Part shown: in pieces, positions 1 through 64,000 of the stretch | Numbering within the stretch: the stretch's first letter is position 1 | How the letters are laid out: every line of letters starts with the position of its first letter | NCBI GenBank assembly: GCA_012729455.1 | Contig: JAAYDC010000014.1 | Coordinates: 100,692-164,691 of the forward strand | Length of the DNA: 64,000 nucleotides | Reading direction: 5' to 3' | DNA from: Chloroflexota bacterium | GTDB lineage: Bacteria; Chloroflexota; Anaerolineae; UBA1429 | Translations under genes and position numbers: made by a program | Notes under the pieces: model-generated | Database searches by the model: none | What the model saw: the letters and a program-made list of their open reading frames with translations, nothing else | Told to the model about the DNA's origin: nothing

Positions 1-1038
1 CTTGGCATAATAGGTCTTGAGCACAGCTCCGAACATCTGCTGAGGTGACTTGCAGGTGGATAGATTATCCAGAAAGTCCGGATAATTCATCTCGCAGTAG
101 CGGATCCATCCCGGAGAGCAAGAGGTGATCATGGGAAGAGTTCCTCCCGTGTTCAACCTGTTCAACAACTCTGTGCCTTCCTCCATGATGGTCAGGTCCG
201 CACTAAAGTTGGTATCGAATACCTTGTCAAAGCCAATTCTTCTCAGGGCTGCCATCATCTTGCCGGTGACAGGGGTTCCCACGGGAAGTCCAAACTCCTC
301 GCCCAGAGATGCTCTCACTGCCGGAGCAGTCTGCACGACGACAAACTTGTCCGGATCCTGGATGGCTTCCCAAACCTGATCGATGTATGACTTTTCTCTG
401 AGGGCGGCAACAGGGCAGGCGTGTATGCACTGACCGCAGTAAATGCAATTCACATCTCTCATGCTGTAATCAAAGGCCGGCGCCACCTCTGTATTAAAGC
501 CTCTCTTGGTAAAGTCTAAAACGCCGATTCCCTGTACATCCCTACAGGTGCTAATACATCTGCCGCAGAGGATGCATTTTGAAGAGTCCCGGATAATGGA
601 ATACGAGAGATCGTCTATGACGGCCTTTCTCGTAGCACCTTTATAGGGAACATCATCAATTCCCAGCTCTCTGCAAAGCTTTTGCAGCTCACAAGTCCCG
701 CTTCTTTTACACGTGAGGCATTCACGGTTGTGATTAGCCAGAATCAACTCAACGTTTTGGCGCACCGCCTTCCGGACTCGGGCAGTATTGGTTCTTACAT
801 TCATGCCTTCTTGAACCTGTAGCACGCAAGATGCCGGCAGGTTCCTCATAGGAACACCGTTCACATCCGCTTCCACAACGCAGACCCTGCAAGCGGCGAT
901 TTCGTTAACGCCCTTTAAATAGCAAAGGGTGGGAATATCGACGCCCGCCTCCTTTGCCGCCAACTGTACAGTATAGTTCTTGGGGACGCTGACGGCAATC
1001 CCGTTAATTGTCACATTGACTTTTTGAACACTATCCAT
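1..1038 (-). CDS. hydA: [FeFe]-hydrogenase catalytic subunit (HydA/HndD-like); N-terminal ~345 aa only, 3' end runs off the window
   Basis: Reverse-complement translation from ATG at 1036-1038 gives MDSVQKVNVTINGIAVSVPKNYTVQLAAKEAGVDIPTLCYLKG...CRVCVVE. This is a 2Fe-2S ferredoxin N-domain, followed by CxxCxxC 4Fe-4S motifs and an H-cluster motif TSCSPGW. The frame stays open to position 1. AGGATGGG Shine-Dalgarno 6 nt upstream. Not in the ORF track because it has no stop inside the window. Confidence 0.85.
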   Translation of the reverse strand, partial: MDSVQKVNVTINGIAVSVPKNYTVQLAAKEAGVDIPTLCYLKGVNEIAACRVCVVEADVNGVPMRNLPASCVLQVQEGMNVRTNTARVRKAVRQNVELILANHNRECLTCKRSGTCELQKLCRELGIDDVPYKGATRKAVIDDLSYSIIRDSSKCILCGRCISTCRDVQGIGVLDFTKRGFNTEVAPAFDYSMRDVNCIYCGQCIHACPVAALREKSYIDQVWEAIQDPDKFVVVQTAPAVRASLGEEFGLPVGTPVTGKMMAALRRIGFDKVFDTNFSADLTIMEEGTELLNRLNTGGTLPMITSCSPGWIRYCEMNYPDFLDNLSTCKSPQQMFGAVLKTYYAK

Positions 1039-1051
1039 ATTATCCCATCCT

Positions 1052-2911
1052 TTATTTCTTAATGATGGCGTTGAATCTGCAAGTATCCATACAGACACCG
1101 CATTTGATGCACTTGTCCTGATCGATGTGGTGCTGTTCTTTGACCGTGCCGGTAATGGCCTTGGCGGGACATTTTCTGGCACACGCGGTACAGCCTGTGC
1201 AGGCATCCGTAATAAAGTAGCTCAACAGAGCCTTGCATTTGCCGGTCGGGCACCTCTTGTCGACTACGTGAGCCACATACTCGTCTCTAAAGTGCTTCAT
1301 TGTGGACAGGACAGGGTTTGGTGCCGTCTGCCCCAGAGCGCAGAGAGATGTGTTTTTAATATTCTCTGCCAGGTCTTCCAGAATAGTCAGATCTTCTATG
1401 GTACCATTGCCTTGTGTGATCTTGTCCAGGATTTCCAGCATTCTCTTTGTTCCTTCGCGGCAAGGAGTACACTTTCCGCAGGATTCATCCACTGTGAAAT
1501 CCAGGAAGAACCGTGCAATGTCTACCATGCAGTTGTCTTCGTCCATGACAATCATTCCGCCGGATCCCATCATAAAACCAATGGCAACCAAATTATCGAA
1601 ATCGATGGGAGCATCCAGGTATTTCTGGGGGAGGCATCCGCCGGAAGGGCCGCCGGTCTGAACCGCCTTGAATTGCTTTCCATTGAGGCAATCCTGACCA
1701 ATGTCATAAATAACTTCCCTGAGGGTGATTCCCATAGGAACTTCTACCAGGCCCGTGTTATTGATCTTGCCGCCAAGAGCAAATACTTTGGTGCCCGGTG
1801 ATTTTTCCGTACCCATGGATTTAAACCATTCGGGGCCATTGAGAATAATTTTGGGGATATTGGCTAGGGTCTCTACGTTGTTGATGATCGTCGGCTTGCC
1901 CCAAAGCCCCTTGTTTGCCGGGAATGGAGGCTTGTTCCTGGACATGCCGCGCTTCCCTTCAATGGAAGCGATCAATGCCGTTTCTTCTCCGCATACAAAG
2001 GCACCGGCACCCAGCCTGATTTCAATATCAAAGTCAAAGCCGCTGCCAAAGATATTCTTACCAATAAAGCCCATATCTTTAGCTTGCTTGATGGCAATCT
2101 TTAGTCTTTCGACAGCGACAGGATACTCGGCTCTCACATAAATAAAGCCCTTTGAAGCACCGATGGCATATCCGCCGATAGCCATTGCTTCTAGAACGGA
2201 GTGAGGGTCACCTTCCAGAACGCTTCTATCCATAAATGCGCCCGGATCTCCCTCGTCAGCATTGCAGATAAAGTACTTTTGGTCTGCTTCGTTGGCTGCA
2301 GCAAAACTCCACTTTAATCCTGTAGGGAATCCCGCACCGCCCCTTCCTCTGAGACCGGAAGCCTTCATAAGATTGATTACATCCTGGGGAGTCATTGTGG
2401 TGACTGATTTAGCCAGGGCCTGATATCCATTAACGGCAATGTAATCGTTGATATCTTCCGGGTTGATTAAACCGCAGTTTTGGAGGACGATTCGCTTTTG
2501 CTTTTTATAGAACTGCAAATCGTTGAGGCTCTTGAGCTTGCCGTTTTCATCTTCGCCGATGGTGTATTCCACCACAGGCTTACCTTTTACCAAGTGCTCA
2601 GAAACGACTCTAGAAACCCGGTCGGGATCCATGTGGATATAGGTAACCTTTTCCTCGTCATGTTCAAAGACCTCGACAATAGGTTCGTATATACACATGC
2701 CGATGCAGCCTGTGGGCATGACCTGAACATTGTCCAGCCCCGCCGCGGCTACTTGTTTCTTTAACGTATCTAAAACCAGCTTTGCTCCGGCAGAAATTCC
2801 GCAGGTGGCCATTCCCACGACGATGCGTCTGCCCTCAGTGGCTTCAAGATTCTTTACAGCATTGGCTTTCAGTTGGTTTAATTCATTGATACTGTTGTTC
2901 ATCTGCGCCAC
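1052..2911 (-). CDS. hydB: NADH-binding flavoprotein subunit of bifurcating [FeFe]-hydrogenase (NuoF-like, HydB/HndC). Has an N-terminal thioredoxin-like 2Fe-2S domain, an FMN/NADH core and C-terminal 2x[4Fe-4S] ferredoxin domains
   Basis: 619 aa. NuoF-like motifs GRGGAGFPTG and the 51-kDa subunit 4Fe-4S motif ESCGKCTPCREG. C-terminal CTGCTACARKCP and CIKCGVCMDTC ferredoxin motifs. Confidence 0.9.
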   Translation of the reverse strand: MAQMNNSINELNQLKANAVKNLEATEGRRIVVGMATCGISAGAKLVLDTLKKQVAAAGLDNVQVMPTGCIGMCIYEPIVEVFEHDEEKVTYIHMDPDRVSRVVSEHLVKGKPVVEYTIGEDENGKLKSLNDLQFYKKQKRIVLQNCGLINPEDINDYIAVNGYQALAKSVTTMTPQDVINLMKASGLRGRGGAGFPTGLKWSFAAANEADQKYFICNADEGDPGAFMDRSVLEGDPHSVLEAMAIGGYAIGASKGFIYVRAEYPVAVERLKIAIKQAKDMGFIGKNIFGSGFDFDIEIRLGAGAFVCGEETALIASIEGKRGMSRNKPPFPANKGLWGKPTIINNVETLANIPKIILNGPEWFKSMGTEKSPGTKVFALGGKINNTGLVEVPMGITLREVIYDIGQDCLNGKQFKAVQTGGPSGGCLPQKYLDAPIDFDNLVAIGFMMGSGGMIVMDEDNCMVDIARFFLDFTVDESCGKCTPCREGTKRMLEILDKITQGNGTIEDLTILEDLAENIKNTSLCALGQTAPNPVLSTMKHFRDEYVAHVVDKRCPTGKCKALLSYFITDACTGCTACARKCPAKAITGTVKEQHHIDQDKCIKCGVCMDTCRFNAIIKK

Positions 2912-2912
2912 C

Positions 2913-3458
2913 TCACTCTCTGTACTTATTAAGAATCGCTGAAATAACGCTTACGTCATCCAGTTTCCCGTATACGGTATCGTCGATCATGATGACCGGG
3001 GCCAGGCCGCAACACCCCAGACAACGGGTGGCATCGAGAGTGAACAAACCATCTTGGGTGGTTTCACCCACACCAACCCCCAATTCCTCGACGACCTTGT
3101 CCATAACTTTTTGAGCCCCTCTTACATAGCATGCCGTACCGAGACAAACTCCGACATGATGCTTGCCCCTCGGTTTAATGGCAAACTGGCTATAGAACGT
3201 CGCGATTCCATAGAGCTCTGCGATGGGGACGCCAATGTTCTCGGAAATAAACTTCTGAACCTCAAGAGGGAGGTATCCGAATATTCTCTGTGCCTCTTGA
3301 AGCACTGTCATAGTAATACCTTCGGAACCTTTGACAGAGTCGATATACGCTTTTAATTCCGCATATCTCTCGTCATTAGCTCTGTCACAGTTGCATCCGC
3401 AGTCATTTTGCATTTTACAAATCTCCTTTATTACTTGTGACAATGCTTGGTAAATCAA
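2913..3458 (-). CDS. hydC: NuoE-like [2Fe-2S] subunit of bifurcating hydrogenase (HydC/HndA)
   Basis: 181 aa. Thioredoxin-like 2Fe-2S motif region GVCLGTACYVRGAQ ... CLGCCGLAPV. Stop abuts the hydB start by 2 nt. Confidence 0.85.
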   Translation of the reverse strand: MIYQALSQVIKEICKMQNDCGCNCDRANDERYAELKAYIDSVKGSEGITMTVLQEAQRIFGYLPLEVQKFISENIGVPIAELYGIATFYSQFAIKPRGKHHVGVCLGTACYVRGAQKVMDKVVEELGVGVGETTQDGLFTLDATRCLGCCGLAPVIMIDDTVYGKLDDVSVISAILNKYRE

Positions 3459-3622
3459 TCATGATCTTGAACAACATTGCCTCCGATAATCCCTATCATA
3501 CAGCAAAAAACGGGCAGCCAATGATTGCCTGTGTAAAAATTGGCTTACCCGTACTCGTACGCTACATACACAGGGCTCGCACCCCTATGCAATAAAACAT
3601 GAAAACGCAAGTCTCCTGACTC

Positions 3623-3660
3623 AGGATAGGGAGGTAAAACTATCTCCTGAGAACCTATCC
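3623..3660. other. Perfect 8-bp inverted repeat hairpin (aggatagg ... cctatcct) in the AT-richer leader upstream of hydC
   Basis: Read directly: aggatagggaggtaaaactatctcctgagaacctatcct. An adjacent GNRA-type hairpin (agcc gaaa ggct) lies ~40 nt away. Probably part of a structured 5' UTR or a Rho-independent terminator of an upstream gene. Confidence 0.3.
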
Positions 3661-4129
3661 TACCTTTTTATAGGCGGCTTACTCCTCAATGGAAGCCTTT
3701 CGGCTCACATCAGGTCTCCCTGATGCTTTGGCAGATCCTCACGTCTACAGCGCCGGTTACGTTGGGTTTTGCCAACTGAATGGCACACCCACCCCATCTT
3801 CGCACCTGCCTGGCCTTTCAGCAAGTACGAAAGGACCATATAGTTTTTTACACGGATAAATGTCTCTATCCGGGATTCCTGAAAAGGTAGAACCACCACC
3901 CTCCGGGTCTCGATTCTACAAGTCTCCAGCCATTTGTCAAGACTGTCAACATGATTTTAGCGCCGGAACGCTGCCCTCTTTCTGGAGAGCAAATTGTCTA
4001 AAGCCGTCCGCACAAAAGGGATAGATGAGAGGACGCGGTGTACGTTGCGCAAAGGACTCGCCAGCCGCCATGCGCGCATCCGCGCATACTGTCAGCACGG
4101 CGCCGTTGCGCGCCTTGCTCTCGCAGCGC

Positions 4130-5482
4130 TCAGTTTCCGTTGGCGACGCTGTCGGCACCGAGGATCAGGATCAGGTCGACATCCGAGGTCTCGCCGGCAA
4201 AGGTGCGCACATTTTCGGGAAAGACCCCATATTCCTGCACCAGGAATTCGAGGGTATAGGGCTTGTCGTTATAGACCACGATGGTGGTCTGAGGCTGGTC
4301 AAAATCCGAGACCGTATCATAGCGGATCACATTAAAGCCCCTTTCGCGCAGTGCCAAAGTTTGAGCCTCGCCCAGGGCATCCACTCCGCTGCCATTACGC
4401 AGCTCGATGCGGGCAGCCTCGGCAGCGATCTGGCTGCGCGTCGGGTCGGGGGTACTATCCAGAGGGGTCGAGTTGGGGAACAACTCCGTCACTAAAGCGT
4501 ACACCTTGTCCCAATCGGCCTGCTGCACCATTGCACCAGTCTGTGTGGTCACAGATCTGGTCATGGTTTCGTCGATCTGGGCGGTCCGCAGGTTGTCTTT
4601 GCTCAAGCTGCGTGCCATCTCGGCCAGTGCGATCATCTCACGCAGGTTCAGGTCGGTGACGATCGAATCGCCCGCCAGCTTGACCAGCCCCGGGATAGAC
4701 GAGAGCGGGATATTGAGCGAGAGCACCTTATCGCGGATCGCCATGATTACCTGCTGCTGACGCTCCATGCGGTTAAAATCGTTTGAATCATGCCGCGTAC
4801 GAGCATACTCGAGGGCACGTTTGCCATCCAGCTGCTGAATGCCCGGCTGGAACTCGACCGTATAGGTGCCATAGTTGTTATCAGGGTAGGCACTATCGTA
4901 AATATGGCGCGGCACATCGATCGTAATGCCGCCAATAGCATCCACCATCTTCTCAAAGCCGGTAAAGTTGATGCGCATGAAATAGTGCACTGGCACACCC
5001 AGGGCTTCCTGCACCGTCAGTTTGGCCAAAGCCGGCCCGCCGCCGGGGTAGTGGTAGAAATCGCCCAGGGAATGCGCGGCGTTGATGCGATTTTCGCCAT
5101 ACCCCGGTATCTTGACCCACAAATCGCGCGGGATCGACAAAAGCGACGCCTTGTTGGTGGAGGGGTCAATGGAAAAAAGCATCATCGTGTCCGAGCGCCA
5201 GGGACCTGCTTCGCCCTCACGCTGGTCGATGCCCAGCAGCAGTACATTGACGGGTTCTTTTTTGGCGACCACATCGGGCAGCTCGTGCGCGGGGGCGCGC
5301 CCTGGGATCGCGTTCGGGTCGTTGAGGATCGGGATAAGCGGCAGCGAGGTGTTCGCAACCACCGCCTTGACGGTCGAGAAGAACAGATAACCGCTATAGA
5401 TCGCGCCGGATAGCAAGACCACCATCATAAACGAAACCAGCGCTCGGCGCGCACTGTGCGCGAAACTGGATCTTGCTCCCAT
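4130..5482 (-). CDS. LytR-CpsA-Psr (LCP) family cell-envelope glycopolymer transferase with an N-terminal TM anchor and C-terminal LytR_C-like domain
   Basis: 450 aa. TM helix FMMVVLLSGAIYSGYLFF. LCP-core-like LLLGIDQRE...RSDTMMLFSIDP...SIPRDLWV...YARTRH. Confidence 0.85.
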   Translation of the reverse strand: MGARSSFAHSARRALVSFMMVVLLSGAIYSGYLFFSTVKAVVANTSLPLIPILNDPNAIPGRAPAHELPDVVAKKEPVNVLLLGIDQREGEAGPWRSDTMMLFSIDPSTNKASLLSIPRDLWVKIPGYGENRINAAHSLGDFYHYPGGGPALAKLTVQEALGVPVHYFMRINFTGFEKMVDAIGGITIDVPRHIYDSAYPDNNYGTYTVEFQPGIQQLDGKRALEYARTRHDSNDFNRMERQQQVIMAIRDKVLSLNIPLSSIPGLVKLAGDSIVTDLNLREMIALAEMARSLSKDNLRTAQIDETMTRSVTTQTGAMVQQADWDKVYALVTELFPNSTPLDSTPDPTRSQIAAEAARIELRNGSGVDALGEAQTLALRERGFNVIRYDTVSDFDQPQTTIVVYNDKPYTLEFLVQEYGVFPENVRTFAGETSDVDLILILGADSVANGN

Positions 5483-5615
5483 CTCTGCCCTTTATCATCC
5501 GTCTTTATCGACTAGTATAGCACACTGCCCGGCGCCTACCAACATTAGCAGTGATTGCAGAACCAGTCGCTATATTTTATACTGAAAATCTATCTGATTT
5601 GTTCCAAGGAACGCC

Positions 5616-7277
5616 GTGTTGCCTCAGGGATTGCTGCTGGCTGGCCGCTACCTGGTGATTGAGTGGGCTGGCCGTGACGGCCTAACCGAAGTCTACCGCG
5701 CCTGGGATTCGCTCCTGGGCACACCGGTGCGCCTTGAAGCACTGCCAGCGGCCCCCCAGGGGATTGCCCCCGCGCGTTGGGCGCAGCAACTAGCCTCCAT
5801 GCGCACCGAAGCCGAATTGGGCGCCCAGCTGCAGCATCGCGGGCTGGTGGAGGTTACGGGGCTCGTCCGTAGTGCCTCTGGTGATTATGTGCTAGTACGC
5901 AAAGACTATGCCGGCGCCAGCCTGGCCGACGAACTGCATTCAGGGCGTACCCTGCCGGCTATGCAGACGACCTCAGTCTTTCGCCAGGTCTGCAGCACAC
6001 TGCGGGCGATCTCAGCCACCGGCATGCTGAACGGCCGCCTGGAAGCCGGCAGCATCTGGCTGAGCGGTGAGCGTGTCCGCCTGACCAGCCTGGGCGCCAG
6101 CCTGCGGCCTGCCCCCGTACGGTCCGCCTCAGAACCATGGCCGGCGGGGCTCAACAGCGACCCAGCAGCCGAGGCCAGCCTCGTGCAGCAGATCGGCCGC
6201 CTGATGGTCGCCACGCTGACTGGCAATCCCTGCCACGGGCAACCTCTGGCGCTGCGGCCGCGCGCACTCAATAGCATCATCGAATGCGCCCTCGGGCAGC
6301 ACGGAAGGGCCTATCGCGGCTTGGCAGAGCTCGAGCATGACCTGTATGCGATGGAGAATGAGTCGCCGCGTGCCGAAGTCGCCATGCTGTGGCAGCGTGC
6401 CCCGGTTGCCGCGCGGATTGGGATCAGCGTCCTGCTGATCGTGCTCCTGCTGGGGGCTGGGCTGGTCCTCAGCCAAGGCTGGAACAGGCTGCACGCCTTG
6501 GATGCCGCGCCAGTGTCGGCCACCCCCACATATACTCTGGCCTGGCCGGTTGTGCACACCGACGCGCACGGCGATAAGGACACAGGAAGCTTGCCAGTTC
6601 GTGATGCACGCGACACCTATGAGCCCGACGAGGGACATGCGGCGCTGCTTCAGCCCGGCGTGCAGCAGGCGCATACCTTTTACCCGCAAGGGGATACCGA
6701 CTGGGTGATGTTCCCGGTCCAGCGCGGCTGGACCTATATGCTGCAGGCGATTAACCAGGGTGACGCGCAGATCCAGCTGGACGTGAACGATGGGGCGCAA
6801 AACTGGCAGGGAATCTCGCCCGCGGCGGGCCAAAACGCGCTGGTTACGCTGATACCCTCTCAGGATAGCACCGCCCTGGTAAAGGTCAGCGCTCTGGGCA
6901 CCTTTGGCGAGGGCAGTGCCTTTGTGCTTTACTTGACGGAATTTCCGCCCGATAGCGCGCCACCCGCCCCTGAGCCCACCCGTGAGATCGTTGCCCAGCC
7001 GACGCGCACCCCGCGCCCGGTGATGACTCCGCTGCCCACAGCACCGCGTGCCACTGCAGCGCCAGGGGTCACAAGCGCGCCGGCAACCACCCGTACAGCG
7101 CAGATCAGCGCAACCCCGAAGCCCTCGCTCACGCCTACCCGCACGCGCACACCGCGCCTGACGCGCAGTGCCACCCTCAGCCGCACGCCCACCATTACGC
7201 CAACCCCGACGCCCTCGCTCACGCCTACCTCTACCGATACGCCCGTGCCCAGCACGCGCGAATCGGTGGTGCCCTGA
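5616..7277 (+). CDS. Membrane pseudokinase. Has a degenerate Hanks-type Ser/Thr kinase-like N-domain, one TM helix, an extracytoplasmic domain and a Pro/Thr-rich tail
   Basis: GTG start. Kinase-like order: GRYLVIEWAGRDGLTEVYRA (degenerate Gly loop), VRLEAL where VAIK is expected (no catalytic Lys), no HRD Asp, SLG where DFG is expected. TM helix IGISVLLIVLLLGAGLVL. Tail TPTPTPSLTPTSTDTPVPSTR. Confidence 0.6.
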   Translation: MLPQGLLLAGRYLVIEWAGRDGLTEVYRAWDSLLGTPVRLEALPAAPQGIAPARWAQQLASMRTEAELGAQLQHRGLVEVTGLVRSASGDYVLVRKDYAGASLADELHSGRTLPAMQTTSVFRQVCSTLRAISATGMLNGRLEAGSIWLSGERVRLTSLGASLRPAPVRSASEPWPAGLNSDPAAEASLVQQIGRLMVATLTGNPCHGQPLALRPRALNSIIECALGQHGRAYRGLAELEHDLYAMENESPRAEVAMLWQRAPVAARIGISVLLIVLLLGAGLVLSQGWNRLHALDAAPVSATPTYTLAWPVVHTDAHGDKDTGSLPVRDARDTYEPDEGHAALLQPGVQQAHTFYPQGDTDWVMFPVQRGWTYMLQAINQGDAQIQLDVNDGAQNWQGISPAAGQNALVTLIPSQDSTALVKVSALGTFGEGSAFVLYLTEFPPDSAPPAPEPTREIVAQPTRTPRPVMTPLPTAPRATAAPGVTSAPATTRTAQISATPKPSLTPTRTRTPRLTRSATLSRTPTITPTPTPSLTPTSTDTPVPSTRESVVP

Positions 7278-7278
7278 A

Positions 7279-7488
7279 TCAGGATTCGTCAGGCGGCAGT
7301 ACCTGCAGTTGGGTAACCTTTAGTTCAGCCTTATCGAGCTCAGCCTCGCAATACTGTGAAATCCGAATGCCTTCTTCGTAGAGTGCCAGCATCTCTTCCA
7401 GAGGGTGCTGACTGCTATCCAGGGCTTGAACAATACTTTCCAGCCGGCGGTAACCCGCCTCAAAGCTCTCAATCTGCTTCTTTTTCAT
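7279..7488 (-). CDS. xseB: Exodeoxyribonuclease VII small subunit
   Basis: 69 aa MKKKQIESFEAGYRRLESIVQALDSSQHPLEEMLALYEEGIRISQYCEAELDKAELKVTQLQVLPPDES. Stop of xseA is 1 nt upstream. The rest of the 239-aa track ORF is antisense junk. Confidence 0.8.
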   Translation of the reverse strand: MKKKQIESFEAGYRRLESIVQALDSSQHPLEEMLALYEEGIRISQYCEAELDKAELKVTQLQVLPPDES

Positions 7489-7489
7489 A

Positions 7490-8698
7490 TCAGGGCTCCT
7501 TAGGCTCTGTGCGGGTAACACTCGCTTGGGCGGTGCCATCAGCCAGGCGTAAGGTGATAGCCTCCGGCGGGACCAGCTGGCTGATGCTGGTAACCAGCGC
7601 CTGCGATTCGCCTTTGTAGACCAGTGCATAGCCGCGCTCGAGGACGTGCTGTACATCCAGAGAACGCAGCTGCTGGATGCTGACCTGCAGGCGCTGGCGT
7701 TGGAGCGCCAGGTAGTTGGCCATGGAGGCCTCGGCGCGTTGGCGCAACATATCGACTTGCTGGCGCTGTTCCTGCATCCGCCGCAGCGGATTGTGCACCG
7801 CCAGGGCACGCTGCTCGCGCCTGACGAGCTCGCGCCAGCCAGCCAGGTTGCGGGTGACCATCTCGTCCAGCATGCCGCGTAATTGCTCCAGACGCCCGCT
7901 GATTTGTACCAGGTCAGGTACGGCTGCCACAGCCGCTGCGGTGGGCGTGGGGGCGCGATAGTCAGCTGCATAGTCGATGATCGTGAAATCGGTATCATGC
8001 CCGACTCCCGAAATAACCGGCGTGGGCGAGTTGGCTACAGCACGCACCACGGCTTCGTCGTTAAAAGCCCACAGGTCCTGCGGCGACCCGCCGCCACGTG
8101 CCACGATGATCACATCGCACAGGCCTGTGGCGTTCAGGGCGTTTAGTGCCGCCACGATAGCGGCTGGCGCCTCATCACCCTGCACGGCGCTGTGCGCCAG
8201 GATCACCTCGACCAGCGGGTTGCGCTGCCGCAGCACATTGAGGATATCCTGCCAGGCTGCTCCCGATTCAGAGGTTACCACCCCGATGCGCCGCGGCCAG
8301 GCGGGCAGGGCGCGCTTGCGTTCCTCGGCAAAGAGCCCTTCAGCCTCGAGGCGCTCTTTGATCGCCATGAACTGCGCCCACAACCTCCCCAGACCGCCGT
8401 GCAGTAACTGATCAACGCGCAGCTGATAGTAGCCCCCGCCGAGATAGACGGTGATGCTGCCGTGGGCTTCGGCCAGGTCGCCGGGTTGCGGCGCCCAGGT
8501 CAGACGCGCCGCCTGCTGGCGCCAGATCACGCAGCGCAGCGATGAAGCCTGGTCTTTGAGGGTAAAGTAGATGTGTCCCGCGCTGGCACGCTTAAAATCG
8601 CTGATTTCTCCGGCGACCCACAGGTCCTCAAAGACACCTGAGCCCTCAAGCGCCTCTTTGATATAGCCGTTCAGCTGCTCGACAGTGAACATTTTCAT
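7490..8698 (-). CDS. xseA: Exodeoxyribonuclease VII large subunit
   Basis: OB-fold N-terminus (IYFTLKD, RCVIWR), then the catalytic domain (GVVTSESGAA, IIVARGGGS, ISGVGHDTDFT). Start chosen at MKMFTVEQL; the track ORF extends 19 codons further. Confidence 0.85.
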   Translation of the reverse strand: MKMFTVEQLNGYIKEALEGSGVFEDLWVAGEISDFKRASAGHIYFTLKDQASSLRCVIWRQQAARLTWAPQPGDLAEAHGSITVYLGGGYYQLRVDQLLHGGLGRLWAQFMAIKERLEAEGLFAEERKRALPAWPRRIGVVTSESGAAWQDILNVLRQRNPLVEVILAHSAVQGDEAPAAIVAALNALNATGLCDVIIVARGGGSPQDLWAFNDEAVVRAVANSPTPVISGVGHDTDFTIIDYAADYRAPTPTAAAVAAVPDLVQISGRLEQLRGMLDEMVTRNLAGWRELVRREQRALAVHNPLRRMQEQRQQVDMLRQRAEASMANYLALQRQRLQVSIQQLRSLDVQHVLERGYALVYKGESQALVTSISQLVPPEAITLRLADGTAQASVTRTEPKEP

Positions 8699-8769
8699 GG
8701 CACTATTATAGCACAGCCGCACCTGGCCCAACATAGTTGACACCTCCTCGGGCACGTGTTAAGATGAGC

Positions 8770-8789
8770 TTGTACGTACAACTGTACAG
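8770..8789. promoter_or_regulatory. Candidate GntR-family operator. A perfect 12-bp palindrome ttgtacgtacaa is immediately followed by the 8-bp palindrome ctgtacag, 9 nt upstream of the GntR start codon
   Basis: Read directly in the xseA/gntR divergent intergenic region. GT-N-AC palindromes are the known operator type for GntR/HutC regulators. Its position overlaps the RBS and leader, which suggests autoregulation of the downstream operon. Confidence 0.45.
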
Positions 8790-8797
8790 GTTGGCTG

Positions 8798-9550
8798 ATG
8801 ACCTTTCTCAGTGCTTTATCCGCCATCGATAAATCCAGCGCAGTGCCCTATTACTACCAGCTGGCCGAGATCCTGCGACGGCAACTGGATAGCCGCGCTT
8901 CACGCGGCGAGGTACTGCAGTTGCCTTCTGAAAACGAACTGTCCGAGCATTTTGTCCTCTCGCGCGCCACGGTGCGCCACGCGCTGGATATCCTCGAGAC
9001 CGAGGGCTGGATCTATCGCCAAAAGGGCAAGGGCGCCTTTGCGCCTTTCCGGCGCGTGCAGCATGAGCTCACACAGCTGGTCTCGACCACCGAAGACATG
9101 CAGCGGCGCGGCTGGCCGCTCGAGACGCGGCTGTTGAGTTGCGAGCTGCTGCCCTCTCCTGCCTATGCTGCCGATGCGCTCGAGATTGGCCAAGAGACGG
9201 CCATCTACCGCTTGGAGCGCCTGCGGCTGGTGGATGGCGAGCCGCTCAGCCTGCAGATTTCGCACCTGCCGGCCAGCTTGTGCCCGGGACTCGAACAGCA
9301 TGCCGAAGCCGGCTCGCTCTACCGCCTGTTGGAAGAGCGCTATGCACTAAAGCTGTGGAATGCCCAAGAAGTGCTGCGCGCACGCCCGGTTTCTCCGTAT
9401 GAGGCTGATCTGCTCGACGTGCGCGAAGGAGCTTGCACGCTCTATATAGAACGGGTAACGTATAACACAGAAGGAATCCCGGTCGAGTACCTGGAGTCTG
9501 TCTGGCGCGGCGACCGTTACGACTTTACCGTACATCTCACCCGCAGTTGA
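8798..9550 (+). CDS. GntR/HutC-family transcriptional regulator (winged HTH plus UTRA effector domain)
   Basis: 250 aa. HTH LPSENELSEHFVLSRATVRHALDILETEGWIYRQKGKGAF. C-terminal UTRA-like domain. Confidence 0.85.
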   Translation: MTFLSALSAIDKSSAVPYYYQLAEILRRQLDSRASRGEVLQLPSENELSEHFVLSRATVRHALDILETEGWIYRQKGKGAFAPFRRVQHELTQLVSTTEDMQRRGWPLETRLLSCELLPSPAYAADALEIGQETAIYRLERLRLVDGEPLSLQISHLPASLCPGLEQHAEAGSLYRLLEERYALKLWNAQEVLRARPVSPYEADLLDVREGACTLYIERVTYNTEGIPVEYLESVWRGDRYDFTVHLTRS

Positions 9551-9568
9551 GCGCCTGAAGGAGGAAAC

Positions 9569-10546
9569 ATGAAGTTTTCGGCCAACATCAACACCTTTAA
9601 TGCCTGTGCCGACCGCTATGTGCTGAGCGGATACGGCGAACGCCTCGATTCAGACGCGCTGATCCGAGCCGCTACCCAGGTGCCCGATCTGACGGGCGTA
9701 GAGCTGGTGGGCATGTGGCACGTCAATGACAACAATGTCGAGCAACTGCGCCGCCAACTGGCCGATGTTAACCTGGCGGTTACCTGCATCACACCCGATA
9801 TCTGGGCTTCCAGCAAGTGGGGCTGGGGGTCATTTACGTCGCCTGACCCAGCCATCCGCGCGGATGCCATCCGTGAGGTGCAAAAATCGATGGGCTGGGC
9901 CAAGCAGATGAACTGCGATATCGTCGATCTGTGGTTTGGGCAGGATGGCTACGACTATCCCATGCAGGGCGACTACCAGACCGCATGGGATCGGATCATC
10001 GAGGGCACCATCGCCTGCGCCGAATATATGCCGGATATCAATCTGGTGATCGAGTACAAGCCCAAGGAACCGCGCACGCACTGTTATATCTCCACGGTCG
10101 GCAAGACGCTCTTGCTGATCGACAAGGTCAACAAGCCCAACGTGGGCGCCATGATCGACGTCGGCCACACTCTCCAAGCCTACGAGGATGCCGCCGAATC
10201 GGCCGCGCTGCTGGATTACTTTGGTAAAAAGCTGATGTACATGCACTTTAACGATAACTGGCGCCTGTGGGATGACGACATGACCGCCGGTTCGGTGCAC
10301 ACCATCGAGCTGCTGGAACTGCTCTACTGGCTCGACCACATCGGTTATGACGGCTGGTATGCGCTCGACATCTTCCCTTACCGCGAGGATGGCATCCGCG
10401 CCGCCACTGAGAGCATCAAGTGGATCCAGGGCCTCTACGGGCTGCTCGACAAGATCGGGCGCGATAATATCACCTCTGCTATTGAGCAGGGTGATGCTAT
10501 GCAGGTATCCAGCCTGGTAAGAACCGCTTTACTGGGCAATTCATAA
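9569..10546 (+). CDS. Xylose-isomerase-like TIM-barrel sugar (phosphate) isomerase/epimerase
   Basis: 325 aa. GAAGGAGG RBS. TIM-barrel sugar isomerase signatures (EYKPKEP, DVGH, HFNDN). Confidence 0.8.
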   Translation: MKFSANINTFNACADRYVLSGYGERLDSDALIRAATQVPDLTGVELVGMWHVNDNNVEQLRRQLADVNLAVTCITPDIWASSKWGWGSFTSPDPAIRADAIREVQKSMGWAKQMNCDIVDLWFGQDGYDYPMQGDYQTAWDRIIEGTIACAEYMPDINLVIEYKPKEPRTHCYISTVGKTLLLIDKVNKPNVGAMIDVGHTLQAYEDAAESAALLDYFGKKLMYMHFNDNWRLWDDDMTAGSVHTIELLELLYWLDHIGYDGWYALDIFPYREDGIRAATESIKWIQGLYGLLDKIGRDNITSAIEQGDAMQVSSLVRTALLGNS

Positions 10547-10557
10547 ACGCTGGAGGA

Positions 10558-11913
10558 ATGATGACCAAGCAACTGTACGACCCGCATATGTTTAACTATA
10601 TGTGGGAAAGCCTCGACCGCGACCGTTTTGTAGTAGGCACCTACTATATCGAAGATACCCTGGAAGGGGTCGATTTTATCGACCACCTTATGCAGGTGCA
10701 GCGCCTGGCGCTAGAGGGCTCGACTGCCAGCTGGATGGAAGTAAAGGAAGAGACCCCTGAAGTGCGTGAACGCCTCTCGAGCAAGGTTCTGAACTATTTA
10801 GAGATCCCCGCGTCCAAGGGCACAAAAAAAGCCATTGTGCAGCTGGCCTTTCCCATCGCTGCCTGGGAAGAGAACGTCAACGTGCCGATGATGCTGCTCT
10901 CGATCATGGGCAACATCCCGGCATTTACCAACAAGATGCGTATGCTCGATCTGTATGTGCCGCCGACGGTAGCCGCTAAACTGGGCGGACCCAAGTTCGG
11001 CATCCCCGATCTGCGCGAAAAGCTGGGCGTCTACGACCGCCCGCTCATACTGCAGATCATCAAACCCAAGATGGGCATGTCGCCCCAGGAGACGGCCGAC
11101 CAGGTCTACCAGACCGCTCTGGGCGGGGCTGACCTGTGCAAAGACGACGAGATGTGCTCCGAGCTCTCCAACTCGCGTTTTGAAGACCGCCTCGAGGCCG
11201 TGTTAAAGGCACTCGACAAGGCCGAAAAAGAGACCGGTCACAAGACCCTCTACATGGTGAGCATCACCGACGAGGCCGACCGAGTGGTCGAAAAGGCACG
11301 CCGTGCGGTAAAGCTGGGCGCCACAGGCCTCCTGTATGCCTACTCGGCAGGGCTTTCGTCGCTTAAGACGATCGCCAACGACCCCGAGATCAATGTGCCG
11401 ATCCTGCTGCACGTCTCGCACATGATGGCGCTCTTGCCCTCGATGAACTTTCCGGTGCTTTCAAAGCTGTGCCGTATGTGCGGCGCCGACATGATGCTCA
11501 CGCCTTCGATCTGGTCGAGCATCCCGGTGGCCTCGGCCGAAGAGTGCGGCCGTGTGGCGCAGACCCTGCAGGCACCCTTTTATAATCTAAAGCCCACCTG
11601 GCCGATGCCCGCCGCGGGCATGTATCCCGGCCTGATCGACGTGCTGATCCAGGAAAACGGCTTAGACTTTATCGTTCCGGCGGGTGGTGGTATGCTGGGG
11701 CATCCGATGGGCTACAAGGCCGGGGCCATGGCCTGGCGCCAGGCAATCGACGCCGTCACCAAGGATGGCATCAGCCTGCAGGAAGCCGCTCGCAAATACA
11801 AGGAATTTGGCGCCGCCGCCGAGCTATGGGGCATTCGCACCCGCCCGGTGACGCCGTGGGGGTATTCCGGGCCGGATTACCACCCCAAGTTCGCGCCCAA
11901 GAACCTGGGTTGA
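10558..11913 (+). CDS. RuBisCO large-subunit-like protein (RLP, form IV-like)
   Basis: 451 aa. IKPKMGMS matches the IKPKLG motif (K175/K177 equivalents). GGADLCKDDE matches GGLDFTKDDE (carbamylated-Lys/Asp/Glu metal site). PAGGGMLGHPMG matches the GG phosphate-binding loop. No small-subunit gene nearby. Confidence 0.8.
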   Translation: MMTKQLYDPHMFNYMWESLDRDRFVVGTYYIEDTLEGVDFIDHLMQVQRLALEGSTASWMEVKEETPEVRERLSSKVLNYLEIPASKGTKKAIVQLAFPIAAWEENVNVPMMLLSIMGNIPAFTNKMRMLDLYVPPTVAAKLGGPKFGIPDLREKLGVYDRPLILQIIKPKMGMSPQETADQVYQTALGGADLCKDDEMCSELSNSRFEDRLEAVLKALDKAEKETGHKTLYMVSITDEADRVVEKARRAVKLGATGLLYAYSAGLSSLKTIANDPEINVPILLHVSHMMALLPSMNFPVLSKLCRMCGADMMLTPSIWSSIPVASAEECGRVAQTLQAPFYNLKPTWPMPAAGMYPGLIDVLIQENGLDFIVPAGGGMLGHPMGYKAGAMAWRQAIDAVTKDGISLQEAARKYKEFGAAAELWGIRTRPVTPWGYSGPDYHPKFAPKNLG

Positions 11914-11979
11914 TCGCGTTTTATAACTGGTGCGCCCGCCGTATTGGGGCGCACCAGCATGTTCGTTAAGGGAGCGTGT

Positions 11980-12948
11980 ATGTCAGAGTTTTCATTGCTG
12001 GATATGTACCGCAAAATGCTGCTGATCCGCCGCTTTGAGGAGCGCTGCAACGAGCTGTATATGCAGGGGCGCATCCCATCGACGCTGCACCTCTACATCG
12101 GCCAGGAGGCTGTGGCAGTGGGCGCCTGTGCGCCATTGACGGATGCCGACTATCTTTTTAGTACCCATCGTCCGCACGGCCACGCCCTGGCCAAGGGCGT
12201 CAGCCCACGCTCGATCATGGCAGAGCTCTTTGCCAAGGTCACAGGCTGCTGCAAGGGCAAGGGCGGCTCGATGCACGTCGGTGATATGCGCGTCGGCATG
12301 TTCCCGGCTGTGGCGATCGTGGGAGCCAACATCCCGCTGGCGGCTGGCGCTGCCCTGGCGGCCAAGCGCCTGAACGACGGACGCGTGACAGCCTGCTTTT
12401 TCGGCGACGGAGCCGCCAACGAAGGCGCCTTCCATGAAGGCTTGAATATGGCGGCGATCTGGAAGCTGCCTGTAGTATATTTCTGCGAAAACAACCTCTA
12501 CGCCGCTTCCACGCCTTTCAGCACGGCGTTCAACATCAAGCAGGTGGCCGACCGCGCTGCCAGCTATGGCATCCCCGGGATCGTGGTGGATGGCTATGAC
12601 GTCGAGAGTGTGGCTGAGGTAGCTGAGGAAGCCTACAATCGCGCGCGCCGCGGCGACGGCCCCACTCTGGTGGAATGCATGACCTACCGCCTGTGCGGGC
12701 ATTCGCGCAGCGACCCGCGCACCTACCGCACCAAGGAAGAAGAGGCCGAGTGGCAAGCGCGTGACGTGATCCCAACTACCGCCTCGCGGCTGCTTGATCG
12801 CGGCCTGGCTACGCAGGAGCGCATCGACCAGTTCGAAGCGGAAGTCAAAGCCGAGATCGACGACGCGGTGCAGTTTGCCGAAGAGAGTCCTTATCCCGAA
12901 CCGCACGAACTGATGGAAGATATCTTTGCGCCGGAGGCTGCCCTATGA
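11980..12948 (+). CDS. TPP-dependent 2-oxoacid/acetoin dehydrogenase E1 alpha subunit
   Basis: TPP motif GDGAANEG...NN. High similarity to the PdhA/AcoA family. Start chosen at MSEF after the AAGGGAG RBS. Confidence 0.85.
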   Translation: MSEFSLLDMYRKMLLIRRFEERCNELYMQGRIPSTLHLYIGQEAVAVGACAPLTDADYLFSTHRPHGHALAKGVSPRSIMAELFAKVTGCCKGKGGSMHVGDMRVGMFPAVAIVGANIPLAAGAALAAKRLNDGRVTACFFGDGAANEGAFHEGLNMAAIWKLPVVYFCENNLYAASTPFSTAFNIKQVADRAASYGIPGIVVDGYDVESVAEVAEEAYNRARRGDGPTLVECMTYRLCGHSRSDPRTYRTKEEEAEWQARDVIPTTASRLLDRGLATQERIDQFEAEVKAEIDDAVQFAEESPYPEPHELMEDIFAPEAAL

Positions 12949-13958
12949 GCCAGATGAGTATTGCCCAAGCCCTGCGCCAGGCGATCCGCGAAGAGATGCT
13001 GCGCGACGAGCGCGTCTATTGCATCGGTGAGGATATCGGCGTCCCGGGCGGTTTTGGCGGCGCATTTACCGTCACGCTCGGGCTTTCGGACGAGTTCGGC
13101 CGCGAGCGCATCCTGGATACCCCCATTTCCGAGATCGGCCTGGCGGGCGTGGCGATCGGTTCGGCTTGTGCCGGCATGCGCCCGATCGCTGACGTGCAGT
13201 ATGGCGACTTTTTGTTCTGTATGATGGACCAGCTGGCCAACCAGGCGGCCAAGATGCGCTACATGTCGGGCGGCACGATCAAGGTACCGATGGTGATGCG
13301 CGCACCGGTGGGCTCGACAAGCCGCGGCGCTCAGCACGCCCAGAGCCTAGAGGCGTTTTTCACGCACATCCCTGGGTTAAAGGTCGTGGCGCCCGCCACC
13401 GCCTACGACGCCAAGGGACTGCTCAAGGCTGCCGTGCGCGATGATAACCCCGTGATCGTCTTTGAGCACAAGCTGCTGTATGGCAGCAAGGGTCCGCGTT
13501 CCGAGCGCGGCGCGCTCAGCCCGATCGGCGAGGTGCCGGATGACGACTATATCGTGCCGATTGGCAAGGGCATCATCCGCCGCAAGGGCAAAGATGTCAC
13601 CATCGTCGGCAAGCTGTTGACGCTTTACCGCGCCCTGGGAGCCGCCGATGAGCTTGCCAAAGAAGGCATCGAGGCCGAGGTGATCGACCCGCGCACCCTT
13701 GTTCCGCTGGATAAAGACCTGATCCTCGAATCGGTGCGCAAGACCGGCCGGCTGGTGATCGTCGAGGAAGATAACCTCACCGGCGGATGGGCCGGCGATA
13801 TTGCCGCCATCGTGGCCGAAGAGGCTTTCTACTGGCTGGACACGCCCATCAAACGCCTCTCGGCACCAGATGCGCCCGCGCCCTTTGCGCCAGTGCTCGA
13901 ACAGCTGTATGTTCCCAGCGTCGCAAACGTCGTGCAGGCCGTCAAGAGCCTCTTTTAG
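12945..13958 (+). CDS. 2-oxoacid/acetoin dehydrogenase E1 beta subunit (transketolase-like)
   Basis: 337 aa. PdhB/AcoB-like throughout. ATGA overlap with E1 alpha. Confidence 0.9.
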   Translation: MSQMSIAQALRQAIREEMLRDERVYCIGEDIGVPGGFGGAFTVTLGLSDEFGRERILDTPISEIGLAGVAIGSACAGMRPIADVQYGDFLFCMMDQLANQAAKMRYMSGGTIKVPMVMRAPVGSTSRGAQHAQSLEAFFTHIPGLKVVAPATAYDAKGLLKAAVRDDNPVIVFEHKLLYGSKGPRSERGALSPIGEVPDDDYIVPIGKGIIRRKGKDVTIVGKLLTLYRALGAADELAKEGIEAEVIDPRTLVPLDKDLILESVRKTGRLVIVEEDNLTGGWAGDIAAIVAEEAFYWLDTPIKRLSAPDAPAPFAPVLEQLYVPSVANVVQAVKSLF

Positions 13959-13969
13959 GGAGTGGTGAA

Positions 13970-15019
13970 ATGCCCAAGCAAGTGTTGGTGCCACCCCTCG
14001 GGACGACTGTCGATACCATCACGCTGGTCGAGTGGCTCAAACAGCCCGGCGAAGCCGTAACGCACGGCGAGCCGTTATTTGTGATCGAGACCGACAAGGC
14101 TAACCTGGATGTCGAGGCGCCCGCCACGGGCATTCTCACCCAGGTGAGCGCACAACCCGGTGACGAGTTGACCGCCCTGACGGTGATCGCGCTGATCGCC
14201 GAAGAGGGCGAGGCGCCGAAGACTCCTGCTCCTGCTACGGCATCCGCGCCCGCAGCCGAACCCGCGGAGGTTCAAGCCCCCGTTGCCAAGCCCGAACCGG
14301 CTGCCGCGGTATCTTCCAGTGCCCCAATCTGCCGTGAAAGGGTGTTCATTTCGCCGCGCGCCAGACGCCTGGCTGAGGCGCATAATGTGCCGATCGCAGG
14401 GCTGGTGGCAACCGGACCCGAGGGCGCCATCATCGAGCGGGATGTGCGCGCCTGGCTGGAGGCACATCCTGCGAGCATGCCGGCTGCGCCCGCTCAGACC
14501 GCTGTGTCAGCGCGTTATACGCTGCAGGCTGAGTTCGACCCGGCCGAATTGCTGGATTGGCAAGACGCCTTGCGTACCTCCAAGCGTCAACCCAGTATCC
14601 TGCAGGTGGTGTTGCTGACCGCCCTGAGAATGCTGGCGGCCGAACCGCTTAACGCGCCGGATGGCAGCGAACTGGGCCTGGCTATGGCTGAACTGAGCGA
14701 CACAGGCCTGCGCTACCGGCCGCTGCCGCTCGCGAGCGCCCTGAATATGGCAAGGCTGCAAAAAGTTTTAGAGACCGAGCCTCAGGAGGCATTTTCGCAG
14801 GGGATCGCCCTGCTGGATGCCGGCGCACTGGGGCTGGATGTGCTGACGCCGAGCGATGCGAGCGTGCCCATGATCAGCATCGGCCGCGTGCGGCGTGGGC
14901 GCCCCGCCTGGCTGAGCGTGAGTGCTGATCCGAGCGCGTTGAGTGCACTGCAGGCAGCCAGCTGGTTGGCACGGCTTGTCAACCTGCTGGATGATCCGCA
15001 GCAGGTATTAGCAATCTAA
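13970..15019 (+). CDS. E2-like lipoyl protein. Has a lipoyl domain, a peripheral-subunit-binding domain and a degenerate acyltransferase domain lacking the catalytic His
   Basis: Lipoyl motif IETDKANLDVEAP. PSBD RARRLAEAHNVPIAGLVATGPEGAIIERDV. Where E2 enzymes have ...SxDHRxxDGA the sequence reads LSVSADPSALSALQAAS, so His, Arg and Asp-Gly are lost. Start at ATG 13970 after the AGGGAGTGG RBS; the track ORF start at 13787 overlaps E1 beta and is rejected. Confidence 0.7.
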   Translation: MPKQVLVPPLGTTVDTITLVEWLKQPGEAVTHGEPLFVIETDKANLDVEAPATGILTQVSAQPGDELTALTVIALIAEEGEAPKTPAPATASAPAAEPAEVQAPVAKPEPAAAVSSSAPICRERVFISPRARRLAEAHNVPIAGLVATGPEGAIIERDVRAWLEAHPASMPAAPAQTAVSARYTLQAEFDPAELLDWQDALRTSKRQPSILQVVLLTALRMLAAEPLNAPDGSELGLAMAELSDTGLRYRPLPLASALNMARLQKVLETEPQEAFSQGIALLDAGALGLDVLTPSDASVPMISIGRVRRGRPAWLSVSADPSALSALQAASWLARLVNLLDDPQQVLAI

Positions 15020-15034
15020 CAAGGAGAAGGAATC

Positions 15035-16522
15035 ATGGCAGATTCACTGGCGATGCTGGCATTTGACCTGGGGGCCGAAAGCGGACGTGCAATCATTGGT
15101 ACGCTTGCCGACGACAAGCTTAACCTGCAGGAAGTGCACCGTTTTGCCAACCGGCCGATCTGCCTGCCGGATGGCCTGCACTGGGATAGCCTGCACCTTT
15201 TTGCCGAAATCCTGACGGGGTTGAGTAAAGCCGCCGCGGTCGAGGGAGTCGAGATTGCCTCGATCGGCCTGGATACCTGGGGGGTCGATTTTGCCCTGCT
15301 GGATAGCGCCGGCTCGCTTCTGGGGCTGCCCTTTCACTATCGGGATTCCCGAACCGACGGCATGCTCGAGGCTGCCTTTGCCAGGGTGCCGCGCGAAGAG
15401 ATCTTTGCCGTCACGGGCATCCAGTTCATGCAGATCAGCACGCTCTACCAGCTGCTGGCGATGGCCATAGCCGATTCGCCCGCGCTGCGCGTCGCCAGCC
15501 ATCTGCTGACGATCCCCGACCTGCTCAATTACTGGCTCTCGGGGGTGATGGTCAACGAGTTCACCAACGCCACCACCACGCAGTGCTATAACCCGATCAC
15601 CGGCACCTGGGCTAAAGAGATGCTCGAGCGCATGGGGATCCCCTCGCACATCTTTGGCAAGGTAGTGCAGCCAGGCACAGTCATTGGCAGCCTGCGTGCC
15701 GACCTGGCCGAAGCCGCCGGACTGGCACCCATGCCGATCATCGCGCCGGCCTGCCACGACACCGGTTCGGCCGTCGCCGCGGTACCCAGCGCCGAACAGA
15801 ACTTTGCCTGGATCAGTTCGGGCACCTGGTCGATCATGGGCGTGGAATGGCCGGAGGCGCTCGTCAACGAGCAAAGCCTAGCATTCAACATCACCAACGA
15901 GGGCGGCATCGACGGCACCTGGCGCGTCTCCAAGAACATCATGGGGCTGTGGCTGGTGCAGGAAGCTCGCCGCACCTGGGGCCAGGAAGACGGCGTCACT
16001 GCCAGCTATGACGAGCTGGCCAAACTGGCCGCCGCGGCCGAGCCCTTTACCTCTGTAATCGACGTAGACGACGACACCTTCCTGCCGCCCGGCGACATGC
16101 CCGCGCGCGTGCGTGCCTATTGCAAGCGCACCGGCCAGCATGTACCAGAAGATAAGAGCCAGGTGATGCGTTGCATCTATGAAGGATTGGCATTAAAGTA
16201 CCGCTGGGTGCTCGAGCACATCGAAAAGATGCTCGGAACCCGCTTTGATGCGATCAACATCGTAGGCGGCGGTACCCAAGCCGAGATCCTTTCACAGTTT
16301 ACCGCCGATTGCACCGGCCGCACGGTGGTAACAGGCCCCGTCGAGGCCACTGCCATAGGCAACCTGCTGATGCAGGCACGCGCCCTTGGCAGGCTTTCAT
16401 CCAAAGAAGAGATGCGCGCGATCGTGCGCAACTCGACCGAACTGAACACCTACCAGCCGCGCTCGGACGCGCGCTGGGATGCGGCTCTGGCCAAACTGAA
16501 TGAACTGATCGCCAAATGTTAA
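15035..16522 (+). CDS. FGGY-family sugar kinase, rhamnulokinase-like
   Basis: 495 aa. RhaB-like blocks DLGAESGR, GLDTWGVDFALLD, YRDSRT, NATTTQ, ITNEGG, KNIMGLWL, VEATAIGN. Confidence 0.85.
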   Translation: MADSLAMLAFDLGAESGRAIIGTLADDKLNLQEVHRFANRPICLPDGLHWDSLHLFAEILTGLSKAAAVEGVEIASIGLDTWGVDFALLDSAGSLLGLPFHYRDSRTDGMLEAAFARVPREEIFAVTGIQFMQISTLYQLLAMAIADSPALRVASHLLTIPDLLNYWLSGVMVNEFTNATTTQCYNPITGTWAKEMLERMGIPSHIFGKVVQPGTVIGSLRADLAEAAGLAPMPIIAPACHDTGSAVAAVPSAEQNFAWISSGTWSIMGVEWPEALVNEQSLAFNITNEGGIDGTWRVSKNIMGLWLVQEARRTWGQEDGVTASYDELAKLAAAAEPFTSVIDVDDDTFLPPGDMPARVRAYCKRTGQHVPEDKSQVMRCIYEGLALKYRWVLEHIEKMLGTRFDAINIVGGGTQAEILSQFTADCTGRTVVTGPVEATAIGNLLMQARALGRLSSKEEMRAIVRNSTELNTYQPRSDARWDAALAKLNELIAKC

Positions 16523-17155
16523 CACCTGCAGGAGGCTACCTAGCAGTTAATCTGCGCAATTACGTGTTTCCGGATCATCTGCAGCCAAAGCATTCGGCCT
16601 TTTTAGGCTCTGTGGCACGCTGCTTTATGCCGCTGCCCGGTGGTGATGCCCCGCTGTGAACCGAGATTTTACCGGGGATCGAGATCACACGCATCACCGA
16701 TATAGCGCTGAAATCGACGTGTGTGCAGCCTAAAGAAATTCAGCAGCTTTAAAAATCGGACGCATGATCGGTACTTTGGTCGCCGTCATACAGGTGACCG
16801 TCTGGAGGGTATGCACTTTAGCGGTGCAAGAGCTCACCCGTACAACTGCCACGGCTGGGCTCCCAACGTGTGGCGGAGCGAGTGTGACGTACAACGGCGT
16901 GTAACCGGAACCGTGGTTGGCACGATGTATCATCCAAGCTTTGATGACCGCAAACTGCTTGTAGCGGCCAGGTGCAGCTTGCAGGGCGCGCTCCGGGGCT
17001 GATCATGCCATCGCCGTCGACCCGGTACAGCCCAGCGTGGGCGATGTGGTGCTGGGGCTCGATGAGAACGGCAGTGCCTGCACACTCACGGATATCGAAC
17101 CCGGCGGGGCGGTGCGCCCCGTTATAATTGGAATTGCGGACGAGGTGCAACTGAC

Positions 17156-17899
17156 ATGAGCTACATCTGTTCGGAGAAAGAGACTGCCCTGCGTGAGCAG
17201 ATCGTGCGCGTGGGCAAGCTGATGTATGGCCACGGCCTGATCGTGGGTGTCGACGGCAACATCTCGGCACGCCTCAGCAAAGACCGCATCCTGGTCACGC
17301 CCTCGGGCTTGTGCAAGGGGTTGATGAGTGTCGAACAGGTAATCGTGGTGGACCTAGAGGGCCGCAAAGTTGACAGCACCTCAGAAGCTAACCCCAATCT
17401 GCGCCCCACCAGCGAGACGCGCATGCACCTGGAAGTCTACCGCCAGCGCGACGATGTGGGCGGGGTGGTGCACGCCCATCCGGCTACCGCCATCGCGCTG
17501 AGTATCGCCGGTATTCCTCTGGCCGACCGCATGGTCCCCGAGGCGATTGTCAACCTCGGCCTGGTGCCCACCACCGAATATGCCACCCCCGCCAGCGAAG
17601 AAAACGTATACGCCATCCGCGGGCTGATCTCGGGACACGACGGCATCATCCTGCGCCGTCACGGCACACTCACAGTGGGCAAGGATCCCTGGCAGGCCTT
17701 TGTGCGCACCGAATTCCTCGCGCAGGTGGCGCGCATCACCCTGATACTGCACCAGCTTGGCGCGGGCGAACCGATCCCGGCCGAAGAGGTGCGCAAGCTG
17801 CTGGCACAGCGCAAGGCTTTTGGCTTTATGCGTCCTGGCGAGCTGAAAGAGTTCGCCGATATCTATGGCACCAGCTTTGACGATCAGGCTGGCAAGTAA
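17156..17899 (+). CDS. Class II aldolase/adducin-family protein (fuculose/rhamnulose-1-phosphate aldolase or related epimerase/decarboxylase)
   Basis: 247 aa. GNISAR, TPSG, HLEVY, VVHAHP motifs typical of the FucA/AraD/MtnB class II family. Confidence 0.85.
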   Translation: MSYICSEKETALREQIVRVGKLMYGHGLIVGVDGNISARLSKDRILVTPSGLCKGLMSVEQVIVVDLEGRKVDSTSEANPNLRPTSETRMHLEVYRQRDDVGGVVHAHPATAIALSIAGIPLADRMVPEAIVNLGLVPTTEYATPASEENVYAIRGLISGHDGIILRRHGTLTVGKDPWQAFVRTEFLAQVARITLILHQLGAGEPIPAEEVRKLLAQRKAFGFMRPGELKEFADIYGTSFDDQAGK

Positions 17900-17994
17900 C
17901 AGCCGGCTGAGCCCGAAACATTCGATGAGCAAGCCCCAGTGACCGCCATCACCGAGCAGATGATGTAACAGTCAAGTGGCGATAGGAGGATAAC

Positions 17995-18759
17995 ATGATC
18001 CTTGATATGTTCAGCTTGCAGGATAAAGTAGCCCTCGTGACGGGCGCCAGCCGCGGCTTGGGGCAGGGCATCGCTCTGGGTTTGGCGGAGGCCGGCGCCG
18101 ATATCGCCGGCGTGTCGCGCGGCAGCACCGCCGAGACCAAAGTGCAGGTCACTGCCCTGGGGCGGCGCTACCTGGCGCTAAAGTGCGACCTCAGCCAGGC
18201 CAGTGTGGCAGAGCTGTATGACCTGGTCGAGCAGACGGTTTCCGCGTTGGGGCATATCGATATCCTAGTGAATGCCGCCGGCATTAACCATCGCACCGCC
18301 TCGCTCGAGTTCGCCGAAGAGGATTGGGACCGCGTTTTACAGGTCAACTTGAAGAGCGCCATGTACCTCTCGCAAGCAGCCGCGCGCCGTTTTGCCGAAC
18401 AGGGCAAGGGCAAGATCATCAGTGTAGCATCGGCGATGAGCTTTCAGGGCGGGTACATCATCCCGGCCTACACAGCGGCCAAGCACGGCATTCTGGGAAT
18501 GACAAAGGCACTCGGTAACGAGTTTGCATCGCTGGGGATCAATGTCAACGCTATCGCCCCGGGTTATATGGACACCGACATGACCGCTGCGCTGATTGCC
18601 GACCCCAACCGCGGCCCTGCCATCAGCCAGCGCATCCCCGCTGGCCGCTGGGGCACCCCGCAAGACCTGCAGGGCGCGGCCGTGTTTCTAGCGTCAGCTG
18701 CCTCGGATTATTGCCACGGGAGCGTGGTGGTGGTGGATGGCGGTTGGCTGAACCGCTAG
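17995..18759 (+). CDS. SDR-family oxidoreductase (KduD / 2-deoxy-D-gluconate 3-dehydrogenase-like)
   Basis: 254 aa. TGASRGLG cofactor loop. YTAAK catalytic motif. AGGAGG RBS. Confidence 0.85.
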   Translation: MILDMFSLQDKVALVTGASRGLGQGIALGLAEAGADIAGVSRGSTAETKVQVTALGRRYLALKCDLSQASVAELYDLVEQTVSALGHIDILVNAAGINHRTASLEFAEEDWDRVLQVNLKSAMYLSQAAARRFAEQGKGKIISVASAMSFQGGYIIPAYTAAKHGILGMTKALGNEFASLGINVNAIAPGYMDTDMTAALIADPNRGPAISQRIPAGRWGTPQDLQGAAVFLASAASDYCHGSVVVVDGGWLNR

Positions 18760-20777
18760 CGAACGCGTGAACGCTTAACGATAGCGCTCCAGGGTACCAC
18801 CAACGCCGTCAGCGCCAGCACCACCATCGCGATGCTGATGCCTGCCAGCCACCTCAGGGCGGGCTCGTTGTAGGCGGTGTGTTCTGCGCGCAACTCGCGC
18901 ACTTGGTTCCACGCCAGCAGCCAGCGTTGCGTCGGCTCGGTTTGGTCGTCTATATAGACACTATACGACCACGTGCAGCACGATGGGATCTGCCGCCAGG
19001 CCTGTTGCTGGCGGCGCAATAAAAACACCATCAGACGCTGTTCTAACTCGGCAGTCTGTTCACCCTGGTTGGTCAACTCGAGCTGCCGCCACTGCGCCAA
19101 CTCGCTTTCGGCAGCCCAGGCAGTGGCCAGGGCACTCGCATTGAACTGCTCGCGATAAATGACATAGCTGCGCAAACCGGCTCGGTCGGTGGTATCCAGC
19201 TGCGGCGCGTTTTGCCACGGCACCATCAGCATCTTTTTAAACAGGCTGCTCTCATCGCCGATCAGCGCTCTGATCTCACTCACCTGCCTTGTCAGTTCGG
19301 CTTGATCGTGATAACGCAGCGTCATAGTCAGTACGCGCTTCTCGGCATCCAGCGCGGTATCCAGCGCCGCCAGCGGTTCCAGGCGTACCGTCAGCGCGCG
19401 CAGCTCGGTATCGAGGCGTTCCTGGGTGACCGGAAAAGGCTGAAAATCATAGACCACCTGGCGCTGGTTTTCGGTAAGCCGCACAGTGGTCGAGATACCC
19501 GCAAAGGGCGGATTGTATTCGTTGAGCAGCCCCAGGATCTTGGACGGCAGCAGGCGCGGTGCCTGGGCATATGCCACTTCGGTCTCGCCCTTATCCGCCA
19601 ACTCGACCACCCAGCGCAGCTCGAGATCGTGGATCTCGGCATCGCTGGCAGGCATTGGCAACTTGGCCTCGCGCAAACGGGCCAAGTATTCGAGCGCCGA
19701 AGCCTGGTCGCCCTGGCCAGCAGAGGCCTTGGCTACCAAAAAGTACGCCTGGCTGAGCTGGGCATCGATCTGGGCGTTATGCGGATCAAGCGCCCGAGCC
19801 TGTTCGAGTTCCTGGGCAGCCAGCAGGCTATAGTTGTGGCTGGCGTCGGGCACAAGCTCGCCGCGTTCGAGATAGATGGCGGCCATCTCCAGGTGTAACA
19901 CTGCGTTGTTCGGGTCGACTGCGATGGCCTGGTTCTGTGCGGCGATCGCCTGACCGTAATATCCGCGGTCACCCATGCCCATGGCACGGATGGCTTCATC
20001 GATCTGCAGATACAGTACAGCCTGCTGGCGCCAATCGCCGGCCGTGGTCGCCTCGTTGAGTGCGCGCCAGATATCCGGGCGGATCCACACCACCTGGTGC
20101 GGGATCAGGTTGGTGGGTACCTCGTAATCCCAAGTGTATTGCTGGCCGTCAAAACGGCTGATGTAGGGCAGCACCCACACCACAGCACTATCACCGACCG
20201 ACTCGTTCAGGCGCAATCTCACGCGCACGCCTTCCGGCAAGCCCCAGGTGTCCGAGAGCGTCCCCAGGTCGATGCCATAGCCCAGCACGGCGGCATTCCC
20301 AAGCGGCTGGCGGTAGCGCAGGACGAGTGAAATATGTTGGTCGCGACCGAGCGAGATTGGATAGAATACCGCAAAGGTCTCGCTCGAGCCCGCACTGGCG
20401 ATGCCGCGGTCGGATTGGGTCACACTCAAGTCGGCCAAAGCCTCTGGCAGAGGCGCGCGTATCCCCAGGTTGGCGCTGACAGCGTCGCTCTTGGACGTGT
20501 TATGGATCCAATAGGTCTGCTCAACCACCACGCTGCAGCCTTCGGGGGTACACTCGACCTGCCCGATGGCGGATAACGCCGAGAGCTTGATAGCGGGCTG
20601 GTCGTCGGTCAGCTCGAGGTATGGTCCCAGCGGGATCTGCCCGCCCTGCGCAACGACCGGCTGAGCCAACGCGCCCCAGGAGCACAGCACCGCCATCACG
20701 ACAAGCACAACCAGGACCAGTTTGAGAGGGATTCTACGCATATGCCGCATGATAGCGAGACGCATGTGCTTCGTCAA
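18756..20777 (-). CDS. Hypothetical TPR-repeat protein with an N-terminal signal/TM segment and a C-terminal TM helix
   Basis: 673 aa. Hydrophobic N-terminus LKLVLVVLVVMAVLCSWGALA. TPR-like helical repeats in the middle. C-terminal ISIAMVVLALTALVV. Exact start uncertain. Confidence 0.5.
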   Translation of the reverse strand: MTKHMRLAIMRHMRRIPLKLVLVVLVVMAVLCSWGALAQPVVAQGGQIPLGPYLELTDDQPAIKLSALSAIGQVECTPEGCSVVVEQTYWIHNTSKSDAVSANLGIRAPLPEALADLSVTQSDRGIASAGSSETFAVFYPISLGRDQHISLVLRYRQPLGNAAVLGYGIDLGTLSDTWGLPEGVRVRLRLNESVGDSAVVWVLPYISRFDGQQYTWDYEVPTNLIPHQVVWIRPDIWRALNEATTAGDWRQQAVLYLQIDEAIRAMGMGDRGYYGQAIAAQNQAIAVDPNNAVLHLEMAAIYLERGELVPDASHNYSLLAAQELEQARALDPHNAQIDAQLSQAYFLVAKASAGQGDQASALEYLARLREAKLPMPASDAEIHDLELRWVVELADKGETEVAYAQAPRLLPSKILGLLNEYNPPFAGISTTVRLTENQRQVVYDFQPFPVTQERLDTELRALTVRLEPLAALDTALDAEKRVLTMTLRYHDQAELTRQVSEIRALIGDESSLFKKMLMVPWQNAPQLDTTDRAGLRSYVIYREQFNASALATAWAAESELAQWRQLELTNQGEQTAELEQRLMVFLLRRQQQAWRQIPSCCTWSYSVYIDDQTEPTQRWLLAWNQVRELRAEHTAYNEPALRWLAGISIAMVVLALTALVVPWSAIVKRSRVR

Positions 20778-20985
20778 AGCGTGAAAAGGGGCTTGTCATA
20801 TTAGAACATACGTTCCATAAGAGGATTACTATAGCACTCTTTGCAGGTATCTTGGCCGCCATTGCCTTCGCCGCCTGGGCTGATCGCCGCGCCTGGCCCA
20901 AACCGCGCGATACCCGCCCGCTCGTGCGCGTCCCGCAAGCCGCTGTCATCCTGCTGCTGAACGCGCCGCGGCGCCCTGGCCGGCG

Positions 20986-21378
20986 TTAGGATAGCACTTC
21001 TGCGGCGATGTCGCGGCTGGCGATGATATCCACGCCGCTGCCGAGGATATCCGCCACCACCACCTGGCCCTGCGCGACGGGCGCCTGCAGCGTCACGCTG
21101 CGCAACACCTCGGCGGCACGCAGCAGCATCGCCTTGGGCAACGGCCTTTCTGAGCGCACCGGTGAACGCCTGAGCACACCCCCCTTGAGCGCGACGGTGG
21201 CGGTGAGCATGCGGCGCGGATCCAGCAGCTCTTCACGGGCAAAGGCGACGCCGCGCTTGCAGGCTTGTCCGCGCGCATCACAGACCTCGCCGTTTTCTAC
21301 AGTCGCCTGCACAGTGCAGCCCATCGGGCAAGTGACACATATAATCTCGCGTGTTTCCGCCATGCTCAACTCTCCCAC
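20986..21378 (-). CDS. DUF1667 family CxxC protein
   Basis: 130 aa with CVTCPMGC. Position and size match the conserved third gene of GlpA-like/oxidoreductase/DUF1667 trios. Confidence 0.75.
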   Translation of the reverse strand: MGELSMAETREIICVTCPMGCTVQATVENGEVCDARGQACKRGVAFAREELLDPRRMLTATVALKGGVLRRSPVRSERPLPKAMLLRAAEVLRSVTLQAPVAQGQVVVADILGSGVDIIASRDIAAEVLS

Positions 21379-22643
21379 GGCCGGCAGTTCACACTCAGGT
21401 GCTCAGCGCGCTGCAGGCAGGCAATTTCATCCGGTTTCAGGGTCAGTACGATCATCTCTGAAGGACGCGCATATCGCAGCCGCTGGCTGACGACGCGCTC
21501 GCCATCCGCCAGAAATTCGACGCGCACCGGCTGCTCAATCGGTGAGCGCACGCGCAGCTCTATCACCAGCTCATCCAGCTCCGGAGTGAGGTGCAGCACC
21601 TGCGGTACGACGTGGTGGATATTCACCCCCAGTTCAATCGTCTGCGGGGTAACTGCCGTAGTGAGGCGGTTGCCGAGGACATAGCGGGCGGCCTGACGTC
21701 CAGCGCGCAGGGCGCTCTCGGTAACGGCATCTACCAGGTCATAGACGTGCACCATGTTGCCGGCCGCAAACACACCCGGCACACTGGTCTGCAGGCTTTC
21801 ATCCACCCGAGCTCCGCCGGTGAGCGGGTCGAGGCCGACATGCGCCATGCGTGCCAGCTCAATCTCGGGCAAGAGGCCCACCGATAACAACAGCGTATCG
21901 CACGCGATGGTGCGCGCCGTCTCGCACAGCGGCTGCCAGTGCTGGTCGACGGCGCACAGCTCGACGGCCTCCAGGCGCTCACGCCCGATGGTGCGCGTGA
22001 CGGTGGTGCTGGTGTGGAGCGGAATATCGAAATCGTGCACGCACTGCACCAAATTACGCCGCAGACCGCTGACATACGGCAGCACTTCTGCCATCGCCAG
22101 CACCTGCGCGCCCGCCAGGGTCAGACGGCGCGCCATGATCATGCCAATATCGCCCGAACCGAGGATCACGTAGCGCTTGCCGGGCATATAGCCCTCGATG
22201 TTAACCAGCCGCTGAGCGGTGCCAGCCGTCAGGATACCGGCCGGCCGCGATCCTGCGATGTTCAATGCCCCGCGCGGGCGTTCGCGGCAGCCGGTTGCCA
22301 GCACCAGGGCACCAGCGCTCAGCTCGTGCAGCTTACCGGCTCCGCTCACCAGTACGCGGCGGTCAGCATTAATCTCGAGCACCATGCTTTGCAGCATAAA
22401 CTCGACCTGGGCCATCTCGGCACGCCGCAGCCATCTTGAGGCGTATTCGGGGCCCGTCAGGTCGCTTCCAAACACTCTTAGCCCAAAGCCATTGTGCACG
22501 CACTGCGGCAGGATACCACCAGCCTCGGTATTGCGCTCGATCACCAGCACGCGTTCGGCACCCTCCGCGCGCGCCTCGCTGGCAGCTGCCATGCCAGCTG
22601 GTCCGCCGCCGATTACCACCACATCCCAATGCGGCAGGCTCAT
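21366..22643 (-). CDS. NAD(P)/FAD-dependent pyridine nucleotide-disulfide-type oxidoreductase
   Basis: 425 aa. VVVIGGGPAGMAAA FAD fold. Second Rossmann YVILGSGDIG. Confidence 0.8.
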   Translation of the reverse strand: MSLPHWDVVVIGGGPAGMAAASEARAEGAERVLVIERNTEAGGILPQCVHNGFGLRVFGSDLTGPEYASRWLRRAEMAQVEFMLQSMVLEINADRRVLVSGAGKLHELSAGALVLATGCRERPRGALNIAGSRPAGILTAGTAQRLVNIEGYMPGKRYVILGSGDIGMIMARRLTLAGAQVLAMAEVLPYVSGLRRNLVQCVHDFDIPLHTSTTVTRTIGRERLEAVELCAVDQHWQPLCETARTIACDTLLLSVGLLPEIELARMAHVGLDPLTGGARVDESLQTSVPGVFAAGNMVHVYDLVDAVTESALRAGRQAARYVLGNRLTTAVTPQTIELGVNIHHVVPQVLHLTPELDELVIELRVRSPIEQPVRVEFLADGERVVSQRLRYARPSEMIVLTLKPDEIACLQRAEHLSVNCRPWES

Positions 22644-24091
22644 CCCCCGGCCTCCTCAGGGTTTACCAGATAGCGCGAAGCGCCGCCTTTGGCAGTGAAT
22701 TCCAGCGGAGAGATACCCAACTCACGCGCCATGATATCGATCACCAGCGGCAGGTCAAAGGCACCCTGGCAGCGCCCCGATCCAAGGCGCGTGCGCCGCT
22801 TGAGTCCGTCGTAGGTGCGTGCCGGGATGGGTCCATGGCAGGCCGCCGCCACCTGTCCTTCAGAGACGCCCTCACAGCGACACACGATGTGGCCGTAGCG
22901 CGGATCCTGCTCGATCAGCACGCGCCGCTCTGCCAGGCTTAGCTGTGCCAGGCGCGGCACTGCCCGCCGCAGCGGGTTAAAGCCGGGCTTTTCATCCAGC
23001 CTTAGGCCAGCCTCTCGCAGCATCTCGCACACCTGCAGCGCGATGGCAGGCGCCGCCGTCAAGCCTGGCGACTCGATGCCCGCCAGCACCACCAGGCCCT
23101 GCGGCTCGTCGGGGATGCTGATCACAAAGTCATCGGTCGAGCCGGAAGCACGCAGCCCAGCAAAGGAGCGGATCACATCGCGCCGATCCAGCCCCGGCAC
23201 CAGTTTTAAAGCTCCCTGCCAGACTTCGTCCACGCCCTCAGCGGTCACGTCGAGGTCGTTTTTGTCATCCACATGCACGGCGTTGGGGCCCAGCAGCACG
23301 TTATCGTGGATAGTGCGCGTAACCATAATGCCCTTGCTGACGGGAGTCGGGCACGGGAAGAGCACGCTGCGCATTACCTCGGCAGTGCGACGGTCGAGCA
23401 CATAGTACTCGCCCTTGCGCGGGCGGATGTTGAATCCAGTGAGCCCCGCCTTCCGCATGAGGTCGTCAGCCCATAACCCCGCCGCGATGATCACCCAGCG
23501 CGTGTAAAACGTGCCGCGATCTGTCACTACGCCCTGCAGGCGCTTGCACTGGCGCTCAAAGCCAGTCACGAGGGTCTCGAGCGCCAGCTCGACACCGTTC
23601 ATCACCGCGTTTTCAGCCGCGCCGAGGGCCATCTGAAAGGGATCAACCAGCCCGCCAGTCGGCGCCCACAACGCGCCGCGGACTGCGGGGTTGAGCGCGG
23701 GGGCATGTGCCAGGGTGGCGGCGGCGTCGAGGATCTCGAGCCCCGGTACGCCATTGGCAATGCCGCGCTCGCGCAGTGCCTCGAGGGTGCGCAGGTCGTC
23801 AGCATCCATGGCGGCAACCAGCGTACCGCAGCGGTCGAACTCGATATCCAGCTCACCGCACAGGATTTCGAACATGCGGTTGCCGGCAACGTTCAGACGC
23901 GCCTTGGCGCTGCCTGGTTTGGCATCATATCCGGCGTGCACGATGGCGGTATTTGCTTTTGTAGTGCCCTCGCCGACATCGCTGTTTTTATCGATCAGCA
24001 GGATGCTCAGCTGGTAACGAGCAAGCTCGCGCGCGATGAGGCTCCCGACCGCCCCAGCCCCGATAATGACGACGTCATAGGTCGCATTCAT
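22640..24091 (-). CDS. FAD-dependent glycerol-3-phosphate dehydrogenase-like oxidoreductase with a C-terminal BFD-like [2Fe-2S] domain
   Basis: Start at MNATYDVVIIGAGAVGS (DAO fold). C-terminal CRCEGVSEGQV...C...GSGRCQG. 4-nt overlaps with glpK and the downstream oxidoreductase. Confidence 0.8.
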   Translation of the reverse strand: MNATYDVVIIGAGAVGSLIARELARYQLSILLIDKNSDVGEGTTKANTAIVHAGYDAKPGSAKARLNVAGNRMFEILCGELDIEFDRCGTLVAAMDADDLRTLEALRERGIANGVPGLEILDAAATLAHAPALNPAVRGALWAPTGGLVDPFQMALGAAENAVMNGVELALETLVTGFERQCKRLQGVVTDRGTFYTRWVIIAAGLWADDLMRKAGLTGFNIRPRKGEYYVLDRRTAEVMRSVLFPCPTPVSKGIMVTRTIHDNVLLGPNAVHVDDKNDLDVTAEGVDEVWQGALKLVPGLDRRDVIRSFAGLRASGSTDDFVISIPDEPQGLVVLAGIESPGLTAAPAIALQVCEMLREAGLRLDEKPGFNPLRRAVPRLAQLSLAERRVLIEQDPRYGHIVCRCEGVSEGQVAAACHGPIPARTYDGLKRRTRLGSGRCQGAFDLPLVIDIMARELGISPLEFTAKGGASRYLVNPEEAGG

Positions 24092-25575
24092 GCGAGCGGC
24101 TCCGCCCACCCCTGGGCACGATCGGCGGCGCGCTGCCACATACGCCAGCCGCGCTCGCGCTCCGCAGCGCTCCACTGCGCCTGATAGATGCGGTCCGAGC
24201 GCCAAAGGGCGCGCAGGGCTTCCAGGTTGAGCCAGATACCGGCTGCCATACCGGCCAGGTAAGCGGCACCCAGCGAGGTGGTCTCGCGGTTGACGGGCCG
24301 GATAACCGGCTTGCCCAGGATATCAGCCTGGATCTGCATCAGCAGGTTGTTGGCCGAGGCCCCACCATCGACACGCAGCGAACTCAGGGGAATGCCGGTG
24401 GCCTGCCCCATGGCCTGCAGCACCTCCTGGGTCTGGTGGGCGATCGCCTCCAGCGTGGCGCGCGCCAGATGGGCTTTGGTGGCATAACGCGTCAGCCCGA
24501 TGATCAGCCCACGCGCGTCCATATCCCAACGCGGGGCATACATGCCGGCAAAGGCCGGTACAAAGTAAACCCCGCCATTATCGGGTACCTCGGCAGCCAG
24601 CGCCTCGATGTCTGCTGCCTGATGGATGAGCCCCAGGTTATCGCGCAGCCATTGCACAGCCGCGCCGGTCACGGCGATCGAGCCCTCCAACGCATAGCGG
24701 CAGAGGCCGGGTTCCAGCCCATAGGCGACGGTAGTAAGCAGGCCTTGCTCGGAAATCACCGGCGAGCTGCCGATATTCATCAGCATGAACGAGCCCGTGC
24801 CATAGGTATTCTTGGCCTCGCCGACCTCAAAACAGGTCTGTCCCACCAGGGCGGCCTGCTGGTCGCCCAAGATGGACCGCAGCGGGATACCATCCGCGGT
24901 CATGCCCATGGTCGGCTGCCCGAGCGAGGGCACGATGCGCGGCAGCATCTGCATGGGGATGCCAAACAGCTCGCACAGTTCGGCATCCCAGGCGAGGGTC
25001 TCGAGGTTCATCAGCATGGTGCGCGAGGCATTGGTAACGTCGGTGATATGCTCGCCGGTCAGGTTCCAAGCCAGCCAGCTGTCGATAGTGCCGGCCAGGG
25101 CATCGCCGCTTTGAGCATCGCGCGCCAACTCGGGGAGCTCGCGCAGCAGCCAGGCCAGCTTGGAGGCCGAGAAATAGGTGGCGATCACCAGCCCGGTGCG
25201 GCGGCGGATGAGATCAGCCTTACCGTCGCGCTCCAGCTGGGCACAGATATCGCGGCTGCGCACACACTGCCATACTACGGCGTTGGCATAGGGTTGGCCG
25301 GTATGCCGGTTCCACACCACCACCGTCTCACGCTGGTTGGCGATGCCGATGCCGGCCAGATCGGCTGGCTGCAAGCCAGCCATATGCAGTGACTCGTTGA
25401 GTACCAGGTAAACGTTGGCAAGGATTTCGAGCGGGTCGTGCTCGACCCATCCAGGCTGCGGATAGATCTGGCGGTGTTCGCGGTAGGCCGAGGCGATTGT
25501 GTACCCCTGTCCATCCAGGATGACACAGCGGCTGCCAGTCGTACCCTGGTCAAGGGCTGCAATATAGTGTGTCAT
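24088..25575 (-). CDS. glpK: Glycerol kinase
   Basis: MTHYIAALDQGTTGSR start after a GGAG RBS. FGGY glycerol-kinase blocks throughout, ~495 aa. Confidence 0.9.
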   Translation of the reverse strand: MTHYIAALDQGTTGSRCVILDGQGYTIASAYREHRQIYPQPGWVEHDPLEILANVYLVLNESLHMAGLQPADLAGIGIANQRETVVVWNRHTGQPYANAVVWQCVRSRDICAQLERDGKADLIRRRTGLVIATYFSASKLAWLLRELPELARDAQSGDALAGTIDSWLAWNLTGEHITDVTNASRTMLMNLETLAWDAELCELFGIPMQMLPRIVPSLGQPTMGMTADGIPLRSILGDQQAALVGQTCFEVGEAKNTYGTGSFMLMNIGSSPVISEQGLLTTVAYGLEPGLCRYALEGSIAVTGAAVQWLRDNLGLIHQAADIEALAAEVPDNGGVYFVPAFAGMYAPRWDMDARGLIIGLTRYATKAHLARATLEAIAHQTQEVLQAMGQATGIPLSSLRVDGGASANNLLMQIQADILGKPVIRPVNRETTSLGAAYLAGMAAGIWLNLEALRALWRSDRIYQAQWSAAERERGWRMWQRAADRAQGWAEPLA

Positions 25576-25634
25576 CGCATACTCCGCCATTGGAATAGGT
25601 ATTATAACCGGCATCCCGGCTTCGAACAATGCGT

Positions 25635-26393
25635 CTAGTGCAGGATCTTGCCTAAAAAGTCGCGCGTGCGCTGCTCTTTTGGGTCGTTAAAGAGCTGCTG
25701 CGGTGATGAATCCTCGATAATCTGTCCGTCATCCATAAAGATGATACGGCTGGCGGCGTTGCGCGCAAAACCCATCTCGTGCGAGACCACCACCATGGTC
25801 ATGCCGTCGCGCGCCAGGTCGAGCATCACGTCCACCACTTCTTTGATCATCTCGGGGTCAAGCGCCGAGGTGGGCTCGTCAAAAAGCATGATCTTGGGCT
25901 GCATCGCCAGGGCGCGCGCGATGGCGACGCGCTGCTGCTGCCCGCCCGAGATCTGGTTGGGGTAGGCATCCGCCTTTTCGGGGATGCCAACCTTGTTGAG
26001 CAGGTCGAGGGCGATCTCGGAGGATTCGGCCAAGGTGCGCTTGCGCACCACCCGCTGTGCCAAGCAAATGTTTTCCATCACCGTGAGGTGCGGGAAGAGG
26101 TTGAACTGCTGAAAGACCATGCCCACTTCCATGCGCACCTTGTTGATGTTGGCAGCATCGGTCATCAGCACCCCGTCGACCTCGATCGTGCCGGCATCCG
26201 GTGTCTCCAGGTGATTGATACAGCGCAGCAGCGTCGACTTGCCAGAGCCGCTCGGTCCGATGATCACCACCACCTCGCTCGGGTAGATGTCGGTCGAGAC
26301 GTTATCCAGCGCCACCACTCGGCCATGCTCGAACGACTTGCTGATGTTGCGGATGGCGATGATGGGTCGCTTATCACTTGCGGGGCTCTCCAT
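25635..26393 (-). CDS. Polar amino-acid ABC transporter ATP-binding protein
   Basis: Walker [25 protein letters not shown] signature. Start at MESPASDK; the track ORF overlaps the permease gene. Confidence 0.85.
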   Translation of the reverse strand: MESPASDKRPIIAIRNISKSFEHGRVVALDNVSTDIYPSEVVVIIGPSGSGKSTLLRCINHLETPDAGTIEVDGVLMTDAANINKVRMEVGMVFQQFNLFPHLTVMENICLAQRVVRKRTLAESSEIALDLLNKVGIPEKADAYPNQISGGQQQRVAIARALAMQPKIMLFDEPTSALDPEMIKEVVDVMLDLARDGMTMVVVSHEMGFARNAASRIIFMDDGQIIEDSSPQQLFNDPKEQRTRDFLGKILH

Positions 26394-26403
26394 GCTATCT
26401 CCG

Positions 26404-27849
26404 TCAGCTCTCAAAGGTAGTGCGTGCTTCGATGTACTCGACCACGCGCGAGGCAAAGAGGGTCAGCACCAGGTAGCAGAGCGCCACCAGAATCCAGGTC
26501 TCAAAGCTGAGAAAAGTGCGCGCCATATATTCGCGTCCGCGGCGGGTGAGGTCAGAGACGGCCAACACCGAGACCAGCGACGAATCCTTCAGGAGCATCA
26601 CAAACTCGTTGCCCACCGGCGGCAAGATCACGCGCACCGCCTGCGGCAGGATGATATAACGCATCGCCTGCATATAGGTCATCCCGAGGGATCGCGCAGC
26701 CTCCATCTGGCCGCGATGGATCGACGATATGCCGGCGCGAAAGATCTCGGATACATACGCGCCGTAACAGATCGTCAGGCCTGTGACAGCCGCGGTAAAG
26801 GGGCTCAGGCGCAGTTCCTGCAGTTTGACACCGGCGCTGGAGAGGAACTCCCAGTCGACCAAACCGTACAGCCGAAGCACTAGGCCTCCCAGGGCGTCAA
26901 AGAGCTGCGGCAGGGCAAACCAGATAAACAACAGCTGCACCATCAGCGGGATGCCGCGCAGCAGCTCAACATACAGCGAGGCGATACCATAGATCACCGG
27001 CGACTTGCTGACGCGCCCTAGACCGCCGAGCAGCGAGACGATCAGGATAAAGATAAACGAGATCACCACAATGCGCAGCGTCACCCAGATCCCGTCTTCA
27101 ATGTACTGCCAGATCTCCAGATACGGTTGCGGCTTGGTCTTGACCAGCAGCCAAGCGACGATCGCCACCGCCGCCACCAGCGCCCACCAGGTAAAGGCCT
27201 GGCACTCCAGCTCGCGATGTAACCCATAAAGGGCTACCACCAGTAGGATACTGCCGGCCAGCGCCACCCAAAAGCCGAGGCTGGGCAGCAGATAAGGACG
27301 GTTGAGGGCGAGCAGCAGGCCCGAGAAATCGATCTGGTGCAGCCAACTGCACAGCATAGCTGCCGGCGCGAAAAAGGCCACGCTAAAGGCGGCCGAGATA
27401 GAGCGCGCGCACAGGCCGTTTGGGCTGGCCCAGGCACGACCAAGCACCCAGGCGGCCGGAATGAGTGCCAGGAGCGGGATAAGCAGGCAGGTCACAAAAC
27501 TGGCAACCTGCTCGAGGTTGTTGGTGTTCAGAGCCTGAAACAGCCAGCCGAAACCCGAGCCCCACAGATAACGCGCCGGCCCCACCTGGATGCTTACCGC
27601 GGTTGTTTCGGCATCTTTTGGGGGTGTGGTTTGGGTATAGAGCTGGCGGTTAATCAGGGTTGGGAAGCTGAGCGAAACGGTAGAGTTGTCGCTATAGGTG
27701 GTCTGGGCGCCAGTGATATAGTTGGGATACATGGGTAACAGGTAGCCCAATAACACCAGCGCGACGCCGACGGCCAGCACGACCAGGCGCCAGTCGCGTT
27801 TTTGAGCGTTCGAAAGCTGGGTCCCGATCATTCCAGCCTGGTAACCCAT
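26404..27849 (-). CDS. Polar amino-acid ABC transporter permease (HisM/GlnP-type C-terminal domain) with a ~250-aa N-terminal polytopic extension
   Basis: 481 aa. C-terminal EAA-loop region EAARSLGMTYMQAMRYIILPQA. The N-terminal half has several additional hydrophobic helices. Confidence 0.75.
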   Translation of the reverse strand: MGYQAGMIGTQLSNAQKRDWRLVVLAVGVALVLLGYLLPMYPNYITGAQTTYSDNSTVSLSFPTLINRQLYTQTTPPKDAETTAVSIQVGPARYLWGSGFGWLFQALNTNNLEQVASFVTCLLIPLLALIPAAWVLGRAWASPNGLCARSISAAFSVAFFAPAAMLCSWLHQIDFSGLLLALNRPYLLPSLGFWVALAGSILLVVALYGLHRELECQAFTWWALVAAVAIVAWLLVKTKPQPYLEIWQYIEDGIWVTLRIVVISFIFILIVSLLGGLGRVSKSPVIYGIASLYVELLRGIPLMVQLLFIWFALPQLFDALGGLVLRLYGLVDWEFLSSAGVKLQELRLSPFTAAVTGLTICYGAYVSEIFRAGISSIHRGQMEAARSLGMTYMQAMRYIILPQAVRVILPPVGNEFVMLLKDSSLVSVLAVSDLTRRGREYMARTFLSFETWILVALCYLVLTLFASRVVEYIEARTTFES

Positions 27850-27870
27850 ACAGAGCGGCCCTCCGTTCCC

Positions 27871-28584
27871 TTATCCTTCGCCTAAATAGGCTTCTTGTAC
27901 CTGAGGATTAGCCAACAGCGCCGACGCATCGCCCTGCAGTGCGACCTTGCCGGTCTCTAGCACATAGCCGCGATGTGCCACAGAAAGCGCCATGGCAGCA
28001 TTTTGCTCAACCAGCAGGATGCTGACGCCCTCGCTGTTGATCTGGCTGATGATCGAAAAGATCTCTTCCACCAGGATGGGGGCCAGCCCCATAGAGGGCT
28101 CGTCCAGCAGCAGGAGCGTCGGGCGCGACATCAGCCCGCGCCCTATAGCGAGCATCTGCTGCTCGCCGCCCGAGAGGGTGCCGCCCAGCTGATGCAGGCG
28201 CTCCTTCAAGCGCGGAAAGCTGCTGAATACGCGCTCCATACTGTCGTTGATCTCGTTGCGATCGCGGCGCGTAAAGGCGCCCATCTCGAGGTTTTCGCGC
28301 ACCGTCAGCTTGGGGAATATCTGGCGGCCTTCGGGCACCTGCGAGATGCCCAGCTTGACGATCTTATCGACCGACATGCGCGTCAGATCCACACCGCGGA
28401 AGCACACCGAACCCTGCACAGGCCGTAACAAGCCCGAGATGGTGCGCAGGCTCGTGCTCTTGCCGGCACCATTGGCACCGATCAGGGTCACGATCTCGCC
28501 CTCGCCAATTGTAAAGGTGATGCCCTGCAGGGCTTTGATGGCGCCATAGGCGACGTGCAGGTCGGAAACGTCCAGCAATGCCAT
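27871..28584 (-). CDS. livF: Branched-chain amino-acid ABC transporter ATP-binding protein LivF-like
   Basis: 237 aa. GANGAGKST. LSGGEQQMLAIGRGL. Confidence 0.85.
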   Translation of the reverse strand: MALLDVSDLHVAYGAIKALQGITFTIGEGEIVTLIGANGAGKSTSLRTISGLLRPVQGSVCFRGVDLTRMSVDKIVKLGISQVPEGRQIFPKLTVRENLEMGAFTRRDRNEINDSMERVFSSFPRLKERLHQLGGTLSGGEQQMLAIGRGLMSRPTLLLLDEPSMGLAPILVEEIFSIISQINSEGVSILLVEQNAAMALSVAHRGYVLETGKVALQGDASALLANPQVQEAYLGEG

Positions 28585-28585
28585 C

Positions 28586-29376
28586 TTATAACCCTCTCAC
28601 GCGGCGTTTGCCCAGATAAGCTTCGATAACGCGCTGGTTGGATTGGATCTCTTTGGGGGTGCCGCGCGCGATCACCTGGCCGAAATCCATCACTGTGATC
28701 CACTCGCAGATGCCCATCACCACGCGCATCTGGTGCTCGATCAACAAAATAGTGAGCTTGAACTGGCCGCGAATGAAATGGATCAGCTCCATCAGATTGT
28801 CGGTCTCGACGGGGTTCATGCCGGCAGCCGGCTCATCCAATAAGAGCAGCCGCGGTTTCGTTGCCAGAGCGCGGGCGATCTCGAGCCGGCGCTGCTCGCC
28901 ATAGGGCAGGTTGCGGGCCAACTCGTCGCGGCGGTTGGTGAGGTTGAACACCGCCAGGAATTCCTGCGCGCGGTCGCTCTGCAGCCGTTCCTGACGGCGA
29001 AATCGTCCCAGGTGCAGGATGGCATCCGCCAGGTTGTAGCCGGCATGCATATGGTAAGCCACGCGCACATTATCCAGCACAGACATATCCTGGAAGAGGC
29101 GGATGTTCTGAAAGGTGCGCGCCACACCGGTACGCGTGATCAGGTGCGGTTCCATCCCCACTAGCGAGGTGCCGTCAAAACGGATATCGCCTTCGGTGGG
29201 CACATAGATGCCCGTTATCATGTTGAATACCGTGGTCTTGCCCGCGCCGTTGGGGCCGATCAAGCCATGCAGAGCGCCTTCAGGCAGGCCGGCACTGAAA
29301 TCCGACACCGCGCGCAGACCGCCAAACAACTTGGTCAGACCGTCGATCTGCAGGAGGGACACGCTTTGGTCGCTCA
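28586..29376 (-). CDS. livG: Branched-chain amino-acid ABC transporter ATP-binding protein LivG-like
   Basis: GTG start (VSDQSVSLLQIDGLTKLFGG) after GGAGGTG and overlapping the livM stop (GTGA). GPNGAGKTT. LPYGEQRRLEIARAL. Confidence 0.85.
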
Positions 29377-30696
29377 CGGTATCACCTCCGGGGGCTGCGG
29401 GTTGCCGCCAGTCACTGCGACCTCGCGCAGCAGCACATGGGGCGGCTGCAGCCAACCCCATTCGTGGGTGCCCAACAGGCCTTTTTGGCGCAACAGGATG
29501 ATCGCCAGGAGCAGAATCGGGTAGATCACAAACCGCCAGTCTTCAAAGCCCTGCGGCAGCACCACGCGCAAGCCTTCGATGATCAGCGAAAACAAGCCCG
29601 AAGCCACCAGAGTGCCCGTCATGCTGCCCAGGCCTCCAAAGACGATGATGATCAACGGGTCAAAGCCGCGCACGAAATCAAAGGTGGATGGGTGCAAAAA
29701 GCCGATCAGATGGGCGTACAAGCCACCTGCCATGCCGGCATAAAAGCCGCCGATGGCAAAGGCTATTACCTTGGCATTGGGCACGTTGATGCCCATCTGG
29801 CGTGCGGCAACCTCGTCTTCGCGCACCGAGATGATCGCGCGGCCATGGCTGGAATAGACCAGGTTACGCATCACGACCACTAGCACAAAGAGGATGCCAA
29901 ACACCCACGGCCAGCTGGTCCACATCGGGATCTCGACCATCCCGCGCGCGCCCTTCATCGTGGCGATCACCATATCCGAGTTCTGCAGGATGGTATAGAT
30001 CACGATCGCAAACCCGAGTGTGGCGATACCAAAATAATCCGAGTGCAGCCTCAGAAGCGGTTTGCCGACCAGGTAAGCCACCAGTGCCGCAAATGCAGCC
30101 GAGGTCACCAGCGCCAGGAAAAACAATACGCTTTGCGCGGCTGCTGCCGGTAGGGCCGGGATCAGCGCAGTCAGCAGCGCACTAATGCCGAGCTGCAACA
30201 CCCAAGTCAGCGCCGCACCGACTGCCACCAGCACCAGAGTGATCAGCACAACCACCACAGCCACCAGGATGGTGCGCTCCATGCGCCTGAGCTCTGCTAG
30301 GGCTTTGTTGAGCCGGCTAAACAGCTGCCTCAGGTGCAGGCGGTTGGCAGCCCACAGGATCACCACCACGCCGATCATACCGGCTTGCAGCCAGCTCAGT
30401 GTGCTGAACTGGGCACCGCTCCAATAGGTAGTGAACTCTTTGGTGATGAGCGCCGAGCTGTAGGCACCGATGGCATAAAAGCCGATCTGCCCCAGCGAAA
30501 ACTGGCCATTAAAACCATACACCAGGTTGAGCCCCAGCGCCGAAATAGCCGCAATGCAAGCAAGCTGGAGCACATTATAGACATACGAGGTCATGATGCC
30601 GCGCGCATACAGCATAGTGACGATCACAAACACCGCCACCGCAACAACCAGAGTGGTAAGCCAAGTGGGAAGGCATCGTGCTTGAGGCATACTCAT
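29374..30696 (-). CDS. livM: Branched-chain amino-acid ABC permease LivM-like
   Basis: 440 aa polytopic. LivM-family. Confidence 0.8.
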   Translation of the reverse strand: MSMPQARCLPTWLTTLVVAVAVFVIVTMLYARGIMTSYVYNVLQLACIAAISALGLNLVYGFNGQFSLGQIGFYAIGAYSSALITKEFTTYWSGAQFSTLSWLQAGMIGVVVILWAANRLHLRQLFSRLNKALAELRRMERTILVAVVVVLITLVLVAVGAALTWVLQLGISALLTALIPALPAAAAQSVLFFLALVTSAAFAALVAYLVGKPLLRLHSDYFGIATLGFAIVIYTILQNSDMVIATMKGARGMVEIPMWTSWPWVFGILFVLVVVMRNLVYSSHGRAIISVREDEVAARQMGINVPNAKVIAFAIGGFYAGMAGGLYAHLIGFLHPSTFDFVRGFDPLIIIVFGGLGSMTGTLVASGLFSLIIEGLRVVLPQGFEDWRFVIYPILLLAIILLRQKGLLGTHEWGWLQPPHVLLREVAVTGGNPQPPEVIP

Positions 30697-31698
30697 CTAG
30701 ACCTTTTCTACCTGGGGTTCACCGAGGATGCCGGTGGGTTTGACCAAAAACACAATGATCAGCACCAAAAAGGCCACCAGGTCGCGGATGCGCGAACCAA
30801 AGGGCACAAAGCTGACGGTGAGCACTTCGATCTCACCCATCAGGAGCGATCCCAGCACCGCGCCGGCAATGTTGCCGATTCCGCCAAGCACCGCGGCAAT
30901 AAAGGCCTTTAGGCCAGGCATAATCCCCATAAAAGTCCAGATCTGCGGAAAGGCAATCGCATACAGCACCCCGGCTGCGCCAGCCAGGGCAGCGCCAATG
31001 CCAAAGGTGAGAGTGATGATGCGGTCGATGTCGATGCCCATCAGACGCGCCGCGGTGGCATCCTGCGAGGTGGCACGCATTGCTTTGCCCACCTTGGTTC
31101 TGTTGATGATGTAGAGCAAGAGTGCCAGCAGCGCCAGCGTTACGGCCACGATAATCACAGTAATATTACTGATCGAGAGTCCCAGGACATTCCAAACTAC
31201 GACATCAAAGGGACGTTTATAGGTTAAAAAATCTGCGCCAAAAACAAATCGCAGGGCGGTAAAGTATTCCAAAAAGAAGGATACACCGATCGCCGAGATC
31301 AGCGCGGTGATGCGCGGGGCGTTGCGCAGCGGCTTGTAGGCCATGCGCTCAATGGCGATGTTTAACACGATGCAAACCACCATCGCCAGGATGATGGCCG
31401 GCACAATCCCCCAGCCATAACTGGTGATGGCATAGTAGCTGCTGAACGCGCCCACCATAAAGACGTCACAATGGGCAAAGTTGATCAACCTGACGATGCC
31501 ATACACCATGGTATAGCCGAGTGCGATCAGGGCATAGACGAACCCGAGGCGCAAGCCATCTAAAAGAGCCTGAAAGAAATAGGTGGCACCTTTGAACTGG
31601 ATGAGGCGATAGACACCATAGACGATCACCAGGGACAGGGCTGCATAAACCATCCAGGCGATGATTCGCAGAGGGGTCCTGAGCCAGGTGAGACGCAT
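30697..31698 (-). CDS. livH: Branched-chain amino-acid ABC permease LivH-like
   Basis: 333 aa polytopic. LivH-family. Confidence 0.85.
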   Translation of the reverse strand: MRLTWLRTPLRIIAWMVYAALSLVIVYGVYRLIQFKGATYFFQALLDGLRLGFVYALIALGYTMVYGIVRLINFAHCDVFMVGAFSSYYAITSYGWGIVPAIILAMVVCIVLNIAIERMAYKPLRNAPRITALISAIGVSFFLEYFTALRFVFGADFLTYKRPFDVVVWNVLGLSISNITVIIVAVTLALLALLLYIINRTKVGKAMRATSQDATAARLMGIDIDRIITLTFGIGAALAGAAGVLYAIAFPQIWTFMGIMPGLKAFIAAVLGGIGNIAGAVLGSLLMGEIEVLTVSFVPFGSRIRDLVAFLVLIIVFLVKPTGILGEPQVEKV

Positions 31699-31766
31699 CG
31701 AGCCTCCAGTAGGCGATATTCAGCAAGAGAGAGGGGAATACTCCCCTCTCTCTATTAACCAAACGA

Positions 31767-32948
31767 TCAAGGCGCGACGAACTTGAAAAACTCGGTCTGG
31801 CCGCCAGAGATTTTGATGATCGCGGCCTTTTTGATCGGGTTGTGCTGCTCGTCAAAGCTGATGTCACCCGTCACACCCGAGTATTGGATGGCAGCCATCT
31901 TCTGAGCCACCAGGGTGGTGTCATCCGTACCAGCCTCTTGAATGGCCTGGATCAGGATTTTAGCTGCGTCGTAACCGAGGGTCGCGAACGAATCGGGCAT
32001 GGAGTTGTACTTGGTCTGATAGTTCTTGACAAAGTTCTGCACCACGTCGCGCGGGTCCTGCGGCGAGTAGTGGTTGGAAAAGTAGCCGCCCTCCATCAGG
32101 TCCAGTTCGAGATCGGACGAATCCCAGCCATCACCGCCGATCATGGTCGCTGTGATGCCCTTTTCCTTGATCTGCTGGGCGATCAGGTTGACCTTGTTAT
32201 AGTAATCCGGCAGAAAGATCACGTCGACATTGGCATCCGCCACTTTGGAGAGGATCGCCGAAAAGTCGGTGTCGTTCTTGGTATAGGCCTCGAACACCGC
32301 CACTTCACCGCCGCCCTGTTCAAACGACTCTTTGGCGTATTCGGCCAGGCCCTTTACATAGTCATTGCTCACATCGTAGAGGATGGCAGCCTTCGTTGCG
32401 CCCAGCTCTTTGGCCAGGGCAGCCATCACCACGCCCTGGAACGGGTCCAGGAAGCAGGCGCGGAAGACATATTGCTTGACGGTGCCATCTTCGTTCACCG
32501 TGACGGCAGGGTTGGTCGAGGGCGGGGTGATCTGCACGACCTTGTTCTGCTCAGCCAGCACCGAAACGGGCAGCGATTCGCTGGAGCAAACCGCCCCAAT
32601 GATATAGTGCACCTTGTCCTGCGTGATCAGCTTGGTGGCGGCGTTGGTGCCTTCCTGTGCGTCGCACTTGCCATCTTCAACCAAGATGTCGATGTTAAAC
32701 CCTTCGGCCTTGGCCTCTTCGACAGCCATCATCACGCCGTTCATGGTAGAGATGCCAAAGGTCTTGGCATCACCCGAAAGCGGCACAATCAGACCAACTT
32801 TGTAGACCGTGCCGTCACCAGCCGGGGCTTCACCCCCGGGAGCTTTGGTGGCGTCACCAGCGGTCGGGGCAACTGCTGGCCCACAGGCGCTCAACAGCAT
32901 TGCCACTACCATCAGAATACTCAAAACCATAAATCGCTTCTTGCTCAT
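31767..32948 (-). CDS. Branched-chain amino-acid ABC substrate-binding lipoprotein (LivJ/LivK-like)
   Basis: Start at MSKKRFMVLSILMVVAMLLSACGP (lipobox LSAC) after GGAGGAG. Type I periplasmic binding fold. Confidence 0.8.
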   Translation of the reverse strand: MSKKRFMVLSILMVVAMLLSACGPAVAPTAGDATKAPGGEAPAGDGTVYKVGLIVPLSGDAKTFGISTMNGVMMAVEEAKAEGFNIDILVEDGKCDAQEGTNAATKLITQDKVHYIIGAVCSSESLPVSVLAEQNKVVQITPPSTNPAVTVNEDGTVKQYVFRACFLDPFQGVVMAALAKELGATKAAILYDVSNDYVKGLAEYAKESFEQGGGEVAVFEAYTKNDTDFSAILSKVADANVDVIFLPDYYNKVNLIAQQIKEKGITATMIGGDGWDSSDLELDLMEGGYFSNHYSPQDPRDVVQNFVKNYQTKYNSMPDSFATLGYDAAKILIQAIQEAGTDDTTLVAQKMAAIQYSGVTGDISFDEQHNPIKKAAIIKISGGQTEFFKFVAP

Positions 32949-32997
32949 CCTGTTCTCCTCCGTAAGAAACGTTCTGGATACCATCAGCGGATGCGGG

Positions 32998-33828
32998 CTA
33001 TTCGCCCTGGATCCACTTGGCATAGATTGCGTCATAGGTGCCGTCGGCCTTGATCTTGGCCAGTCCGTCGTTAAAAAGCTTCAAGAACTCGGCGTTATCG
33101 CCCTTGCGTACAAGCACGCCATAGTATTCCTCGGTAAAGGCCTCGCCCACAATCTTGAACTTGCCTTTAAAGGTCGCCGAGGTGAGTACGTACTGGGCTG
33201 CAACGGGGGTATCCACCACCACCGCGTCGATAGCGCCCATCAGCAGGTCCTGGAAGGCGAGATCGATGGTATCATATTCCTTGAGCACGACCCCTTCCAT
33301 CTTGTCGATTGCCAGGGCACCTGTAGTGCCGATCTGCGCGCCAGCCGTCTTGCCGGGCAGATCCTTTTCACTGGTGATGGCGGTATCTTCGACCCTTACG
33401 ACTACAACCTGGCCGGCATTGATGTAAGGCTCGGTAAAGTCGTACTTGGCCTGGCGCTCATCGGTGATCGAAACCGACGAGATGATGGCATCATAGTCGC
33501 CAGATTCGAGGCCGGCAAAAATGCCGTCCCAGGCGGTGTTTTTGATCTCAACCTCAAAGCCAGACGCCTTGGCAATGGCGTTGATAAGGTCGATATCAAA
33601 ACCGACGATCTGCTTGTTCTCATCGACCATTTCCATGGGCGGAAAGGTCGCGTCGCTGGCAATCACAAACTTTAGCACAGCAGCGGTAGTCGGCTCAGCC
33701 GCAGTGTCGTCGGAAGCCGCGGCAGAAGCCTCACCCTGCGGGGTTTGTGGCGCGGCCACAGGGGTACAGCCCACTAGGAGGGCAAAAACGAGCATCACAG
33801 CAAACAATGCAGCCAGTCTGGTCTTCAT
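32998..33828 (-). CDS. Polar amino-acid ABC substrate-binding lipoprotein (periplasmic binding protein family 3)
   Basis: 276 aa. Lipobox LLVGCT. GFDIDL...ISSVSITDER motifs of Gln/His/Arg-binding proteins. Confidence 0.8.
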   Translation of the reverse strand: MKTRLAALFAVMLVFALLVGCTPVAAPQTPQGEASAAASDDTAAEPTTAAVLKFVIASDATFPPMEMVDENKQIVGFDIDLINAIAKASGFEVEIKNTAWDGIFAGLESGDYDAIISSVSITDERQAKYDFTEPYINAGQVVVVRVEDTAITSEKDLPGKTAGAQIGTTGALAIDKMEGVVLKEYDTIDLAFQDLLMGAIDAVVVDTPVAAQYVLTSATFKGKFKIVGEAFTEEYYGVLVRKGDNAEFLKLFNDGLAKIKADGTYDAIYAKWIQGE

Positions 33829-34068
33829 CGCGATCTCCTTGCATCACACATTAGCAGCGACAAGCTGCCGACATACCTTTCATACCTATGATCTCACGGA
33901 GGGCCAGCCAGACCCTGCAACTCCGACGGTGGAGTGCAGCTTCATTGCCTACTATGAATAATCGTTGGCTAGATTCCTCCATGGCTGCGCATCAGCCGAC
34001 GAAAAATGTGCCGGTTATTATAACACATCTCGGTGAATACAAAAACGCGCCAATTTAACAGAAAAAGC

Positions 34069-35280
34069 TCAGCTCTGGTCGGCTGGCAGCTCGTTGTTCT
34101 GAATCAGCGCACGCGTGCCAGCCTCGTTGATGATGCGCACGCCATGTGCGCCGTTGTTTTCGCTGACGATGCCATGCACCAATCCAGGCTTTAAGTGGAT
34201 GCTCGGTTCGGGCGTGGCAAACGAGCAGCTGCGCATCTGCAGGCGGCCGCCATCCACTTCCACTAGAGCACGAGTCTGGGCAGGGTTTTTGCCGCTCGAG
34301 AAAAAGCAATCTGAGAGCGAGAGATACCCACTCCCGCGCGAAACTACGCACTGGTTGGCAGGCCCCCAAAAAGCACAGTTCACCAAGCGCGCTGAGCCCT
34401 CACAGGTCGAATTAATCACCACCTCGATCGGGTCATCACCGGTAAAGGCCACAAACTGGCCGTTTGTGATCAGGAGCCCCATATACTGGATCTCATCCAC
34501 CACCACACAGCGCTGCGCGGCGTCCGCGCCCACTCCGCTCAGCTGGGCGTTGGTGGAACCATGTTCGGTGCCGATAAAATGGTAGCCGATCGCCGTCGGG
34601 AAGACAAAGGTATTGGTAATGTATTCCCAGTCGCTGCGCCCCAGCACAAAAGCCTCGCAATGGCGCCACATATACTCGAACACGGCGTCCCAGTTGCCGC
34701 CCACCTCGGGTGATGACCACCAATGGCAGTGAAACTGGATGTTATCCAGCCGGCCGATATCGCTGCAGGAATCCAGCCAGACGCCGCGGCGCAGCACGCA
34801 GCCATACACCGAACGGATGCGATGGCGCACGTTGGACTGCGGGCCGATTTGGATGCCGTTGTACGAGTTGATCAGCGTGACGTTCTCGACAGTGTTGTCG
34901 CCGCCCACCAGATGAAAGGTATAGCTGTAGGGGCGAATATCGTGGACTTGCTGCTCTGGGTAAAACACTGTCAAGGCGCTCACTGAGCAGGCGTCACCCA
35001 GCTCGAAGAGGGCGGGCGCTGATTCGTCGTCGCGGCCGTGGTACGCCAGGATGACAGTGCCGATCAGCGGCTTGATGTACTGCGGGGCAGGTGAGGCGCC
35101 CTGCAGATGCACTCCAACGGGGATGCGCAACGACCTGGTGATGCGATATTGGCCTGGCGGCAAGGCCACAATCCCGCCCAGCGCCGAGGCGGCGTCGAGC
35201 GCGCCCTGTAATGCCAAAGAGTCGTCGGTGACGCCGTCACCGCGAACGCCGAATTGGCGGGCATCGAGCGGATGCTGCAT
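34069..35280 (-). CDS. Pectate-lyase-superfamily right-handed beta-helix protein (Pectate_lyase_3 / GH28- or GH55-like)
   Basis: Start at MQHPLDARQFGVRGDGVTDDSLALQGAL after an AGGAGA RBS. The N-terminal GDGxTDD motif and repetitive beta-helix pattern are typical of this family. Confidence 0.65.
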   Translation of the reverse strand: MQHPLDARQFGVRGDGVTDDSLALQGALDAASALGGIVALPPGQYRITRSLRIPVGVHLQGASPAPQYIKPLIGTVILAYHGRDDESAPALFELGDACSVSALTVFYPEQQVHDIRPYSYTFHLVGGDNTVENVTLINSYNGIQIGPQSNVRHRIRSVYGCVLRRGVWLDSCSDIGRLDNIQFHCHWWSSPEVGGNWDAVFEYMWRHCEAFVLGRSDWEYITNTFVFPTAIGYHFIGTEHGSTNAQLSGVGADAAQRCVVVDEIQYMGLLITNGQFVAFTGDDPIEVVINSTCEGSARLVNCAFWGPANQCVVSRGSGYLSLSDCFFSSGKNPAQTRALVEVDGGRLQMRSCSFATPEPSIHLKPGLVHGIVSENNGAHGVRIINEAGTRALIQNNELPADQS

Positions 35281-35423
35281 GGTATTTCTCCTGAATGTTT
35301 GGTCGCCACTTATGCTAGCGGTGAGGAATGATCCTGTCAACGCTAATCAACTGCTCCAAGTGGATATCATTTGACAACCTGTCCTCTCTCGTATATTATC
35401 ATTGTTCGTTCACTAGCGAGACC

Positions 35424-36021
35424 GGCATCCCGGATGCCCACCCAAACCACAGAGGTCACCATCAGTAAGAGAGAACATCGCCTGAACGACGAAATCCGAG
35501 TGCGCGAGGTCCGCCTGATCGACGAGACCGGCAAGCAGTTGGGGATCTACCCGACCCGCGAGGCCCTGCGCATGGCCGAAGAGCGCAGCTTGGATTTGGT
35601 GGAGGTAGCTCCAGCAGCCAACCCACCCGTTTGCCGCCTGCTCGATTACAGCAAGTTCCTGTACGAGAAGGCCCGCCGCGAACGCGACGCCCGCAAAGCG
35701 CAAAAGCAAACCGAGGTTAAAGAGATTCGTCTCAAACCCAAGATTGCTGAGCACGATGTGCAGGTCAAAGTCAGGCAAGCGCGCAAGTTTCTGGCCGAAG
35801 GTGACAAGGTGCGTTTACGCGTGCGCTTCCGTGGGCGGGAGATCACCCATCAGGAGATCGCTCGTGAGCTGCTCGACCGCATCGTTGTGCAGATAACCGA
35901 CATCGCCACGGTCGAGTCGATGCCCGAGATGGAAGGGACGACGATGCTGATGGTGCTGGCACCGATTGCCAAGCCTACAGCGATTCCCAGTTCTGCGGAG
36001 GTAGAAAGTGCCCAAAATTAA
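35424..36021 (+). CDS. infC: Translation initiation factor IF-3
   Basis: RLNDEIRVREVRLIDETGKQLGI...PPVCRLLDYSKFLYEK...VRFRGREITHQEIA matches IF-3 across the N and C domains. Start codon ambiguous: ATG 35424 has no Shine-Dalgarno, and an in-frame ATC at 35461 follows AGAGG. Confidence 0.8.
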
Positions 36022-36214
36022 AACCCACAAGGCCACCGCTAAGCGCTTCAAGCTAACCGGTAAGGGTAAAGTGCTCCGCACCAAAGGTGAAAAACGCCAC
36101 CTGCGGCGCAACAAGAGCAAGCGCGCCAAGCGCGCATCTTACCGCGGTATTGAAGTGGTTACGCCAGGTGAAATCAAACGCGTCAAACGTTTGGCGCCCT
36201 ATCTGGGCAAGTAA
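36008..36214 (+). CDS. rpmI: 50S ribosomal protein L35
   Basis: MPKIKTHKATAKRFKLTGKGKVLR... 68 aa. Confidence 0.9.
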   Translation: MPKIKTHKATAKRFKLTGKGKVLRTKGEKRHLRRNKSKRAKRASYRGIEVVTPGEIKRVKRLAPYLGK

Positions 36215-36265
36215 AGATAAGGCTGACCTGTCGGAAACCACTACAAGCTTGAGAGGTAAGAACCC

Positions 36266-36622
36266 GTGGCAAGAGTAAAACACAGTGTGCCATCTCGCGC
36301 ACGTCATAAAAAAGTACTAAAGATCACCAAGGGCCAGCGCGGTACCAAGAGCACGCTCTTTCGGCGTGCCAACGAAGCCATGCTGGCTTCGCTCCGCTAT
36401 GCGACGTACGATCGCCGCGACCGCAAACGGGAGATGCGCAAGCTCTGGATCATCCGCATTAATGCTGGCGCCCATGAAAACGGCATCTCTTACAGCCGGC
36501 TGATCAACGGCCTGCGTACTGCGGGCGTCGAAGTCAACCGCAAGCAGCTCGCCGAGATGGCTGTCACCGATCCGGCCGCCTTTACCGCACTGGTTGAGGT
36601 TGCCAAGTCGGCGGTGGCGTAA
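36266..36622 (+). CDS. rplT: 50S ribosomal protein L20
   Basis: [23 protein letters not shown]... 118 aa. Confidence 0.9.
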
Positions 36623-36656
36623 CCCCTCGGTTCACGCTCCAACCGTACCACATAAC

Positions 36657-36688
36657 GGGGCCAGGCTTTTAGCCTGCCCCCTTTTTCG
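36657..36688 (+). terminator. Rho-independent terminator after rplT
   Basis: ggggccaggc tttt agcctgcccc followed by cttttt. Confidence 0.6.
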
Positions 36689-36703
36689 TGCAGTGATATA
36701 GAC

Positions 36704-37498
36704 ATGGATAAACCATCTCGCCCGACCAACCTGAACGATCTCGCCTTGCGCATACGCTCGCTGAAGGGCCAGGCGCGCCGCAGTAGTGGCCGCTACCTTG
36801 CAGAGGGCTTGCGGCTGGTTGAGACGGCCATGCAGTCCGGTGCAGAGATCGAGGAGCTGATCCTTTCCCAGGGTTTTGAGCGTGCCCACCCCGGCAAAGC
36901 ACAAGCCTGGCGTAAACACTATATCGTAAGCGTGGTGCCGGATAAGTTGTTTACCAAACTGGCAGATACCGTTACGCCGCAGGGCGTGATGTCCGTACTG
37001 CCGCAGCCGGCACCCGACCGCGAACGTTTCACGAACGCCCGCACACTGGTGATCCTCGATAACCTGCGTGACCCTGGCAACCTCGGCACAATCCTGCGCA
37101 GCGCCCAGGCCACCGCGGTGGATGGTGTGGTGCTCTCGTCGGGATGCGTGGATGCCTACTCCCCCAAGGTGGTGCGTTCGGCCATGGGCGCTCATTTCTA
37201 CGTGCCGCTCTGGCAGGATGCCAGCTGGGAGCAGATTAAGGAGCTGTGCCAACTTGTGCCCGCGACGCTAGCTGATATGCACTCCGGCGAGCTCTACTGG
37301 CAGGCCGACTGGAGTGCTCCGACGGCGTTAATCATCAGCAACGAGGCCTTTGGCGCCAGCCCTGAGGCGGCTGCTCTGGCCAGCCGCACGGTGCACCTGC
37401 CGATGCTCGGCAATACCGAGTCGCTCAACGCCGCCATGGCAGCGACTGTACTGTTGTATGAGATCCTGCGCCAGCGCTCCCAGGCGACCGCCCAATGA
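36704..37498 (+). CDS. TrmH/SpoU-family RNA 2'-O-methyltransferase (RlmB-like)
   Basis: 264 aa. SPOUT motifs LVILDNLRDPGNLGTILRSA and LGNTESLNAAMA. Confidence 0.8.
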   Translation: MDKPSRPTNLNDLALRIRSLKGQARRSSGRYLAEGLRLVETAMQSGAEIEELILSQGFERAHPGKAQAWRKHYIVSVVPDKLFTKLADTVTPQGVMSVLPQPAPDRERFTNARTLVILDNLRDPGNLGTILRSAQATAVDGVVLSSGCVDAYSPKVVRSAMGAHFYVPLWQDASWEQIKELCQLVPATLADMHSGELYWQADWSAPTALIISNEAFGASPEAAALASRTVHLPMLGNTESLNAAMAATVLLYEILRQRSQATAQ

Positions 37499-38160
37499 CA
37501 TTACCGCCACTGGTCCTGGCTTCCGCCTCACCGCGCCGCCGTGAGCTGCTGGCGTACCTGGGCGCTCCTTTTACAGTGCACAGCGCCGAGGTAGAGGAAT
37601 CCGCCGCGAATGCTAAAGAGCCTGGGCGTTTGGCCGTGCGCCTGGCAGAGAACAAGGCCGCCGCCATCGATGCCCCTGGGGCGATGGTATTGGCCGCCGA
37701 TACCATCGTGGTGCTGGATGACGAGATACTCGGCAAACCGACCGATGGCGCCGATGCGGAGTGCATGCTGGTGCGCCTGGGAGGCCGCAGCCATCTGGTG
37801 ATGACCGGACTCGTGCTGGATGATCGTTCGAGCAATCGCCAGGTGCGCACGCTGGCCAGCACCCTGGTGAAAATGCGCGCCTACACGCTTCAAGAGATTG
37901 CCGCCTATGTGGCGACGGGCGACCCGCTCGATAAAGCCGGCGCCTATGCCATCCAGGATTCCAGTTTTCACCCGGCAGAGAGCCTGCAGGGCTGTTATAC
38001 CAACGTGGTGGGGCTGCCGTTGTGCCACCTGTATCGCCTGTCGGCTGCGCTGGGCTATGAGCTGCCAGTACATCCTACAGCCGGCTGCCCGTGGATGCGC
38101 GCTCATGGCTGTGTCTGGGTCGAAGAGATCCTGCAGTACGACCCTATGCTTGATTTTTAA
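37495..38160 (+). CDS. maf: Maf-like nucleoside triphosphate pyrophosphatase
   Basis: LVLASASPRRRELL start. Maf family over the full length. ATGA overlap with the upstream gene. Confidence 0.85.
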   Translation: MTLPPLVLASASPRRRELLAYLGAPFTVHSAEVEESAANAKEPGRLAVRLAENKAAAIDAPGAMVLAADTIVVLDDEILGKPTDGADAECMLVRLGGRSHLVMTGLVLDDRSSNRQVRTLASTLVKMRAYTLQEIAAYVATGDPLDKAGAYAIQDSSFHPAESLQGCYTNVVGLPLCHLYRLSAALGYELPVHPTAGCPWMRAHGCVWVEEILQYDPMLDF

Positions 38161-38183
38161 CGCTGTAACCTGACGAAAGAACC

Positions 38184-40043
38184 ATGTTGACACAACGAAC
38201 TGATCTGCGCAATATCGCTATCATCGCTCATGTCGACCACGGCAAAACCACCCTGGTCGATGGGATGCTGCGTCAGGCACAGGTCTTTCGCGAAAACCAG
38301 GCGGTGGTTGAACGCGTGATGGATTCCAGCGACCTCGAGCGCGAACGCGGCATCACCATTCTGGCCAAGAACACTGCCATCAGCGTGTTCGACCGCACCG
38401 CCAACCAGACTGTCAAGATCAATATTGTCGATACCCCCGGCCATGCCGATTTTGGCGGCGAGGTCGAACGGGTGATGAACATGGTGGATGGTGTGCTGCT
38501 GCTGGTGGATGCCGCCGAAGGGCCCATGCCGCAGACGCGCTTTGTGCTCAAAAAAGCACTCGAGATGGGGCATCCTGCAGTGGTGGTGATCAACAAGGTG
38601 GACCGCACCAAAGCTGACCCTACCCGCACGCTCAACGCCACCTTTGACCTCTTTCTCGAGCTGGGTGCCAGCGAAGAACAAGCCGATTTCCCGGTGGTGT
38701 ATGCCAATGCCCTCACCGGCCAGGCCGGCCTGACGCCTGCCCTCAGCCCCAACCTGGCTCCCTTGCTTGAGACGATCCTGCGCCATGTGCCGGCCCCCAC
38801 CGTCGATCTGGAAGCGCCCTTTCGCATGCTGGTGACCAACCAGGGGCTTGACCCGTACCGCGGCGTCACTGCTATCGGGCGCATCTATGCGGGTACCCTA
38901 CAGGCCGGGCAAACGGTAGCGCGCATCTCGAGCAACGGCACCGTTGCGCGCGAACAGGTACGCTACCTGGGGGTTTACCAGGGGCTGGCGCTGCAGGATG
39001 CTCACTCGGCTCAAGCCGGTGAGATCATTAGCATCTCAGGATTGACGAGCATCGCCATTGGCGAGACCCTGGCGGATGCCGAAAACCCGCGGGCCTTGCC
39101 GGCCATCCACGTCGAAGAACCGACCGTCAGAATGACCTTTGGCGTCAACACCTCGCCGTTCAGCGGGCGTGAGGGCCGCTGGGGCACCTCGCGGAGGCTG
39201 CGCGAGCGCCTGTTTGAGGAGCTGCGCCACAATGTGGCGCTCAGGGTGCAGGATTCAGAGACTCCCGACACCTTTATCGTCTCGGGGCGCGGCGAGCTGC
39301 ACCTGGCGATCCTGATCGAGACCATGCGGCGCGAGGGTTATGAGTTCCAGGTATCGCGCCCGGAAGTAATTCTGCAGCATGGATCGGATGGCGAGCTGCT
39401 TGAGCCGTTCGAGAATGTCTATATCAAGACGCGCAGCGACACGGTGGGCACTGTGGTAGAGATGCTTGGATCCAGGCGCGGGCGCATGCTCAACATGCTG
39501 GATGGCGGTGACAACAGCGTGCACTGCGAGTTTCTGGTGCCGACACGCGGTATGATCGGCTTTCGCCACCAGTTCCTTTCGGCCACCCGCGGGCTCGGAA
39601 CCATGCACAGCATGTTTTACGCCTATGAACCCATGGCCGGGCCGATCGCAGCGCGCAGCAATGGGTCGCTGGTGGCCTGGGAGCCAGGGGTTACCACTAC
39701 CTATGGGCTCAAGAACGCCGAAGATCGAGGCGTGCTTTTTCTGGGGCCAGGGATCGAGGTTTACGAGGGCATGGTCGTCGGTGAACACCACAAGAGCACT
39801 GATCTGGCCGTCAATATCTGCAAGAAAAAGCACCTCACCAACATGCGCTCATCTACGCAGGATATTGAAGTGAGGCTAGTGACACCGCGGAGCATGAGCC
39901 TGGACGAGGCGATCGAGTACCTCGCCAACGATGAGTTGCTCGAGGTGACCCCGCAGAGCCTGCGCATCCGAAAGCGCGTGCTGGATACACACGAACGCGG
40001 CAAACAGGATAAAGTGGCGCGTCTGGCGGCAGGCAACGACTAG
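38184..40043 (+). CDS. typA: Translational GTPase TypA/BipA
   Basis: 619 aa. [23 protein letters not shown]-motifs. EF-G-like domains. Confidence 0.9.
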
Positions 40044-40303
40044 TCGCGATGGCGGCGGGTTGCAATGCCGGTGACGGCTAAAAAGAGGATCGCGCCCAAT
40101 ACCGCCACGATAAAGCTCTTGAAATCCCAGCTGATGCTAAAGCTGCTGCCGGAAAGATAGCGAGCCAGGAACCCGCCGATCAGTGCGCCGGCGATGCCCA
40201 CCAGGATATTGACCAGGCAACCCGTGCGGCGCGAACGCCCTGTCAACAGGCTGGCGACCCACCCCGCCAATCCACCGAAAAGGATATAACTGAATAAACC
40301 CAT
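40040..40303 (-). CDS. GlsB/YeaQ/YmgE-family stress-response membrane protein
   Basis: 87 aa. GxxxG-rich transglycosylase-associated-protein family fold. Confidence 0.75.
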
Positions 40304-40361
40304 TGTGCTCCCCAGGGGTCCAATCTGCTACCTTTTAATACGTTCAGGCAGCACCTGAGTA

Positions 40362-40404
40362 GCAAAAACAGGCTGCATAGCACAGTTGCTTGCGCAGCCT
40401 GTTA
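40362..40404 (-). terminator. Rho-independent terminator for the upstream (minus-strand) GlsB paralog
   Basis: 10-bp stem aacaggctgc / gcagcctgtt. The minus-strand reading is followed by TTTTTG. Confidence 0.55.
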
Positions 40405-40429
40405 GATACCAGTCGGGAGTATGTTCTGG

Positions 40430-40729
40430 TCAGCGCTGACGGGCCAGATACGCACGCCGGAAGATGGTGACGATCACCACCACTATGAGCGCTCCCACCA
40501 TTGACCAGAGCACGCGCTGCGGTGACCACTCGATGAGGCCCAGGAAGCCACCGAGGCCTTCTTCCGAGCGGCTCTTGATAATGACAGTGCTAACGATGCC
40601 GCCCAGAATACCACCGATGATGCCTAGTCCAATGTTGAAAAAGCAACCATACTCTTCATCAAGCCCGGCGACCAAAGTTGCGATCCAACCAATCAAGACT
40701 CCGAACACGATCCAACTGACTAGGCCCAT
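40430..40729 (-). CDS. GlsB/YeaQ/YmgE-family stress-response membrane protein (paralog)
   Basis: 99 aa. Same family as 40040..40303. Confidence 0.75.
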   Translation of the reverse strand: MGLVSWIVFGVLIGWIATLVAGLDEEYGCFFNIGLGIIGGILGGIVSTVIIKSRSEEGLGGFLGLIEWSPQRVLWSMVGALIVVVIVTIFRRAYLARQR

Positions 40730-40798
40730 GCTTTCCTCCTGCGTATAGATTGTTACACGTCAGCGTATCGGTGAATACCCACAGCATAGCTGAAACTG

Positions 40799-43700
40799 TT
40801 ATTTTCGTAAAGTCACGCGCACCTGGGCACCGCTATCCACCCGCGGCACACGGATAAACAGGATCCCCTGGCTGAACTGCCAAGCTCCGCTCGGATCCAT
40901 CCAGCCACCTGTGGTCAGGATTTCCTGGCCATTGATTAGCACGCTATCAGGACGGGCATCGAGCGGAGAAACCATCACCGTCGTGAACTCGCCCGGGATC
41001 TGCCCCAGAGCCAGATTGAGCACCTGACCTTCCATGCGAGCCGTCATGCCCGGCAACACCGAGCTGATGTGCAGCTTGCCCGCACCCAACGGCAGTATCT
41101 GGGTGAGCGCCTGCGCATGCGGGTGATCCTGTACCAACAACAGGCTCTGGTGCAAATAGGCTGGGATCAACCACCAGCTATATGCTTCTTCGCCGGTGAC
41201 GACGTCCCAGGCATCCGGATACATGCCCTCGAACTGCCCCTCGGTAGCCTGCATCTGGTAAGTGGCAATTGTAATGCCCTCTGCAAGTTTGCGCCAATCT
41301 ACAACTTTCGGCAAGCCCGCATTCTGTAGTTCGGTATCCAGGCTTTGCAGGCCGATGGCATAGTCGAGGCCGTTCCACATCACCGGTTTGCCGATCCACG
41401 GGTAACTATAGTTAGTGGCGCCAAACACGGGGATGGTGCCATAACTCATCAACTCTCTGTCGGGGGCGCTCCACATATAGATAAATGGTAACCCGGCGAG
41501 CGCCCAACGCTCGGCTGCCACCAGGTATTTGGTGTCCCCCGTCAGGCGGTAGCCCTCGACAAAGACCTGCGAGACCCAGGCGGAGGCCAGCAGGTCCGGC
41601 ACGTGCAACGGCAGCTCCCAGGTCTGCGCACCTTCGGGCCGCAGCGGCAGCGACATGAGGAAATCCAGCGCCTTGATGCTGGCATCTACCAGGTTTTTGT
41701 TGCCAGTGATGCGTGCCGAATAGATCACCTGCAGCGCATGGGTGGCCGTCCAGCCGCTCGAGGTATCGCCCAGCTCGCCAAAAGGCCTGCCAGTGCGATT
41801 TGATGGCGTAAAACTCCATGAGCCGTTATTCTGCTGAGCCTGCAAAAGCACCAGAGCGTTGATATAAGGTTTGGTCAAATCGGCGGTCGTATCGCCTCGC
41901 AGCATGGCCAGGGCATACTGATAGTACCACGGGGTCGGGCCGCCATTCGTGCCGATGGCATTGGTCGAGGCGCGTGCGACATCGCGCATCGCCTGGCCTT
42001 CAGCCGTTTCCGCCTGGTCGAGGCCAGCCAGCTCAAGGTGCAGCGCTACGGCGGCATTGGCGCCCGGCCCCCACGGATCCTGCAGGGCATAATGCCAGCC
42101 CTTGGACGGGGCATCATAGGTGCTCTTGAGGTAACCGACCAGGTCGTGCTGGTTCGCCGCCTCATAACCGCCGGCCAGCTCGGGTAGATCGGGCAGGGTG
42201 TGCTGTCGCAGCCAGACATCGAGAGGCGCCAACGGATCGGCAGCCGTGTCGGCAAACAGTTGGGCGTGCAACTGCAGCGTTTCGTCAGCCTTGAGCTCCA
42301 ACCCACCCGCCAGAATATCGCGGTTTTCGGGCAGGCCGGCGGTGGCGCCCGGTACGAACAGGCGCATCAGATGGTTTTCCTGCCCCTGCCAGCTGTTGGG
42401 TGAGGCAAACAGCACGGCCGGACGGTCATGCTCGGCATCCCACTTTTCGAGCGGATCCCAGATCAGGCCGGTGGTCATGCCGTCGACCGTCACCGCCATA
42501 AAGGGGATCGTGACCTTGTTGGGGTGCGGTACATAGCGCTGGGCAACGGAGGTGTCAAAGTAGTCGTCGCCCGAACTCTGCTCGGTGCCCAGCAGGTATT
42601 CCAACCCTGGGAAGAGGGCGCTGTCGCGGGTCGTGCCAAATGAGCCCTCGCCCGCCAAGTATTCAGGCCCCACCCAAGCCAGCAGCCTGGTTGTCTGCGA
42701 AGCCTTGAGCCGATAGCGCATATCGATCAGGTTCGAGTTGGGCTTGATGCTGAACGACGTCTCCGCCTGCCAAAGGGTGCCGTCGCTATCGGTAAAGGTA
42801 CTGGTAAAGGTGAGGTCGTTGCCGTTCACGGTGCCTTCGGCGGCATACAGCAGGATGCGCCGCTCGGCCTGTTCTTTGTCGAGGTAGGCGATCTGCCCCA
42901 GCGAGCTCATGCGCCCGGCGATGCGCCAGTTCGTGCCGTCGAACCACTCTACAGTGCCGACGCCATAGCCAAAGCTGTTCTTGGGAAAGCTGATGCGCAG
43001 GGTTTCGTTACCAATTGTCAGCGCAGTGCCGTTAGCGCTTTTTTCCAGCACCACCGCGGCTTGCTTGATAATCGTCTCGGCGGATTTCAGGTAATACTGA
43101 AAGACGCCTTCCGGACCCTGCAGCATCCAGGTGAGGGTCATGCTCTCGCCAGCCTGCAGAGCGTTGAGCGCGACCGAGGGGGTGCCTTCGGTGAGCTTTA
43201 ATTCCTGGTCAGCTGCCAGCGCGAGGCTCTCACCCTCCAGCACCTGATCGCCGACGTTGCGCACCACCGCGCGCACCTGGAAAGGTCGGTTCTCGGGCAA
43301 GATGGCTGCCTGAGTACTGAGCCATTCCACAGCCAGCTTGGCCGGTGCCGGGCCCATCAGTCGGATGTATTCGATGGCCAGTTCAGCGCCCTCATTGTTG
43401 GAAGGATCCAGTCGCACGCGCGTGATCTTGCCCGTCCAGTTGGCACTGTTCTTGACAGCCACCACATAGGTGTGCCAGGCGTTGTCAGCCTCGACAGCAA
43501 AGTGCATCGAACTGCCCTCGTTAAAGGCCTCGCCGTCGACTTCCCAAAAGATCTGCGCATCGGCACCCTTGCTGGAACGCATGCGCACCACAATATAGGG
43601 CGCAGTTTCGGCCTCGATGGCGATAGCCGGGCCGACCATGTACGGGTCGCCACCGGTCGAGCCGGTGACAATGCCCTCCTGGTTGGTCTCGAAAAGGCGC

Positions 43701-43939
43701 AAGTCGTGCGTGGCTACCCAGCCGAGTGCCTGGGCAGACTTGGCAAACTCCCAGCCATGGACGACCTCGGCCGAGAGCACCGGATCGTCATCGGGAAGCG
43801 GTTGGATTGCCTCACTGGTGTTAGCCACTTGGGGCGAGGGCGTATCAGGGCTCGCCGGGGCGGGGTTGGTGCAGCTCGCCAGGAGCATGCTCAGCGCCAG
43901 GACTATAAGCCAGAGTTTATCACTGATTTTAGTCTTCAT
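40799..43939 (-). CDS. Large secreted lipoprotein with an alpha/alpha-toroid-like C-terminal region; putative polysaccharide-active enzyme, function unknown
   Basis: Start at MKTKISDKLWLIVLALSMLLASCT (lipobox). 1046 aa. Helix-hairpin-rich region WYYQYALAMLRGD...NGSWSF. Confidence 0.55.
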   Translation of the reverse strand: MKTKISDKLWLIVLALSMLLASCTNPAPASPDTPSPQVANTSEAIQPLPDDDPVLSAEVVHGWEFAKSAQALGWVATHDLRLFETNQEGIVTGSTGGDPYMVGPAIAIEAETAPYIVVRMRSSKGADAQIFWEVDGEAFNEGSSMHFAVEADNAWHTYVVAVKNSANWTGKITRVRLDPSNNEGAELAIEYIRLMGPAPAKLAVEWLSTQAAILPENRPFQVRAVVRNVGDQVLEGESLALAADQELKLTEGTPSVALNALQAGESMTLTWMLQGPEGVFQYYLKSAETIIKQAAVVLEKSANGTALTIGNETLRISFPKNSFGYGVGTVEWFDGTNWRIAGRMSSLGQIAYLDKEQAERRILLYAAEGTVNGNDLTFTSTFTDSDGTLWQAETSFSIKPNSNLIDMRYRLKASQTTRLLAWVGPEYLAGEGSFGTTRDSALFPGLEYLLGTEQSSGDDYFDTSVAQRYVPHPNKVTIPFMAVTVDGMTTGLIWDPLEKWDAEHDRPAVLFASPNSWQGQENHLMRLFVPGATAGLPENRDILAGGLELKADETLQLHAQLFADTAADPLAPLDVWLRQHTLPDLPELAGGYEAANQHDLVGYLKSTYDAPSKGWHYALQDPWGPGANAAVALHLELAGLDQAETAEGQAMRDVARASTNAIGTNGGPTPWYYQYALAMLRGDTTADLTKPYINALVLLQAQQNNGSWSFTPSNRTGRPFGELGDTSSGWTATHALQVIYSARITGNKNLVDASIKALDFLMSLPLRPEGAQTWELPLHVPDLLASAWVSQVFVEGYRLTGDTKYLVAAERWALAGLPFIYMWSAPDRELMSYGTIPVFGATNYSYPWIGKPVMWNGLDYAIGLQSLDTELQNAGLPKVVDWRKLAEGITIATYQMQATEGQFEGMYPDAWDVVTGEEAYSWWLIPAYLHQSLLLVQDHPHAQALTQILPLGAGKLHISSVLPGMTARMEGQVLNLALGQIPGEFTTVMVSPLDARPDSVLINGQEILTTGGWMDPSGAWQFSQGILFIRVPRVDSGAQVRVTLRK

Positions 43940-43941
43940 TA

Positions 43942-45429
43942 TCACCGCCAAAGGAAATGGTAGGCAACACTTGGCGGACTGATCTCCACCGGCATGTTGC
44001 TGCCAGGTTTTATTTCGACGACTTGCACTTGCCAGCGACCAGAGAGGGGCGCGCGTTCGGCCTTGTAGAAACCGAGCGGCGGCCTCCAACTGGTAGCTTT
44101 GCTGTAAAAGACCTCGGGGGCTTGCTGGCTGGTCGAGCTCCACACACTCACGCGGTACCAGTGATCCTTCTGGAGTATCCCGACCGACATCCAGTTGAAC
44201 AGTACATCGGCATTCTCGCCCTCAAAAGCCGAACGGTTGACCGGCGCCAGCAGGACCGGGCGCCCATACACATAATCGGCTGACTTGGTCGCAGTCGGCC
44301 AGGGTGTGATCGTGGGGCGCGCCGGCTCGGGCGTGCTTTCTGCGGTGGGCTCGGGGGTGTCCTCAGCCGTCGGTGCGGGCATCTGCCCGGGAATTATCAG
44401 TTCCTGGCCAAGCTTCAGCTCGGCACCCACCGTCAGGTTGTTAGCGGCTGCCAACTCTTCGATGCTGATGCCAAATTTGTCGGCGATCAACTGCAGATAG
44501 TCGCCCGCCTGGGCGGTATAGATGATCTCACCGAGGATAGGCGTGGCAGCGGGTGTAGCAGATTGCTCGCCCTCGGGTACCGCCGTCGCAGTGGAGGCGA
44601 CTGTCACGTTGGGGATCGTCAGTTTCTGGCCTATCGACAATATCGAGTTCTTGGTGATGCCGTTGGCCTCGGCGATCGCCTCCCAGGTCACACCATATTG
44701 CGCGGCGATCGTATCGATGTTATCTCCGCTCACCACGATATGCTGGATATCAGCCAGCACAGTGGCTGCAGTCGGCTCTGGTGTGTCGTTCGGCGCTGCG
44801 GTCGGCTCAGGCGGCGGAGTCGGGATGATCAACACCTGGTCGGGTTTGAGCACGACATCGGCCGTCAGATCGTTAACCGCCAAGAGCTCCTTGACCGAAA
44901 TGCCAAACGATTCGGCGATCAGCTCAGGGTAGTCACCCGCCTGCACGGTATAACGGCGCGGTTCGGGCGCCGCGGTACTTGAGGTCGCCGTCGGGGTATT
45001 CTCAGCGGTAGGTTCGGGAACGGGGTCATCACGCGGGATGATCAGTTCCTGCCCGGGCGTTATCACGGCATCTTCGGTCAGGTTGTTGGCCGCCAACAGC
45101 TTTTCAAGCGAGATATCGAGCTTTTCAGAGATCAACCCCAAATAGTCGCCCGCCACCACGGTATAGGTAGCCGGCAGTGGTGTGGGTGGGATAGGTGTCT
45201 CGGTGGAGGTCGGTGTAGGGGCAGGGGTAGCCGTGGGAACACTCGTATTGGTGGGGCTGGGCGTAGCTGTCGCGGTGGACGCCTGTGTGGCTGTAGCAGC
45301 AGCCGGCGGCATCGCAGTTGGCGGTGTACTCTGGCAACCGACCAGCACGAGCAATGTCAGCCCCAGGCAGATCACCCGCCAGCGGCTAGGCCGGACGAGC
45401 CCCGCAACATATACAAGAACAGTGCTCAT
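43942..45429 (-). CDS. Secreted lipoprotein with four LysM peptidoglycan-binding repeats separated by Pro/Thr-rich linkers
   Basis: Start MSTVLVYVAG...LVGCQS. Four YTVxAGDYLxLIAxKFGIS...LLAANNL repeats. C-terminal unknown domain. Confidence 0.75.
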   Translation of the reverse strand: MSTVLVYVAGLVRPSRWRVICLGLTLLVLVGCQSTPPTAMPPAAATATQASTATATPSPTNTSVPTATPAPTPTSTETPIPPTPLPATYTVVAGDYLGLISEKLDISLEKLLAANNLTEDAVITPGQELIIPRDDPVPEPTAENTPTATSSTAAPEPRRYTVQAGDYPELIAESFGISVKELLAVNDLTADVVLKPDQVLIIPTPPPEPTAAPNDTPEPTAATVLADIQHIVVSGDNIDTIAAQYGVTWEAIAEANGITKNSILSIGQKLTIPNVTVASTATAVPEGEQSATPAATPILGEIIYTAQAGDYLQLIADKFGISIEELAAANNLTVGAELKLGQELIIPGQMPAPTAEDTPEPTAESTPEPARPTITPWPTATKSADYVYGRPVLLAPVNRSAFEGENADVLFNWMSVGILQKDHWYRVSVWSSTSQQAPEVFYSKATSWRPPLGFYKAERAPLSGRWQVQVVEIKPGSNMPVEISPPSVAYHFLWR

Positions 45430-45448
45430 ATCATCATCGTATAAGCAG

Positions 45449-46009
45449 TCAGTTAAGGTCAAGGTCAGCAGCAATACTCCGCAGCGCGATAATCACATGG
45501 GCAATATGGTCTTGCAGATCGATCCCCAGATCCTGAGCTCCCTGCTCGATATCCTGGCGATTGACCCCACGCGCAAAAGCCTTGTCTTTCCACTTTTTCT
45601 TGACGGACGATACCTCCAGCGCGTTGATGCTTTTATCGGGACGCACCATCGCGCAGGCGATCAAAAGGCCGGTCAGTTCGTCGACGGCGTAGAGGGCTTT
45701 ATCCATCAGGTGCAAGCGCGGCGCCGATTCATCGGTACCGTGGCTCTGCACCGCATAGATGATATCTTCCGGCCAACCGAGCTCCCTCAGCAGCGCCACA
45801 CCAGCCATCGGGTGTTCGTCGAGAGTCGGGTGCTCTTCAAAATCCACATCGTGGATCAGCCCGGTGATGCCCCAGCGCTCGACGGGTTCGTTAAAGTGGG
45901 CAGCGTAATGGCGCATGGCCGCTTCAACAGCCAGGGCATGTTTGAGCAGGCTAGGATTCTTGGTGTGCTGGGTCAACAGCTCCCAGGCGTCTGAACGCGT
46001 TGGTTCCAT
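45449..46009 (-). CDS. HD-domain metal-dependent phosphohydrolase
   Basis: 186 aa. H...HD motif GLIHDVD. Additional His/Asp ligands. Confidence 0.7.
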   Translation of the reverse strand: MEPTRSDAWELLTQHTKNPSLLKHALAVEAAMRHYAAHFNEPVERWGITGLIHDVDFEEHPTLDEHPMAGVALLRELGWPEDIIYAVQSHGTDESAPRLHLMDKALYAVDELTGLLIACAMVRPDKSINALEVSSVKKKWKDKAFARGVNRQDIEQGAQDLGIDLQDHIAHVIIALRSIAADLDLN

Positions 46010-46016
46010 ATGGCTC

Positions 46017-46721
46017 CTAAAGTGCCTCGCGCTGCAGCTGCATCAGTTGCGTGATGCCGCGCTGTGCGAGAACGAGTAATTCGTCGAGGCGTTGCCGGCT
46101 AAATGGCTCGCGCTCGGCAGTGCCCTGCAGTTCGATCAATTCACCGCTGCCGGTCATTACGACGTTCATGTCGGTCTCGGCATGCGAGTCTTCAGTATAG
46201 CACAAATCGAGCAGGGCGTCTCCGGCAACGATGCCCACACTCACCGCCGCCACCTGCTGACGCAGTACCTGCGCGGGCAGTTCGCCTTGCGCCACCAGCT
46301 TGCCGAGTGCCAGCGCCAGGGCAACATAGCCGCCGGTGATGGCCGCCGTGCGCGTGCCGCCATCGGCCTGCAGCACGTCGCAATCCACGATCACCGACCG
46401 CTCACCCAGGGCTGCCAGGTCGACGGCCATGCGCAGGCTGCGCCCCACCAGGCGCTGGATCTCCTGGCTGCGCCCAGAGATGCCCTTGGTCTCGCGCAGC
46501 GTGCGCGTCTGGGTGGATCGCGGCAGCATGGCGTATTCGCCCGTCACCCAGCCCGTGCCGCGGCCAGCCATCCAGGGCAGCACGCTGGTCTCGACGGTTG
46601 CGGCACACAGCACAGCTGTCTTGCCAAAACGGATCAGCGCCGAGCCCTCGGCGTATTCCAGATAGCCCGTCTCGATCGAAACCGGACGCAAGGCATCATT
46701 AGCACGCCCATCAATGCGCAT
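46017..46721 (-). CDS. rph: Ribonuclease PH
   Basis: [35 protein letters not shown]... 234 aa. Confidence 0.9.
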
Positions 46722-47316
46722 CCTGACCTCGCTCTTGGTAATAGGCGCGTCCCGCTTGTAAGGCGCGCAAGTTCGCCTCCAGGAAGCGTTCCGGCACGCT
46801 CAGCTCGAGCGCCTGGCGTATGAGGGCATCATTCAAGCCATATTGGGCAGCCAGAACCCCCAACATGACCACATTGTTGGTGCGGCTCTCACCAGCCTGG
46901 ATAGCCAGCTGCATGGCTGGCACGCTGATGGAATGCACGTCTGCCAGATATCCACTCACCGCGTCGTTTGAAGGGTATTGGGCGCGACCCATCGTAACGG
47001 CTACCGGATTGATGCGATAGTCGCTTATCAGGGCAATGCCGCCCGGCTTGAGCCAATGCAGGCTGCGCAGCGCCTCGAGCTGCTCGAGGGCGATCACACA
47101 GTCGGCCTCGCCCGCCACAAACACCGGCGAAAAAACCTGGCTGCCCCAGCGCACCTGGCTGGAGACGCTGCCACCGCGCTGTGCCATCCCGTGGATCTCG
47201 GACTTTTTCACATCCAGCCCCTGCAGCATGCCGAGGGTGGCAATCACATCGGCCGCCAAGAGCGTCCCCTGGCCGCCTACACCTACAACGTAAAAGTTGC
47301 GCGTCAGGTCACCCAT
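46711..47316 (-). CDS. iorB: Indolepyruvate ferredoxin oxidoreductase beta subunit
   Basis: Start [24 protein letters not shown] (gamma-domain fold). ATGA overlap with iorA. Confidence 0.8.
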
Positions 47317-49115
47317 CACAGCCCTCCCTGTTCGTCGAGCTGGCGGCGGAAGAGAATGGCATGCGTGGGACACACCTGTGCACAGATTTCGCAGCCGGCA
47401 CACAAAAGCGGGTCGATACGCGTCTTGGCGCGTCCCGTCTTAGGGTAGAGCTCGCTGGAAAGCGCCAGCGCCGGGCAGCTGATGCGTCGGCAGATACCGC
47501 ACGCGATGCATTTTTCGGCGTCGACCTTTAGAGGGCGATAGTTGCGGCGGTTTTCGGGCAGCAGCGCGCAACCATGTCGGGCGATCACCACGGAGGGCTC
47601 GTCGAGTGCCAGGCAGTGCCGCAGGATCGATTCGGTCTCTTCAAGCTTGTACGGGTCGATGGTATAGACCTCGTCAATCCCCATAGCCCGCACCAGCGAC
47701 TTGAAGTCGAGTTCGTGCGCCGGCAGACCCTGCAGGGTCTTGCCGCTGCCGGGGTTGTCTTGATGCCCCGTCATAGCGGTGGTGCGGTTATCCAGGATAA
47801 TGGTCAGGAGGGGTGTACGATTATACACCACGTTCAGGAGCGCCGGCATGCCGGAATGCATAAAGGTCGAATCACCGATCACCGCCACATTTTGTTCGGC
47901 GACGCCGGCCTTGAGCACCCCATGCGCCACACCAATGCTGGCACCCATACAACCCATCGTATGGAGCGCGGCCAGCGGCTCGGTATATCCCAGGGTATAG
48001 CAGCCAATATCGCCGTTGACGATGACTTTGAGCTTGTGCAGGATTGTAAAGATGCCTCTGTGCGGGCAGCCCGGGCAGAGCACTGGCGGGCGCTGCGGCA
48101 GATCCGGGATAGCTTGCATTGCTGGCTGGGGTTTAGCCGGCAACAGCCCGGCCCGCACGAGACCCGCTCGCACCAGCTCTGGGCTGAGCTCGCCTACCAG
48201 CGGAAAAAGGCTTTTGCCCTCACAGGCAATGCCGGCTTGCTGGAGCGCTTCTTCAAGCACTGGATCGAGCTCTTCCACCACGACCAGCCGTTCGACACTG
48301 GCCGCAAACCGGCGCAGCGCCTCCATCGGCAGCGGATAGCACATGCCGACTTTGAAGTATGAAGCATCAGGCAGTACTTCGCGGACATACTGGTAGGCCA
48401 CCCCACTGGTGACAATACCCACCCTGCACGAGCCCGCTATATGCTGGTTGACCTCCAACTGGTTAGCGGCAGCCTCCAGCCTGGACACGGTAGCTTCAAG
48501 AACCGGGTGGCGGTGGCGCGCGTTGGCGGGTACCATCACATACTTGCTGGTATTGATCGGAAAGGGAGGCGGTTCGCTGCCCTGCTCGAGGCGGTCGGGC
48601 ACAGCCACCGCCACCGAGTGCGAATGCGAGATACGCGTCACCAACCGTACCATTACTGGCACGTCGTAGTCTTCAGAGAGCTGAAAGGCCAGTTGCATCA
48701 TATCCAGGCATTCCTGGCTGTCGCTGGGTTCCAGGCAGGGCACACGCGCGAATTTGGCGTAACGGCGGCTATCCTGCTCGCCCTGCGAAGAGTACATGCC
48801 GGGATCATCCGCTACCACGACCACCAGACCGGCCTGCATGCCCGTTAGTGCGGCATAAAAGAACGAGTCAGCCGCCACATTCAGCCCTACATGCTTCATC
48901 ACGGCCATGGCACGCTGGCCGGCATAAGCCGCCCCGATGGCCACATCTAATGCTATCTTTTCATTGGGAGACCACTCGGTATATACCCCAGGCATGCCGG
49001 CAAGGTGCTCAAGGATCTCGGTCGACGGCGTACCGGGGTAGCCGGCCGCCACACGCACTCCGGCTGCCCAGGCGCCATGCGCCACAGCCTGGTTACCCTG
49101 CATCAAGCGCTTCAA
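47316..49115 (-). CDS. iorA: Indolepyruvate ferredoxin oxidoreductase alpha subunit (TPP and 2x[4Fe-4S])
   Basis: 599 aa. C-terminal CIACGICRRISCP and CAGCEICAQVCP. Confidence 0.85.
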   Translation of the reverse strand: MKRLMQGNQAVAHGAWAAGVRVAAGYPGTPSTEILEHLAGMPGVYTEWSPNEKIALDVAIGAAYAGQRAMAVMKHVGLNVAADSFFYAALTGMQAGLVVVVADDPGMYSSQGEQDSRRYAKFARVPCLEPSDSQECLDMMQLAFQLSEDYDVPVMVRLVTRISHSHSVAVAVPDRLEQGSEPPPFPINTSKYVMVPANARHRHPVLEATVSRLEAAANQLEVNQHIAGSCRVGIVTSGVAYQYVREVLPDASYFKVGMCYPLPMEALRRFAASVERLVVVEELDPVLEEALQQAGIACEGKSLFPLVGELSPELVRAGLVRAGLLPAKPQPAMQAIPDLPQRPPVLCPGCPHRGIFTILHKLKVIVNGDIGCYTLGYTEPLAALHTMGCMGASIGVAHGVLKAGVAEQNVAVIGDSTFMHSGMPALLNVVYNRTPLLTIILDNRTTAMTGHQDNPGSGKTLQGLPAHELDFKSLVRAMGIDEVYTIDPYKLEETESILRHCLALDEPSVVIARHGCALLPENRRNYRPLKVDAEKCIACGICRRISCPALALSSELYPKTGRAKTRIDPLLCAGCEICAQVCPTHAILFRRQLDEQGGL

Positions 49116-49579
49116 CGGTTCTCCCCCAATTCTTCAAGCAGTTGATCTTGCCAGCGCCACATTTCGGCGCGCTTGTTATCCTCGTTATGGTCATGACCCA
49201 ACAGATGCAGGCAACCATGCACCGTCAACAGAGCCAGCTCCCGCTCCAGCGAATGCCCAGCCTCGGCGGCTTGGCGCATCGCGGTGGGGACCGAAATCAG
49301 GATATCCCCCAGATAAGGGGCCTGCTCCTCGGGTGTGACAAACTCGCATTCATCGTCGCTTCGAAAAGAGAGTACGTCGGTGGGCTCGTCGATGCCGCGG
49401 TATTGCGCGTTCAGGGCACGCAGTTGCTCATCATCCGTCAGGATGCAGGTCAGCTCGCAATCCGGCGCCACCTGGTGGCTGGCCAGCACAGCGCTCAGCC
49501 AGGTGCGCACCAGCTCAGGCGTGATCGGCGGGTTCACCTCAACCACCAGCTCGACCTCGATGCCCTTGTACTGCGTCAC
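49112..49579 (-). CDS. ybeY: rRNA maturation RNase YbeY
   Basis: 155 aa. HGCLHLLGHDH zinc motif. Confidence 0.85.
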   Translation of the reverse strand: MTQYKGIEVELVVEVNPPITPELVRTWLSAVLASHQVAPDCELTCILTDDEQLRALNAQYRGIDEPTDVLSFRSDDECEFVTPEEQAPYLGDILISVPTAMRQAAEAGHSLERELALLTVHGCLHLLGHDHNEDNKRAEMWRWQDQLLEELGENR

Positions 49580-50328
49580 ACATCCTCCACCAGTTCGGCC
49601 AACTCGTCGCTCTGGCCAGCTTCGACAGCAGCGATACGCTCGGCGTACACCCCGCGATAGCGTTCAGGCAGCATCAGCCCCACGCGGATCATCACCAGAT
49701 CCGCCAGGCGCTGCAGATCGTCGACTGACATGCCGGCGCGCCACTCGGGCAGGCGAAAGGGCTTGCCGATGACCACCCGGCACAACGGCCGCTTAAAGGG
49801 CCGCCACTGACGGATGTTCTCGATGCCCCAGTGGGCGATCGGCAGGATGGGGGTGCGGGTACGCGCGGCAATCAGCGCAATGCCGGGTTTGGCCGGATGC
49901 ATTGCGGCATCCTTGCTGCGCTTGCCCTCCGGAGCGATCGCGAGGCATCCGCCGCGCTCGAGTATCTGATAGCTTGCGCGCAGGGCGTTGCGATCGGCCT
50001 CACCGCGATGTACAAACACTGCTCCAGTGACCTTGAGCAGGGCTCCAAAAAATGGGTGGCTGCGGTATTCATCAGCTGCCATGGGGATGATCTGGCGAGG
50101 CACCGGCGGCACGATCGCGCCCGAATCAAACAGGTGCAGGTGATTGAATGCCAGCAACAAGCGGTTCCGCATCGGGACGTTCTCGCTCCCCTCGAAGCGG
50201 TACCGATAAAAGATGTTCATCAAGCCCGTTACCCCGGTGCGCAGTATATAGTATATCGTCGCGCTGGGGATGCGTTCGGGCGTACGTTTTGTCTTGATTG
50301 CGGTAGTAACCGCCATACAGCTCACCAA
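49576..50328 (-). CDS. plsC: 1-acyl-sn-glycerol-3-phosphate acyltransferase
   Basis: NHLHLFD (HX4D) motif. Start may be ~35 codons internal. Confidence 0.75.
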   Translation of the reverse strand: MVSCMAVTTAIKTKRTPERIPSATIYYILRTGVTGLMNIFYRYRFEGSENVPMRNRLLLAFNHLHLFDSGAIVPPVPRQIIPMAADEYRSHPFFGALLKVTGAVFVHRGEADRNALRASYQILERGGCLAIAPEGKRSKDAAMHPAKPGIALIAARTRTPILPIAHWGIENIRQWRPFKRPLCRVVIGKPFRLPEWRAGMSVDDLQRLADLVMIRVGLMLPERYRGVYAERIAAVEAGQSDELAELVEDV

Positions 50329-50449
50329 ACGAAAGCGTATTGTCTATTGTATGAGTTCAGAGCCCTTCTGGCAAGTCATCAGAGGGCTACCCGCGAGTCT
50401 GCGTCTGCTTGTGGTATAATGTCGCCATTACGTGCCCGAGGTTGACCGC

Positions 50450-51469
50450 ATGCGCCTCTACCGTTACGACGACTCACAACCTGCTTCCGGGTGGGATAGG
50501 CTGGTATCCCTTGACCCGAACGGCCACCTGCTGCAGACCAGCGGCTGGGCGCGGTTAAAAGCCACCTCTGGTTGGCGTGCCGAACGCTGGTATGTGGAAG
50601 ACCAAATCGGCGTGATCTGCGGCGCACAGGTTCTGTTCTGCCGCCGCGGGCTGCTGAGCTATGCCTACATCCCCAAAGGACCGTTTATGACGTCCTATCA
50701 GCCGGTGGCGCTCAGCATGCTGTGGCACAAGATCGAGCACAGGTGCCGGATGCAACTGGCGATCAACTGCCAGGTCGAGCCGGACCTGCCGCCGGATGAC
50801 CCGCAGCTGGGCTGGCTGGCTGAGCATGGTTTCAAGCCATCCGCCATCAACGTGCAGCCGCTGCGCAGTGTGATTGTCGACCTGCTGGTCCCCGAAGAAG
50901 AGCTGCTGGCGCGCATGAAGCAAAAGTGGCGCTACAACATCCGCCTCTCGGAGCGCAAAGGTGTGGTAGTGCGTGAAGCCGGCGAAGAGGGTATGGACGC
51001 CTTTTACGAGCTCCTCAAAATTACCAGCGAGCGCGACTATTTTGCTATCCACGAGCGCGCCTACTACCAGGCCGCCTTTTCGTGCTTCAAGCCCGGCCGT
51101 GAAGTCGAACTTCTTTTAGCCGAATACAATGGCCAACCCCTGGCGGGTTTAATAGTTTTTTGTTTCAACGGCGTAGCGTACTACCTGTATGGGGCTTCGT
51201 CCAACGAACGTCGCGAGCTGATGGTCAATCACCTGACGCAGTGGCGCGCGATGCAGTGGGCCAAGGAGCGCGACTGCCACAGCTATGACCTGTGGGGAGT
51301 AGCCAACAAAGAATCCGACGCATCGGACCAGTTAGCCAGTGTCGGACAGTTCAAATCAGGCTTTGGCGGGCGCACCGTAAGGTATGCCGGCGCCTATGAC
51401 AAGGTGCTGTTCCGGCCAGCCTATCAGCTTTGGCAGCGGATGTGGCAGGCGCGCCGGCAGAGAGGTTAA
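50450..51469 (+). CDS. FemAB-family peptidoglycan interpeptide bridge peptidyltransferase (aminoacyl-tRNA dependent)
   Basis: FemAB/MurM-like fold over ~340 aa. Confidence 0.7.
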   Translation: MRLYRYDDSQPASGWDRLVSLDPNGHLLQTSGWARLKATSGWRAERWYVEDQIGVICGAQVLFCRRGLLSYAYIPKGPFMTSYQPVALSMLWHKIEHRCRMQLAINCQVEPDLPPDDPQLGWLAEHGFKPSAINVQPLRSVIVDLLVPEEELLARMKQKWRYNIRLSERKGVVVREAGEEGMDAFYELLKITSERDYFAIHERAYYQAAFSCFKPGREVELLLAEYNGQPLAGLIVFCFNGVAYYLYGASSNERRELMVNHLTQWRAMQWAKERDCHSYDLWGVANKESDASDQLASVGQFKSGFGGRTVRYAGAYDKVLFRPAYQLWQRMWQARRQRG

Positions 51470-51529
51470 CCGCCAGCGGTGAGGTACGCACGCTCAGGAG
51501 CAGGATTCGTTCGGAATTGTTCTCTTGAA

Positions 51530-51562
51530 CAACAAGAGGGATGAAAGTAACTTTCATCCCTC
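51530..51562. terminator. Perfect 13-bp hairpin between convergent genes (FemAB-like / gap)
   Basis: agagggatgaaag taac tttcatccctct. Weak flanking U-tracts, so function as a terminator is tentative. Confidence 0.45.
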
Positions 51563-51589
51563 TTGGATAGCGCTGGACGAGATTGATCT

Positions 51590-52603
51590 TTACAGGCCCT
51601 TTTTGCCGACATAGGTGATAAGATCGGCGATGCGATTCGAGTAACCCCACTCGTTATCGTACCAGGCAACCACTTTGATCATATCGCCGCCGTTAACCAT
51701 GCAGGAGTCGGCGTCGATAATGCAGGAACGCGTGTCGCCCTTGAAATCCACCGAGACGAGTGGCTCATGGCTAACGCCCAGGATACCCTTGAGCGGACCA
51801 GCAGCGGCCTCGTCAAAGGCAGCGATGAGCTCTTCGATCTTGACCGGCTTCTCGACAGTCGCCACAAAGTCAACGATCGAGACGGTGGGCGTGGGAACGC
51901 GCAGCGAAAAGCCGTCAAACTTGCCCTTGAGCGACGGGATCACCAGCGCCACGGCCTTGGCAGCGCCCGTGGTGGTAGGAATGATGCTCATCGTGGCAGC
52001 ACGTGAACGCCGCGGGTCGCGGTGCGGCGAATCGTGCAGGCGCTGATCCTGGGTGTAGGCATGGCAGGTGGTCATGAGGCCTTTAATAATGCCCCAGCGA
52101 TCGTTCACCACTTTGGCAGCGGGCGCCAGGCAGTTGGTGGTGCAGGAAGCATTCGACATGATGTTGTGCTTGGCTGGATCGTACTGATCTTCGTTGACGC
52201 CCAGCACGATGGTGAGGTCTTCGCCCTTGGCGGGGGCCGAGATGATCACTTTTTTGGCGCCAGCCTGGATGTGCCCGGCAGCCTTTTCGCCGTCGGTGAA
52301 CACACCCGAGGCCTCGACCACCACGTCGACACCGTGCTTTTTCCACGGGATATCGGCGGGCGTCTTGGACATATAAAACGCGATCTTTTTACCATTGATG
52401 ATCAAGCTATCCTGGTCAGCCTCAACAGTGCCCTTGAAATGGCCATAGATCGAGTCATATTTCAGCAGCAAAAGAAAGCTTTCGGCCGGGAAGATGTCGT
52501 TGATGGCGACAACTTCGATCTCATTGCTATAGTTCTCTACAATGGCTTTAAAAGCCTGGCGACCAATGCGACCGAACCCATTAATACCGACTTTGATGGT
52601 CAT
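51590..52603 (-). CDS. gap: Type I glyceraldehyde-3-phosphate dehydrogenase
   Basis: [15 protein letters not shown]...SCTTNCLAP. 337 aa. Confidence 0.9.
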
Positions 52604-52697
52604 AGCTTACCCCTTTCCTACTTGCGAGGTACCCTCACAAGGCTACCTGAAATTTGGTTACGGCCCATTATAAATCAAGGCTCAGCGCGCGTCAAAG

Positions 52698-54527
52698 CTA
52701 AAAGAGCATCGATTCCGCGAACTGATCCTGGAAATCCGGACGGCCGGAGAGCTCGATGTATTCGACATGGCTGGTCAGGCATGCGGCCTCCTTTCTGGCT
52801 GAGGCGGAACATAGCGCCATCTTGGCGCCTGACCCGGCCGCGTTGCCCACCGGCAGCAAATCGGCATTAGGAAAGCTCGGGATCAGGCCGATCGCCACGG
52901 CGTTTTCAGGGTTGATATAGTTGCCGAATGCCCCCGCTAGGTAGACACGACGCACCGCGTCGGCGGTGATGCCCAACTCGCGCATCATAATCTCGACGCC
53001 AGCCCGGATGGCGCCCTTGGCCAGCTGTAGCTCGCGGATATCGCGCTGAGTGATCAGCAGCTCGCGCCCGCCGGCCCCCTCAGCAGCACCTGCCACCATA
53101 AAGGCGCGCTGCCGGCCTTCGCCGCGTGTGCGCGTCACCAGTGCTTCGGGCAAGCCCAAAGCCCGCTGTTCGTCGGCGCTGTTGAGCATACCGCTCTTGG
53201 AAACCACCCCTACGCGCAGCAACTCTGCTGACAGATCAACCAGGCCCGAGCCGCAGATACCGCGCGGGGGCGCCTCGCCGATGGTGTGCCAGATGAGATC
53301 ATCGCCGATACGCACCGCGTCAACCGCTCCATCGGCGGCACGCATGCCGCAGCTCAGATGGGCGCCCTCAAAGGCCGGGCCAGCTGCCGTAGAGCAGGCG
53401 ATCAAGCGCTCGGCTGACCCGAGGGCCATTTCGCCGTTGGTGCCGATATCGACTGCCAGGGCCAGCTCGGATTGGTTCTGCAGGTCGGTGGCTAAAATGA
53501 CGGCGGTGGTATCCGCCCCCACCCAACCGGCGATATTGGGCAAGATCCACGCGGGCGCCTCGGGATGCGCGCGGATACCCAAGTCGGCCGCGCATAACGA
53601 ACGCATCTCAGCAAAGGCCGGCACATACGGCGTTTGCGCCATAGCTGTAGGACTGACCCCCAGTAAAAGATGGGTCATGGTGGTGTTGCCCACCAGGGTT
53701 ATGCCGTAGACGCTCTCGCGCGCTACACCAGCCTGGGTGGTGGTATCGTTAATGATGGCGTTGATCGCCTCGACCACCTGGCGCTGCAGCACGACCAGGC
53801 CGTCGCCGCGCTCCGAAAACTCGATGCGCGAGATCACGTCATCGCCCTGTTGGGTCTGCGGGTTGAGGCGTGAAGCGACCGCCAGCTGGGTGCACGTAGC
53901 CAGGTCGATCAGGTAGCCGGCAATGGTGGTGGTACCGATATCAAAGGCCATTCCGAGCAACCTGGGAGGCTCTGTGCCCGGCAGAACCTCGAGCACAACT
54001 TGGTCGGCCATCACCAGCTGCAGCACGCCGCCTACCTGCCGCACCGCCTGCGGCAGCTGGCGCAGGGCGTAGAGCGTCATGCTGATGGGCTCGAGACCTG
54101 CATTGGCACGAACCTGTTCGAGCCGCTCCAGGTCACCGATTTGGTGCTCGAGACTGGGCTCAGGCACCTGCACCGCCTCAACCCGCAGCCAGGGATCCTG
54201 CGGCAGCTCAGATTGCAGGCCATCCACCAGGATGCTGACACGCGAGCGGCGCGATTCCTCCGGCACGACAGCCTCGACATCGCCCGTAACAGTCGCCTGG
54301 CAAGCCAGGCGGTAGCCCTGGGCGAGTTCTACCTCACTCAGCGCACGCGCCTCGAGAGCGGTCAGCGGTGAAACGCCATGCGGGGCGATGATGCGGCACT
54401 TACCGCAGGTACCCTTGCCGTTGCAAACGCTTTCGATCTCGACGCCGGCCTGTTGCGCGGCCTGCAAGAGTGTTATACCGGGCTCTACCTGAGTGGCGAC
54501 GCCATAGGGTTGAAAACGGATCTTCAT
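52698..54527 (-). CDS. ASKHA/DUF4445 protein with an N-terminal plant-type [2Fe-2S] ferredoxin domain (RACo-like reductive activase family, COG3894)
   Basis: N-terminal CNGKGTCGKCR...C. C-terminal actin-like ATPase region DIGTNGE. Confidence 0.65.
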   Translation of the reverse strand: MKIRFQPYGVATQVEPGITLLQAAQQAGVEIESVCNGKGTCGKCRIIAPHGVSPLTALEARALSEVELAQGYRLACQATVTGDVEAVVPEESRRSRVSILVDGLQSELPQDPWLRVEAVQVPEPSLEHQIGDLERLEQVRANAGLEPISMTLYALRQLPQAVRQVGGVLQLVMADQVVLEVLPGTEPPRLLGMAFDIGTTTIAGYLIDLATCTQLAVASRLNPQTQQGDDVISRIEFSERGDGLVVLQRQVVEAINAIINDTTTQAGVARESVYGITLVGNTTMTHLLLGVSPTAMAQTPYVPAFAEMRSLCAADLGIRAHPEAPAWILPNIAGWVGADTTAVILATDLQNQSELALAVDIGTNGEMALGSAERLIACSTAAGPAFEGAHLSCGMRAADGAVDAVRIGDDLIWHTIGEAPPRGICGSGLVDLSAELLRVGVVSKSGMLNSADEQRALGLPEALVTRTRGEGRQRAFMVAGAAEGAGGRELLITQRDIRELQLAKGAIRAGVEIMMRELGITADAVRRVYLAGAFGNYINPENAVAIGLIPSFPNADLLPVGNAAGSGAKMALCSASARKEAACLTSHVEYIELSGRPDFQDQFAESMLF

Positions 54528-55261
54528 GCGCCCTTCTGATACACAAGAAAGTGGGAGAGCCCCAACACCTGCAGCGGGGTGCGCTCCAAGGCATATGTCA
54601 GGCTACGCAGCGCTCGCCCCAGCCTGGGATGACGTTTAATGAGGTTGTCGTATCCGGCAAAGATGCGCTTGTGCGCCACAAAATGGCCGGGATGGCCGTC
54701 AAACAGGCGTTTGAGCTCATGTCCGGTGTAGGCACGCACATGCGGCGCCAGCTTGTTGCGCCACACGTTGGGCAAATAGTTGATGAAGAACTTGTTGCCA
54801 AAGTGGTATTGGCCGCGCCACATCACGCCGTGTGTTTCAAAGGGATACCAGCGATTGGGCACAAACACCACCAGACGCCCGCCAGGCTTGAGCACCCGCA
54901 CCGCCTCACTGACGGCGGCACGGTCGTCGCCGACATGTTCCAGCACCTCGTGCGAGAGCACCACATCAAACATGTTATCGGGATAAGGGAGCTGTTCGGC
55001 ACTGGCTACCCTGATATTGGGCAGCAGCTGGCTGGCTTCAGCCACGCGCTCTGGATCGATATCTACGCCGTGCACATTATCGGAGTAAGCGCGAAAGTGC
55101 GCCACATACACGCCAATGCCGCAGCCGGCATCCAGGATGACAGCATCTTGCAGGTCGGTATAGCGCTGAATCATCGCCATGCGGCGTTCCTGTCCGGCGC
55201 GCCAAACATAGCTGGGGTTACCCAAGGCGATGGTTTTATTCTGGTGCACGTCGCTCCTCAA
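54524..55261 (-). CDS. Class I SAM-dependent methyltransferase
   Basis: ILDAGCGIGVY motif I. ATGA overlap with the upstream ASKHA gene. Confidence 0.75.
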   Translation of the reverse strand: MRSDVHQNKTIALGNPSYVWRAGQERRMAMIQRYTDLQDAVILDAGCGIGVYVAHFRAYSDNVHGVDIDPERVAEASQLLPNIRVASAEQLPYPDNMFDVVLSHEVLEHVGDDRAAVSEAVRVLKPGGRLVVFVPNRWYPFETHGVMWRGQYHFGNKFFINYLPNVWRNKLAPHVRAYTGHELKRLFDGHPGHFVAHKRIFAGYDNLIKRHPRLGRALRSLTYALERTPLQVLGLSHFLVYQKGA

Positions 55262-55375
55262 ACGCAGAGTGTACTACCGCTATAGACTGGCTGCAAACAT
55301 CACGCCGATTTGCATATTCTTGAGTACCGTGCTATATTATTGGCTACGAGTTTGCGCACACGTTAAGGGGAGAAC

Positions 55376-55600
55376 ATGTCAGTCATTACCAAAGATATGA
55401 CCATCGGTGAGATCGTCAGTACTTATCCGGCTACGGTCAAGACCTTTTTTGCTCACGGCCTGATGTGCGTCGGCTGTGCGGCTGCCAGGTTCGAGAACCT
55501 CGAGCAGGGTGCCATGGCGCATGGCATCGATGTCGAAGCGCTTTTAAAGGATCTCAACCAAGTCGTGGCCAACGCGGCCACCGAGACGGTTACCAACTAG
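55376..55600 (+). CDS. DUF1858-type small redox protein (hybrid-cluster-protein-associated disulfide family)
   Basis: 74 aa. MTIGEIVSTYP...GLMCVGCAAA. Confidence 0.55.
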   Translation: MSVITKDMTIGEIVSTYPATVKTFFAHGLMCVGCAAARFENLEQGAMAHGIDVEALLKDLNQVVANAATETVTN

Positions 55601-55670
55601 CTTTTGGTATGGGGGGAGAACAGATAGCCACCTGGGAACCCGTGGCTATCTTTTTTTATGAGGCAAGCAC

Positions 55671-56348
55671 GTGAACGATAACAGCGATCGGGCGGCTCTG
55701 CTGAACTGGGTAGATGCCACTCTAACTGGTGCGTATGGCGAACCGCAGCTTAAGCCGCAGCAGGAACCGCTTGGCGAGCTGGTACAGACGATCCTCTCGC
55801 AAAACACTGCCGATATCAACACCGCACGCGCCTATGCCGAACTGCGCCGGCGCTTCCCGAGCTGGTATGACATGATGCACGCAAGTGTGGATGAGATTGC
55901 CGATGCTATCCGCATCGGCGGGCTGGCGCACATCAAGGCACCGCGCATCAAGGCCATCCTCGAGCAGCTCTATGCCGAGCGGGGCTCGCTCGACCTGTCT
56001 TACCTGGCTGATATGCCCGTCGACGAGGTGCGCAGGCACCTCACTCGTTTTCACGGAGTAGGCAACAAGACAGCTGCCTGCGTGCTGCTCTTTGCGCTGC
56101 ATATGCCCGCGTTGCCGGTCGATACACACGTGCTGCGAGTCAGCCAGCGTCTGGGGTTGGTAGCTCCCAAAGCCACTGCCGACCAGACCCAAGCCTGGCT
56201 GGAGGCAAAGCTGGACCCGGCGCGCTACTACCCCTTTCACCTCAACATGATCCACCACGGGCGGGTATGCTGCCTGGCGCGAAATCCGCGCTGCAGCAGC
56301 TGCCCTCTGGCGGCCCGCTGCCGATTCTTGTTTACATCCGGCACTTGA
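55671..56348 (+). CDS. nth: Endonuclease III-like HhH-GPD DNA glycosylase with [4Fe-4S] cluster
   Basis: HhH-GPD block. C-terminal CLARNPRCSSCPLAARC. Confidence 0.8.
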   Translation: MNDNSDRAALLNWVDATLTGAYGEPQLKPQQEPLGELVQTILSQNTADINTARAYAELRRRFPSWYDMMHASVDEIADAIRIGGLAHIKAPRIKAILEQLYAERGSLDLSYLADMPVDEVRRHLTRFHGVGNKTAACVLLFALHMPALPVDTHVLRVSQRLGLVAPKATADQTQAWLEAKLDPARYYPFHLNMIHHGRVCCLARNPRCSSCPLAARCRFLFTSGT

Positions 56349-56401
56349 TTCTTTATAATGCAGATGGAACGTTGCATCTATTTTCACGTATAGATTCGTG
56401 A

Positions 56402-56956
56402 GTGAGCAATAGCGCGCACCAAAGGAGGCACGACGCGATGAGCGGAGATCTGAACGAACGTATCGAGGAATCGCAGGGTAAAATCGAACGCCTGATTTCG
56501 GGGATCCCAGGCTACAAGGGTTACAAGCAAAAGGAGCAGCGCCGCGAAGCTGACAAGCTGCTGCGGTTGCACATTGCCCGCCAGTTTGATGAGCAACTGC
56601 TGCGCATGAACGCTATCACCCGCAAGCTCTCGTACCGCGGCAAGCTCTCGGATATCACCATGGCCGACCGTGCTGCCAACAAGCTGCAGCTCCTGATCGA
56701 CCGCATCAAGAACGCCTCGATGGGCTATTCTGGCCTGTTTGATGCCATCAAGGTGCGCGAAGAAGAGCTCGACAAGCTCTATAACTTTGACCTTGCTATG
56801 CTGGATGGCGTAAGCCGTGTTGCAGAGCTGATCGACCAGATCGAGCAGCACTATGCCAGCGAGCTGCCGATTGCCGAGCCGGTCGATCTCCTGATCGCCG
56901 AGCTCGAGGCGCAGAACGCTACCTTTAGCACCCGCCAAGACGTTATTCTGGCATAG
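56402..56956 (+). CDS. Hypothetical helical protein, partner of the downstream SPFH protein
   Basis: 184 aa. Predicted coiled-coil. No recognisable motif. 29-nt gap to the next gene. Confidence 0.45.
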   Translation: MSNSAHQRRHDAMSGDLNERIEESQGKIERLISGIPGYKGYKQKEQRREADKLLRLHIARQFDEQLLRMNAITRKLSYRGKLSDITMADRAANKLQLLIDRIKNASMGYSGLFDAIKVREEELDKLYNFDLAMLDGVSRVAELIDQIEQHYASELPIAEPVDLLIAELEAQNATFSTRQDVILA

Positions 56957-56985
56957 TTCGCATATCCCATTCACTGGAGGATCAC

Positions 56986-58074
56986 ATGGCTAGAATCTTT
57001 GATGTAATCGAAAGCCCCGACATCGCCGCAAACGAGCTGGTGAGGCGCTTCCCGGAATCCGGCTCGGGCGATTTCAGGCTTGGCTCGCAGCTGATCGTGC
57101 GCGAAGGCCAGGCAGCAGTATTCTTTCGCGATGGCAAGGCGTTGGATACCTTTGGCCCAGGCCGCCACACCATCACCACAGCCAACATCCCGCTCCTGAC
57201 GGGCCTGTTAAGCCTGGCATTTGGCGGCAACACGCCATTCACCGCCGAGGTTTACTTTGTCTCGGTACGCGACATGATCGACCAGCGCTGGGGCACGACT
57301 GAACCCATCACCCTGCCCGATTCGGTGCTGGGAATGGTGCGCATCCGCTCGTACGGCACCTATAGCTTTGCCGTTACCGAACCGCAGCGTTTTGTTTCGC
57401 AAGTGGTAGGCGCCCGCGGCTATTATTCCACTAAGGACGTTACTAACTACCTGCGCAGCATGATCATCAGCCGCCTCTCGAGCGTGCTGGGCGCCAACTT
57501 CTCTACCTTGCTGGATATGCCCAGCATGTTTGACGGCGTCTCGGCCGCCGGGCGTACCCGCATGCAGGAGGATTTCACCGCTATCGGCCTGACGCTCAAG
57601 CAGTTCTATATCGAATCCGTCAGCCCGACCGAAGAGACCAGCAAGGCGATCGACGAGCGCGCCGCGATGGGCGCCATCGGCGATATCGACAAGTATGTCA
57701 AGTTCAAGACCGCGCGCGGCATCGAAATAGCCGCCGGCACCGATACGGGCGCCTCGGGTGCCCAGATCGGCATGAGCCTGGCTGCCGGTATGACGGCCGG
57801 CCGCGCTGTGGCCGATTCGTTCGCCCAGGGCACAGCTGGCCAACCCGCACAGGGCGCTCCTGGGGTTGCCGGTGCAGCCGCAGCCGGTGCCGTTGCTGCC
57901 GGCGCAGCCGCCGCGGCAATCAAGTGCCCCAACTGCAATGCCGATAACCCGGCCGCGGCCAAGTTCTGCAACAGTTGCGGACAGCAGATCGGCGGAGCGC
58001 TGAAATGCTCAAACTGCGGGGTCGAAAACCCGGTAGGAAGCAAGTTCTGCAATAACTGCGGCAACAAATTCTGA
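56986..58074 (+). CDS. SPFH/band-7-domain protein (YdjI/COG4260-like) with a Gly/Ala-rich linker and two C-terminal zinc ribbons
   Basis: 362 aa. SPFH N-domain. CPNCNA..CNSCG and CSNCG..CNNCG. Confidence 0.7.
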
Positions 58075-58193
58075 GCGTACCTCAACACTCGGCAGGTCAG
58101 CCCTTGAACCTGCCGAGTTTGCTTTTCCCGCTTGTTTGCAGATCTCGTTTTCTAATGTATGATAGGGGAATAATCCATCCGAGTGAGAATGCT

Positions 58194-58646
58194 ATGGAAG
58201 TCATCCTGCTTAAAGAAGTCAAGCGTCTGGGGCAAGCCGGCGAAATCAAAAAGGTCGCGGATGGATTCGCGCGCAACTATTTAATTCCCCGTGGGCTGGC
58301 TGTACCTGCCAAGCAGGGCGCCCGCCAGGTCCTGGCAGACCAGACCAGGAGCGAACAACGCCAGGCTGATAATGAGTTGGCTGCCGCTAACGCCCTGGCA
58401 AAAAAACTCCAGGATGTGGTAGTGACCCTCAAAGCCAAAGTCGGTGAATCTGGCCGTTTGTACGGCTCTATCACCAGTGCAAATATCGCCACCGAACTGG
58501 CCGCCATCACCGGCGAGGAAATCGACAAGCGCAAAGTGCAGCTAGACGAGCCGATCAAAGAAGTCGGCAAGAGCGAGGTTACGATCAGGTTGCACAGCGA
58601 TGTCAAAGTCACGGTGCCAGTCGTCGTCGAGGGCGAGGTTGTCTGA
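58194..58646 (+). CDS. rplI: 50S ribosomal protein L9
   Basis: [36 protein letters not shown]... 150 aa. Confidence 0.85.
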
Positions 58647-58741
58647 CCAACGCAGCGCCCTGGATTGCCGTCCAACTACGAGAGCCAAAATCAAATAACC
58701 GAAAATATCGCAAAGCAGCCATTCCAAGGGAGAATGTATTT

Positions 58742-60145
58742 ATGAAGCTACGATATCGGAGTTTGTTAGCACTCGTACTGGTCATCGTCCTGATCTTGAT
58801 GAGCAGTTGTACGGGAACCGGCGTGGAAATGACCGGCGGTGACGATGGCGCCAATCCGGAAGACCCCACCCCCATCCCGCCGATGCCCGCCGCGGAAAAG
58901 CCGACTTATACGGTGCAAAAGGGCTCGATTATCGACAGCCTCGAATTCACCGGCCGGGTTTCTCCAGCTCAGGAGCAATCCTACTATTTTAAGGCATCGG
59001 GACGCGTATTGCGCGTGATGGTTGAGCGTGGCGACGAGGTCGTCTCGGGCACGGTTTTGGCCGAACTCGAAAACGATGACCTGGTGCGTCAGCTTGACCA
59101 GGCCAAACTCGATCTACAAGCTGCCGAGATGCAGCTCGCTTCGGCACGTGCCGCGCGCGATTACAACATTGCGCGGGCTGCCATCAACCTGCGCATCAAC
59201 AAGCTGCAGCTTTCCAAACTGACCAGCGGCGCCAACGACATTGACGTGCAGCTGGCTACCGTTGGCGTACAGCGCGCCGAGGCCGCCTTGCGGCGTGCTC
59301 AGGCAGCCTATGACTTGCGTGCTCAGAAGCCTGGTGTCGAAGCCAGTTACGAGGCTCTGGCACTCGAACAGGCCACACTGGATGTGCAGACTGCCCAAAC
59401 CGCCCTGGATCGTGCCAAGAAAGCGCGTGATACCGCAGGTTATGATGTGGCCATCCTCGAGCAGCAGATCAAGGCAGCCGAACTCGAGTTGAGCCATTTA
59501 TCAAATAGCGACGATGTCACGCTGCAGGGTGCCGTCTCGCGGGCTTCGCTGGCTGTCGAACGCCTGCAGGCCTTTGTGGACGATACCCGGATCGTCAGCA
59601 CCATGGATGGCACGGTTACCTCCGTCAGCGCCGAAGCCGGCAAGGCGGTCGAGGCCTATACGGTAATGTTTGTCGTCTCCAACGCCTCTCAGATGGAGAT
59701 TCGCGCAGAGCCGTTGGCTACTCAGATGGAAAAGATGCAGGAGGGGCAGGAGGTCAAGATCACCCTCTCGCAGTACCCCGGCAAGGAGCTTACCGGCACG
59801 GTCGTCAAGTTGCCGTATCCATACGGCACCGGCGGCGGTGCTCCTTCTGAGACGGGCACCAGGACTGCTGAGCAGATCGACAAATCGACCCATATCGAGT
59901 TCATCCCCGGAGAACTGGAGCTAAAGCCGGGTGACCTCGTCAAGATCGTAGTTACCCTCGAAGAAAAAGACGATGTCCTGTGGCTGCCGCCGATCGCCAT
60001 CCGCACCTTCTCGGGGCGCAAGTTTGTGGTGATCAGTGAGGATGGCAACCAGCGCCGTGTCGATATCGTCACCGGTATCGAGACCACTGAACGCGTCGAG
60101 ATCAAAGAAGGCCTGCAAGAGGGTCAGGTTGTCATCGGGCAATAA
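58742..60145 (+). CDS. HlyD/MacA-family periplasmic adaptor (membrane fusion) protein
   Basis: Lipobox LILMSSCTG. Barrel-sandwich, coiled-coil and beta-barrel layout. Confidence 0.75.
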   Translation: MKLRYRSLLALVLVIVLILMSSCTGTGVEMTGGDDGANPEDPTPIPPMPAAEKPTYTVQKGSIIDSLEFTGRVSPAQEQSYYFKASGRVLRVMVERGDEVVSGTVLAELENDDLVRQLDQAKLDLQAAEMQLASARAARDYNIARAAINLRINKLQLSKLTSGANDIDVQLATVGVQRAEAALRRAQAAYDLRAQKPGVEASYEALALEQATLDVQTAQTALDRAKKARDTAGYDVAILEQQIKAAELELSHLSNSDDVTLQGAVSRASLAVERLQAFVDDTRIVSTMDGTVTSVSAEAGKAVEAYTVMFVVSNASQMEIRAEPLATQMEKMQEGQEVKITLSQYPGKELTGTVVKLPYPYGTGGGAPSETGTRTAEQIDKSTHIEFIPGELELKPGDLVKIVVTLEEKDDVLWLPPIAIRTFSGRKFVVISEDGNQRRVDIVTGIETTERVEIKEGLQEGQVVIGQ

Positions 60146-60193
60146 CGCGCACCGGATGCGCGGCCCGCATCCGGTTGATGGAGATACAGCGTA

Positions 60194-61456
60194 ATGGCAT
60201 CCAACGGACCGATGATCCTGTGTGATAACCTGGTCAAGATCTACAAAGTCCAGGATCTGGAAGTGGTCGCCCTGCAGGGGCTTGACCTGGTGATCGAACG
60301 CGGCGAGTTTATGGCCATCGTCGGGCCGAGCGGCAGCGGTAAATCGAGCCTGTTGAACATCTTGGGTGGGCTCGACCGCCCCTCGGCTGGCAAAGCTCTA
60401 GTCGATAACGTCGACCTGCTCAAGGCTTCTTCGATGGCGCTGACTGTTTACCGGCGCGAAAAGGTCGGCTTTGTGTGGCAGCAGCCTTCGCGTAACCTGA
60501 TCCCTTATCTTTCAGTGCGCGAAAACGTCGAGCTGCCCATGATCATTGCCGGCACGAGCTCCAAGGAGCGCCATGCCTGGAGCCAGGAGCTGCTGGAGAC
60601 CGTCGGCCTGTGGGAGCGCCGCAGCCACAACCTGCATCAGCTCTCGGGTGGTGAGCAGCAGCGCACCGCCATCGCGGTGGGGCTGGCAAACAAGCCAGTC
60701 CTGCTACTGGCGGATGAGCCCACCGGTGAAGTCGATAGCCTCACCGCGCAATCGATTATGGATACCTTTCGCCGGCTGAACTCGGCGTACAACCTCACCA
60801 TTGTGGTCGTCACCCACAACACCCAGGTCTCGGATCAGGTCGACCGCGTGGTGGCGATCCGTGACGGGCGCACCAGTACCGAGCGCGTGCGCCGCGTGCA
60901 AGACGTAACACCGGTGGCTGCCGTCGACGAAAACGGCGAGATCGACCCAGAGGCTGTCGCCGAACAGGTGGTGACCTATCACGAATATGTGGTGGTTGAC
61001 CAAGCCGGCCGCCTACAGGTGCCGCGCGACATGCTCGAACGCATGGGCATCACCGGGCGCGCCGAGCTGAGTATCGAAGAAGACCACATCCGCATCAAGC
61101 CTGCCCAGGCTCTGACAACCACCACGGCCCAGGCTGCGCATACGAGCGAGGCCACCGACGAATGGGGCAGCGAACCGCGTTCGCTCGACTGGAAGCTGCG
61201 CATCAGCGTTGCCAGCCGCGGCTTGCGCGGCCTGTTCAACAGCGGCAGAAAAAAGGATGACGCCACGGCCGACGAGATTCCTCAAGAAGAGGCGCTCGCC
61301 AGCGAGCTTGTCGACGAGGAGCCGAGCGCCAGCGACCCTGCTGCCGAAGGGGTGGTAACCGCAGAGAGTGCTGCGAAAGAGGCCGCAGCTGAAGAGACAA
61401 TTGAAGACTGGTCCAGGCCAAGCGACGAACAAGAGGACGGTCAGGAATCGTCATGA
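60194..61456 (+). CDS. ABC transporter ATP-binding protein (MacB/LolD-type NBD) with a ~190-aa C-terminal extension (AbrB/MazE-like segment plus acidic tail)
   Basis: GPSGSGKSS, LSGGEQQRTAIAVGL. Extension contains YVVVDQAGRLQVPRDMLERMGITGRAELSIEEDHIRIKP (swapped-hairpin-like) and then a D/E-rich tail. Confidence 0.8.
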   Translation: MASNGPMILCDNLVKIYKVQDLEVVALQGLDLVIERGEFMAIVGPSGSGKSSLLNILGGLDRPSAGKALVDNVDLLKASSMALTVYRREKVGFVWQQPSRNLIPYLSVRENVELPMIIAGTSSKERHAWSQELLETVGLWERRSHNLHQLSGGEQQRTAIAVGLANKPVLLLADEPTGEVDSLTAQSIMDTFRRLNSAYNLTIVVVTHNTQVSDQVDRVVAIRDGRTSTERVRRVQDVTPVAAVDENGEIDPEAVAEQVVTYHEYVVVDQAGRLQVPRDMLERMGITGRAELSIEEDHIRIKPAQALTTTTAQAAHTSEATDEWGSEPRSLDWKLRISVASRGLRGLFNSGRKKDDATADEIPQEEALASELVDEEPSASDPAAEGVVTAESAAKEAAAEETIEDWSRPSDEQEDGQESS

Positions 61457-62151
61457 CAAACAACACCGAAACCGTCATTAATGCGATCGATATCGTGCGC
61501 ACCTACAAGGTCGATAACCTCGAGGTGCACGCGCTGCGGGGCGTCAGTTTTTGCGTCAACACCGGCGAATTCATCGGCCTGATCGGCCGTTCCGGCTCTG
61601 GCAAAACCACTCTGTTAAACATCATCGGCGGGCTAGACCGCCCCACCTCGGGCGAAGTGTGGGTCTATGATAATGACATCACTCGCCTTTCGGATCGCCA
61701 CCTCACGGATTTTCGCCGTAATAAGGTGGGCTTTATCTTTCAGTCGTTTGCGCTCCTGCCGACTATGTCGGCCTTTGAAAACGTCGAGCTGCCCATGCGC
61801 ATGGTGGGTAAATCGCTCCGCGAACGGCGCCAGCGCGTGATGGAATGCCTCGATATGGTAGGCCTGACCAAGTGGGCCAAGCATCGCCCGCAGGAAATGT
61901 CCGGCGGCCAGCAGCAGCGCGTGGCAATCGCGCGCGCCCTGGTCAACCGCCCGGGGCTGATCCTGGCGGATGAGCCCACCGGTGAGCTGGATACCGCCAC
62001 GTCGCAGACTATCTTTGAGCTCTTCAAGAACATCACGCACCACGAGAACGTGGCCATCGTGATGACCTCGCACGACCCTGCGGCTGAGCAGTATATGACC
62101 TATACCTACCGCATGGCTGACGGGCGCATTACCAACGAGCGCACTGCCTAG
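61453..62151 (+). CDS. ABC transporter ATP-binding protein (LolD/MacB-type NBD)
   Basis: 232 aa. [28 protein letters not shown] overlap with the upstream NBD gene. Confidence 0.85.
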
Positions 62152-62169
62152 CTTGACAAGCACGCGGGG

Positions 62170-62470
62170 CTTGCCTATACTCGCGTCAATGGCTACGAAC
62201 GAGAGGGCTGACGGGTAAAACCTGCCAGGGAGAAAAGGCCGCAGACTGCAAGCCTTTTCAAGGGATAACCGTAAGCGTTCACTCGGGAGCCGACCGCTGA
62301 ACGAAACCTAGTAGGCGCGCCCGCCAGTCCGGCGTTAACGGACGTTCAGTCACCCGGCAACGCCGGACGCCGAATTGAGTGAGCCCGGATGGGCTAATGT
62401 GGGTGGTACCACGGAGACCGCACGTCGCATCTTCGTCCCAACGAGGATGCGGCGTTTTTATTTTCTCTCT
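62170..62470 (+). promoter_or_regulatory. T-box riboswitch leader of the pheST operon (Phe specifier)
   Basis: T-box sequence aatgtgggtggtaccacgg at 62396..62414. Terminator stem 62427..62451 (cgcatcttcg / cgaggatgcg) plus gcgtttttatttt. Candidate UUC specifier codon in gcgTTCActc at about 62278..62280. Confidence 0.7.
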
Positions 62471-62480
62471 CGGAGGCAAA

Positions 62481-63509
62481 ATGCTCGCACAACTGCAAGA
62501 ACTGCTGGATCAGGGCCGTGCCTCGGCCGCCGCGTTGACCACGGCTGCCCAGCTGGACGAGTGGTACAGCACTTATCTGGGCAAAAAGGGCGCCCTTACC
62601 ACCGTGCTGCGCGGCATCGGCAGCCTGCCGGCCGAAGACCGCCCGCAGGCCGGTAAAGACGCCAACACCGTCAAGGTAGCTCTCGAGGAATTGTACCGCG
62701 CGCGCAGCGAAGCCATCGAGCGCGAGGCGCTGCAGGCCGAGCTGGCCAGCGGTGCGCTGGACGTCTTTTTGCCCGGCCGCCCGGCCAGCTTGGGGATGAT
62801 GCACCTTTCCAGCCAAACCCTGCGCGAGATCACGGCTGTATTCAGCCGTATGGGCTTTGGCGTGCTGCGCTCGCCGGAAGTCGAAGACGACAATACCAAC
62901 TTTCAGCTGCTCAACATCCCGCCGCATCACCCGGCGCGCGATATGTGGAGCACCTTTTATACCGACCAGCCCGGCCTGCTGCTGCGGCCGCACACCTCGC
63001 CGGGGCAGATCTATGCCATGAAAAAGTTCGCCCCAGAACCCTTTCGAGTTATCCTGCCGGGCAAGTGCTACCGTTACGAGCAGGTGACCTCGCGCAGCGA
63101 GATGATGTTCCACCAGGTGGAAGCCATAGCGGTGGGCGAAAACATCACCATGGGCGACCTGAAGGGCGTGCTGACCTATTTCGCGCGCGCCATGTTTGGC
63201 TCCGAGCGCAAGGTACGTCTGCGCCCGAGCTACTTTCCGTTTACCGAGCCCAGCGCAGAGGTGGACATTGAGTGCTACCTGTGCGAGGGTAAAGGCTGCC
63301 CGATGTGCAAGCACTCTGGTTGGCTCGAGATCCTCGGCTCGGGGATGATCCATCCGCAGGTACTGCGTAACGGCGGCTATGATCCGGAGCGCTACTCGGG
63401 CTTTGCCCTGGGTATGGGACCGGAGCGCATCGCCATTCTGCGTCACAATATCACCGACATCCGATACTTTTTCGGCAACGACCTGCGCTTTCTGGAGCAG
63501 TTCGCCTGA
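62481..63509 (+). CDS. pheS: Phenylalanine--tRNA ligase alpha subunit
   Basis: GGAGG RBS. Class II aaRS motifs (FQLLNIPPHHPARDMWSTF, RPSYFPFTEPS, GMGPERIAIL). Confidence 0.9.
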   Translation: MLAQLQELLDQGRASAAALTTAAQLDEWYSTYLGKKGALTTVLRGIGSLPAEDRPQAGKDANTVKVALEELYRARSEAIEREALQAELASGALDVFLPGRPASLGMMHLSSQTLREITAVFSRMGFGVLRSPEVEDDNTNFQLLNIPPHHPARDMWSTFYTDQPGLLLRPHTSPGQIYAMKKFAPEPFRVILPGKCYRYEQVTSRSEMMFHQVEAIAVGENITMGDLKGVLTYFARAMFGSERKVRLRPSYFPFTEPSAEVDIECYLCEGKGCPMCKHSGWLEILGSGMIHPQVLRNGGYDPERYSGFALGMGPERIAILRHNITDIRYFFGNDLRFLEQFA

Positions 63510-63539
63510 GCAACCACCCTATATCAAGGAGCATCACAC

Positions 63540-64000
63540 ATGCTTGTACCAATAAGCTGGCTCAAAGAGTATGTCGATATTGACCTGACCCCCGAGGCGT
63601 TGGCCGAAACCCTCACCTTGGGCGGTCTGGAAGTAGAGGGCATCACCCACATCGGCGAGGGATGGGCGCGCGATAAAGTCATGGTCGGGCAGGTGCTGGG
63701 CGTGCGCCAGCATCCGCAGGCTGACCGCCTGGTGCTAGCCAATGTGGAATATGGCGCCGACGAACCGCTCGAGGTAGTGACGGGCGCTCCCAACCTGCAC
63801 GTGGGCGATCGCGGCCAAAAGGTGGTGCTGGCATTGGTCGGCGCGCGCCTGATCGACGGCCACGCAGAAGGCACCCACTATACCGTGCTAAAGCGCGGCA
63901 AGATTCGCGGCATCGAGTCCGCCGGCATGGTCTGCTCCGAAAAGGAGTTGGGTGTTTCGGATGAACACACCGGCATCGTGATCCTGCCCGACGATGCGCC
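63540..64000 (+). CDS. pheT: Phenylalanine--tRNA ligase beta subunit (5' part; continues beyond window)
   Basis: AAGGAG RBS. MLVPISWLKEYVDIDLTPEALAETLTLGGLEVEG is the canonical PheT N-terminus. Confidence 0.85.
   Translation, partial: MLVPISWLKEYVDIDLTPEALAETLTLGGLEVEGITHIGEGWARDKVMVGQVLGVRQHPQADRLVLANVEYGADEPLEVVTGAPNLHVGDRGQKVVLALVGARLIDGHAEGTHYTVLKRGKIRGIESAGMVCSEKELGVSDEHTGIVILPDDA

Follow-up and report, generated by a model that had tools for sequence, protein, structure and literature searches.

The first ~3998 nucleotides of the window (the whole 64,000-nt stretch of DNA that was analysed) would be the right-hand end of an acquired module in an uncultured Anaerolineae chromosome: we think it likely that a hydrogenase (hyd) module was recently acquired by horizontal transfer and that it displaced the resident hydrogenase in situ. 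The module would have landed ~100-130 bp past the gene for an LCP (LytR-CpsA-Psr) protein, at the site where sister lineages carry a [NiFe] cluster (DRTGG/CBS-kinase/PHP plus NuoE-NuoF::GltD-NuoG-[NiFe]) that seems to be gone from the window lineage. Because the cluster is apparently gone and a foreign hyd operon occupies the same slot, a resident NAD(P)-linked hydrogenase has probably been replaced where it stood. This kind of event is ordinary; the twist of interest is at the level of the locus. Within the window the module is visible at its right boundary; its left end lies outside, and its embedding in the host is seen on one side. The window is taken from the 260,889-bp contig of an NCBI MAG labelled "Chloroflexi bacterium" (locus tags GXY52_). 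Coordinates are collected in Table 1.

Table 1. Features at the junction between the hyd module and the host chromosome (window coordinates).
Feature	Position	Strand	Details
hydA, 5' part	1..1038	-	346 codons; gene cut by the window edge
hydB	1052..2902	-	616 aa; NuoF-like FMN/NADH subunit
hydC	2913..3413	-	166 aa; NuoE-like [2Fe-2S] subunit
hydC-proximal 81 nt, part of the shared module	3414..3494	-	blastn homology to L002 and L087 stops at 3494
Orphan leader	3495..3905	-	GC 0.49
Intrinsic-terminator-like hairpin, candidate attenuator	3504..3552	-	~13 bp stem, then U6
Near-consensus sigma-70-type promoter directed at hydC	3913..3940	-	TTGACA-16-TAGAAT, 11/12, consensus scan
Junction zone	3999..4030		End of ENA contig NODE_1827 at 3999; GC change point at 4030
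LCP (LytR-CpsA-Psr) gene, last host gene before the junction	4130..5482	-	Pfam; = NLV74140.1
Host block syntenic with sister species	5616..16522		Pfam; order matches L102, L105 and L001

The two sides of the junction match different taxa in the comparison that the initial annotation had proposed: HydB goes to Bacillota/Anaerovoracaceae and LCP to Chloroflexi/Anaerolineae. Homologues of LCP, at 72-79% identity, are all proteins from Chloroflexi/Anaerolineae MAGs, and by this homology the host flank is Anaerolineae. The LCP gene is on the same strand as the hyd genes, and the host block beyond it (a 553-aa ORF, xseB/xseA, GntR, a TIM-barrel protein, a RuBisCO-like protein, E1alpha/E1beta/E2 and an FGGY kinase) is 71-75% identical in nucleotides to L102 and L105. 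Synteny up to the LCP gene is kept in six sister lineages, and past it all six have a NuoE/NuoF::GltD/[NiFe]-hydrogenase cluster where the window has hydCBA. This ~10 kb cluster comprises a DRTGG/CBS-kinase/PHP regulatory set and NuoE-NuoF::GltD-NuoG-[NiFe]; in L102, L104 and L105 it has host-like GC, lies on the same strand and starts 63-127 bp past the LCP stop. Since hydCBA stands exactly at the position of the sister species' [NiFe] cluster, a real horizontal replacement is the most likely explanation. The six sister LCP lineages match six lineages of the fusion protein one-to-one, which leaves the window lineage without a partner, and a NuoF::GltD fusion of the window lineage was not found in NCBI, ENA, JGI or Logan data. 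The [NiFe] cluster presumed to have been displaced lay beyond the scope of the initial annotation.

The break in composition is real and well past chance. GC is 0.489 at 1-3494 and 0.486 at 3495-3998, compared with 0.604 at 4000-64000, and no further 2-kb interval in the 64,000 nt falls below 0.55. GC3 is 0.52 in hydC, 0.55 in hydB and 0.58 in hydA, against 0.728 +/- 0.043 in 47 host genes (z = -3.4 to -4.9), and the GC-normalised dinucleotide signature puts hyd at a distance of 105 from the host, where host pieces of 3.5 kb give 47 +/- 16 and at most 85. Codon choice differs as well, most strongly at these codons and at Glu GAA: for Arg, AGA makes up 53% in hyd and 3% in the host, and CGC 10% versus 59%; Ile is ATT in 43% versus 15%, and Gly is GGA in 28% versus 8%. 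Expression bias does not explain the composition of the hyd genes, since highly expressed host genes (infC, GAPDH, rplT) have a GC3 of 0.68-0.72. Windowed GC, GC3, dinucleotide signature and codon counts thus uphold the break that had been reported from inspection, with several changes of detail. Of the codons named as Firmicutes-like, GAA is enriched (60% vs 38%), but AAA (34% vs 36%) and ATA (6% vs 6%) are not; the remainder, described as uniformly high-GC and GC3-saturated, has a GC3 of ~0.73 and a GC ranging from 0.55 to 0.68; and in the spacer 3459..3950, described as intermediate, GC is no different from that of the hyd genes. JS-divergence segmentation puts the maximum-likelihood GC change point at 4030 for all segment lengths tried, and the change at ~4000-4030 lies ~100-130 bp past the LCP stop codon. 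Our searches agree with the earlier remark on bare edges: no tRNA, integrase, transposase or convincing direct repeat was found at the visible boundary of the low-GC segment.

The hyd module is demonstrably mobile. A ~6.97 kb block (hydCBA plus a NitT/TauT ABC transporter) is found at 86-89% nucleotide identity and with sharp ends in two other genome backgrounds: lineage A, which has flanks of 41% GC and includes a 2.3-Mb contig, and lineage B, which has flanks of ~54% GC and in which AGA accounts for 4% of Arg codons in the flank versus 57% in hyd. Each context recurs across numerous independent assemblies from ENA, JGI, Logan and NCBI. The module circulates among digester Chloroflexi and was absent from the plasmids and viral contigs searched; its occurrence in other Chloroflexi-labelled genomes is an addition to the initial annotation. 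HydB matches a protein labelled "Anaerolineaceae bacterium" at 92% identity and next, at 82-88%, proteins of Clostridiales/Anaerovoracaceae/Bacillota MAGs, and a neighbour-joining tree places (P0002,(W,(A,B))) inside Bacillota-labelled sequences. Judged from these relationships, the source of the module is probably a Bacillota (Anaerovoracaceae-like) gene pool. On the window branch, 85 polarised synonymous changes run AT>GC versus 52 GC>AT, and at third positions 89 versus 59 (p = 0.002); the same counts are 35/36 on branch A and 37/55 on branch B, in an unrooted test that would mis-polarise changes on the A+B stem. At the amino-acid level the window branch has no GC-ward bias (24 vs 32). These counts weakly suggest that the hyd genes are drifting toward host composition. 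The acquisition would be recent relative to divergence of the module lineages, since donor-like GC3 and AGA-rich Arg are retained and the host-ward drift is only weak.

The initial annotation left a choice between an island and a chimeric join. The island gains from HydB falling in Bacillota beside an Anaerolineae flank, from copies in two other GC-discordant genomes and from the slot in sister species, but the chimera caveat is still legitimate. It is unlikely, though to be taken seriously, that an assembler fused the hyd locus of another, lower-GC organism in the digester community onto an Anaerolineae chromosome at ~3999-4030 and that the junction exists in no cell. The only independent host-flank contig (ENA ERZ778040 NODE_1827, coverage ~8x) matches window 15482-3999 at 100% identity and ends there, at most ~30 bp from the change point, as it would at a chimeric join. 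Exact HydB/HydC, or anything above 92% identity, comes from one NCBI MAG only, unlike the flank proteins, which are seen in at least four other sources (ENA, JGI and GEM among them), and 1-3998 resembles the module in other genomes, not the host, in composition, codon usage and dinucleotide signature. The MAG is probably from a collection that used MEGAHIT on grouped public digester samples, to go by its accession series (MEGAHIT assembly of public digester data is described in PMC7038595), and grouped pooling of the samples ahead of assembly, if done, would raise the risk of a misjoin. However, a random misjoin would have to fall at the promoter of a NuoE/F-type hydrogenase operon with matching orientation, and precisely in the slot that holds a NuoE/F-type hydrogenase cluster in all six sister lineages. 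The expected true continuation, a NuoF::GltD gene of the window lineage, is absent from NCBI, ENA, JGI and Logan, where the flank reaches 26-28 kb; no shared sequence that could seed a misjoin was found between the genomes around 3999; lineage B has a compositional discordance of this kind that is real and repeated in independent assemblies; the window branch has its synonymous AT>GC excess; and the contig continues past hydA.

Two further alternatives fare worse. Simple insertion, in which the module sits between LCP and a resident NuoE/F-[NiFe] cluster that persists further left beyond the window, is very improbable: the module's left end does lie outside the window, and in sister species the resident cluster has its first gene starting 63-127 bp past LCP, matching the junction, but the 260,889-bp contig has no recorded NuoF::GltD homologue, none bears an NLV accession, and each of the best 120 fusion homologues is assignable to some sister lineage. 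Least credible of all is a native, vertical origin of the hyd genes, whose atypical composition would then stem from selection, acting for instance on how strongly an Fe-S enzyme operon is expressed or on its codon choice: a GC3 of ~0.5 and AGA-rich Arg in all three host backgrounds could be read as a gene-intrinsic constraint, but six sister lineages have the other cluster here instead of hydCBA, HydB is 90-92% identical across genomes with flanks 19 GC points apart and nests in Bacillota, the low GC extends to the non-coding leader, highly expressed host genes have a GC3 of ~0.7, and the module's edges are sharp.

From homology, the module's genes are predicted to encode an A. woodii-type NADH- and ferredoxin-dependent (electron-bifurcating/confurcating) [FeFe]-hydrogenase. 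The hydC-hydB-hydA assignment made at the outset stands, as the top solved homologues of all three subunits are A. woodii HydABC (7Q4V/8A5E). The genes are intact and under constraint (pN/pS 0.10). The hydA piece covers the [2Fe-2S] and [4Fe-4S] domains at the N-terminus and reaches into the first part of the H-cluster domain, where it includes the motif TSCSPGW (Pfam Fer2_4, NADH-G_4Fe-4S_3, Fer4_7, Fe_hyd_lg_C), and it spans positions 1-338 of 571 in NCBIfam NF040763, which a full-length orthologue passes. The lineage-A orthologue (L002, 594 aa), which was used for the comparison with A. woodii, also has TSCSPGW and has A. woodii HydA1 as its top PDB match (E 4e-216). The deposited hydA is longer than the window piece, on a contig that continues leftward, because the 346-aa partial HydA has no exact database protein while the same MAG's HydB, HydC and LCP are all present. 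HydB (NLV74138.1, 100% identity) has an N-terminal ferredoxin-like domain, resembling a 2Fe-2S ferredoxin-like protein from L104, and a C-terminal 2x[4Fe-4S] domain (Pfam Complex1_51K, NADH_4Fe-4S, two Fer4); its top match is 7Q4V_B (E 6e-253). HydC (NLV74139.1; Pfam 2Fe-2S_thioredx) matches A. woodii HydC (E 1e-50), and its gene starts at the ATG at 3413, preceded by the ribosome-binding site AAAGGAG, instead of at 3458 as first annotated.

Upstream of hydC, homology to lineages A and B ends with 3414-3494. The leader beyond it had no blastn or tblastx match in the fetched loci and no Rfam match at E<=5, and its predicted fold is more stable than shuffled sequence (MFE -175.8 kcal/mol, z = -4.27 vs 100 shuffles). 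Folding of 3485-3570 predicts the terminator-like hairpin, which lies ~95 nt upstream of the hydC start codon; at an equivalent relative position, lineage B has a hairpin and U-run that differ from this one. Transcription may start at the module's own sigma-70-like promoter (3940-3913) and would cross ~490 nt of structured leader, with the hairpin (3552-3504) at its end. This arrangement of promoter, structured leader and terminator-like hairpin suggests that hyd expression is under attenuation control. The initial annotation had entered the region as a non-coding stretch, without these features.

The closest characterised system is HydABC(D) of A. woodii (7Q4V/7Q4W/8A5E), which is the top PDB match for each subunit and has equal domain sets and the TSCSPGW of HydA; related structures are HydABC of T. 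kivui (8A6T) and T. maritima (7P5H). In contrast to A. woodii, a member of Bacillota, the host here is Chloroflexota and the hydrogenase is known from sequence, no hydD is seen by the operon in the window, and 346 of ~594 HydA residues are within it. Classical genomic islands likewise combine anomalous GC, codon usage and dinucleotide signature, sporadic occurrence among close relatives and a sharp boundary, but they have tRNA genes, integrases or direct repeats, whereas the one boundary visible here has none of these and no transposase. Omelchenko and colleagues reportedly described xenologous or non-orthologous gene displacement in situ, with mosaic operons and loci (in Genome Biol, 2003). 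The window resembles such displacement in that a foreign, analogous gene set occupies the relatives' slot with flanking synteny conserved on the visible side; it differs in that a ~10 kb multi-gene cluster with regulatory genes would have given way to an operon of three genes that belongs to another hydrogenase class and has its own promoter, one flank being in view. The sister clusters (L104, L102, L105) are Hox-type/group 3 NAD(P)-linked [NiFe] systems, a loose use of "Hox" because their NCBIfam scores are under the equivalog cut-offs. Their subunits are paralogous to hyd (HoxE/NuoE 48% identical to HydC, NuoF 56% to HydB, NuoG-like 38% to the HydA N-terminus), and both couple H2 to pyridine nucleotides. 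They differ in their catalytic subunits, [NiFe] small and large in the sisters versus the H-cluster domain in hyd, and in the NuoF::GltD fusion and the DRTGG/CBS-HATPase/PHP genes, which the sister clusters have and the window lacks.

The left end of the window differs in composition from what follows. GC content is 0.489 over positions 1-3494 and 0.486 over 3495-3998, versus 0.604 over 4000-64000, and a scan of the whole 64 kb found no 2-kb window below 0.55 outside the first 4 kb. GC3 is 0.52 in hydC, 0.55 in hydB and 0.58 in hydA versus 0.728 ± 0.043 in the 47 other window genes, or 3.4-4.9 standard deviations lower (z = -3.4 to -4.9), and the GC-normalised dinucleotide signature of the hyd genes lies beyond the host range (distance 105 versus 47 ± 16, maximum 85). 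Codon choice differs as well: AGA makes up 53% of Arg codons in the hyd genes versus 3% in the host genes (CGC 10% versus 59%), ATT 43% versus 15% of Ile codons and GGA 28% versus 8% of Gly codons. By GC, GC3, dinucleotide signature and Arg AGA usage, the break described in the initial annotation is real, with details corrected: AAA and ATA, named there as frequent in the hydrogenase part, do not differ between the hyd and host genes, and the spacer at 3459-3950, said to be intermediate in composition, is as low in GC as the hyd genes. Likelihood segmentation places the change point at 4030 for every segment length used, so this spacer belongs compositionally to the low-GC side. High-expression codon bias can be dismissed as the cause of the low GC3, since the highly expressed host genes infC, rplT and GAPDH have values of 0.68-0.72.

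The three hyd genes are contiguous on one strand with gaps of 10-13 nt and have the HydABC operon architecture (NuoE-like HydC, NuoF-like HydB, HydA). The assignment of hydC-hydB-hydA made from the sequence alone holds: the best solved homologues of all three proteins are the subunits of Acetobacterium woodii HydABC (7Q4V/8A5E), followed by HydABC of T. kivui and T. maritima. HydB, whose residues 28-615 align with residues 10-598 of A. woodii HydB, matches the Pfam domains Complex1_51K, NADH_4Fe-4S and two Fer4 (residues 567-616), and its N-terminus matches a 2Fe-2S ferredoxin-like protein; an FMN/NADH site, an N-terminal ferredoxin-like domain and a C-terminal 2x[4Fe-4S] domain are thus all present. 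The HydA piece contains the N-terminal [2Fe-2S]/[4Fe-4S] domains and the first H-cluster motif, TSCSPGW, the remaining H-domain lying beyond the window. This partial protein scores 526 bits against the cut-off of 765 of the NCBIfam model NF040763 (NADH-dependent [FeFe] hydrogenase, group A6), and the full-length orthologue from the hyd locus of lineage A (L002), 89.6% identical over the shared part, passes with 901.5 bits. Judged by homology and domain content, hydCBA is predicted to encode a HydABC-type electron-bifurcating, NADH- and ferredoxin-dependent [FeFe]-hydrogenase. Departure of TSCSPGW from the textbook TSCCPxW was considered as an anomaly or defect of HydA and rejected: the structurally solved A. 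woodii HydA1 carries the same variant, which seems to be a clade feature. The pN/pS of the hyd genes against lineage A is 0.10, and they are therefore under purifying selection. No HydE, HydF or HydG maturase was found among the annotated genes of the 64-kb window.

Positions of features in the window and in the loci compared with it
Sequence	Feature	Positions	Strand	Remarks
Window	hydA, first 346 codons	1038-1	-	cut by window edge
Window	hydB	2902-1052	-	NuoF-like
Window	hydC	3413-2913	-	ATG behind AAAGGAG; NuoE-like
Window	terminator-like hairpin and U6	3552-3504		
Window	putative leader or separate RNA	3495-3940	-	
Window	sigma-70-type promoter, TTGACA-16-TAGAAT	3940-3913	-	near-consensus
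Window	LCP	4130-5482	-	last host gene before junction
Window	ORF, 553 aa	5616-7277		no Pfam or NCBIfam match
Window	RuBisCO-like protein cluster	8798-18759		also in L102, L105, L001
Window	E2	13787-15019		
Window	ORF, 673 aa	18756-20777		no Pfam or NCBIfam match
Window	Liv-type substrate-binding protein	31767-33035		
Window	ORF, 1114 aa	40799-44143		no Pfam or NCBIfam match
Window	RACo-type activator region	52698-55261		
L002 (lineage A)	HydA with TSCSPGW	11866-13650		
L087 (lineage B)	imperfect direct repeat, left copy	9172-9207		
L087 (lineage B)	imperfect direct repeat, right copy	16409-16444		
L102 (sister species)	resident-cluster region	15532-19652		
L104 (sister species)	region compared with L102	5949-11488		

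The close homologues of LCP are Chloroflexi/Anaerolineae MAG proteins only. HydB is 90-92% identical to the proteins of two other lineages, A ('Anaerolineaceae bacterium', which includes a 2.3-Mb contig) and B, across hosts of 41, about 54 and 60% GC; next come Clostridiales, Family XIII, Anaerovoracaceae and Bacillota MAG proteins at 82-88% identity. In a neighbour-joining tree of HydB the group (P0002,(window,(A,B))), where P0002 is a HydB relative outside the other three, falls inside Bacillota-labelled sequences. Among the matches listed, a HydB search of genome contigs returned relatives of at most 73% identity, all Bacillota-type. An LCP search of metagenome contigs found just 31-39% relatives. 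A block of ~6.97 kb is common to lineages A and B (89% nucleotide identity) and has sharp ends and unrelated flanks; it consists of hydCBA with ~100 bp of sequence upstream and a NitT/TauT ABC transporter in the opposite orientation. The window shares this block from its left edge to position 3494 at 86-88% nucleotide identity. The module has a GC of 47-48% in both lineages, within flanks of 41% in A and ~54% in B (0.52 overall, 0.53-0.56 in coding stretches), and the AGA share of Arg codons is 27% in the flank and 58% in the hyd genes of A, 4% and 57% in B. Both contexts recur in many independent NCBI, ENA, JGI and Logan assemblies, which demonstrates that a compositional discordance like that of the window is genuine in other genomes. 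The 90% clusters of the A and B transporter proteins contain no accession with the NLV prefix of the window MAG, and no carrier element was found in searches of plasmids (blastn, distant mode) or viral contigs. At the module ends of lineages A and B no flanking repeat was found besides an imperfect direct repeat of ~36 nt outside the module of lineage B (TCCATTC..CCCCTTTTCATCAA..CGTCTT). One copy lies ~200 bp beyond the left module edge and the other ~60 bp beyond the right edge; the right copy is upstream of an ECF sigma gene, at a distance of ~50 nt. There are ECF sigma/anti-sigma-like pairs on either side of the module, and the repeat may be an ECF promoter motif or an insertion-site trace.

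In sister species whose LCP is 73-79% identical (L102, GCA_054606755.1; L104, GCA_021372475.1; L105, from Logan) the gene order of the window is kept (FGGY, E2, E1beta, E1alpha, RuBisCO-like, TIM-barrel, GntR, xseA, xseB, X, LCP). A resident cluster of host-like GC then starts 63-127 bp past the LCP stop on the same strand: DRTGG, CBS-HATPase, DRTGG, PHP, NuoE/HoxE-like, HATPase, 2Fe-2S ferredoxin and a 1015-aa NuoF::GltD fusion, after which L104 has a NuoG/HoxU-like protein and the small and large subunits of a [NiFe]-hydrogenase. In L102 the fusion is followed by a formate/nitrite transporter and then the contig end; the resident cluster itself varies from one sister species to another. A search of the window for DRTGG, CBS, PHP or [NiFe] remnants gave only paralogous matches to hydCBA. 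Six sister LCP lineages pair one-to-one with six NuoF::GltD lineages, the window lineage being left without a partner, and no NuoF::GltD homologue carries an NLV accession or lies on the window's 260,889-bp contig. With no unpaired NuoF::GltD lineage and no such homologue, the window lineage seems to be entirely without the resident cluster and to have hydCBA in its slot.

Composition and codon usage that deviate from the host (GC3, dinucleotides, Arg AGA), and absence from relatives together with a discordant phylogeny (six sister lineages with the other cluster, HydB in Bacillota), are features of a genomic island that are seen here. Signatures of mobility are common in such islands, yet not obligatory. 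As the initial annotation stated, the boundary is unmarked: there is no tRNA in the 64 kb, no integrase or transposase among the annotated window genes, no known RNA family, rRNA or IS found at the boundary, and the only repeats at the junction are short ones at chance level.

We consider it probable that an Anaerolineae lineage recently acquired a Bacillota-type HydABC operon, which displaced the resident NAD(P)-linked [NiFe] locus in situ. The main rival, that an assembler joined the host chromosome and the hyd segment across genomes, we judge unlikely. The single independent contig found, NODE_1827 of ENA ERZ778040 (28,373 bp, ~8x coverage), is 100% identical to window 3999-15482 and stops at the junction, at 3999, with no alternative continuation. 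For a contig to end by coincidence ~30 bp from the change point is very unlikely; however, such an end at an island edge is also produced by strain polymorphism or by an island shared with a donor in the same community. This MAG is the only record of the hyd allele and of any allele above 92% identity to it, and the flank proteins are also found in ENA, JGI and GEM. The accession series suggests that the MAG is probably a MEGAHIT re-assembly of public digester data (for this assembly method in public digester MAGs, see PMC7038595). A misjoin, however, would need to have brought in a NuoE/F-type hydrogenase operon by its promoter end, correctly oriented, at the very site where all relatives have a NuoE/F-type hydrogenase cluster, and none of the data sets contains the continuation that would then be the true one. 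Comparison of 3495-4129 with the fetched loci and the rest of the window found no similar sequence from which a misjoin could have started (the donor genome is unsampled). The deposited proteins HydB (NLV74138.1), HydC (NLV74139.1), LCP (NLV74140.1) and the next ORF (NLV74141.1, GXY52_05610) lie on one contig, and the deposited HydA is longer than the window's 346-aa piece, which means that the hyd segment is more than the tip of a contig. Its left boundary lies beyond position 1 of the window; for embedding in host DNA on both sides the longer HydA is the one indirect indication.

Substitution patterns also bear on the acquisition. Synonymous changes on the window branch are biased from AT to GC (85 versus 52 in the other direction; 89 versus 59 at third positions, p = 0.002), the corresponding counts being 35/36 on branch A and 37/55 on branch B. 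With an unrooted test and no such bias among amino-acid changes, we count it as weak support against a misjoin. Window and lineage A differ at a pS of 0.38, yet the window copy has a GC3 just ~0.03 higher than that inferred for the ancestor (0.556 versus 0.527), which argues that the direct donor was an unsampled lineage and that residence in this genome has been short.

Upstream of hydC, 3495-3998 has no homologue that we could find: tblastx and short-word blastn of 3495-4129 against all 105 loci returned nothing, and Rfam returned nothing at the gathering threshold or at E<=5. Downstream of the promoter on the hyd strand, the predicted leader transcript folds more stably than shuffled sequences (z = -4.3) and contains a terminator-like hairpin (~13 bp) with a U-run, ~95 nt upstream of the hydC ATG and directly before the conserved stretch next to hydC; lineage B carries, at the same relative position, an unrelated hairpin with a U-run. 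In 67 Bacillota hyd loci the median upstream gap is 203 nt, and leader length follows no clear pattern. The region resembles a leader of the attenuator type; alternatively, it may be a separate RNA of ~400 nt.

Several other features of the window deserve mention. The RuBisCO-like protein scores under every NCBIfam equivalog cut-off (best DK-MTP-1-P enolase, also OiaX-like) and is the centre of a conserved catabolic cluster with a GntR/UTRA regulator, a xylose-isomerase-like TIM barrel, the E1alpha/E1beta/E2 components of a 2-oxoacid dehydrogenase, an FGGY kinase, a class II aldolase and an SDR; the cluster appears to be an uncharacterised pathway for sugars or sugar acids that would use the RuBisCO-like protein. 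Pfam finds only lipoyl and E3-binding domains in the E2 of the window, L105 and L001 (the NODE_1827 contig), and also the catalytic 2-oxoacid_dh domain in the L102 orthologue; the catalytic domain of the window E2 may be divergent or truncated. In the slot of the 553-aa ORF, L102 has a 587-aa protein with a protein-kinase domain. The second-lowest GC stretch (30-34 kb, GC 0.55-0.56) carries branched-chain amino-acid ABC transporter genes, and if NODE_1827 is collinear throughout (3999-15482 was checked) its other end would fall at ~32371, inside the Liv-type gene. A RACo-type reductive activator of corrinoid proteins adjoins a class I methyltransferase, near GAPDH, a hint that this Anaerolineae genome may encode corrinoid-dependent methyl transfer.

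Anaerolineae are abundant in anaerobic digesters, where they are mostly uncultured fermenters and syntrophic partners, and the route by which they dispose of reducing equivalents as H2 determines their interaction with methanogens. If the junction is real, a pyridine-nucleotide-linked [NiFe] hydrogenase has been swapped for a Firmicutes-type confurcating [FeFe] enzyme in the same slot, the same cassette is spreading among digester Chloroflexi, and this is a concrete case of community-level exchange of hydrogen-metabolism modules. A bolder reading, which we regard as doubtful, is that a promoter-equipped cassette of ~7 kb (hydCBA with or without the NitT/TauT transporter) moves among unrelated digester Chloroflexi with no recognisable mobility gene, that it precisely replaced an elaborately regulated resident [NiFe] locus, and that the orphan leader of 400-490 nt is a new cis-acting attenuator or riboregulator giving host-independent control. 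There is also a caution: the HydABC enzymes assigned to Chloroflexi in MAG reconstructions rest on junctions such as this one, which short-read assemblies tend to break and possibly mis-join. We found no earlier account of this case in the literature. The type of event is already known, as a genomic island or as xenologous displacement; the locus-level replacement, the cassette in three genomes and the orphan leader are the points of interest, which we rate as moderate.

Follow-up and report, generated by a model that had tools for sequence, protein, structure and literature searches.

Described Bacterial Pseudokinases and the Locus in Comparison

Bacterial pseudokinases have been catalogued, yet experimentally they are almost unstudied (PMC12599244). 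By sequence, a pseudokinase is a protein with a kinase fold in which at least one of the three residues Lys, Asp and Asp is missing, and seven of the 42 bacterial STK families are listed as pseudokinase families (PMC12599244; bioRxiv 10.1101/2025.01.12.632604). The rarity ascribed to bacterial pseudokinases in the sequence-only reading of the DNA is correct only in part. [quoted passage not shown] In the GLW family of Proteobacteria the HRD motif is replaced by GLW and VAIK by LLLL/W, and the CP1 family comprises cytosolic proteins linked to a COG3899 ATPase. The PknB/StkP kinases (NF033483) carry PASTA repeats in their ectodomain. Yet another protein, EssB/YukC of type VIIb secretion systems, is described as a single-pass scaffold with a dead kinase fold in the cytoplasm and an extracellular domain.

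The gene described here, located in the window (the whole 64,000-nucleotide stretch of Chloroflexota DNA that was analysed), is a further example of this known kind of protein, the pseudokinase. It encodes 553 amino acids, arranged as a Hanks-kinase fold, a transmembrane (TM) helix, a beta-sandwich and a Pro/Thr-rich tail (Table 1). All three catalytic motifs are degraded in it as in ActPs3, both are found in a cell-envelope context, and the N-lobe is the most constrained part of ActPs3 and likewise of the sister subclade of the window gene. Unlike ActPs3, the window protein is freestanding and has its own TM helix and ectodomain. It was not assigned to ActPs3, as it lacks the MviN/MurJ fusion and its motifs do not resemble the VALT or LSIDH types (Table 1 of PMC12599244). 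Membership in the GLW family is ruled out by its NGR and VRLE motifs; the two also differ in phylum and in the presence of a PPC (pre-peptidase C-terminal) type ectodomain. CP1 was rejected because of the TM helix, the ectodomain and the lack of an additional cytoplasmic domain. The protein is not a PASTA kinase either: PF03793 has no match in it, the ectodomain is PPC-like and, in contrast to PknB/StkP, the catalytic residues are lost. The layout of EssB/YukC is the same, but the extracellular domain is different, no T7SS genes lie near the window gene, and no sequence relationship between the two was detected. Neither MurJ nor FHA genes were found among the 41 window ORFs scanned, and an Rfam search of the window gave no RNA family.

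Table 1. Positions of the pseudokinase gene, its parts and its neighbours in the window.
Feature	Position	Strand	Remarks
LCP (LytR-CpsA-Psr) glycopolymer ligase gene with LytR_C	4130..5482	-	divergent neighbour
Divergent intergenic region	5483..5615	.	back-to-back promoter-like elements; consensus scan
Whole pseudokinase gene	5616..7277	+	GTG start, TGA stop at 7275-7277
Pseudokinase domain, predicted cytoplasmic, res 1-258	5616..6389	+	Hanks fold, degenerate Gly loop, shortened activation segment
Single TM helix, res 268-286, IGISVLLIVLLLGAGLVLS	6417..6473	+	hydropathy peak 2.7
Linker, predicted extracytoplasmic, res 287-327	6474..6596	+	predicted disordered, pLDDT 36-58
Ectodomain, PPC-like 8-strand beta-sandwich, res 328-443	6597..6944	+	pLDDT ~92
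Pro/Thr-rich low-complexity tail	6945..7274	+	composition, family alignment
Direct repeat, copy 1 (29 nt)	7111..7139	+	encodes TPKPSLTPT
Direct repeat, copy 2 (28/29 identical)	7201..7229	+	encodes TPTPSLTPT
xseB, exonuclease VII small subunit	7279..7489	-	convergent; stop 1 nt from pseudokinase stop
xseA, exonuclease VII large subunit	7490..8755	-

The GTG start is preceded by a ribosome-binding site, AAGGAA, at 5606-5611. In the NCBI database the protein appears, identical or nearly so, as NLV74141.1, labelled 'hypothetical protein [Chloroflexi bacterium]'. A word-index homologue search with the full-length protein as the query returned only the protein itself, probably because the candidate list was swamped by the low-complexity tail, and when the GTDB representatives were scanned with this single protein, no relative came up. 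A nine-sequence alignment is too divergent for scan patterns to be derived from it; a homologue search started from the family alignment A2 brought up generic kinases for the most part.

The Kinase-Like Domain

The sequence-only reading proposed that the N-terminal part follows the order of Hanks kinases and that every catalytic determinant in it is replaced. Alignments to StkP from the PDB, to family members and to PknB, from which the motif register was taken, bear out both points. The Gly loop reads AGRDGL (residues 18-23) instead of GxGxxG, and VRLE occupies the VAIK position, with Glu41 in place of the Lys. The catalytic loop, NGRLEAGS instead of HRDxKxxN, has lost its His, Arg, Asp, Lys and Asn, the HRD Asp being replaced by Arg and the Asn by Ser, and DFG is replaced by SLG (residues 158-160), with Ser for Asp. 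No GTPxYxxPE motif remains in the shortened activation segment, alphaF is without its Asp, and the only kinase landmark residue retained is the alphaC Glu, E65. The concern that a Lys or Asp had been mis-registered was not borne out, none being conserved at the catalytic positions, and all three residues on which the definition of a pseudokinase turns are thus missing. The protein would probably be unable to bind ATP; Glu41 at the Lys position should repel the ATP phosphates. Nucleotide binding does persist in some pseudokinases that lack catalytic residues.

A search with profile models, suggested in the same reading as a check of the kinase assignment, gave a split result. The NCBIfam model PknB_PASTA_kin (NF033483) matches at E=3.3e-8 with 33 bits (the family cut-off is 450), but in Pfam the Pkinase model reaches only 13.2 bits (E=0.058), below its gathering cut-off of 31.7, and PK_Tyr gives E=0.003. 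In a phmmer comparison StkP (PDB) matches at E=6.5e-5, and full-length matches tie the protein to bona fide kinases (P0038, E=8.5e-20; P0044, E=5.5e-19). An AF2 model predicts both domains with confidence and gives the N-terminal one a bilobal kinase fold, a partly circular result, since the underlying alignment held kinases and PPC domains; AF2 run on the single full-length sequence gave a pLDDT of 38. Kinases saturate the results of both fold searches. PknB-type back-to-back dimerisation is not claimed: of the interface residues of PknB, only the equivalent of R10 is conserved, L33 being variable and D76 falling in a gap.

Transmembrane Helix, Ectodomain and Tail

The TM helix, the extracytoplasmic domain and the Pro/Thr-rich tail recognised from the sequence were confirmed by hydropathy, the AF2 model and composition, respectively. 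In the model a continuous helix spans residues 264-295. The kinase-fold domain is placed in the cytoplasm and the ectodomain with the tail outside, a topology that seems probable because there is no signal peptide and one TM helix, and by analogy with receptor STKs. The extracytoplasmic part of about 170 amino acids begins with a low-confidence linker of about 40 residues, the least conserved segment of the whole protein. It is followed by a domain of about 115 residues for which structure prediction, another check proposed at the outset, yields eight strands at high confidence.

Judged by its motifs and its relatives, this domain is probably a divergent PPC domain. It retains the D-x-Y-E-P-D-E and G-D-x-D-W motifs, and both the pattern D-x-Y-E-P-[DN], G-D-x-D-W and a beta-sandwich of about eight strands are shared with PPC (PF04151). 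The PPC model matches 16 of the 32 aligned homologous ectodomains, with a best E of 4e-12, and matches P0020 at 5.5e-31; against the ectodomain of the window protein itself it gives no match at E<=0.01. No match was found between the ectodomain profile and the PDB sequences, and a single-sequence PDB search gave chance matches only. Hundreds of homologues that are repeat domains came up in the search of representatives. The GVDT and NDD acidic motifs of the family are missing from the ectodomain of the window protein and of the dead clade described below. The usual setting of PPC is a secreted peptidase, whereas here the domain is part of a kinase-type receptor.

Within the tail, residues 456-553 include 26 Thr and 20 Pro among 98 residues, and the C-terminal end, ...STRESVVP, is common to the window protein and its JAJFUJ orthologue. 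The 18-nt direct repeat reported earlier in this segment is real, though it extends to 29 nt; the 18 exactly repeated nucleotides occupy 7122-7139 and 7212-7229, the second copy having been placed 5 nt off, at about 7207. The copies are in frame, with an offset of 90 nt. When the codons of the tail were shuffled 500 times, repeats grew no longer than 17 nt, so that none attained 29 nt; no tandem array was detected there by TRF.

The Family and Its Gene Neighbourhoods

The protein belongs to a small Anaerolineae family with the architecture kinase-TM-PPC-tail, whose members differ in the state of their catalytic residues. P0044 and P0122 have canonical motifs, P0038 has lost the DFG Asp, and P0141, P0109 and P0058 have lost both the Lys and the DFG Asp, while the fully dead members are the window gene, JAJFUJ, P0006 and P0262-P0266. 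This dead clade comprises at least eight diverged lineages with intact ORFs of 550-590 amino acids. The widely conserved neighbour of the family is not LCP but the convergent pair xseB-xseA, which lies tail-to-tail with the kinase-like gene at nine of the 12 distinct family loci, that of the canonical P0122 included.

The divergent neighbour of the window gene was correctly recognised as an LCP gene: it matches PF03816 (LytR_cpsA_psr) at 1.7e-43, TIGR00350 at 2.3e-37 and LytR_C at 8.4e-6, and the hydrophobic N-terminal segment of its product would serve as a membrane anchor. The LCP genes at loci L003 and L006 share 73-79% identity with it. In the region between the two genes a promoter-like element on the LCP side (minus strand) consists of TTGGTA at 5542-5537, a 17-nt spacer and TG-n-TATACT at 5519-5514, and one on the pseudokinase side (plus strand) consists of TTGCAG at 5555-5560, a 17-nt spacer and TATACT at 5578-5583. 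The AGTATAGCACAC box is conserved, and the element TTGCnn-17-TATACT is present in 3/3 genomes. These elements are probably the promoters of the LCP and pseudokinase genes.

Dead Kinase as a Probable Membrane Scaffold

The gene most likely encodes a catalytically dead Hanks kinase of the receptor type that works as a non-catalytic membrane scaffold or receptor, a reading to which a probability of roughly 0.7 can be given. The freestanding membrane pseudokinase of the sequence-only reading is fully upheld: the kinase fold has lost all three of its catalytic residues and is joined to one TM helix, an ectodomain and a Pro/Thr-rich tail. The protein is the positional orthologue of active kinases of the same architecture in other Anaerolineae, likewise tail-to-tail with xseBA, and its lineage would have lost the ATP-binding and catalytic residues stepwise, together with the acidic motifs of the ectodomain. 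Lacking its catalytic residues, it should be incapable of phosphorylation, and the whole ORF appears to be under purifying selection that is strongest in the N-lobe. Purifying selection without predicted catalysis would point to non-catalytic work in the membrane, in which the kinase-shaped domain may bind a partner in the cytoplasm and the ectodomain and tail may touch a component of the envelope. ActPs3 and EssB/YukC provide parallels for such a role.

The pseudokinase and the divergently transcribed LCP ligase were proposed to act together as a regulatory pair dedicated to the cell envelope. In such a pair the former could, for example, scaffold or gate the attachment of glycopolymers to peptidoglycan, and the shared intergenic region would allow co-regulation. 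What supports the proposal is the adjacency alone, which is confined to one clade. The divergent arrangement is present at 6/6 dead-clade loci with a readable upstream side (the window, L003/L004, L005+L006, L092, L093 and L094). The promoter-like elements point away from each other; about 12 bp separate their -35 boxes, and their -10 boxes are conserved. Each of the two products crosses the membrane once and has an extracytoplasmic domain. In another genome a GT2-GT2-Bac_transf glycopolymer operon is the divergent neighbour of the orthologue P0058, which retains HRD, and the gain of the LCP neighbour coincides with the complete loss of predicted catalysis. However, the dead-clade genomes are syntenic on both flanks, so the adjacency represents one evolutionary event; it does not recur in independent lineages. 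A further 79 loci with an LCP homologue (L007-L085), taken from GTDB species representatives, were scanned, and none has a kinase-like ORF within about 6 kb. The 24 closest of them (L007-L030; near-full-length matches of 39-57% identity) are no exception; the neighbours at these loci are YkuD, PMT-like or Bac_transf genes. LCP adjacency is likewise absent from the loci of the six other family members, and members outside the dead clade adjoin GT2/Bac_transf, FeoAB or LeuRS genes. Moreover, LCP and the pseudokinase share no operon, and LCP evolves 2-4 times more slowly, with no coupled pattern seen. A link between the pseudokinase and LCP-mediated attachment of envelope glycopolymers may exist, but a dedicated pair is unlikely. 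More doubtful still is a stronger version, according to which a receptor kinase became a dedicated non-catalytic envelope module upon its divergent pairing with LCP. The dead domain would then serve the cytoplasmic machinery of polyprenol-linked glycopolymers as a scaffold, and LCP would be positioned at the wall by the PPC-like ectodomain and the tail.

It is highly improbable that the gene is a functionless former kinase drifting towards a pseudogene. No gene of the syntenic block evolves faster (between the window, L003 and L005 it is 30-34% identical, and its neighbours are 53-92% identical), motifs are lost from the kinase domain as well as from the ectodomain, and the NCBI annotation assigns no function beyond 'hypothetical protein'. 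Nevertheless, dN/dS, measurable in the P0006 sister subclade alone as the sequenced relatives of the window lineage are nearly identical, amounts to 0.16-0.32 for the whole gene, 0.13-0.34 for the ectodomain and 0.11-0.17 for the dead N-lobe, where constraint is strongest; the corresponding values for LCP are 0.07-0.09. The low ratios indicate that the dead kinase domain is under purifying selection, which in turn suggests a non-catalytic scaffold or receptor role, and they largely refute decay. The intact ORFs in the diverged lineages, the confidently predicted fold of both domains and the conserved ribosome-binding site and promoter-like elements also speak against it. Rejected together with decay, and the least credible of all, is an active atypical kinase with relocated catalytic residues, WNK-like or CASK-like: E65 is kept, the sister member P0264 still has HGD..N and active 'pseudokinases' of an atypical kind are known (PMC12599244), but the Gly-loop/beta2/beta3 region is devoid of Lys, the only Lys within residues 1-260 (K96) lies near the hinge, the P+1 segment is deleted along with the shortening of the activation segment, and the replacements in the HRD, catalytic-loop Asn and DFG positions as well as the expected repulsion by Glu41 argue against catalysis.

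Significance

The practical significance of the locus is modest, as its host is uncultured and without a phenotype. None of the seven described pseudokinase families comes from Chloroflexota and none has an ectodomain of the PPC type; the locus adds a lineage-specific pseudokinase of the receptor type in which purifying selection on a dead domain can be measured. Active, half-dead and dead orthologues found at one chromosomal position are useful for studies of the origin of pseudokinases. If the conversion upon pairing with LCP were true, they would form a natural stepwise series that begins with canonical members, continues with those devoid of the Lys and the DFG Asp and ends with fully dead ones, and the hypothetical functional tie to LCP, if true, would suggest a new organisation of glycopolymer attachment in the monoderm-like Chloroflexota.

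Kinase fold and loss of catalytic motifs

The gene divergent from that of the LytR-CpsA-Psr (LCP) glycopolymer ligase encodes the same protein as NLV74141.1, annotated as 'hypothetical protein [Chloroflexi bacterium]', with residues 268-286 as its sole strong transmembrane (TM) segment by hydropathy. The Pfam profiles Pkinase (E=0.058) and PK_Tyr (E=0.003) remain sub-threshold; NCBIfam PknB_PASTA_kin matches residues 5-131 (E=3.3e-8), phmmer against PDB sequences returns StkP (E=6.5e-5), then PknG, PLK3 and ULK1, and an exhaustive representative search gives full-length matches of the same layout, including the obvious kinases P0038 (E=8.5e-20) and P0044 (E=5.5e-19). The motif register was taken from alignments to the family and to PknB; the family's own canonical members agree with this register. 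The Gly loop GEGGFG is replaced by AGRDGL, VAIK by VRLE (Glu41 at the Lys position), the catalytic loop HRDIKPSN by NGRLEAGS, and DFG by SLG. The losses extend to the P+1/APE segment GTPAYKSPEQ, which is deleted, and to the alphaF Asp; the alphaC Glu65 is retained. K96 is the only lysine within residues 1-260. With kinase matches found and motif loss confirmed, the membrane pseudokinase recognised in the sequence-only reading therefore stands. Among the PknB back-to-back dimer residues, only the R10 equivalent is kept, L33 being variable and D76 falling in a gap, so that this type of interface cannot be asserted.

The architecture kinase-TM-PPC-like domain-Pro/Thr tail is common to 14 proteins: the window pseudokinase, its JAJFUJ orthologue (P0004 joined to an N-terminus from locus L006, with a 46-aa overlap between the two contigs), P0006, P0262-P0266, P0058, P0109, P0141, P0038, P0122 and P0044. 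P0044 and P0122 have canonical motifs, and in P0038 DFG is replaced by CFG. P0141, P0109 and P0058 keep HRDxxxxN but no longer have either the Lys or the DFG Asp. In P0006 and P0262-P0266 the Lys is Ala and HRD is HGA, HSA or HST, save in P0264, which alone among them retains HGD..N; the DFG-Asp position is Gly in P0262-P0266 and, depending on the alignment, Phe or a retained Asp in P0006. Degeneration has gone furthest in the window protein and its JAJFUJ orthologue (NGR and NGM, with Glu replacing Lys). Domain-wise identities track these grades: 52-55% (N-lobe), 53-59% (C-lobe) and 39-48% (ectodomain) in canonical members, 18-35% and 40-55% (N- and C-lobe) in the HRD-retaining, Lys-less members, and 22-35%, 27-36% and 33-48% in the dead trio, whose ectodomain is the best-conserved part.

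Ectodomain and tail

Residues 328-443 match, in the representative search, hundreds of repeated extracellular modules of large surface proteins, with the motif D-x-Y-E-P-D-[DE] ... G-D-x-D-[RW]-V-x-F ... A-G-x-x-Y. Pfam PPC (PF04151) is matched by 16 of the 32 aligned ectodomains (best E 4e-12) and by P0020 (E 5.5e-31), and not by the window ectodomain itself. The latter is called here a putative divergent PPC-like beta-sandwich because its homologues match PF04151 and its structure model has eight strands. The acidic GVDT and NDD motifs conserved in family ectodomains are missing from it and from its dead relatives. As P0037 and P0051 show, the same ectodomain type is also joined to PilN-domain (type IV pilus assembly) proteins and, in very large surface proteins, repeated up to 12 times, apparently as an extracellular module that has been reused widely.

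The tail (residues 456-553) is rich in Thr (26/98) and Pro (20/98). The 18-nt repeat noticed earlier is present in two exact copies and extends to 29 nt (28/29 identity, copies 90 nt apart, in frame); in 500 codon shuffles of the tail the longest repeat was 17 nt (0/500 above), and TRF found no tandem array in it. It is a genuine internal duplication within a low-complexity linker, ordinary in such tails. The pseudokinase (7251-7274) ends in S-T-R-E-S-V-V-P and its orthologue P0004 (end of L005) in S-V-R-E-T-V-V-P, a shared short motif that could be a conserved C-terminal signal; the remaining family members have P-x-[RK]-x-x-G-P-like endings.

Features of the window, by coordinate
Feature	Coordinates	Strand	Remark
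NuoF-like gene	1052-2911	-	in low-GC stretch
NuoE-like gene	2913-3458	-	in low-GC stretch
Gap, NuoE-like gene to LCP 3' end	3459-4129		~670 bp
LCP gene	4130-5482	-	
Ribosome-binding site AAGGAA	5606-5611	+	upstream of pseudokinase GTG
Pseudokinase gene	5616-7277	+	GTG start, product 553 aa
Tail repeat, exact 18-nt copies	7122-7139; 7212-7229		
Tail-to-tail junction with xseB	7275-7281		stop codons separated by 1 nt
Conserved cluster	8798-18759		
RuBisCO-like protein	10558-11913		90-92% identity across three genomes
Large ORF, 673 aa	18756-20777	-	no Pfam match at E<=1e-5
Large ORF, 1114 aa	40799-44143	-	no Pfam match at E<=1e-5
Protein with four LysM domains	43942-45474	-	adjoins 1114-aa ORF

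Genomic neighbourhood

The window order, an LCP gene (-) divergent from the pseudokinase (+), which converges on xseB and xseA (-) with the GntR/UTRA-to-E1/E2 genes beyond, is repeated at the loci of P0006 (L003/L004), JAJFUJ (L005 and L006), P0264, P0262 and P0263 (L092-L095). In nine of the 12 distinct family loci, that of the fully canonical kinase P0122 among them, the gene is followed by a convergent xseB-xseA pair, and the dead gene is therefore a positional orthologue of active kinases. Besides the window, these tail-to-tail loci are L003 (9764-9767), L086, L087, L090 and L092-L094. Outside the dead clade it is not LCP that lies upstream but GT2-GT2-Bac_transf (P0058), FeoB/HTH (P0109), FeoAB (P0141) or LeuRS (P0122). 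In the P0058 genome the LCP orthologue is ~2.5 Mb away from P0058, adjoining a PMT-like glycosyltransferase and Bac_transf. This orthologue (L017, 4244-5692, -) and a TMEM260/PMT_2-like protein O-mannosyltransferase homologue are divergently transcribed, and a Bac_transf gene is close by, which may be relevant to the glycosylation of Ser/Thr/Pro-rich surface tails.

An LCP-protein pattern scan of 185,579 GTDB species representatives gave 80 LCP-homologue loci, and the JAJFUJ locus was the sole one of these with a kinase-like ORF within ~6 kb; such an ORF is absent at this distance from L007-L030, the next-closest LCP genes (39-57% identical). LCP adjacency is thus a single-clade trait. As to the proposal that the two genes form a regulatory pair, their adjacency is conserved inside the dead clade, where it is indistinguishable from inherited synteny, but is missing at other family and LCP loci, and the pairing is an unlikely hypothesis. 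Their intergenic region has conserved -10-like TATACT boxes in both directions, and in 3/3 genomes compared the pseudokinase is preceded by a TTGCnn-17-TATACT element; the boxes would fit independent back-to-back promoters, and no palindromic operator was seen in the region. An HMM scan of all ORFs found no further kinases in the 64-kb window, and none of the 41 window ORFs scanned against Pfam is a PP2C or FHA gene.

Beyond xseA lie genes for a GntR/UTRA regulator, an AP_endonuc_2 TIM barrel, a RuBisCO-like protein (RLP) and 2-oxoacid dehydrogenase E1a/E1b/E2, in a conserved cluster that also holds an FGGY kinase, a class II aldolase and an SDR. Its make-up suggests a pathway, associated with the RLP, for the catabolism of sugars or sulfur-sugars; compared with L003, the E2 ORF is 37% and E1b 91% identical. 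On the other side, positions 1-3500 have a GC content of 0.47-0.51 (~0.60 elsewhere), the NuoF-like and NuoE-like genes are 45-55% identical to their L003 counterparts, and the DRTGG, CBS-HATPase and PHP genes found between NuoE-like and LCP in L003 and L092 are missing, which suggests a replaced or rearranged segment. The gap before the LCP gene falls at the GC shift and contains overlapping ORFs of <=70 aa only, none convincing, and no Rfam match.

Selection and proposed role

The pseudokinase, 30-34% identical between the window, L003 and L005, is the fastest-evolving gene of the syntenic block (LCP 73%, xseA 53%, GntR 69-71%, RLP and E1b 90-92%); its ORF is intact in at least eight lineages. 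The query lineage offers only near-identical copies, and Nei-Gojobori dN/dS was calculated for pairs among P0006, P0262, P0263 and P0264: 0.16-0.32 for the whole gene (N-lobe 0.11-0.17, C-lobe 0.19-0.38, ectodomain 0.13-0.34, tail 0.24-0.34), 0.07-0.09 for LCP and 0.11-0.54 for xseB. Selection is 2-4 times more relaxed than on the LCP neighbour; in the P0006 sister subclade purifying selection on the dead kinase domain is clear, which largely refutes the idea of a pseudogene in drift and speaks for a kinase-shaped domain that functions without catalysis.

The protein is probably a non-catalytic, receptor-like membrane scaffold. In this proposal the cytoplasmic pseudokinase domain would provide a binding platform and the TM helix would anchor the protein, with the PPC-like module and the Pro/Thr tail in contact with an extracellular or wall component. 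ActPs3/MviN, with reported constraints centred on the N-lobe (PMC12599244), is a parallel to this model; EssB/YukC is a second. The commonest architecture of bacterial STKs is kinase-TM-ectodomain (bioRxiv 10.1101/2025.01.12.632604), and 7 of their 42 families, ActPs1-3, GLW, CP1, DYD and DLHK, are classed as pseudokinases (PMC12599244; bioRxiv 10.1101/2025.01.12.632604). Bacterial pseudokinases are an already recognised class. The present clade is an addition to it, since its motifs, taxon and architecture match those of no family among the seven.

What the first reader, a model, noticed from the sequence alone, without database searches (positions are those of the whole stretch)
8770..18759. 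Candidate undescribed sugar-catabolic pathway: an RLP, a TPP-dependent E1 alpha/beta pair and a dead lipoyl E2 embedded in a rhamnulokinase/aldolase/isomerase locus
Nine co-directional genes run with short gaps or ATGA overlaps behind a GntR/UTRA regulator. They are: a xylose-isomerase-like TIM-barrel enzyme, a RuBisCO-like protein, an acetoin/pyruvate-dehydrogenase-type E1 alpha, an E1 beta, a lipoyl E2 with a degenerate catalytic domain, a rhamnulokinase-like FGGY kinase, a class II aldolase and an SDR. Kinase, class II aldolase and isomerase resemble the rhamnose/fucose, erythritol/tetrulose or 5-deoxy-pentose (DHAP-shunt) logic. RLPs are known as enolases or isomerases in methionine salvage, where they also pair with a class II aldolase-family enzyme. 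They are also known as decarboxylase or transcarboxylase enzymes in D-apiose and tetronate catabolism. I am not aware of any described pathway that couples an RLP to a lipoyl-dependent C2-cleaving (acetoin-dehydrogenase-like) module. One hypothesis, strictly inference: the isomerase, kinase and RLP generate a 1-deoxy- or branched ketose phosphate. The E1 alpha/beta then cleaves its C2-C3 bond onto the lipoyl arm, analogous to acetoin cleavage or a transketolase half-reaction. The aldolase and SDR handle the remaining fragment.
Basis: partly seen in the sequence, partly recalled or inferred. Interest (0 to 1): 0.85.

Follow-up and report, generated by a model that had tools for sequence, protein, structure and literature searches.

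The report
RuBisCO-like protein operon with PDH-type E1/E2
An uncultured Chloroflexota (Anaerolineae) bacterium carries a widely conserved but undescribed sugar-breakdown operon that pairs a non-carbon-fixing RuBisCO relative with a pyruvate-dehydrogenase-like enzyme pair, probably a new way to split deoxy-sugars such as rhamnose or fucose.

Summary
The core unit is GntR / xylose-isomerase-like TIM barrel (XI-TIM) / RuBisCO-like protein (RLP) / E1 alpha / E1 beta / E2 / rhamnulokinase-like FGGY kinase. It recurs in more than 70 related loci, mostly Anaerolineae. E1 lies just downstream of the RLP in 52 of 57 informative loci. XI-TIM lies within 3 kb upstream in 57 of 68.

The RLP belongs to a distinct clade. 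It keeps RuBisCO's enolisation and Mg residues. It lacks the carboxylation lysine and the catalytic lysine of the methionine-salvage enolase MtnW. Public annotation as MtnW is therefore wrong.

The "dead" E2 is real. About 31 relatives have an intact E2, and a sub-family of at least 17 protein clusters lacks the catalytic His.

The class II aldolase and the SDR do not belong to the core. They end a microcompartment (BMC) module that is intact in three relatives and reduced here to a 633-nt deletion scar.

Accessory genes in related loci point to 6-deoxyhexoses: rhaM, RhaA, FucI, rhamnosidase, fucosidase, and pairs of an LsrF-like thiolase with an SDR.

Best model (inference, about 0.35): isomerase and kinase make a deoxy-ketose-1-phosphate, the RLP moves the carbonyl, and E1/E2 cleaves it oxidatively to triose phosphate plus acyl-CoA. 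I found no description of this in the literature.

The parts
8737..8765 (+). Sigma-70-like promoter (TTGACA, 17 nt, TAAGAT, with extended TG) upstream of the regulator gene
   Evidence: 10 of 12 matches. It is the only strong + strand site ahead of the cluster. This is a consensus match only.
8769..8782 (.). Candidate GntR/HutC-type operator, the palindrome CTTGTACGTACAAC
   Evidence: Related motifs (CTTGTAnnnACAAGTAnACAAG) lie upstream of the orthologous GntR gene in most of 54 loci. It occurs at a single place in the 64-kb window, against 0.22 expected. There is no second site before the aldolase or the SDR.
8798..9550 (+). GntR-family regulator with a UTRA effector domain (HutC subfamily)
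   Evidence: Pfam GntR 45.9 bits and UTRA 132.5 bits. No NCBIfam equivalog cut-off is met. It is conserved at the head of the cluster.
9569..10546 (+). Xylose-isomerase-like TIM-barrel enzyme (XI-TIM), probably a two-metal aldose-ketose isomerase
   Evidence: PF01261, 104 bits. Closest solved structure is 3ktc, 'xylose isomerase', E 5e-61. Alignment to Thermus and Arthrobacter xylose isomerases keeps the KPxEPR motif and the counterparts of both metal sites, with Asp in place of the Glu that precedes the conserved His (xylose-isomerase residue identities recalled from memory, read onto). It lies within 3 kb upstream of the RLP in 57 of 68 informative loci.
10558..11913 (+). RuBisCO-like protein (form IV) of a distinct clade; the signature gene of the system
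   Evidence: Pfam RuBisCO_large_N and RuBisCO_large. It scores below every NCBIfam cut-off: MtnW 274 against 409, form III 217 against 497, OiaX 133 against 700. Nearest structures are MtnW 2zvi/2oek. In 61 family members the counterparts of E60, W66, N123, K175, K177, K201, D203, E204, H294 and the GGG phosphate loop are invariant. R295, H327, K334 and the MtnW lysine are absent.
11980..12948 (+). TPP-dependent E1 alpha subunit (PDH / acetoin-dehydrogenase type)
   Evidence: PF00676, 314 bits. TIGR03182 PDH_E1_alph_y scores 389.2 against a cut-off of 393.85. Best solved structure is human PDH E1 alpha, E 2e-66. The GDG...NN TPP motif and the YRLCGHSRSDP loop are present. The start at 11980 agrees with the public gene call.
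12945..13958 (+). E1 beta subunit
   Evidence: Transket_pyr + Transketolase_C. PRK09212 scores 355 against 321. Its start overlaps the E1 alpha stop by 4 nt. It is the best conserved gene of the cluster after the RLP (dN 0.053 against L001).
13970..15019 (+). E2-like lipoyl protein: lipoyl domain, E3-binding domain and a shortened core domain without the catalytic His
   Evidence: Biotin_lipoyl and E3_binding only; no PF00198 hit. ADPSALSA replaces FDHRLVDG. Identity to L001 is 75% in the lipoyl domain, 70% in the E3-binding domain and 36% in the core. It belongs to a His-less sub-family of at least 17 protein clusters.
15035..16522 (+). FGGY kinase of the rhamnulokinase/fuculokinase type
   Evidence: TIGR02627 rhamnulokinase scores 491.8 against 527.95. 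The only close solved structures are E. coli RhaB (E 2e-100) and S. pneumoniae FucK (E 4e-95). A homologue is present in 20 of 37 loci with at least 7 kb downstream of the RLP.
16516..17153 (+). Deletion scar of a microcompartment (BMC) module: pseudogene remains of the first shell gene (CsoS1D_N-type) and of the two last BMC-P genes
   Evidence: tblastx against L001 matches window 16516-16731 to the start of the first BMC gene (with an in-frame stop), 16749-16793 to a BMC-P start, and 16925-17153 to the last BMC-P (frameshifted). The intact module is seen in L001, L133 and L137.
17156..17899 (+). Class II aldolase (FucA/RhaD family) with a C-terminal extension; signature enzyme of the lost BMC module, not of the RLP core
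   Evidence: PF00596, 154 bits. No equivalog cut-off is met. Orthologues at 81-85% identity occur only in L001, L133 and L137, always as the last gene of the BMC block.
17995..18759 (+). SDR oxidoreductase that scores as KduD; follows the aldolase in the closest relatives only
   Evidence: TIGR01832 scores 340.9 against 338.85. The same position is occupied in L001, L133 and L137. It is absent from that position in other RLP loci.

Best explanation
**What it is.** This is a catabolic operon for a deoxy-sugar. The most likely substrates are the 6-deoxyhexoses L-rhamnose and/or L-fucose. 5-deoxy-D-ribose and 5-methylthioribose are not excluded.

**Proposed steps (all inferred).**
1. The XI-like two-metal isomerase converts the aldose to the 2-ketose.
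2. The RhaB/FucK-like kinase phosphorylates C1.
3. The RLP uses RuBisCO's Mg/carbamate enolisation machinery to move the carbonyl from C2 towards the deoxy end. The R. rubrum RLP does this with 5-methylthioribulose-1-P. The product is an alpha-hydroxyketone whose phosphate end can leave as an aldehyde.
4. The PDH/acetoin-dehydrogenase-type E1 alpha/beta attacks that carbonyl with TPP. It releases a triose phosphate (glyceraldehyde-3-P) and passes the remaining C3 or C2 unit oxidatively to the lipoyl arm.
5. In most relatives E2 hands the unit to CoA, giving lactyl-CoA from 6-deoxyhexoses or acetyl-CoA from a 5-deoxypentose. An E3 encoded elsewhere reoxidises the lipoate.

**Net effect.** The route yields the same products as aldolase plus acylating aldehyde dehydrogenase, but never frees a toxic aldehyde. 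It would therefore need no microcompartment.

**This window's lineage.** The E2 core has lost its catalytic His, so the last step must differ here. The neighbouring aldolase/BMC branch has been partly deleted.

**Shown and inferred.** Shown: gene content, conservation, active-site residues, E2 states, the BMC scar and the operator. Inferred: the substrate, the regiochemistry of the RLP and E1 steps, and the products.
For: 1. **Coupling.** E1 lies directly downstream of the RLP in 52 of 57 loci. XI-TIM lies within 3 kb upstream in 57 of 68. The kinase is present in 20 of 37 loci with enough sequence. RLP-E2-E1 adjacency persists at about 50% RLP identity in other phyla (L055, L058, L062, L064). 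The reciprocal search starting from XI-TIM recovers the RLP in 23 metagenome loci, against about six in which contig sequence was available beside XI-TIM but no RLP was found (my count).
2. **RLP chemistry.** The counterparts of K175, K177, K201, D203, E204, H294, N123, E60 and the P1 phosphate loop are invariant in 61 sequences. The P2-site and CO2-addition residues (R295, H327, K334) are missing. This fits enolisation of a mono-phosphorylated 2-keto-3-hydroxy sugar.
3. **Kinase.** Its only close solved relatives are RhaB and FucK, and it nearly reaches the rhamnulokinase equivalog score.
4. **XI-TIM.** It keeps both xylose-isomerase metal sites.
5. **E2.** About 31 relatives have an intact E2 with FDHRLVDG, so acyl-CoA is the normal end product.
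6. **Alternative modules in the same loci** (the first two have chemistry that gives triose-P plus an acyl/acid unit from a ketose-1-P; the third has no aldehyde-oxidising partner):
   - class II aldolase + AldDH/BMC (L001, L133, L137) or + AFOR (L080);
   - LsrF-like thiolase (NF006081, 330.9 against 297) + SDR in 8 loci, including L012, which has XI-TIM, RLP and kinase but no E1/E2;
   - FBA-II aldolase with or without PfkB.
7. **6-deoxyhexose context.** rhaM, a GH78 rhamnosidase, RhaA, FucI and a GH29 fucosidase occur nearby.
8. **Anaerobic setting.** The window also encodes a ferredoxin-type 2-oxoacid oxidoreductase, which argues against the E1/E2 being a housekeeping PDH.
9. **Precedents from established knowledge (recalled, not re-read).** The R. 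rubrum RLP shifts a carbonyl from C2 to C4 (Imker et al. 2008). Acetoin dehydrogenase E1 cleaves an alpha-hydroxyketone onto lipoate.
Against: - No biochemical or expression data exist, and all loci come from uncultured organisms.
- No E3 or lipoate-ligase gene lies in the cluster.
- E1 alpha and beta score almost as ordinary PDH E1, so a sugar-phosphate substrate is not indicated by sequence.
- E2 is missing after E1 beta in at least 6 loci and lacks the catalytic His in a whole sub-family that includes this window. Acyl transfer to CoA by E2 is therefore not universal.
- Aldolases of three unrelated families recur inside or beside the cluster. L136 has PfkB, FBA-II, E1 and E2 with no RLP in the 10 kb held upstream. 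E1/E2 might therefore act after an aldolase.
- Four loci carry RhaA as well as XI-TIM, so XI-TIM may not be the rhamnose isomerase.
- URO-D/corrinoid methyltransferase and MetE-like genes inside several clusters hint at methylthio or methyl chemistry that the model does not explain.
- GntR, XI-TIM and RLP occur without E1/E2 in L002, L006, L030 and L041.
Confidence: 0.35

Rival explanations
1. Aldolase-dependent route. Isomerase, kinase and an aldolase (class II, FBA-II or DeoC/LacD type, often encoded elsewhere) split the ketose-1-P into DHAP and an aldehyde such as lactaldehyde. E1/E2 then acts as a TPP/lipoyl-dependent acylating aldehyde oxidiser, or acts on an acyloin made from the aldehyde. 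The RLP only epimerises or isomerises ketose-1-phosphates so that one aldolase can take several sugars.
For: - Three non-homologous aldolase families recur in or next to the cluster.
- In L039 and L079 the FBA-II gene lies between the RLP and E1. L136 has PfkB, FBA-II, E1 and E2 with no RLP in the 10 kb held upstream.
- In this window's lineage the RLP/E1/E2 genes and the aldolase/BMC genes lie about 20 nt apart on one strand, probably forming one operon.
Against: - Only about a fifth to a quarter of the loci show any aldolase, while RLP-E1 adjacency is 91%.
- Where an aldolase is present it usually comes with its own aldehyde oxidiser: AldDH in the BMC, or AFOR in L080. E1/E2 would then be redundant.
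- Oxidation of free aldehydes by an E1/E2 system has no well-established precedent.
- The model gives no reason for the tight RLP-E1 linkage.
Confidence: 0.2
2. Salvage or catabolism of S-adenosylmethionine by-products, using the same mechanism as the best explanation. 5-methylthioribose or 5-deoxyribose is isomerised and phosphorylated. The RLP converts it to 1-methylthio-xylulose-5-P or 1-deoxyxylulose-5-P, as in the R. rubrum MTA-isoprenoid shunt. E1/E2 cleaves this to glyceraldehyde-3-P plus (methylthio)acetyl-CoA or acetyl-CoA. Corrinoid methyltransferases recover the methyl group.
For: - The RLP's nearest characterised relatives all act in methylthio-sugar metabolism.
- URO-D/MtaA-like genes are the most frequent accessory family (8 of 117 neighbours). 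They lie inside the cluster in L014, L040 (fused to B12-binding domains), L056, L057 and L135. A MetE-like gene sits between the RLP and E1 in L076.
- The LsrF-like thiolase passes the equivalog cut-off for the C5 substrate, which yields acetyl-CoA + DHAP.
- E1/E2 look like acetyl-handling PDH components.
- 5-deoxy-D-ribulose shares the 3R,4R configuration of L-fuculose (established stereochemistry).
Against: - No MtnK, MtnA, MtnP or MtnN genes and no SAM or cobalamin riboswitch were found.
- The context is rich in rhamnose and fucose genes: rhaM, RhaA, FucI, GH78, GH29 and sugar ABC transporters.
- URO-D paralogues may simply be abundant in these genomes. I did not measure their background frequency.
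Confidence: 0.15
3. The E1/E2 genes encode an ordinary pyruvate (or 2-oxoacid) dehydrogenase that merely extends a rhamnose/fucose regulon (lactaldehyde to lactate to pyruvate to acetyl-CoA). The RLP has an unrelated or auxiliary role.
For: - E1 alpha scores 389.2 against 393.85, and E1 beta passes the PDH subfamily cut-off.
- Lactate-oxidising genes are known members of some rhamnose regulons (PMC3870299).
Against: - No lactaldehyde or lactate dehydrogenase is consistently present.
- RLP-E1 adjacency survives wide divergence and rearrangement.
- A His-less E2 sub-family and E2-less clusters are hard to reconcile with a central PDH.
- The organism is an anaerobe with ferredoxin-type oxoacid oxidoreductases.
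Confidence: 0.1
4. Chance juxtaposition of unrelated genes, with public annotation correct in calling the RLP the methionine-salvage enolase MtnW.
For: JGI names the homologues '2,3-diketo-5-methylthiopentyl-1-phosphate enolase'.
Against: - The same order recurs in more than 70 loci.
- MtnW model cut-offs are missed: 274 against 409, and 230 against 514.
- In the alignment Asn sits where MtnW has Lys. That this Lys is MtnW's catalytic base is recalled, not re-read.
- No other mtn genes are nearby.
Confidence: 0.03

Closest known systems
Rhodospirillum rubrum RLP ('DeepYkr'), the 5-methylthio-D-ribulose-1-phosphate isomerase of the MTA-isoprenoid shunt (from memory: Imker et al. 2008; Erb et al. 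2012)
   Same: Both are form IV RuBisCO homologues without carboxylase residues. The R. rubrum enzyme acts on a ketose-1-phosphate with a non-hydroxylated far end and moves the carbonyl from C2 to C4. The reaction proposed here is of the same type.
   Different: R. rubrum RLP did not appear among the 60 listed PDB matches, so bona fide RuBisCOs score higher than it does. The partners differ: an XI-like isomerase and an FGGY kinase instead of MtnK/MtnA upstream, and a PDH-type E1/E2 instead of a cupin methylsulfurylase downstream.
MtnW/YkrW, the 2,3-diketo-5-methylthiopentyl-1-phosphate enolase (Bacillus, Geobacillus)
   Same: These are the closest solved structures (2zvi E 2e-62, 2oek E 7e-59). 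Both share the Lys/Asp/Glu metal site and the GADxxLxPS and GGG(I/M)HGHP-type motifs.
   Different: Scores fall below both MtnW equivalog cut-offs. The family keeps RuBisCO's KPK motif, and has Asn at the position where the alignment puts a Lys in MtnW. I take that Lys to be MtnW's catalytic base from memory of Imker et al. 2007. No mtnK, A, B, X or D genes are nearby.
Acetoin dehydrogenase complex (AcoA/AcoB/AcoC/AcoL) and PDH complexes
   Same: Both have a heterotetramer-type E1 alpha/beta with a TPP motif and an E2 with lipoyl and E3-binding domains. The proposed chemistry, cleavage of an alpha-hydroxyketone with transfer of the acyl unit to lipoate, is that of acetoin cleavage.
   Different: The genes are embedded in a sugar operon next to an RLP, an isomerase and a sugar kinase. 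No E3 gene is present. The E2 is intact, His-less or absent depending on lineage. The proposed substrate is a sugar phosphate, which has not been shown for any complex of this type.
Phosphorylated L-rhamnose/L-fucose pathways (RhaA or RhaI, RhaB, RhaD or RhaEW; FucI, FucK, FucA) and the PVM/PVM-like microcompartment (PMC3870299; PMC8217296)
   Same: Both have an isomerase and a RhaB/FucK-like kinase. Related loci carry rhaM, RhaA, FucI, rhamnosidase and fucosidase. The closest relatives carry a class II aldolase with AldDH, BMC-H, BMC-T and three BMC-P genes.
   Different: The published reconstruction of rhamnose pathways contains no RLP or E1/E2. Here the RLP/E1/E2 genes are the conserved part and the aldolase is optional. 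In this window the BMC genes are deleted.
Lsr processing of autoinducer-2 (LsrK kinase, LsrG isomerase, LsrF thiolase)
   Same: The logic is the same: an FGGY kinase, then a carbonyl-shifting isomerase, then C-C cleavage giving a triose phosphate plus acyl-CoA. An LsrF-like protein that passes NF006081 (330.9 against 297) sits in 8 related loci.
   Different: There is no LsrG, LsrB or LsrR. The kinase is RhaB-like (75 bits to the LsrK model). An LsrF-like gene is absent from this window. The isomerase would be an RLP.
D-apiose catabolic pathways (from memory: Carter et al. 2018; the paper could not be read here)
   Same: They are precedent for RLPs in sugar catabolism and for TPP-dependent (transketolase) cleavage of a ketose phosphate made by an XI-like isomerase and a kinase. 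A 38%-identical XI-TIM homologue on a Rhizobium plasmid sits with a split transketolase, an FGGY kinase and TpiA. L077 has the same XI-TIM + split transketolase pairing.
   Different: The RLP scores 133 against 700 for OiaX. The Rhizobium kinase is GlpK-like and only 25% identical to the window's. The apiose pathways have no E1/E2.
E3-binding protein (protein X) of eukaryotic PDH
   Same: Both combine a lipoyl domain, an E3-binding domain and a catalytically inactive acyltransferase-like core. The His-less E2 of this window and of at least 16 further clusters has this layout.
   Different: It is bacterial and is the only E2-like gene in the operon. E3BP always accompanies an active E2. Whether an active E2 is encoded elsewhere is unknown.

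Membership tests
Bona fide RuBisCO (forms I-III) | Carboxylation residues K334, H327, R295 and S379 (spinach numbering), and a score above the form III / large-subunit model cut-offs | tested here: not met
   The counterparts read S, L, V/P and A/G/S in the family. rubisco_III scores 217 against 497.45, and PRK04208 scores 218.5 against 438.
RuBisCO superfamily, form IV (RLP) | RuBisCO large-subunit N- and C-terminal domains, with the K201/D203/E204 metal site, but without the full carboxylase set | tested here: met
   PF02788 48.5 bits and PF00016 154 bits. KDDE is invariant in 61 sequences.
MtnW (DK-MTP-1-P enolase) | Equivalog score; catalytic Lys at the RuBisCO N123 position; mtn gene neighbourhood | tested here: not met
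   PRK09549 scores 274.5 against 409, and TIGR03332 scores 229.9 against 513.6. Asn is invariant at that position (GNI against MtnW's GKL); that this Lys is MtnW's catalytic base is recalled, not re-read. No mtn genes appear in the loci whose neighbours were Pfam-annotated or among the 117 neighbour ORFs scanned.
OiaX/OiaC apiose-pathway RLPs | Equivalog score for NF042437 | tested here: not met
   132.9 against 700.
PDH E1 (heterotetrameric) | E1 alpha and beta equivalog or subfamily scores, and the TPP motif | tested here: inconclusive
   Alpha: TIGR03182 scores 389.2 against 393.85, just below. Beta: PRK09212 subfamily scores 355.4 against 321, met, while the PRK11892 equivalog scores 362.7 against 454, not met. 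The GDG...NN motif is present. Substrate specificity cannot be read from these scores.
Dihydrolipoamide acyltransferase (E2) | Lipoyl-lysine motif, E3/E1-binding domain, and a 2-oxoacid_dh catalytic domain with DHRxxDG | tested here: not met
   Lipoyl ETDKA and PF02817 are present. There is no PF00198 hit and His is replaced (ADPSALSA). The feature is met in about 31 related loci.
Rhamnulokinase RhaB | TIGR02627 equivalog score | tested here: inconclusive
   491.8 against 527.95, and PRK10640 441 against 639. The best solved structures are RhaB and FucK. It is RhaB-like, but the substrate is unproven.
Xylose-isomerase-type two-metal aldose-ketose isomerases | Metal-1 and metal-2 ligands and the KPxEPR lysine (residue identities recalled from the xylose-isomerase literature) | tested here: met
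   The alignment to 1bxb and 4xia shows IEYKPKEPR, DVGH, FNDN, WDDDM and LD counterparts. No equivalog cut-off is met, so the sugar is unknown.
KduD (2-dehydro-3-deoxy-D-gluconate 5-dehydrogenase), for the terminal SDR | TIGR01832 equivalog score | tested here: met
   340.9 against 338.85, a marginal pass. No KduI is nearby. In relatives it follows the BMC aldolase, so its role there may differ.
PVM/PVM-like bacterial microcompartment | Class II aldolase signature enzyme, acylating AldDH, BMC-H, BMC-T and a triplet of BMC-P genes (PMC8217296) | tested here: not met
   The window keeps only the aldolase and pseudogene fragments. The full set is present in L001, L133 and L137. Assignment to a BMC subtype was not tested.
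LsrF thiolase, as an accessory in related loci | NF006081 equivalog score | tested here: met
   The L078 protein scores 330.9 against 297. Orthologues occur in L004, L012, L027, L035, L036, L044 and L111. None is in the window.

The most novel reading that the evidence does not exclude
A previously unknown way to break down deoxy-sugars. An RLP 'walks' the carbonyl of a deoxy-ketose-1-phosphate away from the phosphate end. A 2-oxoacid-dehydrogenase-type E1/E2 then cleaves a sugar phosphate directly into glyceraldehyde-3-phosphate and lactyl-CoA or acetyl-CoA. This would be the first PDH/acetoin-type complex shown to act on a sugar phosphate and a new catalytic role for the RuBisCO superfamily. 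It would also be an aldehyde-free alternative to the aldolase/microcompartment route. In part of the family a His-less, E3BP-like bacterial E2 would serve only as a lipoyl carrier.
Probability: 0.33. Interest if true: 0.85.

Novelty: new variant of a known kind. Interest (0 to 1): 0.72.

Why it matters
- **RLP functions are scarce.** Only a handful have been assigned, and each revealed new chemistry and informed ideas on how RuBisCO arose.
- **This clade is unusual.** It keeps almost the whole enolisation apparatus of true RuBisCO. It is abundant in Anaerolineae from digesters, sediments and soils: more than 120 protein clusters at 69% identity or above. It is currently mis-annotated as MtnW.
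- **If the model holds**, it adds a new branch to rhamnose/fucose (or SAM by-product) catabolism in a major group of anaerobic polysaccharide degraders. It would extend the substrate range of lipoyl-dependent dehydrogenase complexes to sugar phosphates.
- **It offers a comparison with microcompartments.** In these same genomes a BMC appears to solve the same problem, keeping a toxic aldehyde contained.
- **The His-less E2 sub-family** would be a bacterial counterpart of eukaryotic E3BP.

Tried and rejected
- **Literature.** Ten searches found nothing that describes an RLP + E1/E2 cluster: RuBisCO-like with rhamnulokinase, rhamnose, acetoin dehydrogenase, Anaerolineae/form IV, or lipoyl; rhamnulose + RuBisCO; all RLP papers since 2019; apulose + transketolase; LsrF + rhamnose. 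An eleventh query (RuBisCO-like + lipoyl, kinase, isomerase) was rejected for a too-short term and returned nothing. Papers read for leads held nothing relevant. Carter 2018 and Erb 2012 are not held, so statements about them rest on memory.
- **Riboswitches.** There were no Rfam hits in window 7000-20000, nor in eight related loci.
- **A second operator** in front of the aldolase or SDR: none found.
- **Terminators inside the cluster.** The scan found two weak terminator-like matches on the + strand (10199, 10657), both inside coding sequence, and the total was no more than chance (6 found against 7.1 expected).
- **'The dead E2 is a one-off decay.'** I held this view. I rejected it after one search showed a diversified His-less sub-family with conserved core positions.
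- **dN/dS for the E2 core.** dS is saturated (above 1), so omega values are unreliable. Only relative dN and identity are used.
- **Finding what replaces E1/E2 in RLP-only loci** (L002, L006, L030, L041): only unrelated genes follow.
- **Pfam scan of 138 neighbours** failed on the size limit and was repeated with 117.

Full report
**Observation**

The region 8798-18759 holds nine co-directional ORFs.

| Coordinates | Gene |
|---|---|
| 8798-9550 | GntR/UTRA regulator |
| 9569-10546 | xylose-isomerase-like TIM barrel (XI-TIM) |
| 10558-11913 | RuBisCO-like protein (RLP) |
| 11980-12948 | E1 alpha |
| 12945-13958 | E1 beta, 4-nt overlap with E1 alpha |
| 13970-15019 | E2-like protein |
| 15035-16522 | FGGY kinase |
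| 17156-17899 | class II aldolase |
| 17995-18759 | SDR |

- Gaps from GntR to the kinase are 11-66 nt.
- A promoter-like site (8737-8765) and a palindrome, CTTGTACGTACAAC (8769-8782), precede GntR. Related palindromes precede the orthologous regulator in most of 54 loci. The motif occurs at only one place in the 64-kb window, against 0.22 expected.
- The source is a Chloroflexota MAG. The identical RLP is on public contigs named 'Chloroflexi bacterium'.
- Upstream lie exonuclease VII genes. Downstream on the other strand lies a TPR protein. The boundaries are therefore clear.

**Correction to the anatomy**

- The 633 nt between the kinase and the aldolase is not an ordinary spacer. tblastx against the closest relative L001 (RLP 92% identical) shows three remnants: the start of a first shell gene with an in-frame stop, the first 15 codons of a BMC-P gene, and a frameshifted last BMC-P gene.
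- L001, L133 and L137 share the window's flanks. Between kinase and aldolase they carry an intact block: a CsoS1D_N-type BMC-T, BMC-H, BMC-P, aldehyde dehydrogenase, a second BMC protein, two more BMC-P genes, then the class II aldolase and the same SDR. The block starts about 20 nt after the kinase.
- The aldolase and SDR are therefore the tail of a microcompartment module that this genome has largely deleted. Across all other RLP loci they are not conserved. The SDR marginally passes the KduD equivalog.

**Conservation of the core**

- A scan of one genome per species found 72 loci. A reciprocal metagenome scan with XI-TIM found 50 more.
- Counts among 77 loci with an RLP at 60% identity or above:

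| Test | Result |
|---|---|
| XI-TIM within 3 kb upstream of the RLP | 57 of 68 informative loci |
| E1 alpha/beta directly downstream | 52 of 57 |
| Rhamnulokinase-like kinase present (loci with at least 7 kb downstream) | 20 of 37 |

- At about 50% RLP identity, MAGs labelled Spirochaetota, Victivallales and Rhodospirillales keep RLP-E2-E1 alpha-E1 beta, in a different order.
- Starting from XI-TIM, 23 metagenome loci have the RLP beside it. About six others had contig sequence available beside XI-TIM but no RLP (my count).
- A few genomes have only GntR, XI-TIM and RLP, followed by unrelated genes (L002, L006, L030, L041).
- The family is large. The top 120 protein clusters are at 69% identity or above, and almost all come from metagenomes. 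JGI calls them MtnW.

**The RLP**

- It scores below every curated cut-off: MtnW 274 against 409, form III 217 against 497, OiaX 133 against 700.
- Its nearest structures are MtnW enolases, followed closely by form III RuBisCO and the Chlorobium RLP.
- In an alignment of 61 family members, the counterparts of E60, W66, N123, K175, K177, K201, D203, E204, H294 and the GGG phosphate loop are invariant.
- R295, H327, K334 and S379 are replaced. The position where MtnW carries its catalytic lysine is Asn, as in true RuBisCO.
- This is the apparatus for binding Mg and a C1 phosphate and for enolising a 2-keto-3-hydroxy sugar. It lacks a second phosphate site and the means to add CO2.
- It is not MtnW, OiaX or a carboxylase.

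**The partners**

- XI-TIM resembles the uncharacterised 3ktc (E 5e-61). It keeps the KPxEPR motif and both metal sites of xylose isomerase. It is most likely an aldose-ketose isomerase.
- The kinase has only E. coli RhaB and S. pneumoniae FucK as close solved relatives. It nearly reaches the rhamnulokinase equivalog score.
- E1 alpha/beta are PDH/acetoin-type, with TPP motifs.
- The window also encodes ferredoxin-type oxoacid oxidoreductase, NuoF-like and RACo proteins. The organism is an anaerobe in which a housekeeping PDH would be unusual.
- No E3 gene lies in the cluster.

**The E2**

- In about 31 loci, E1 beta is followed by a full E2 with the FDHRLVDG catalytic motif. In at least 6 loci the kinase follows E1 beta directly.
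- The window's protein keeps the lipoyl-lysine motif and the E3-binding domain. It has a shortened core without the catalytic His and gives no PF00198 hit.
- Against L001 the lipoyl domain is 75% identical, the E3-binding domain 70% and the core 36%. The RLP and E1 beta are 91-92% identical.
- A search with this protein showed it is not an isolated decay. At least 17 of the 31 closest protein clusters lack the His (ADSAKI, ADIRQMDG, YNPAHT, INRRLV, FDPRLVGS and others), yet share conserved core positions.
- So there is a bacterial, E3BP-like, His-less E2 sub-family. How the acyl group leaves the lipoate in these lineages is unexplained.

**Accessory genes and what they imply**

- *6-deoxyhexose genes.* Neighbours include rhaM, a GH78 rhamnosidase, RhaA, FucI, a GH29 fucosidase and sugar ABC transporters.
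- *Cleaving modules.* Three kinds sit beside the same isomerase and kinase genes:
  - class II aldolase with BMC/AldDH, or with an aldehyde:ferredoxin oxidoreductase (L080);
  - FBA-II aldolase, with or without a PfkB kinase (L038, L039, L079, L085, L095, L136);
  - an LsrF-like thiolase that passes its equivalog cut-off, paired with a 358-aa SDR, in 8 loci.
- The aldolase + aldehyde-oxidiser pairs and the thiolase + SDR pair would each turn a ketose-1-phosphate into a triose phosphate plus an acyl or acid unit. The FBA-II genes come without an aldehyde-oxidising partner.
- L012 has XI-TIM, RLP, kinase, LsrF-like thiolase and SDR but no E1/E2.
- L116 has XI-TIM, kinase, a divergent second RLP and a DeoC-family gene.
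- *Unexplained.* URO-D/MtaA-like methyltransferase genes (one fused to B12-binding domains) and a MetE-like gene lie inside several clusters.

**Mechanism (inference)**

- RhaB-type kinases place the phosphate next to the carbonyl. A TPP enzyme that attacked that carbonyl would produce a useless phosphoglycolyl unit.
- An RLP that moves the carbonyl from C2 to C4 creates an alpha-hydroxyketone. The R. rubrum RLP does this with methylthioribulose-1-P (recalled from the literature). E1 can then cleave between C3 and C4.
- The phosphate end would leave as glyceraldehyde-3-P. The deoxy end would stay on TPP, be oxidised onto lipoate and pass to CoA.
- The product would be lactyl-CoA from rhamnulose- or fuculose-1-P, acetyl-CoA from 5-deoxyribulose-1-P via 1-deoxyxylulose-5-P, or methylthioacetyl-CoA from methylthioribulose-1-P.
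- SDR plus LsrF-like thiolase would reach the same products through a 2,4-dione.
- Aldolase plus AldDH inside a BMC would reach them through free lactaldehyde.
- The model explains the tight RLP-E1 linkage, the kinase type, the intact E2 in most lineages and the interchangeable modules.
- It does not explain the His-less or absent E2, the URO-D genes, RhaA co-occurring with XI-TIM, or L136 (PfkB, FBA-II, E1, E2 with no RLP in the 10 kb held upstream).
- L136 keeps alive the rival in which E1/E2 acts after an aldolase.
- I put the model at about 0.35.

**Comparison, novelty and verdict**

- Each part belongs to a known family. The logic resembles acetoin cleavage, the Lsr pathway and the R. rubrum shunt.
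- The published reconstruction of rhamnose pathways contains no RLP or E1/E2. No searchable paper links an RLP to a lipoyl-dependent complex.
- Precedents for sugar-linked TPP modules exist on rhizobial plasmids. One has an XI-TIM homologue with a split transketolase, FGGY kinase and TpiA. Another has an E1/E2/E3 set with a sugar kinase and a transporter. Both lack an RLP.
- I rate the finding a new variant of a known kind. It is a real, conserved and apparently undescribed RLP-centred pathway, with the mechanism still to be shown.

Noticed in passing
window 16516-17153: Pseudogene scar of a microcompartment locus. About 3.1 kb has been lost relative to L001, L133 and L137: BMC-H, BMC-P, AldDH, a second BMC protein, and most of a CsoS1D_N-type shell gene. 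Stops and a frameshift mark the remains.
   Followed up: yes
L001 11208-15999; L133 12729-17520; L137 10347-15112: In the closest relatives the RLP/E1/E2/kinase genes and a complete PVM-like BMC module lie about 20 nt apart on one strand. This suggests a 16-gene operon that combines both routes. No PduL-type phosphotransacylase was seen in the block.
   Followed up: partly
P0121-P0148, P0177, P0224 (alignment A3); loci L001, L004, L133-L137: A diversified sub-family of bacterial E2-like proteins lacks the catalytic His but keeps the lipoyl domain, the E3-binding domain and conserved core positions (E3BP-like). It is always found next to orthologues of this E1.
   Followed up: partly
L040 4674-6482; L056 2715-3995; L014 4878-5969; L057 11679-12770; L135 1339-2562; L076 11399-12460; L088 3356-6954: URO-D/MtaA-like methyltransferase genes (one fused to B12-binding domains) and a MetE-like gene are inserted inside or beside RLP clusters. 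They could point to methylthio- or O-methyl-sugar chemistry. The background frequency of such paralogues is unknown.
   Followed up: partly
L078 15252-16040 and 7842-8918; also L004, L012, L027, L035, L036, L044, L111: An LsrF-like thiolase (above the NCBIfam equivalog cut-off) is paired with a 358-aa SDR in 8 RLP loci. L012 has this pair with XI-TIM, RLP and kinase but no E1/E2.
   Followed up: partly
L116 2502-4714: A second, very divergent RLP (RuBisCO_large, only 58 bits) follows XI-TIM and the kinase. A DeoC/LacD-family gene and a GH127 glycosidase come after it.
   Followed up: no
L082 (Rhizobium plasmid NZ_CP104990) 8989-14096; L077 5254-8208: A 38%-identical XI-TIM homologue is clustered with a split transketolase, a GlpK-like FGGY kinase and TpiA. 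This resembles the transketolase route for D-apiose as I recall it. The same XI-TIM + split transketolase pairing occurs in the Anaerolineae locus L077.
   Followed up: partly
L081 (Sinorhizobium americanum plasmid A) 314-13762: The closest plasmid-borne E1 alpha (53% identity) lies in an uncharacterised sugar cluster. It contains a sugar kinase, an ABC transporter, an 'NAD(P)H-dependent oxidoreductase', E1 alpha, E1 beta, E2 and LpdA.
   Followed up: no
window 20986-25629, minus strand: Glycerol-type cluster: FGGY kinase (24088-25629), a DAO/BFD flavoprotein (22640-24205), a Pyr_redox_2 protein (21366-22643) and DUF1667. It looks like an anaerobic glycerol-3-phosphate dehydrogenase set.
   Followed up: no
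window 1-4000: GC content is 0.475-0.50 here, against about 0.60 in the rest of the window. The stretch includes a NuoF-like FMN/FeS subunit gene (1052-2911, minus strand).
   Followed up: no
window 47316-49115 and 52698-54527: A ferredoxin-type 2-oxoacid oxidoreductase subunit and a RACo corrinoid reductive activase. They indicate an anaerobe with corrinoid methyltransferase systems.
   Followed up: no
RLP homologues P0003-P0120: JGI/IMG annotates this RLP family as '2,3-diketo-5-methylthiopentyl-1-phosphate enolase'. Model scores and the active-site residue argue that this is a systematic mis-annotation.
   Followed up: yes
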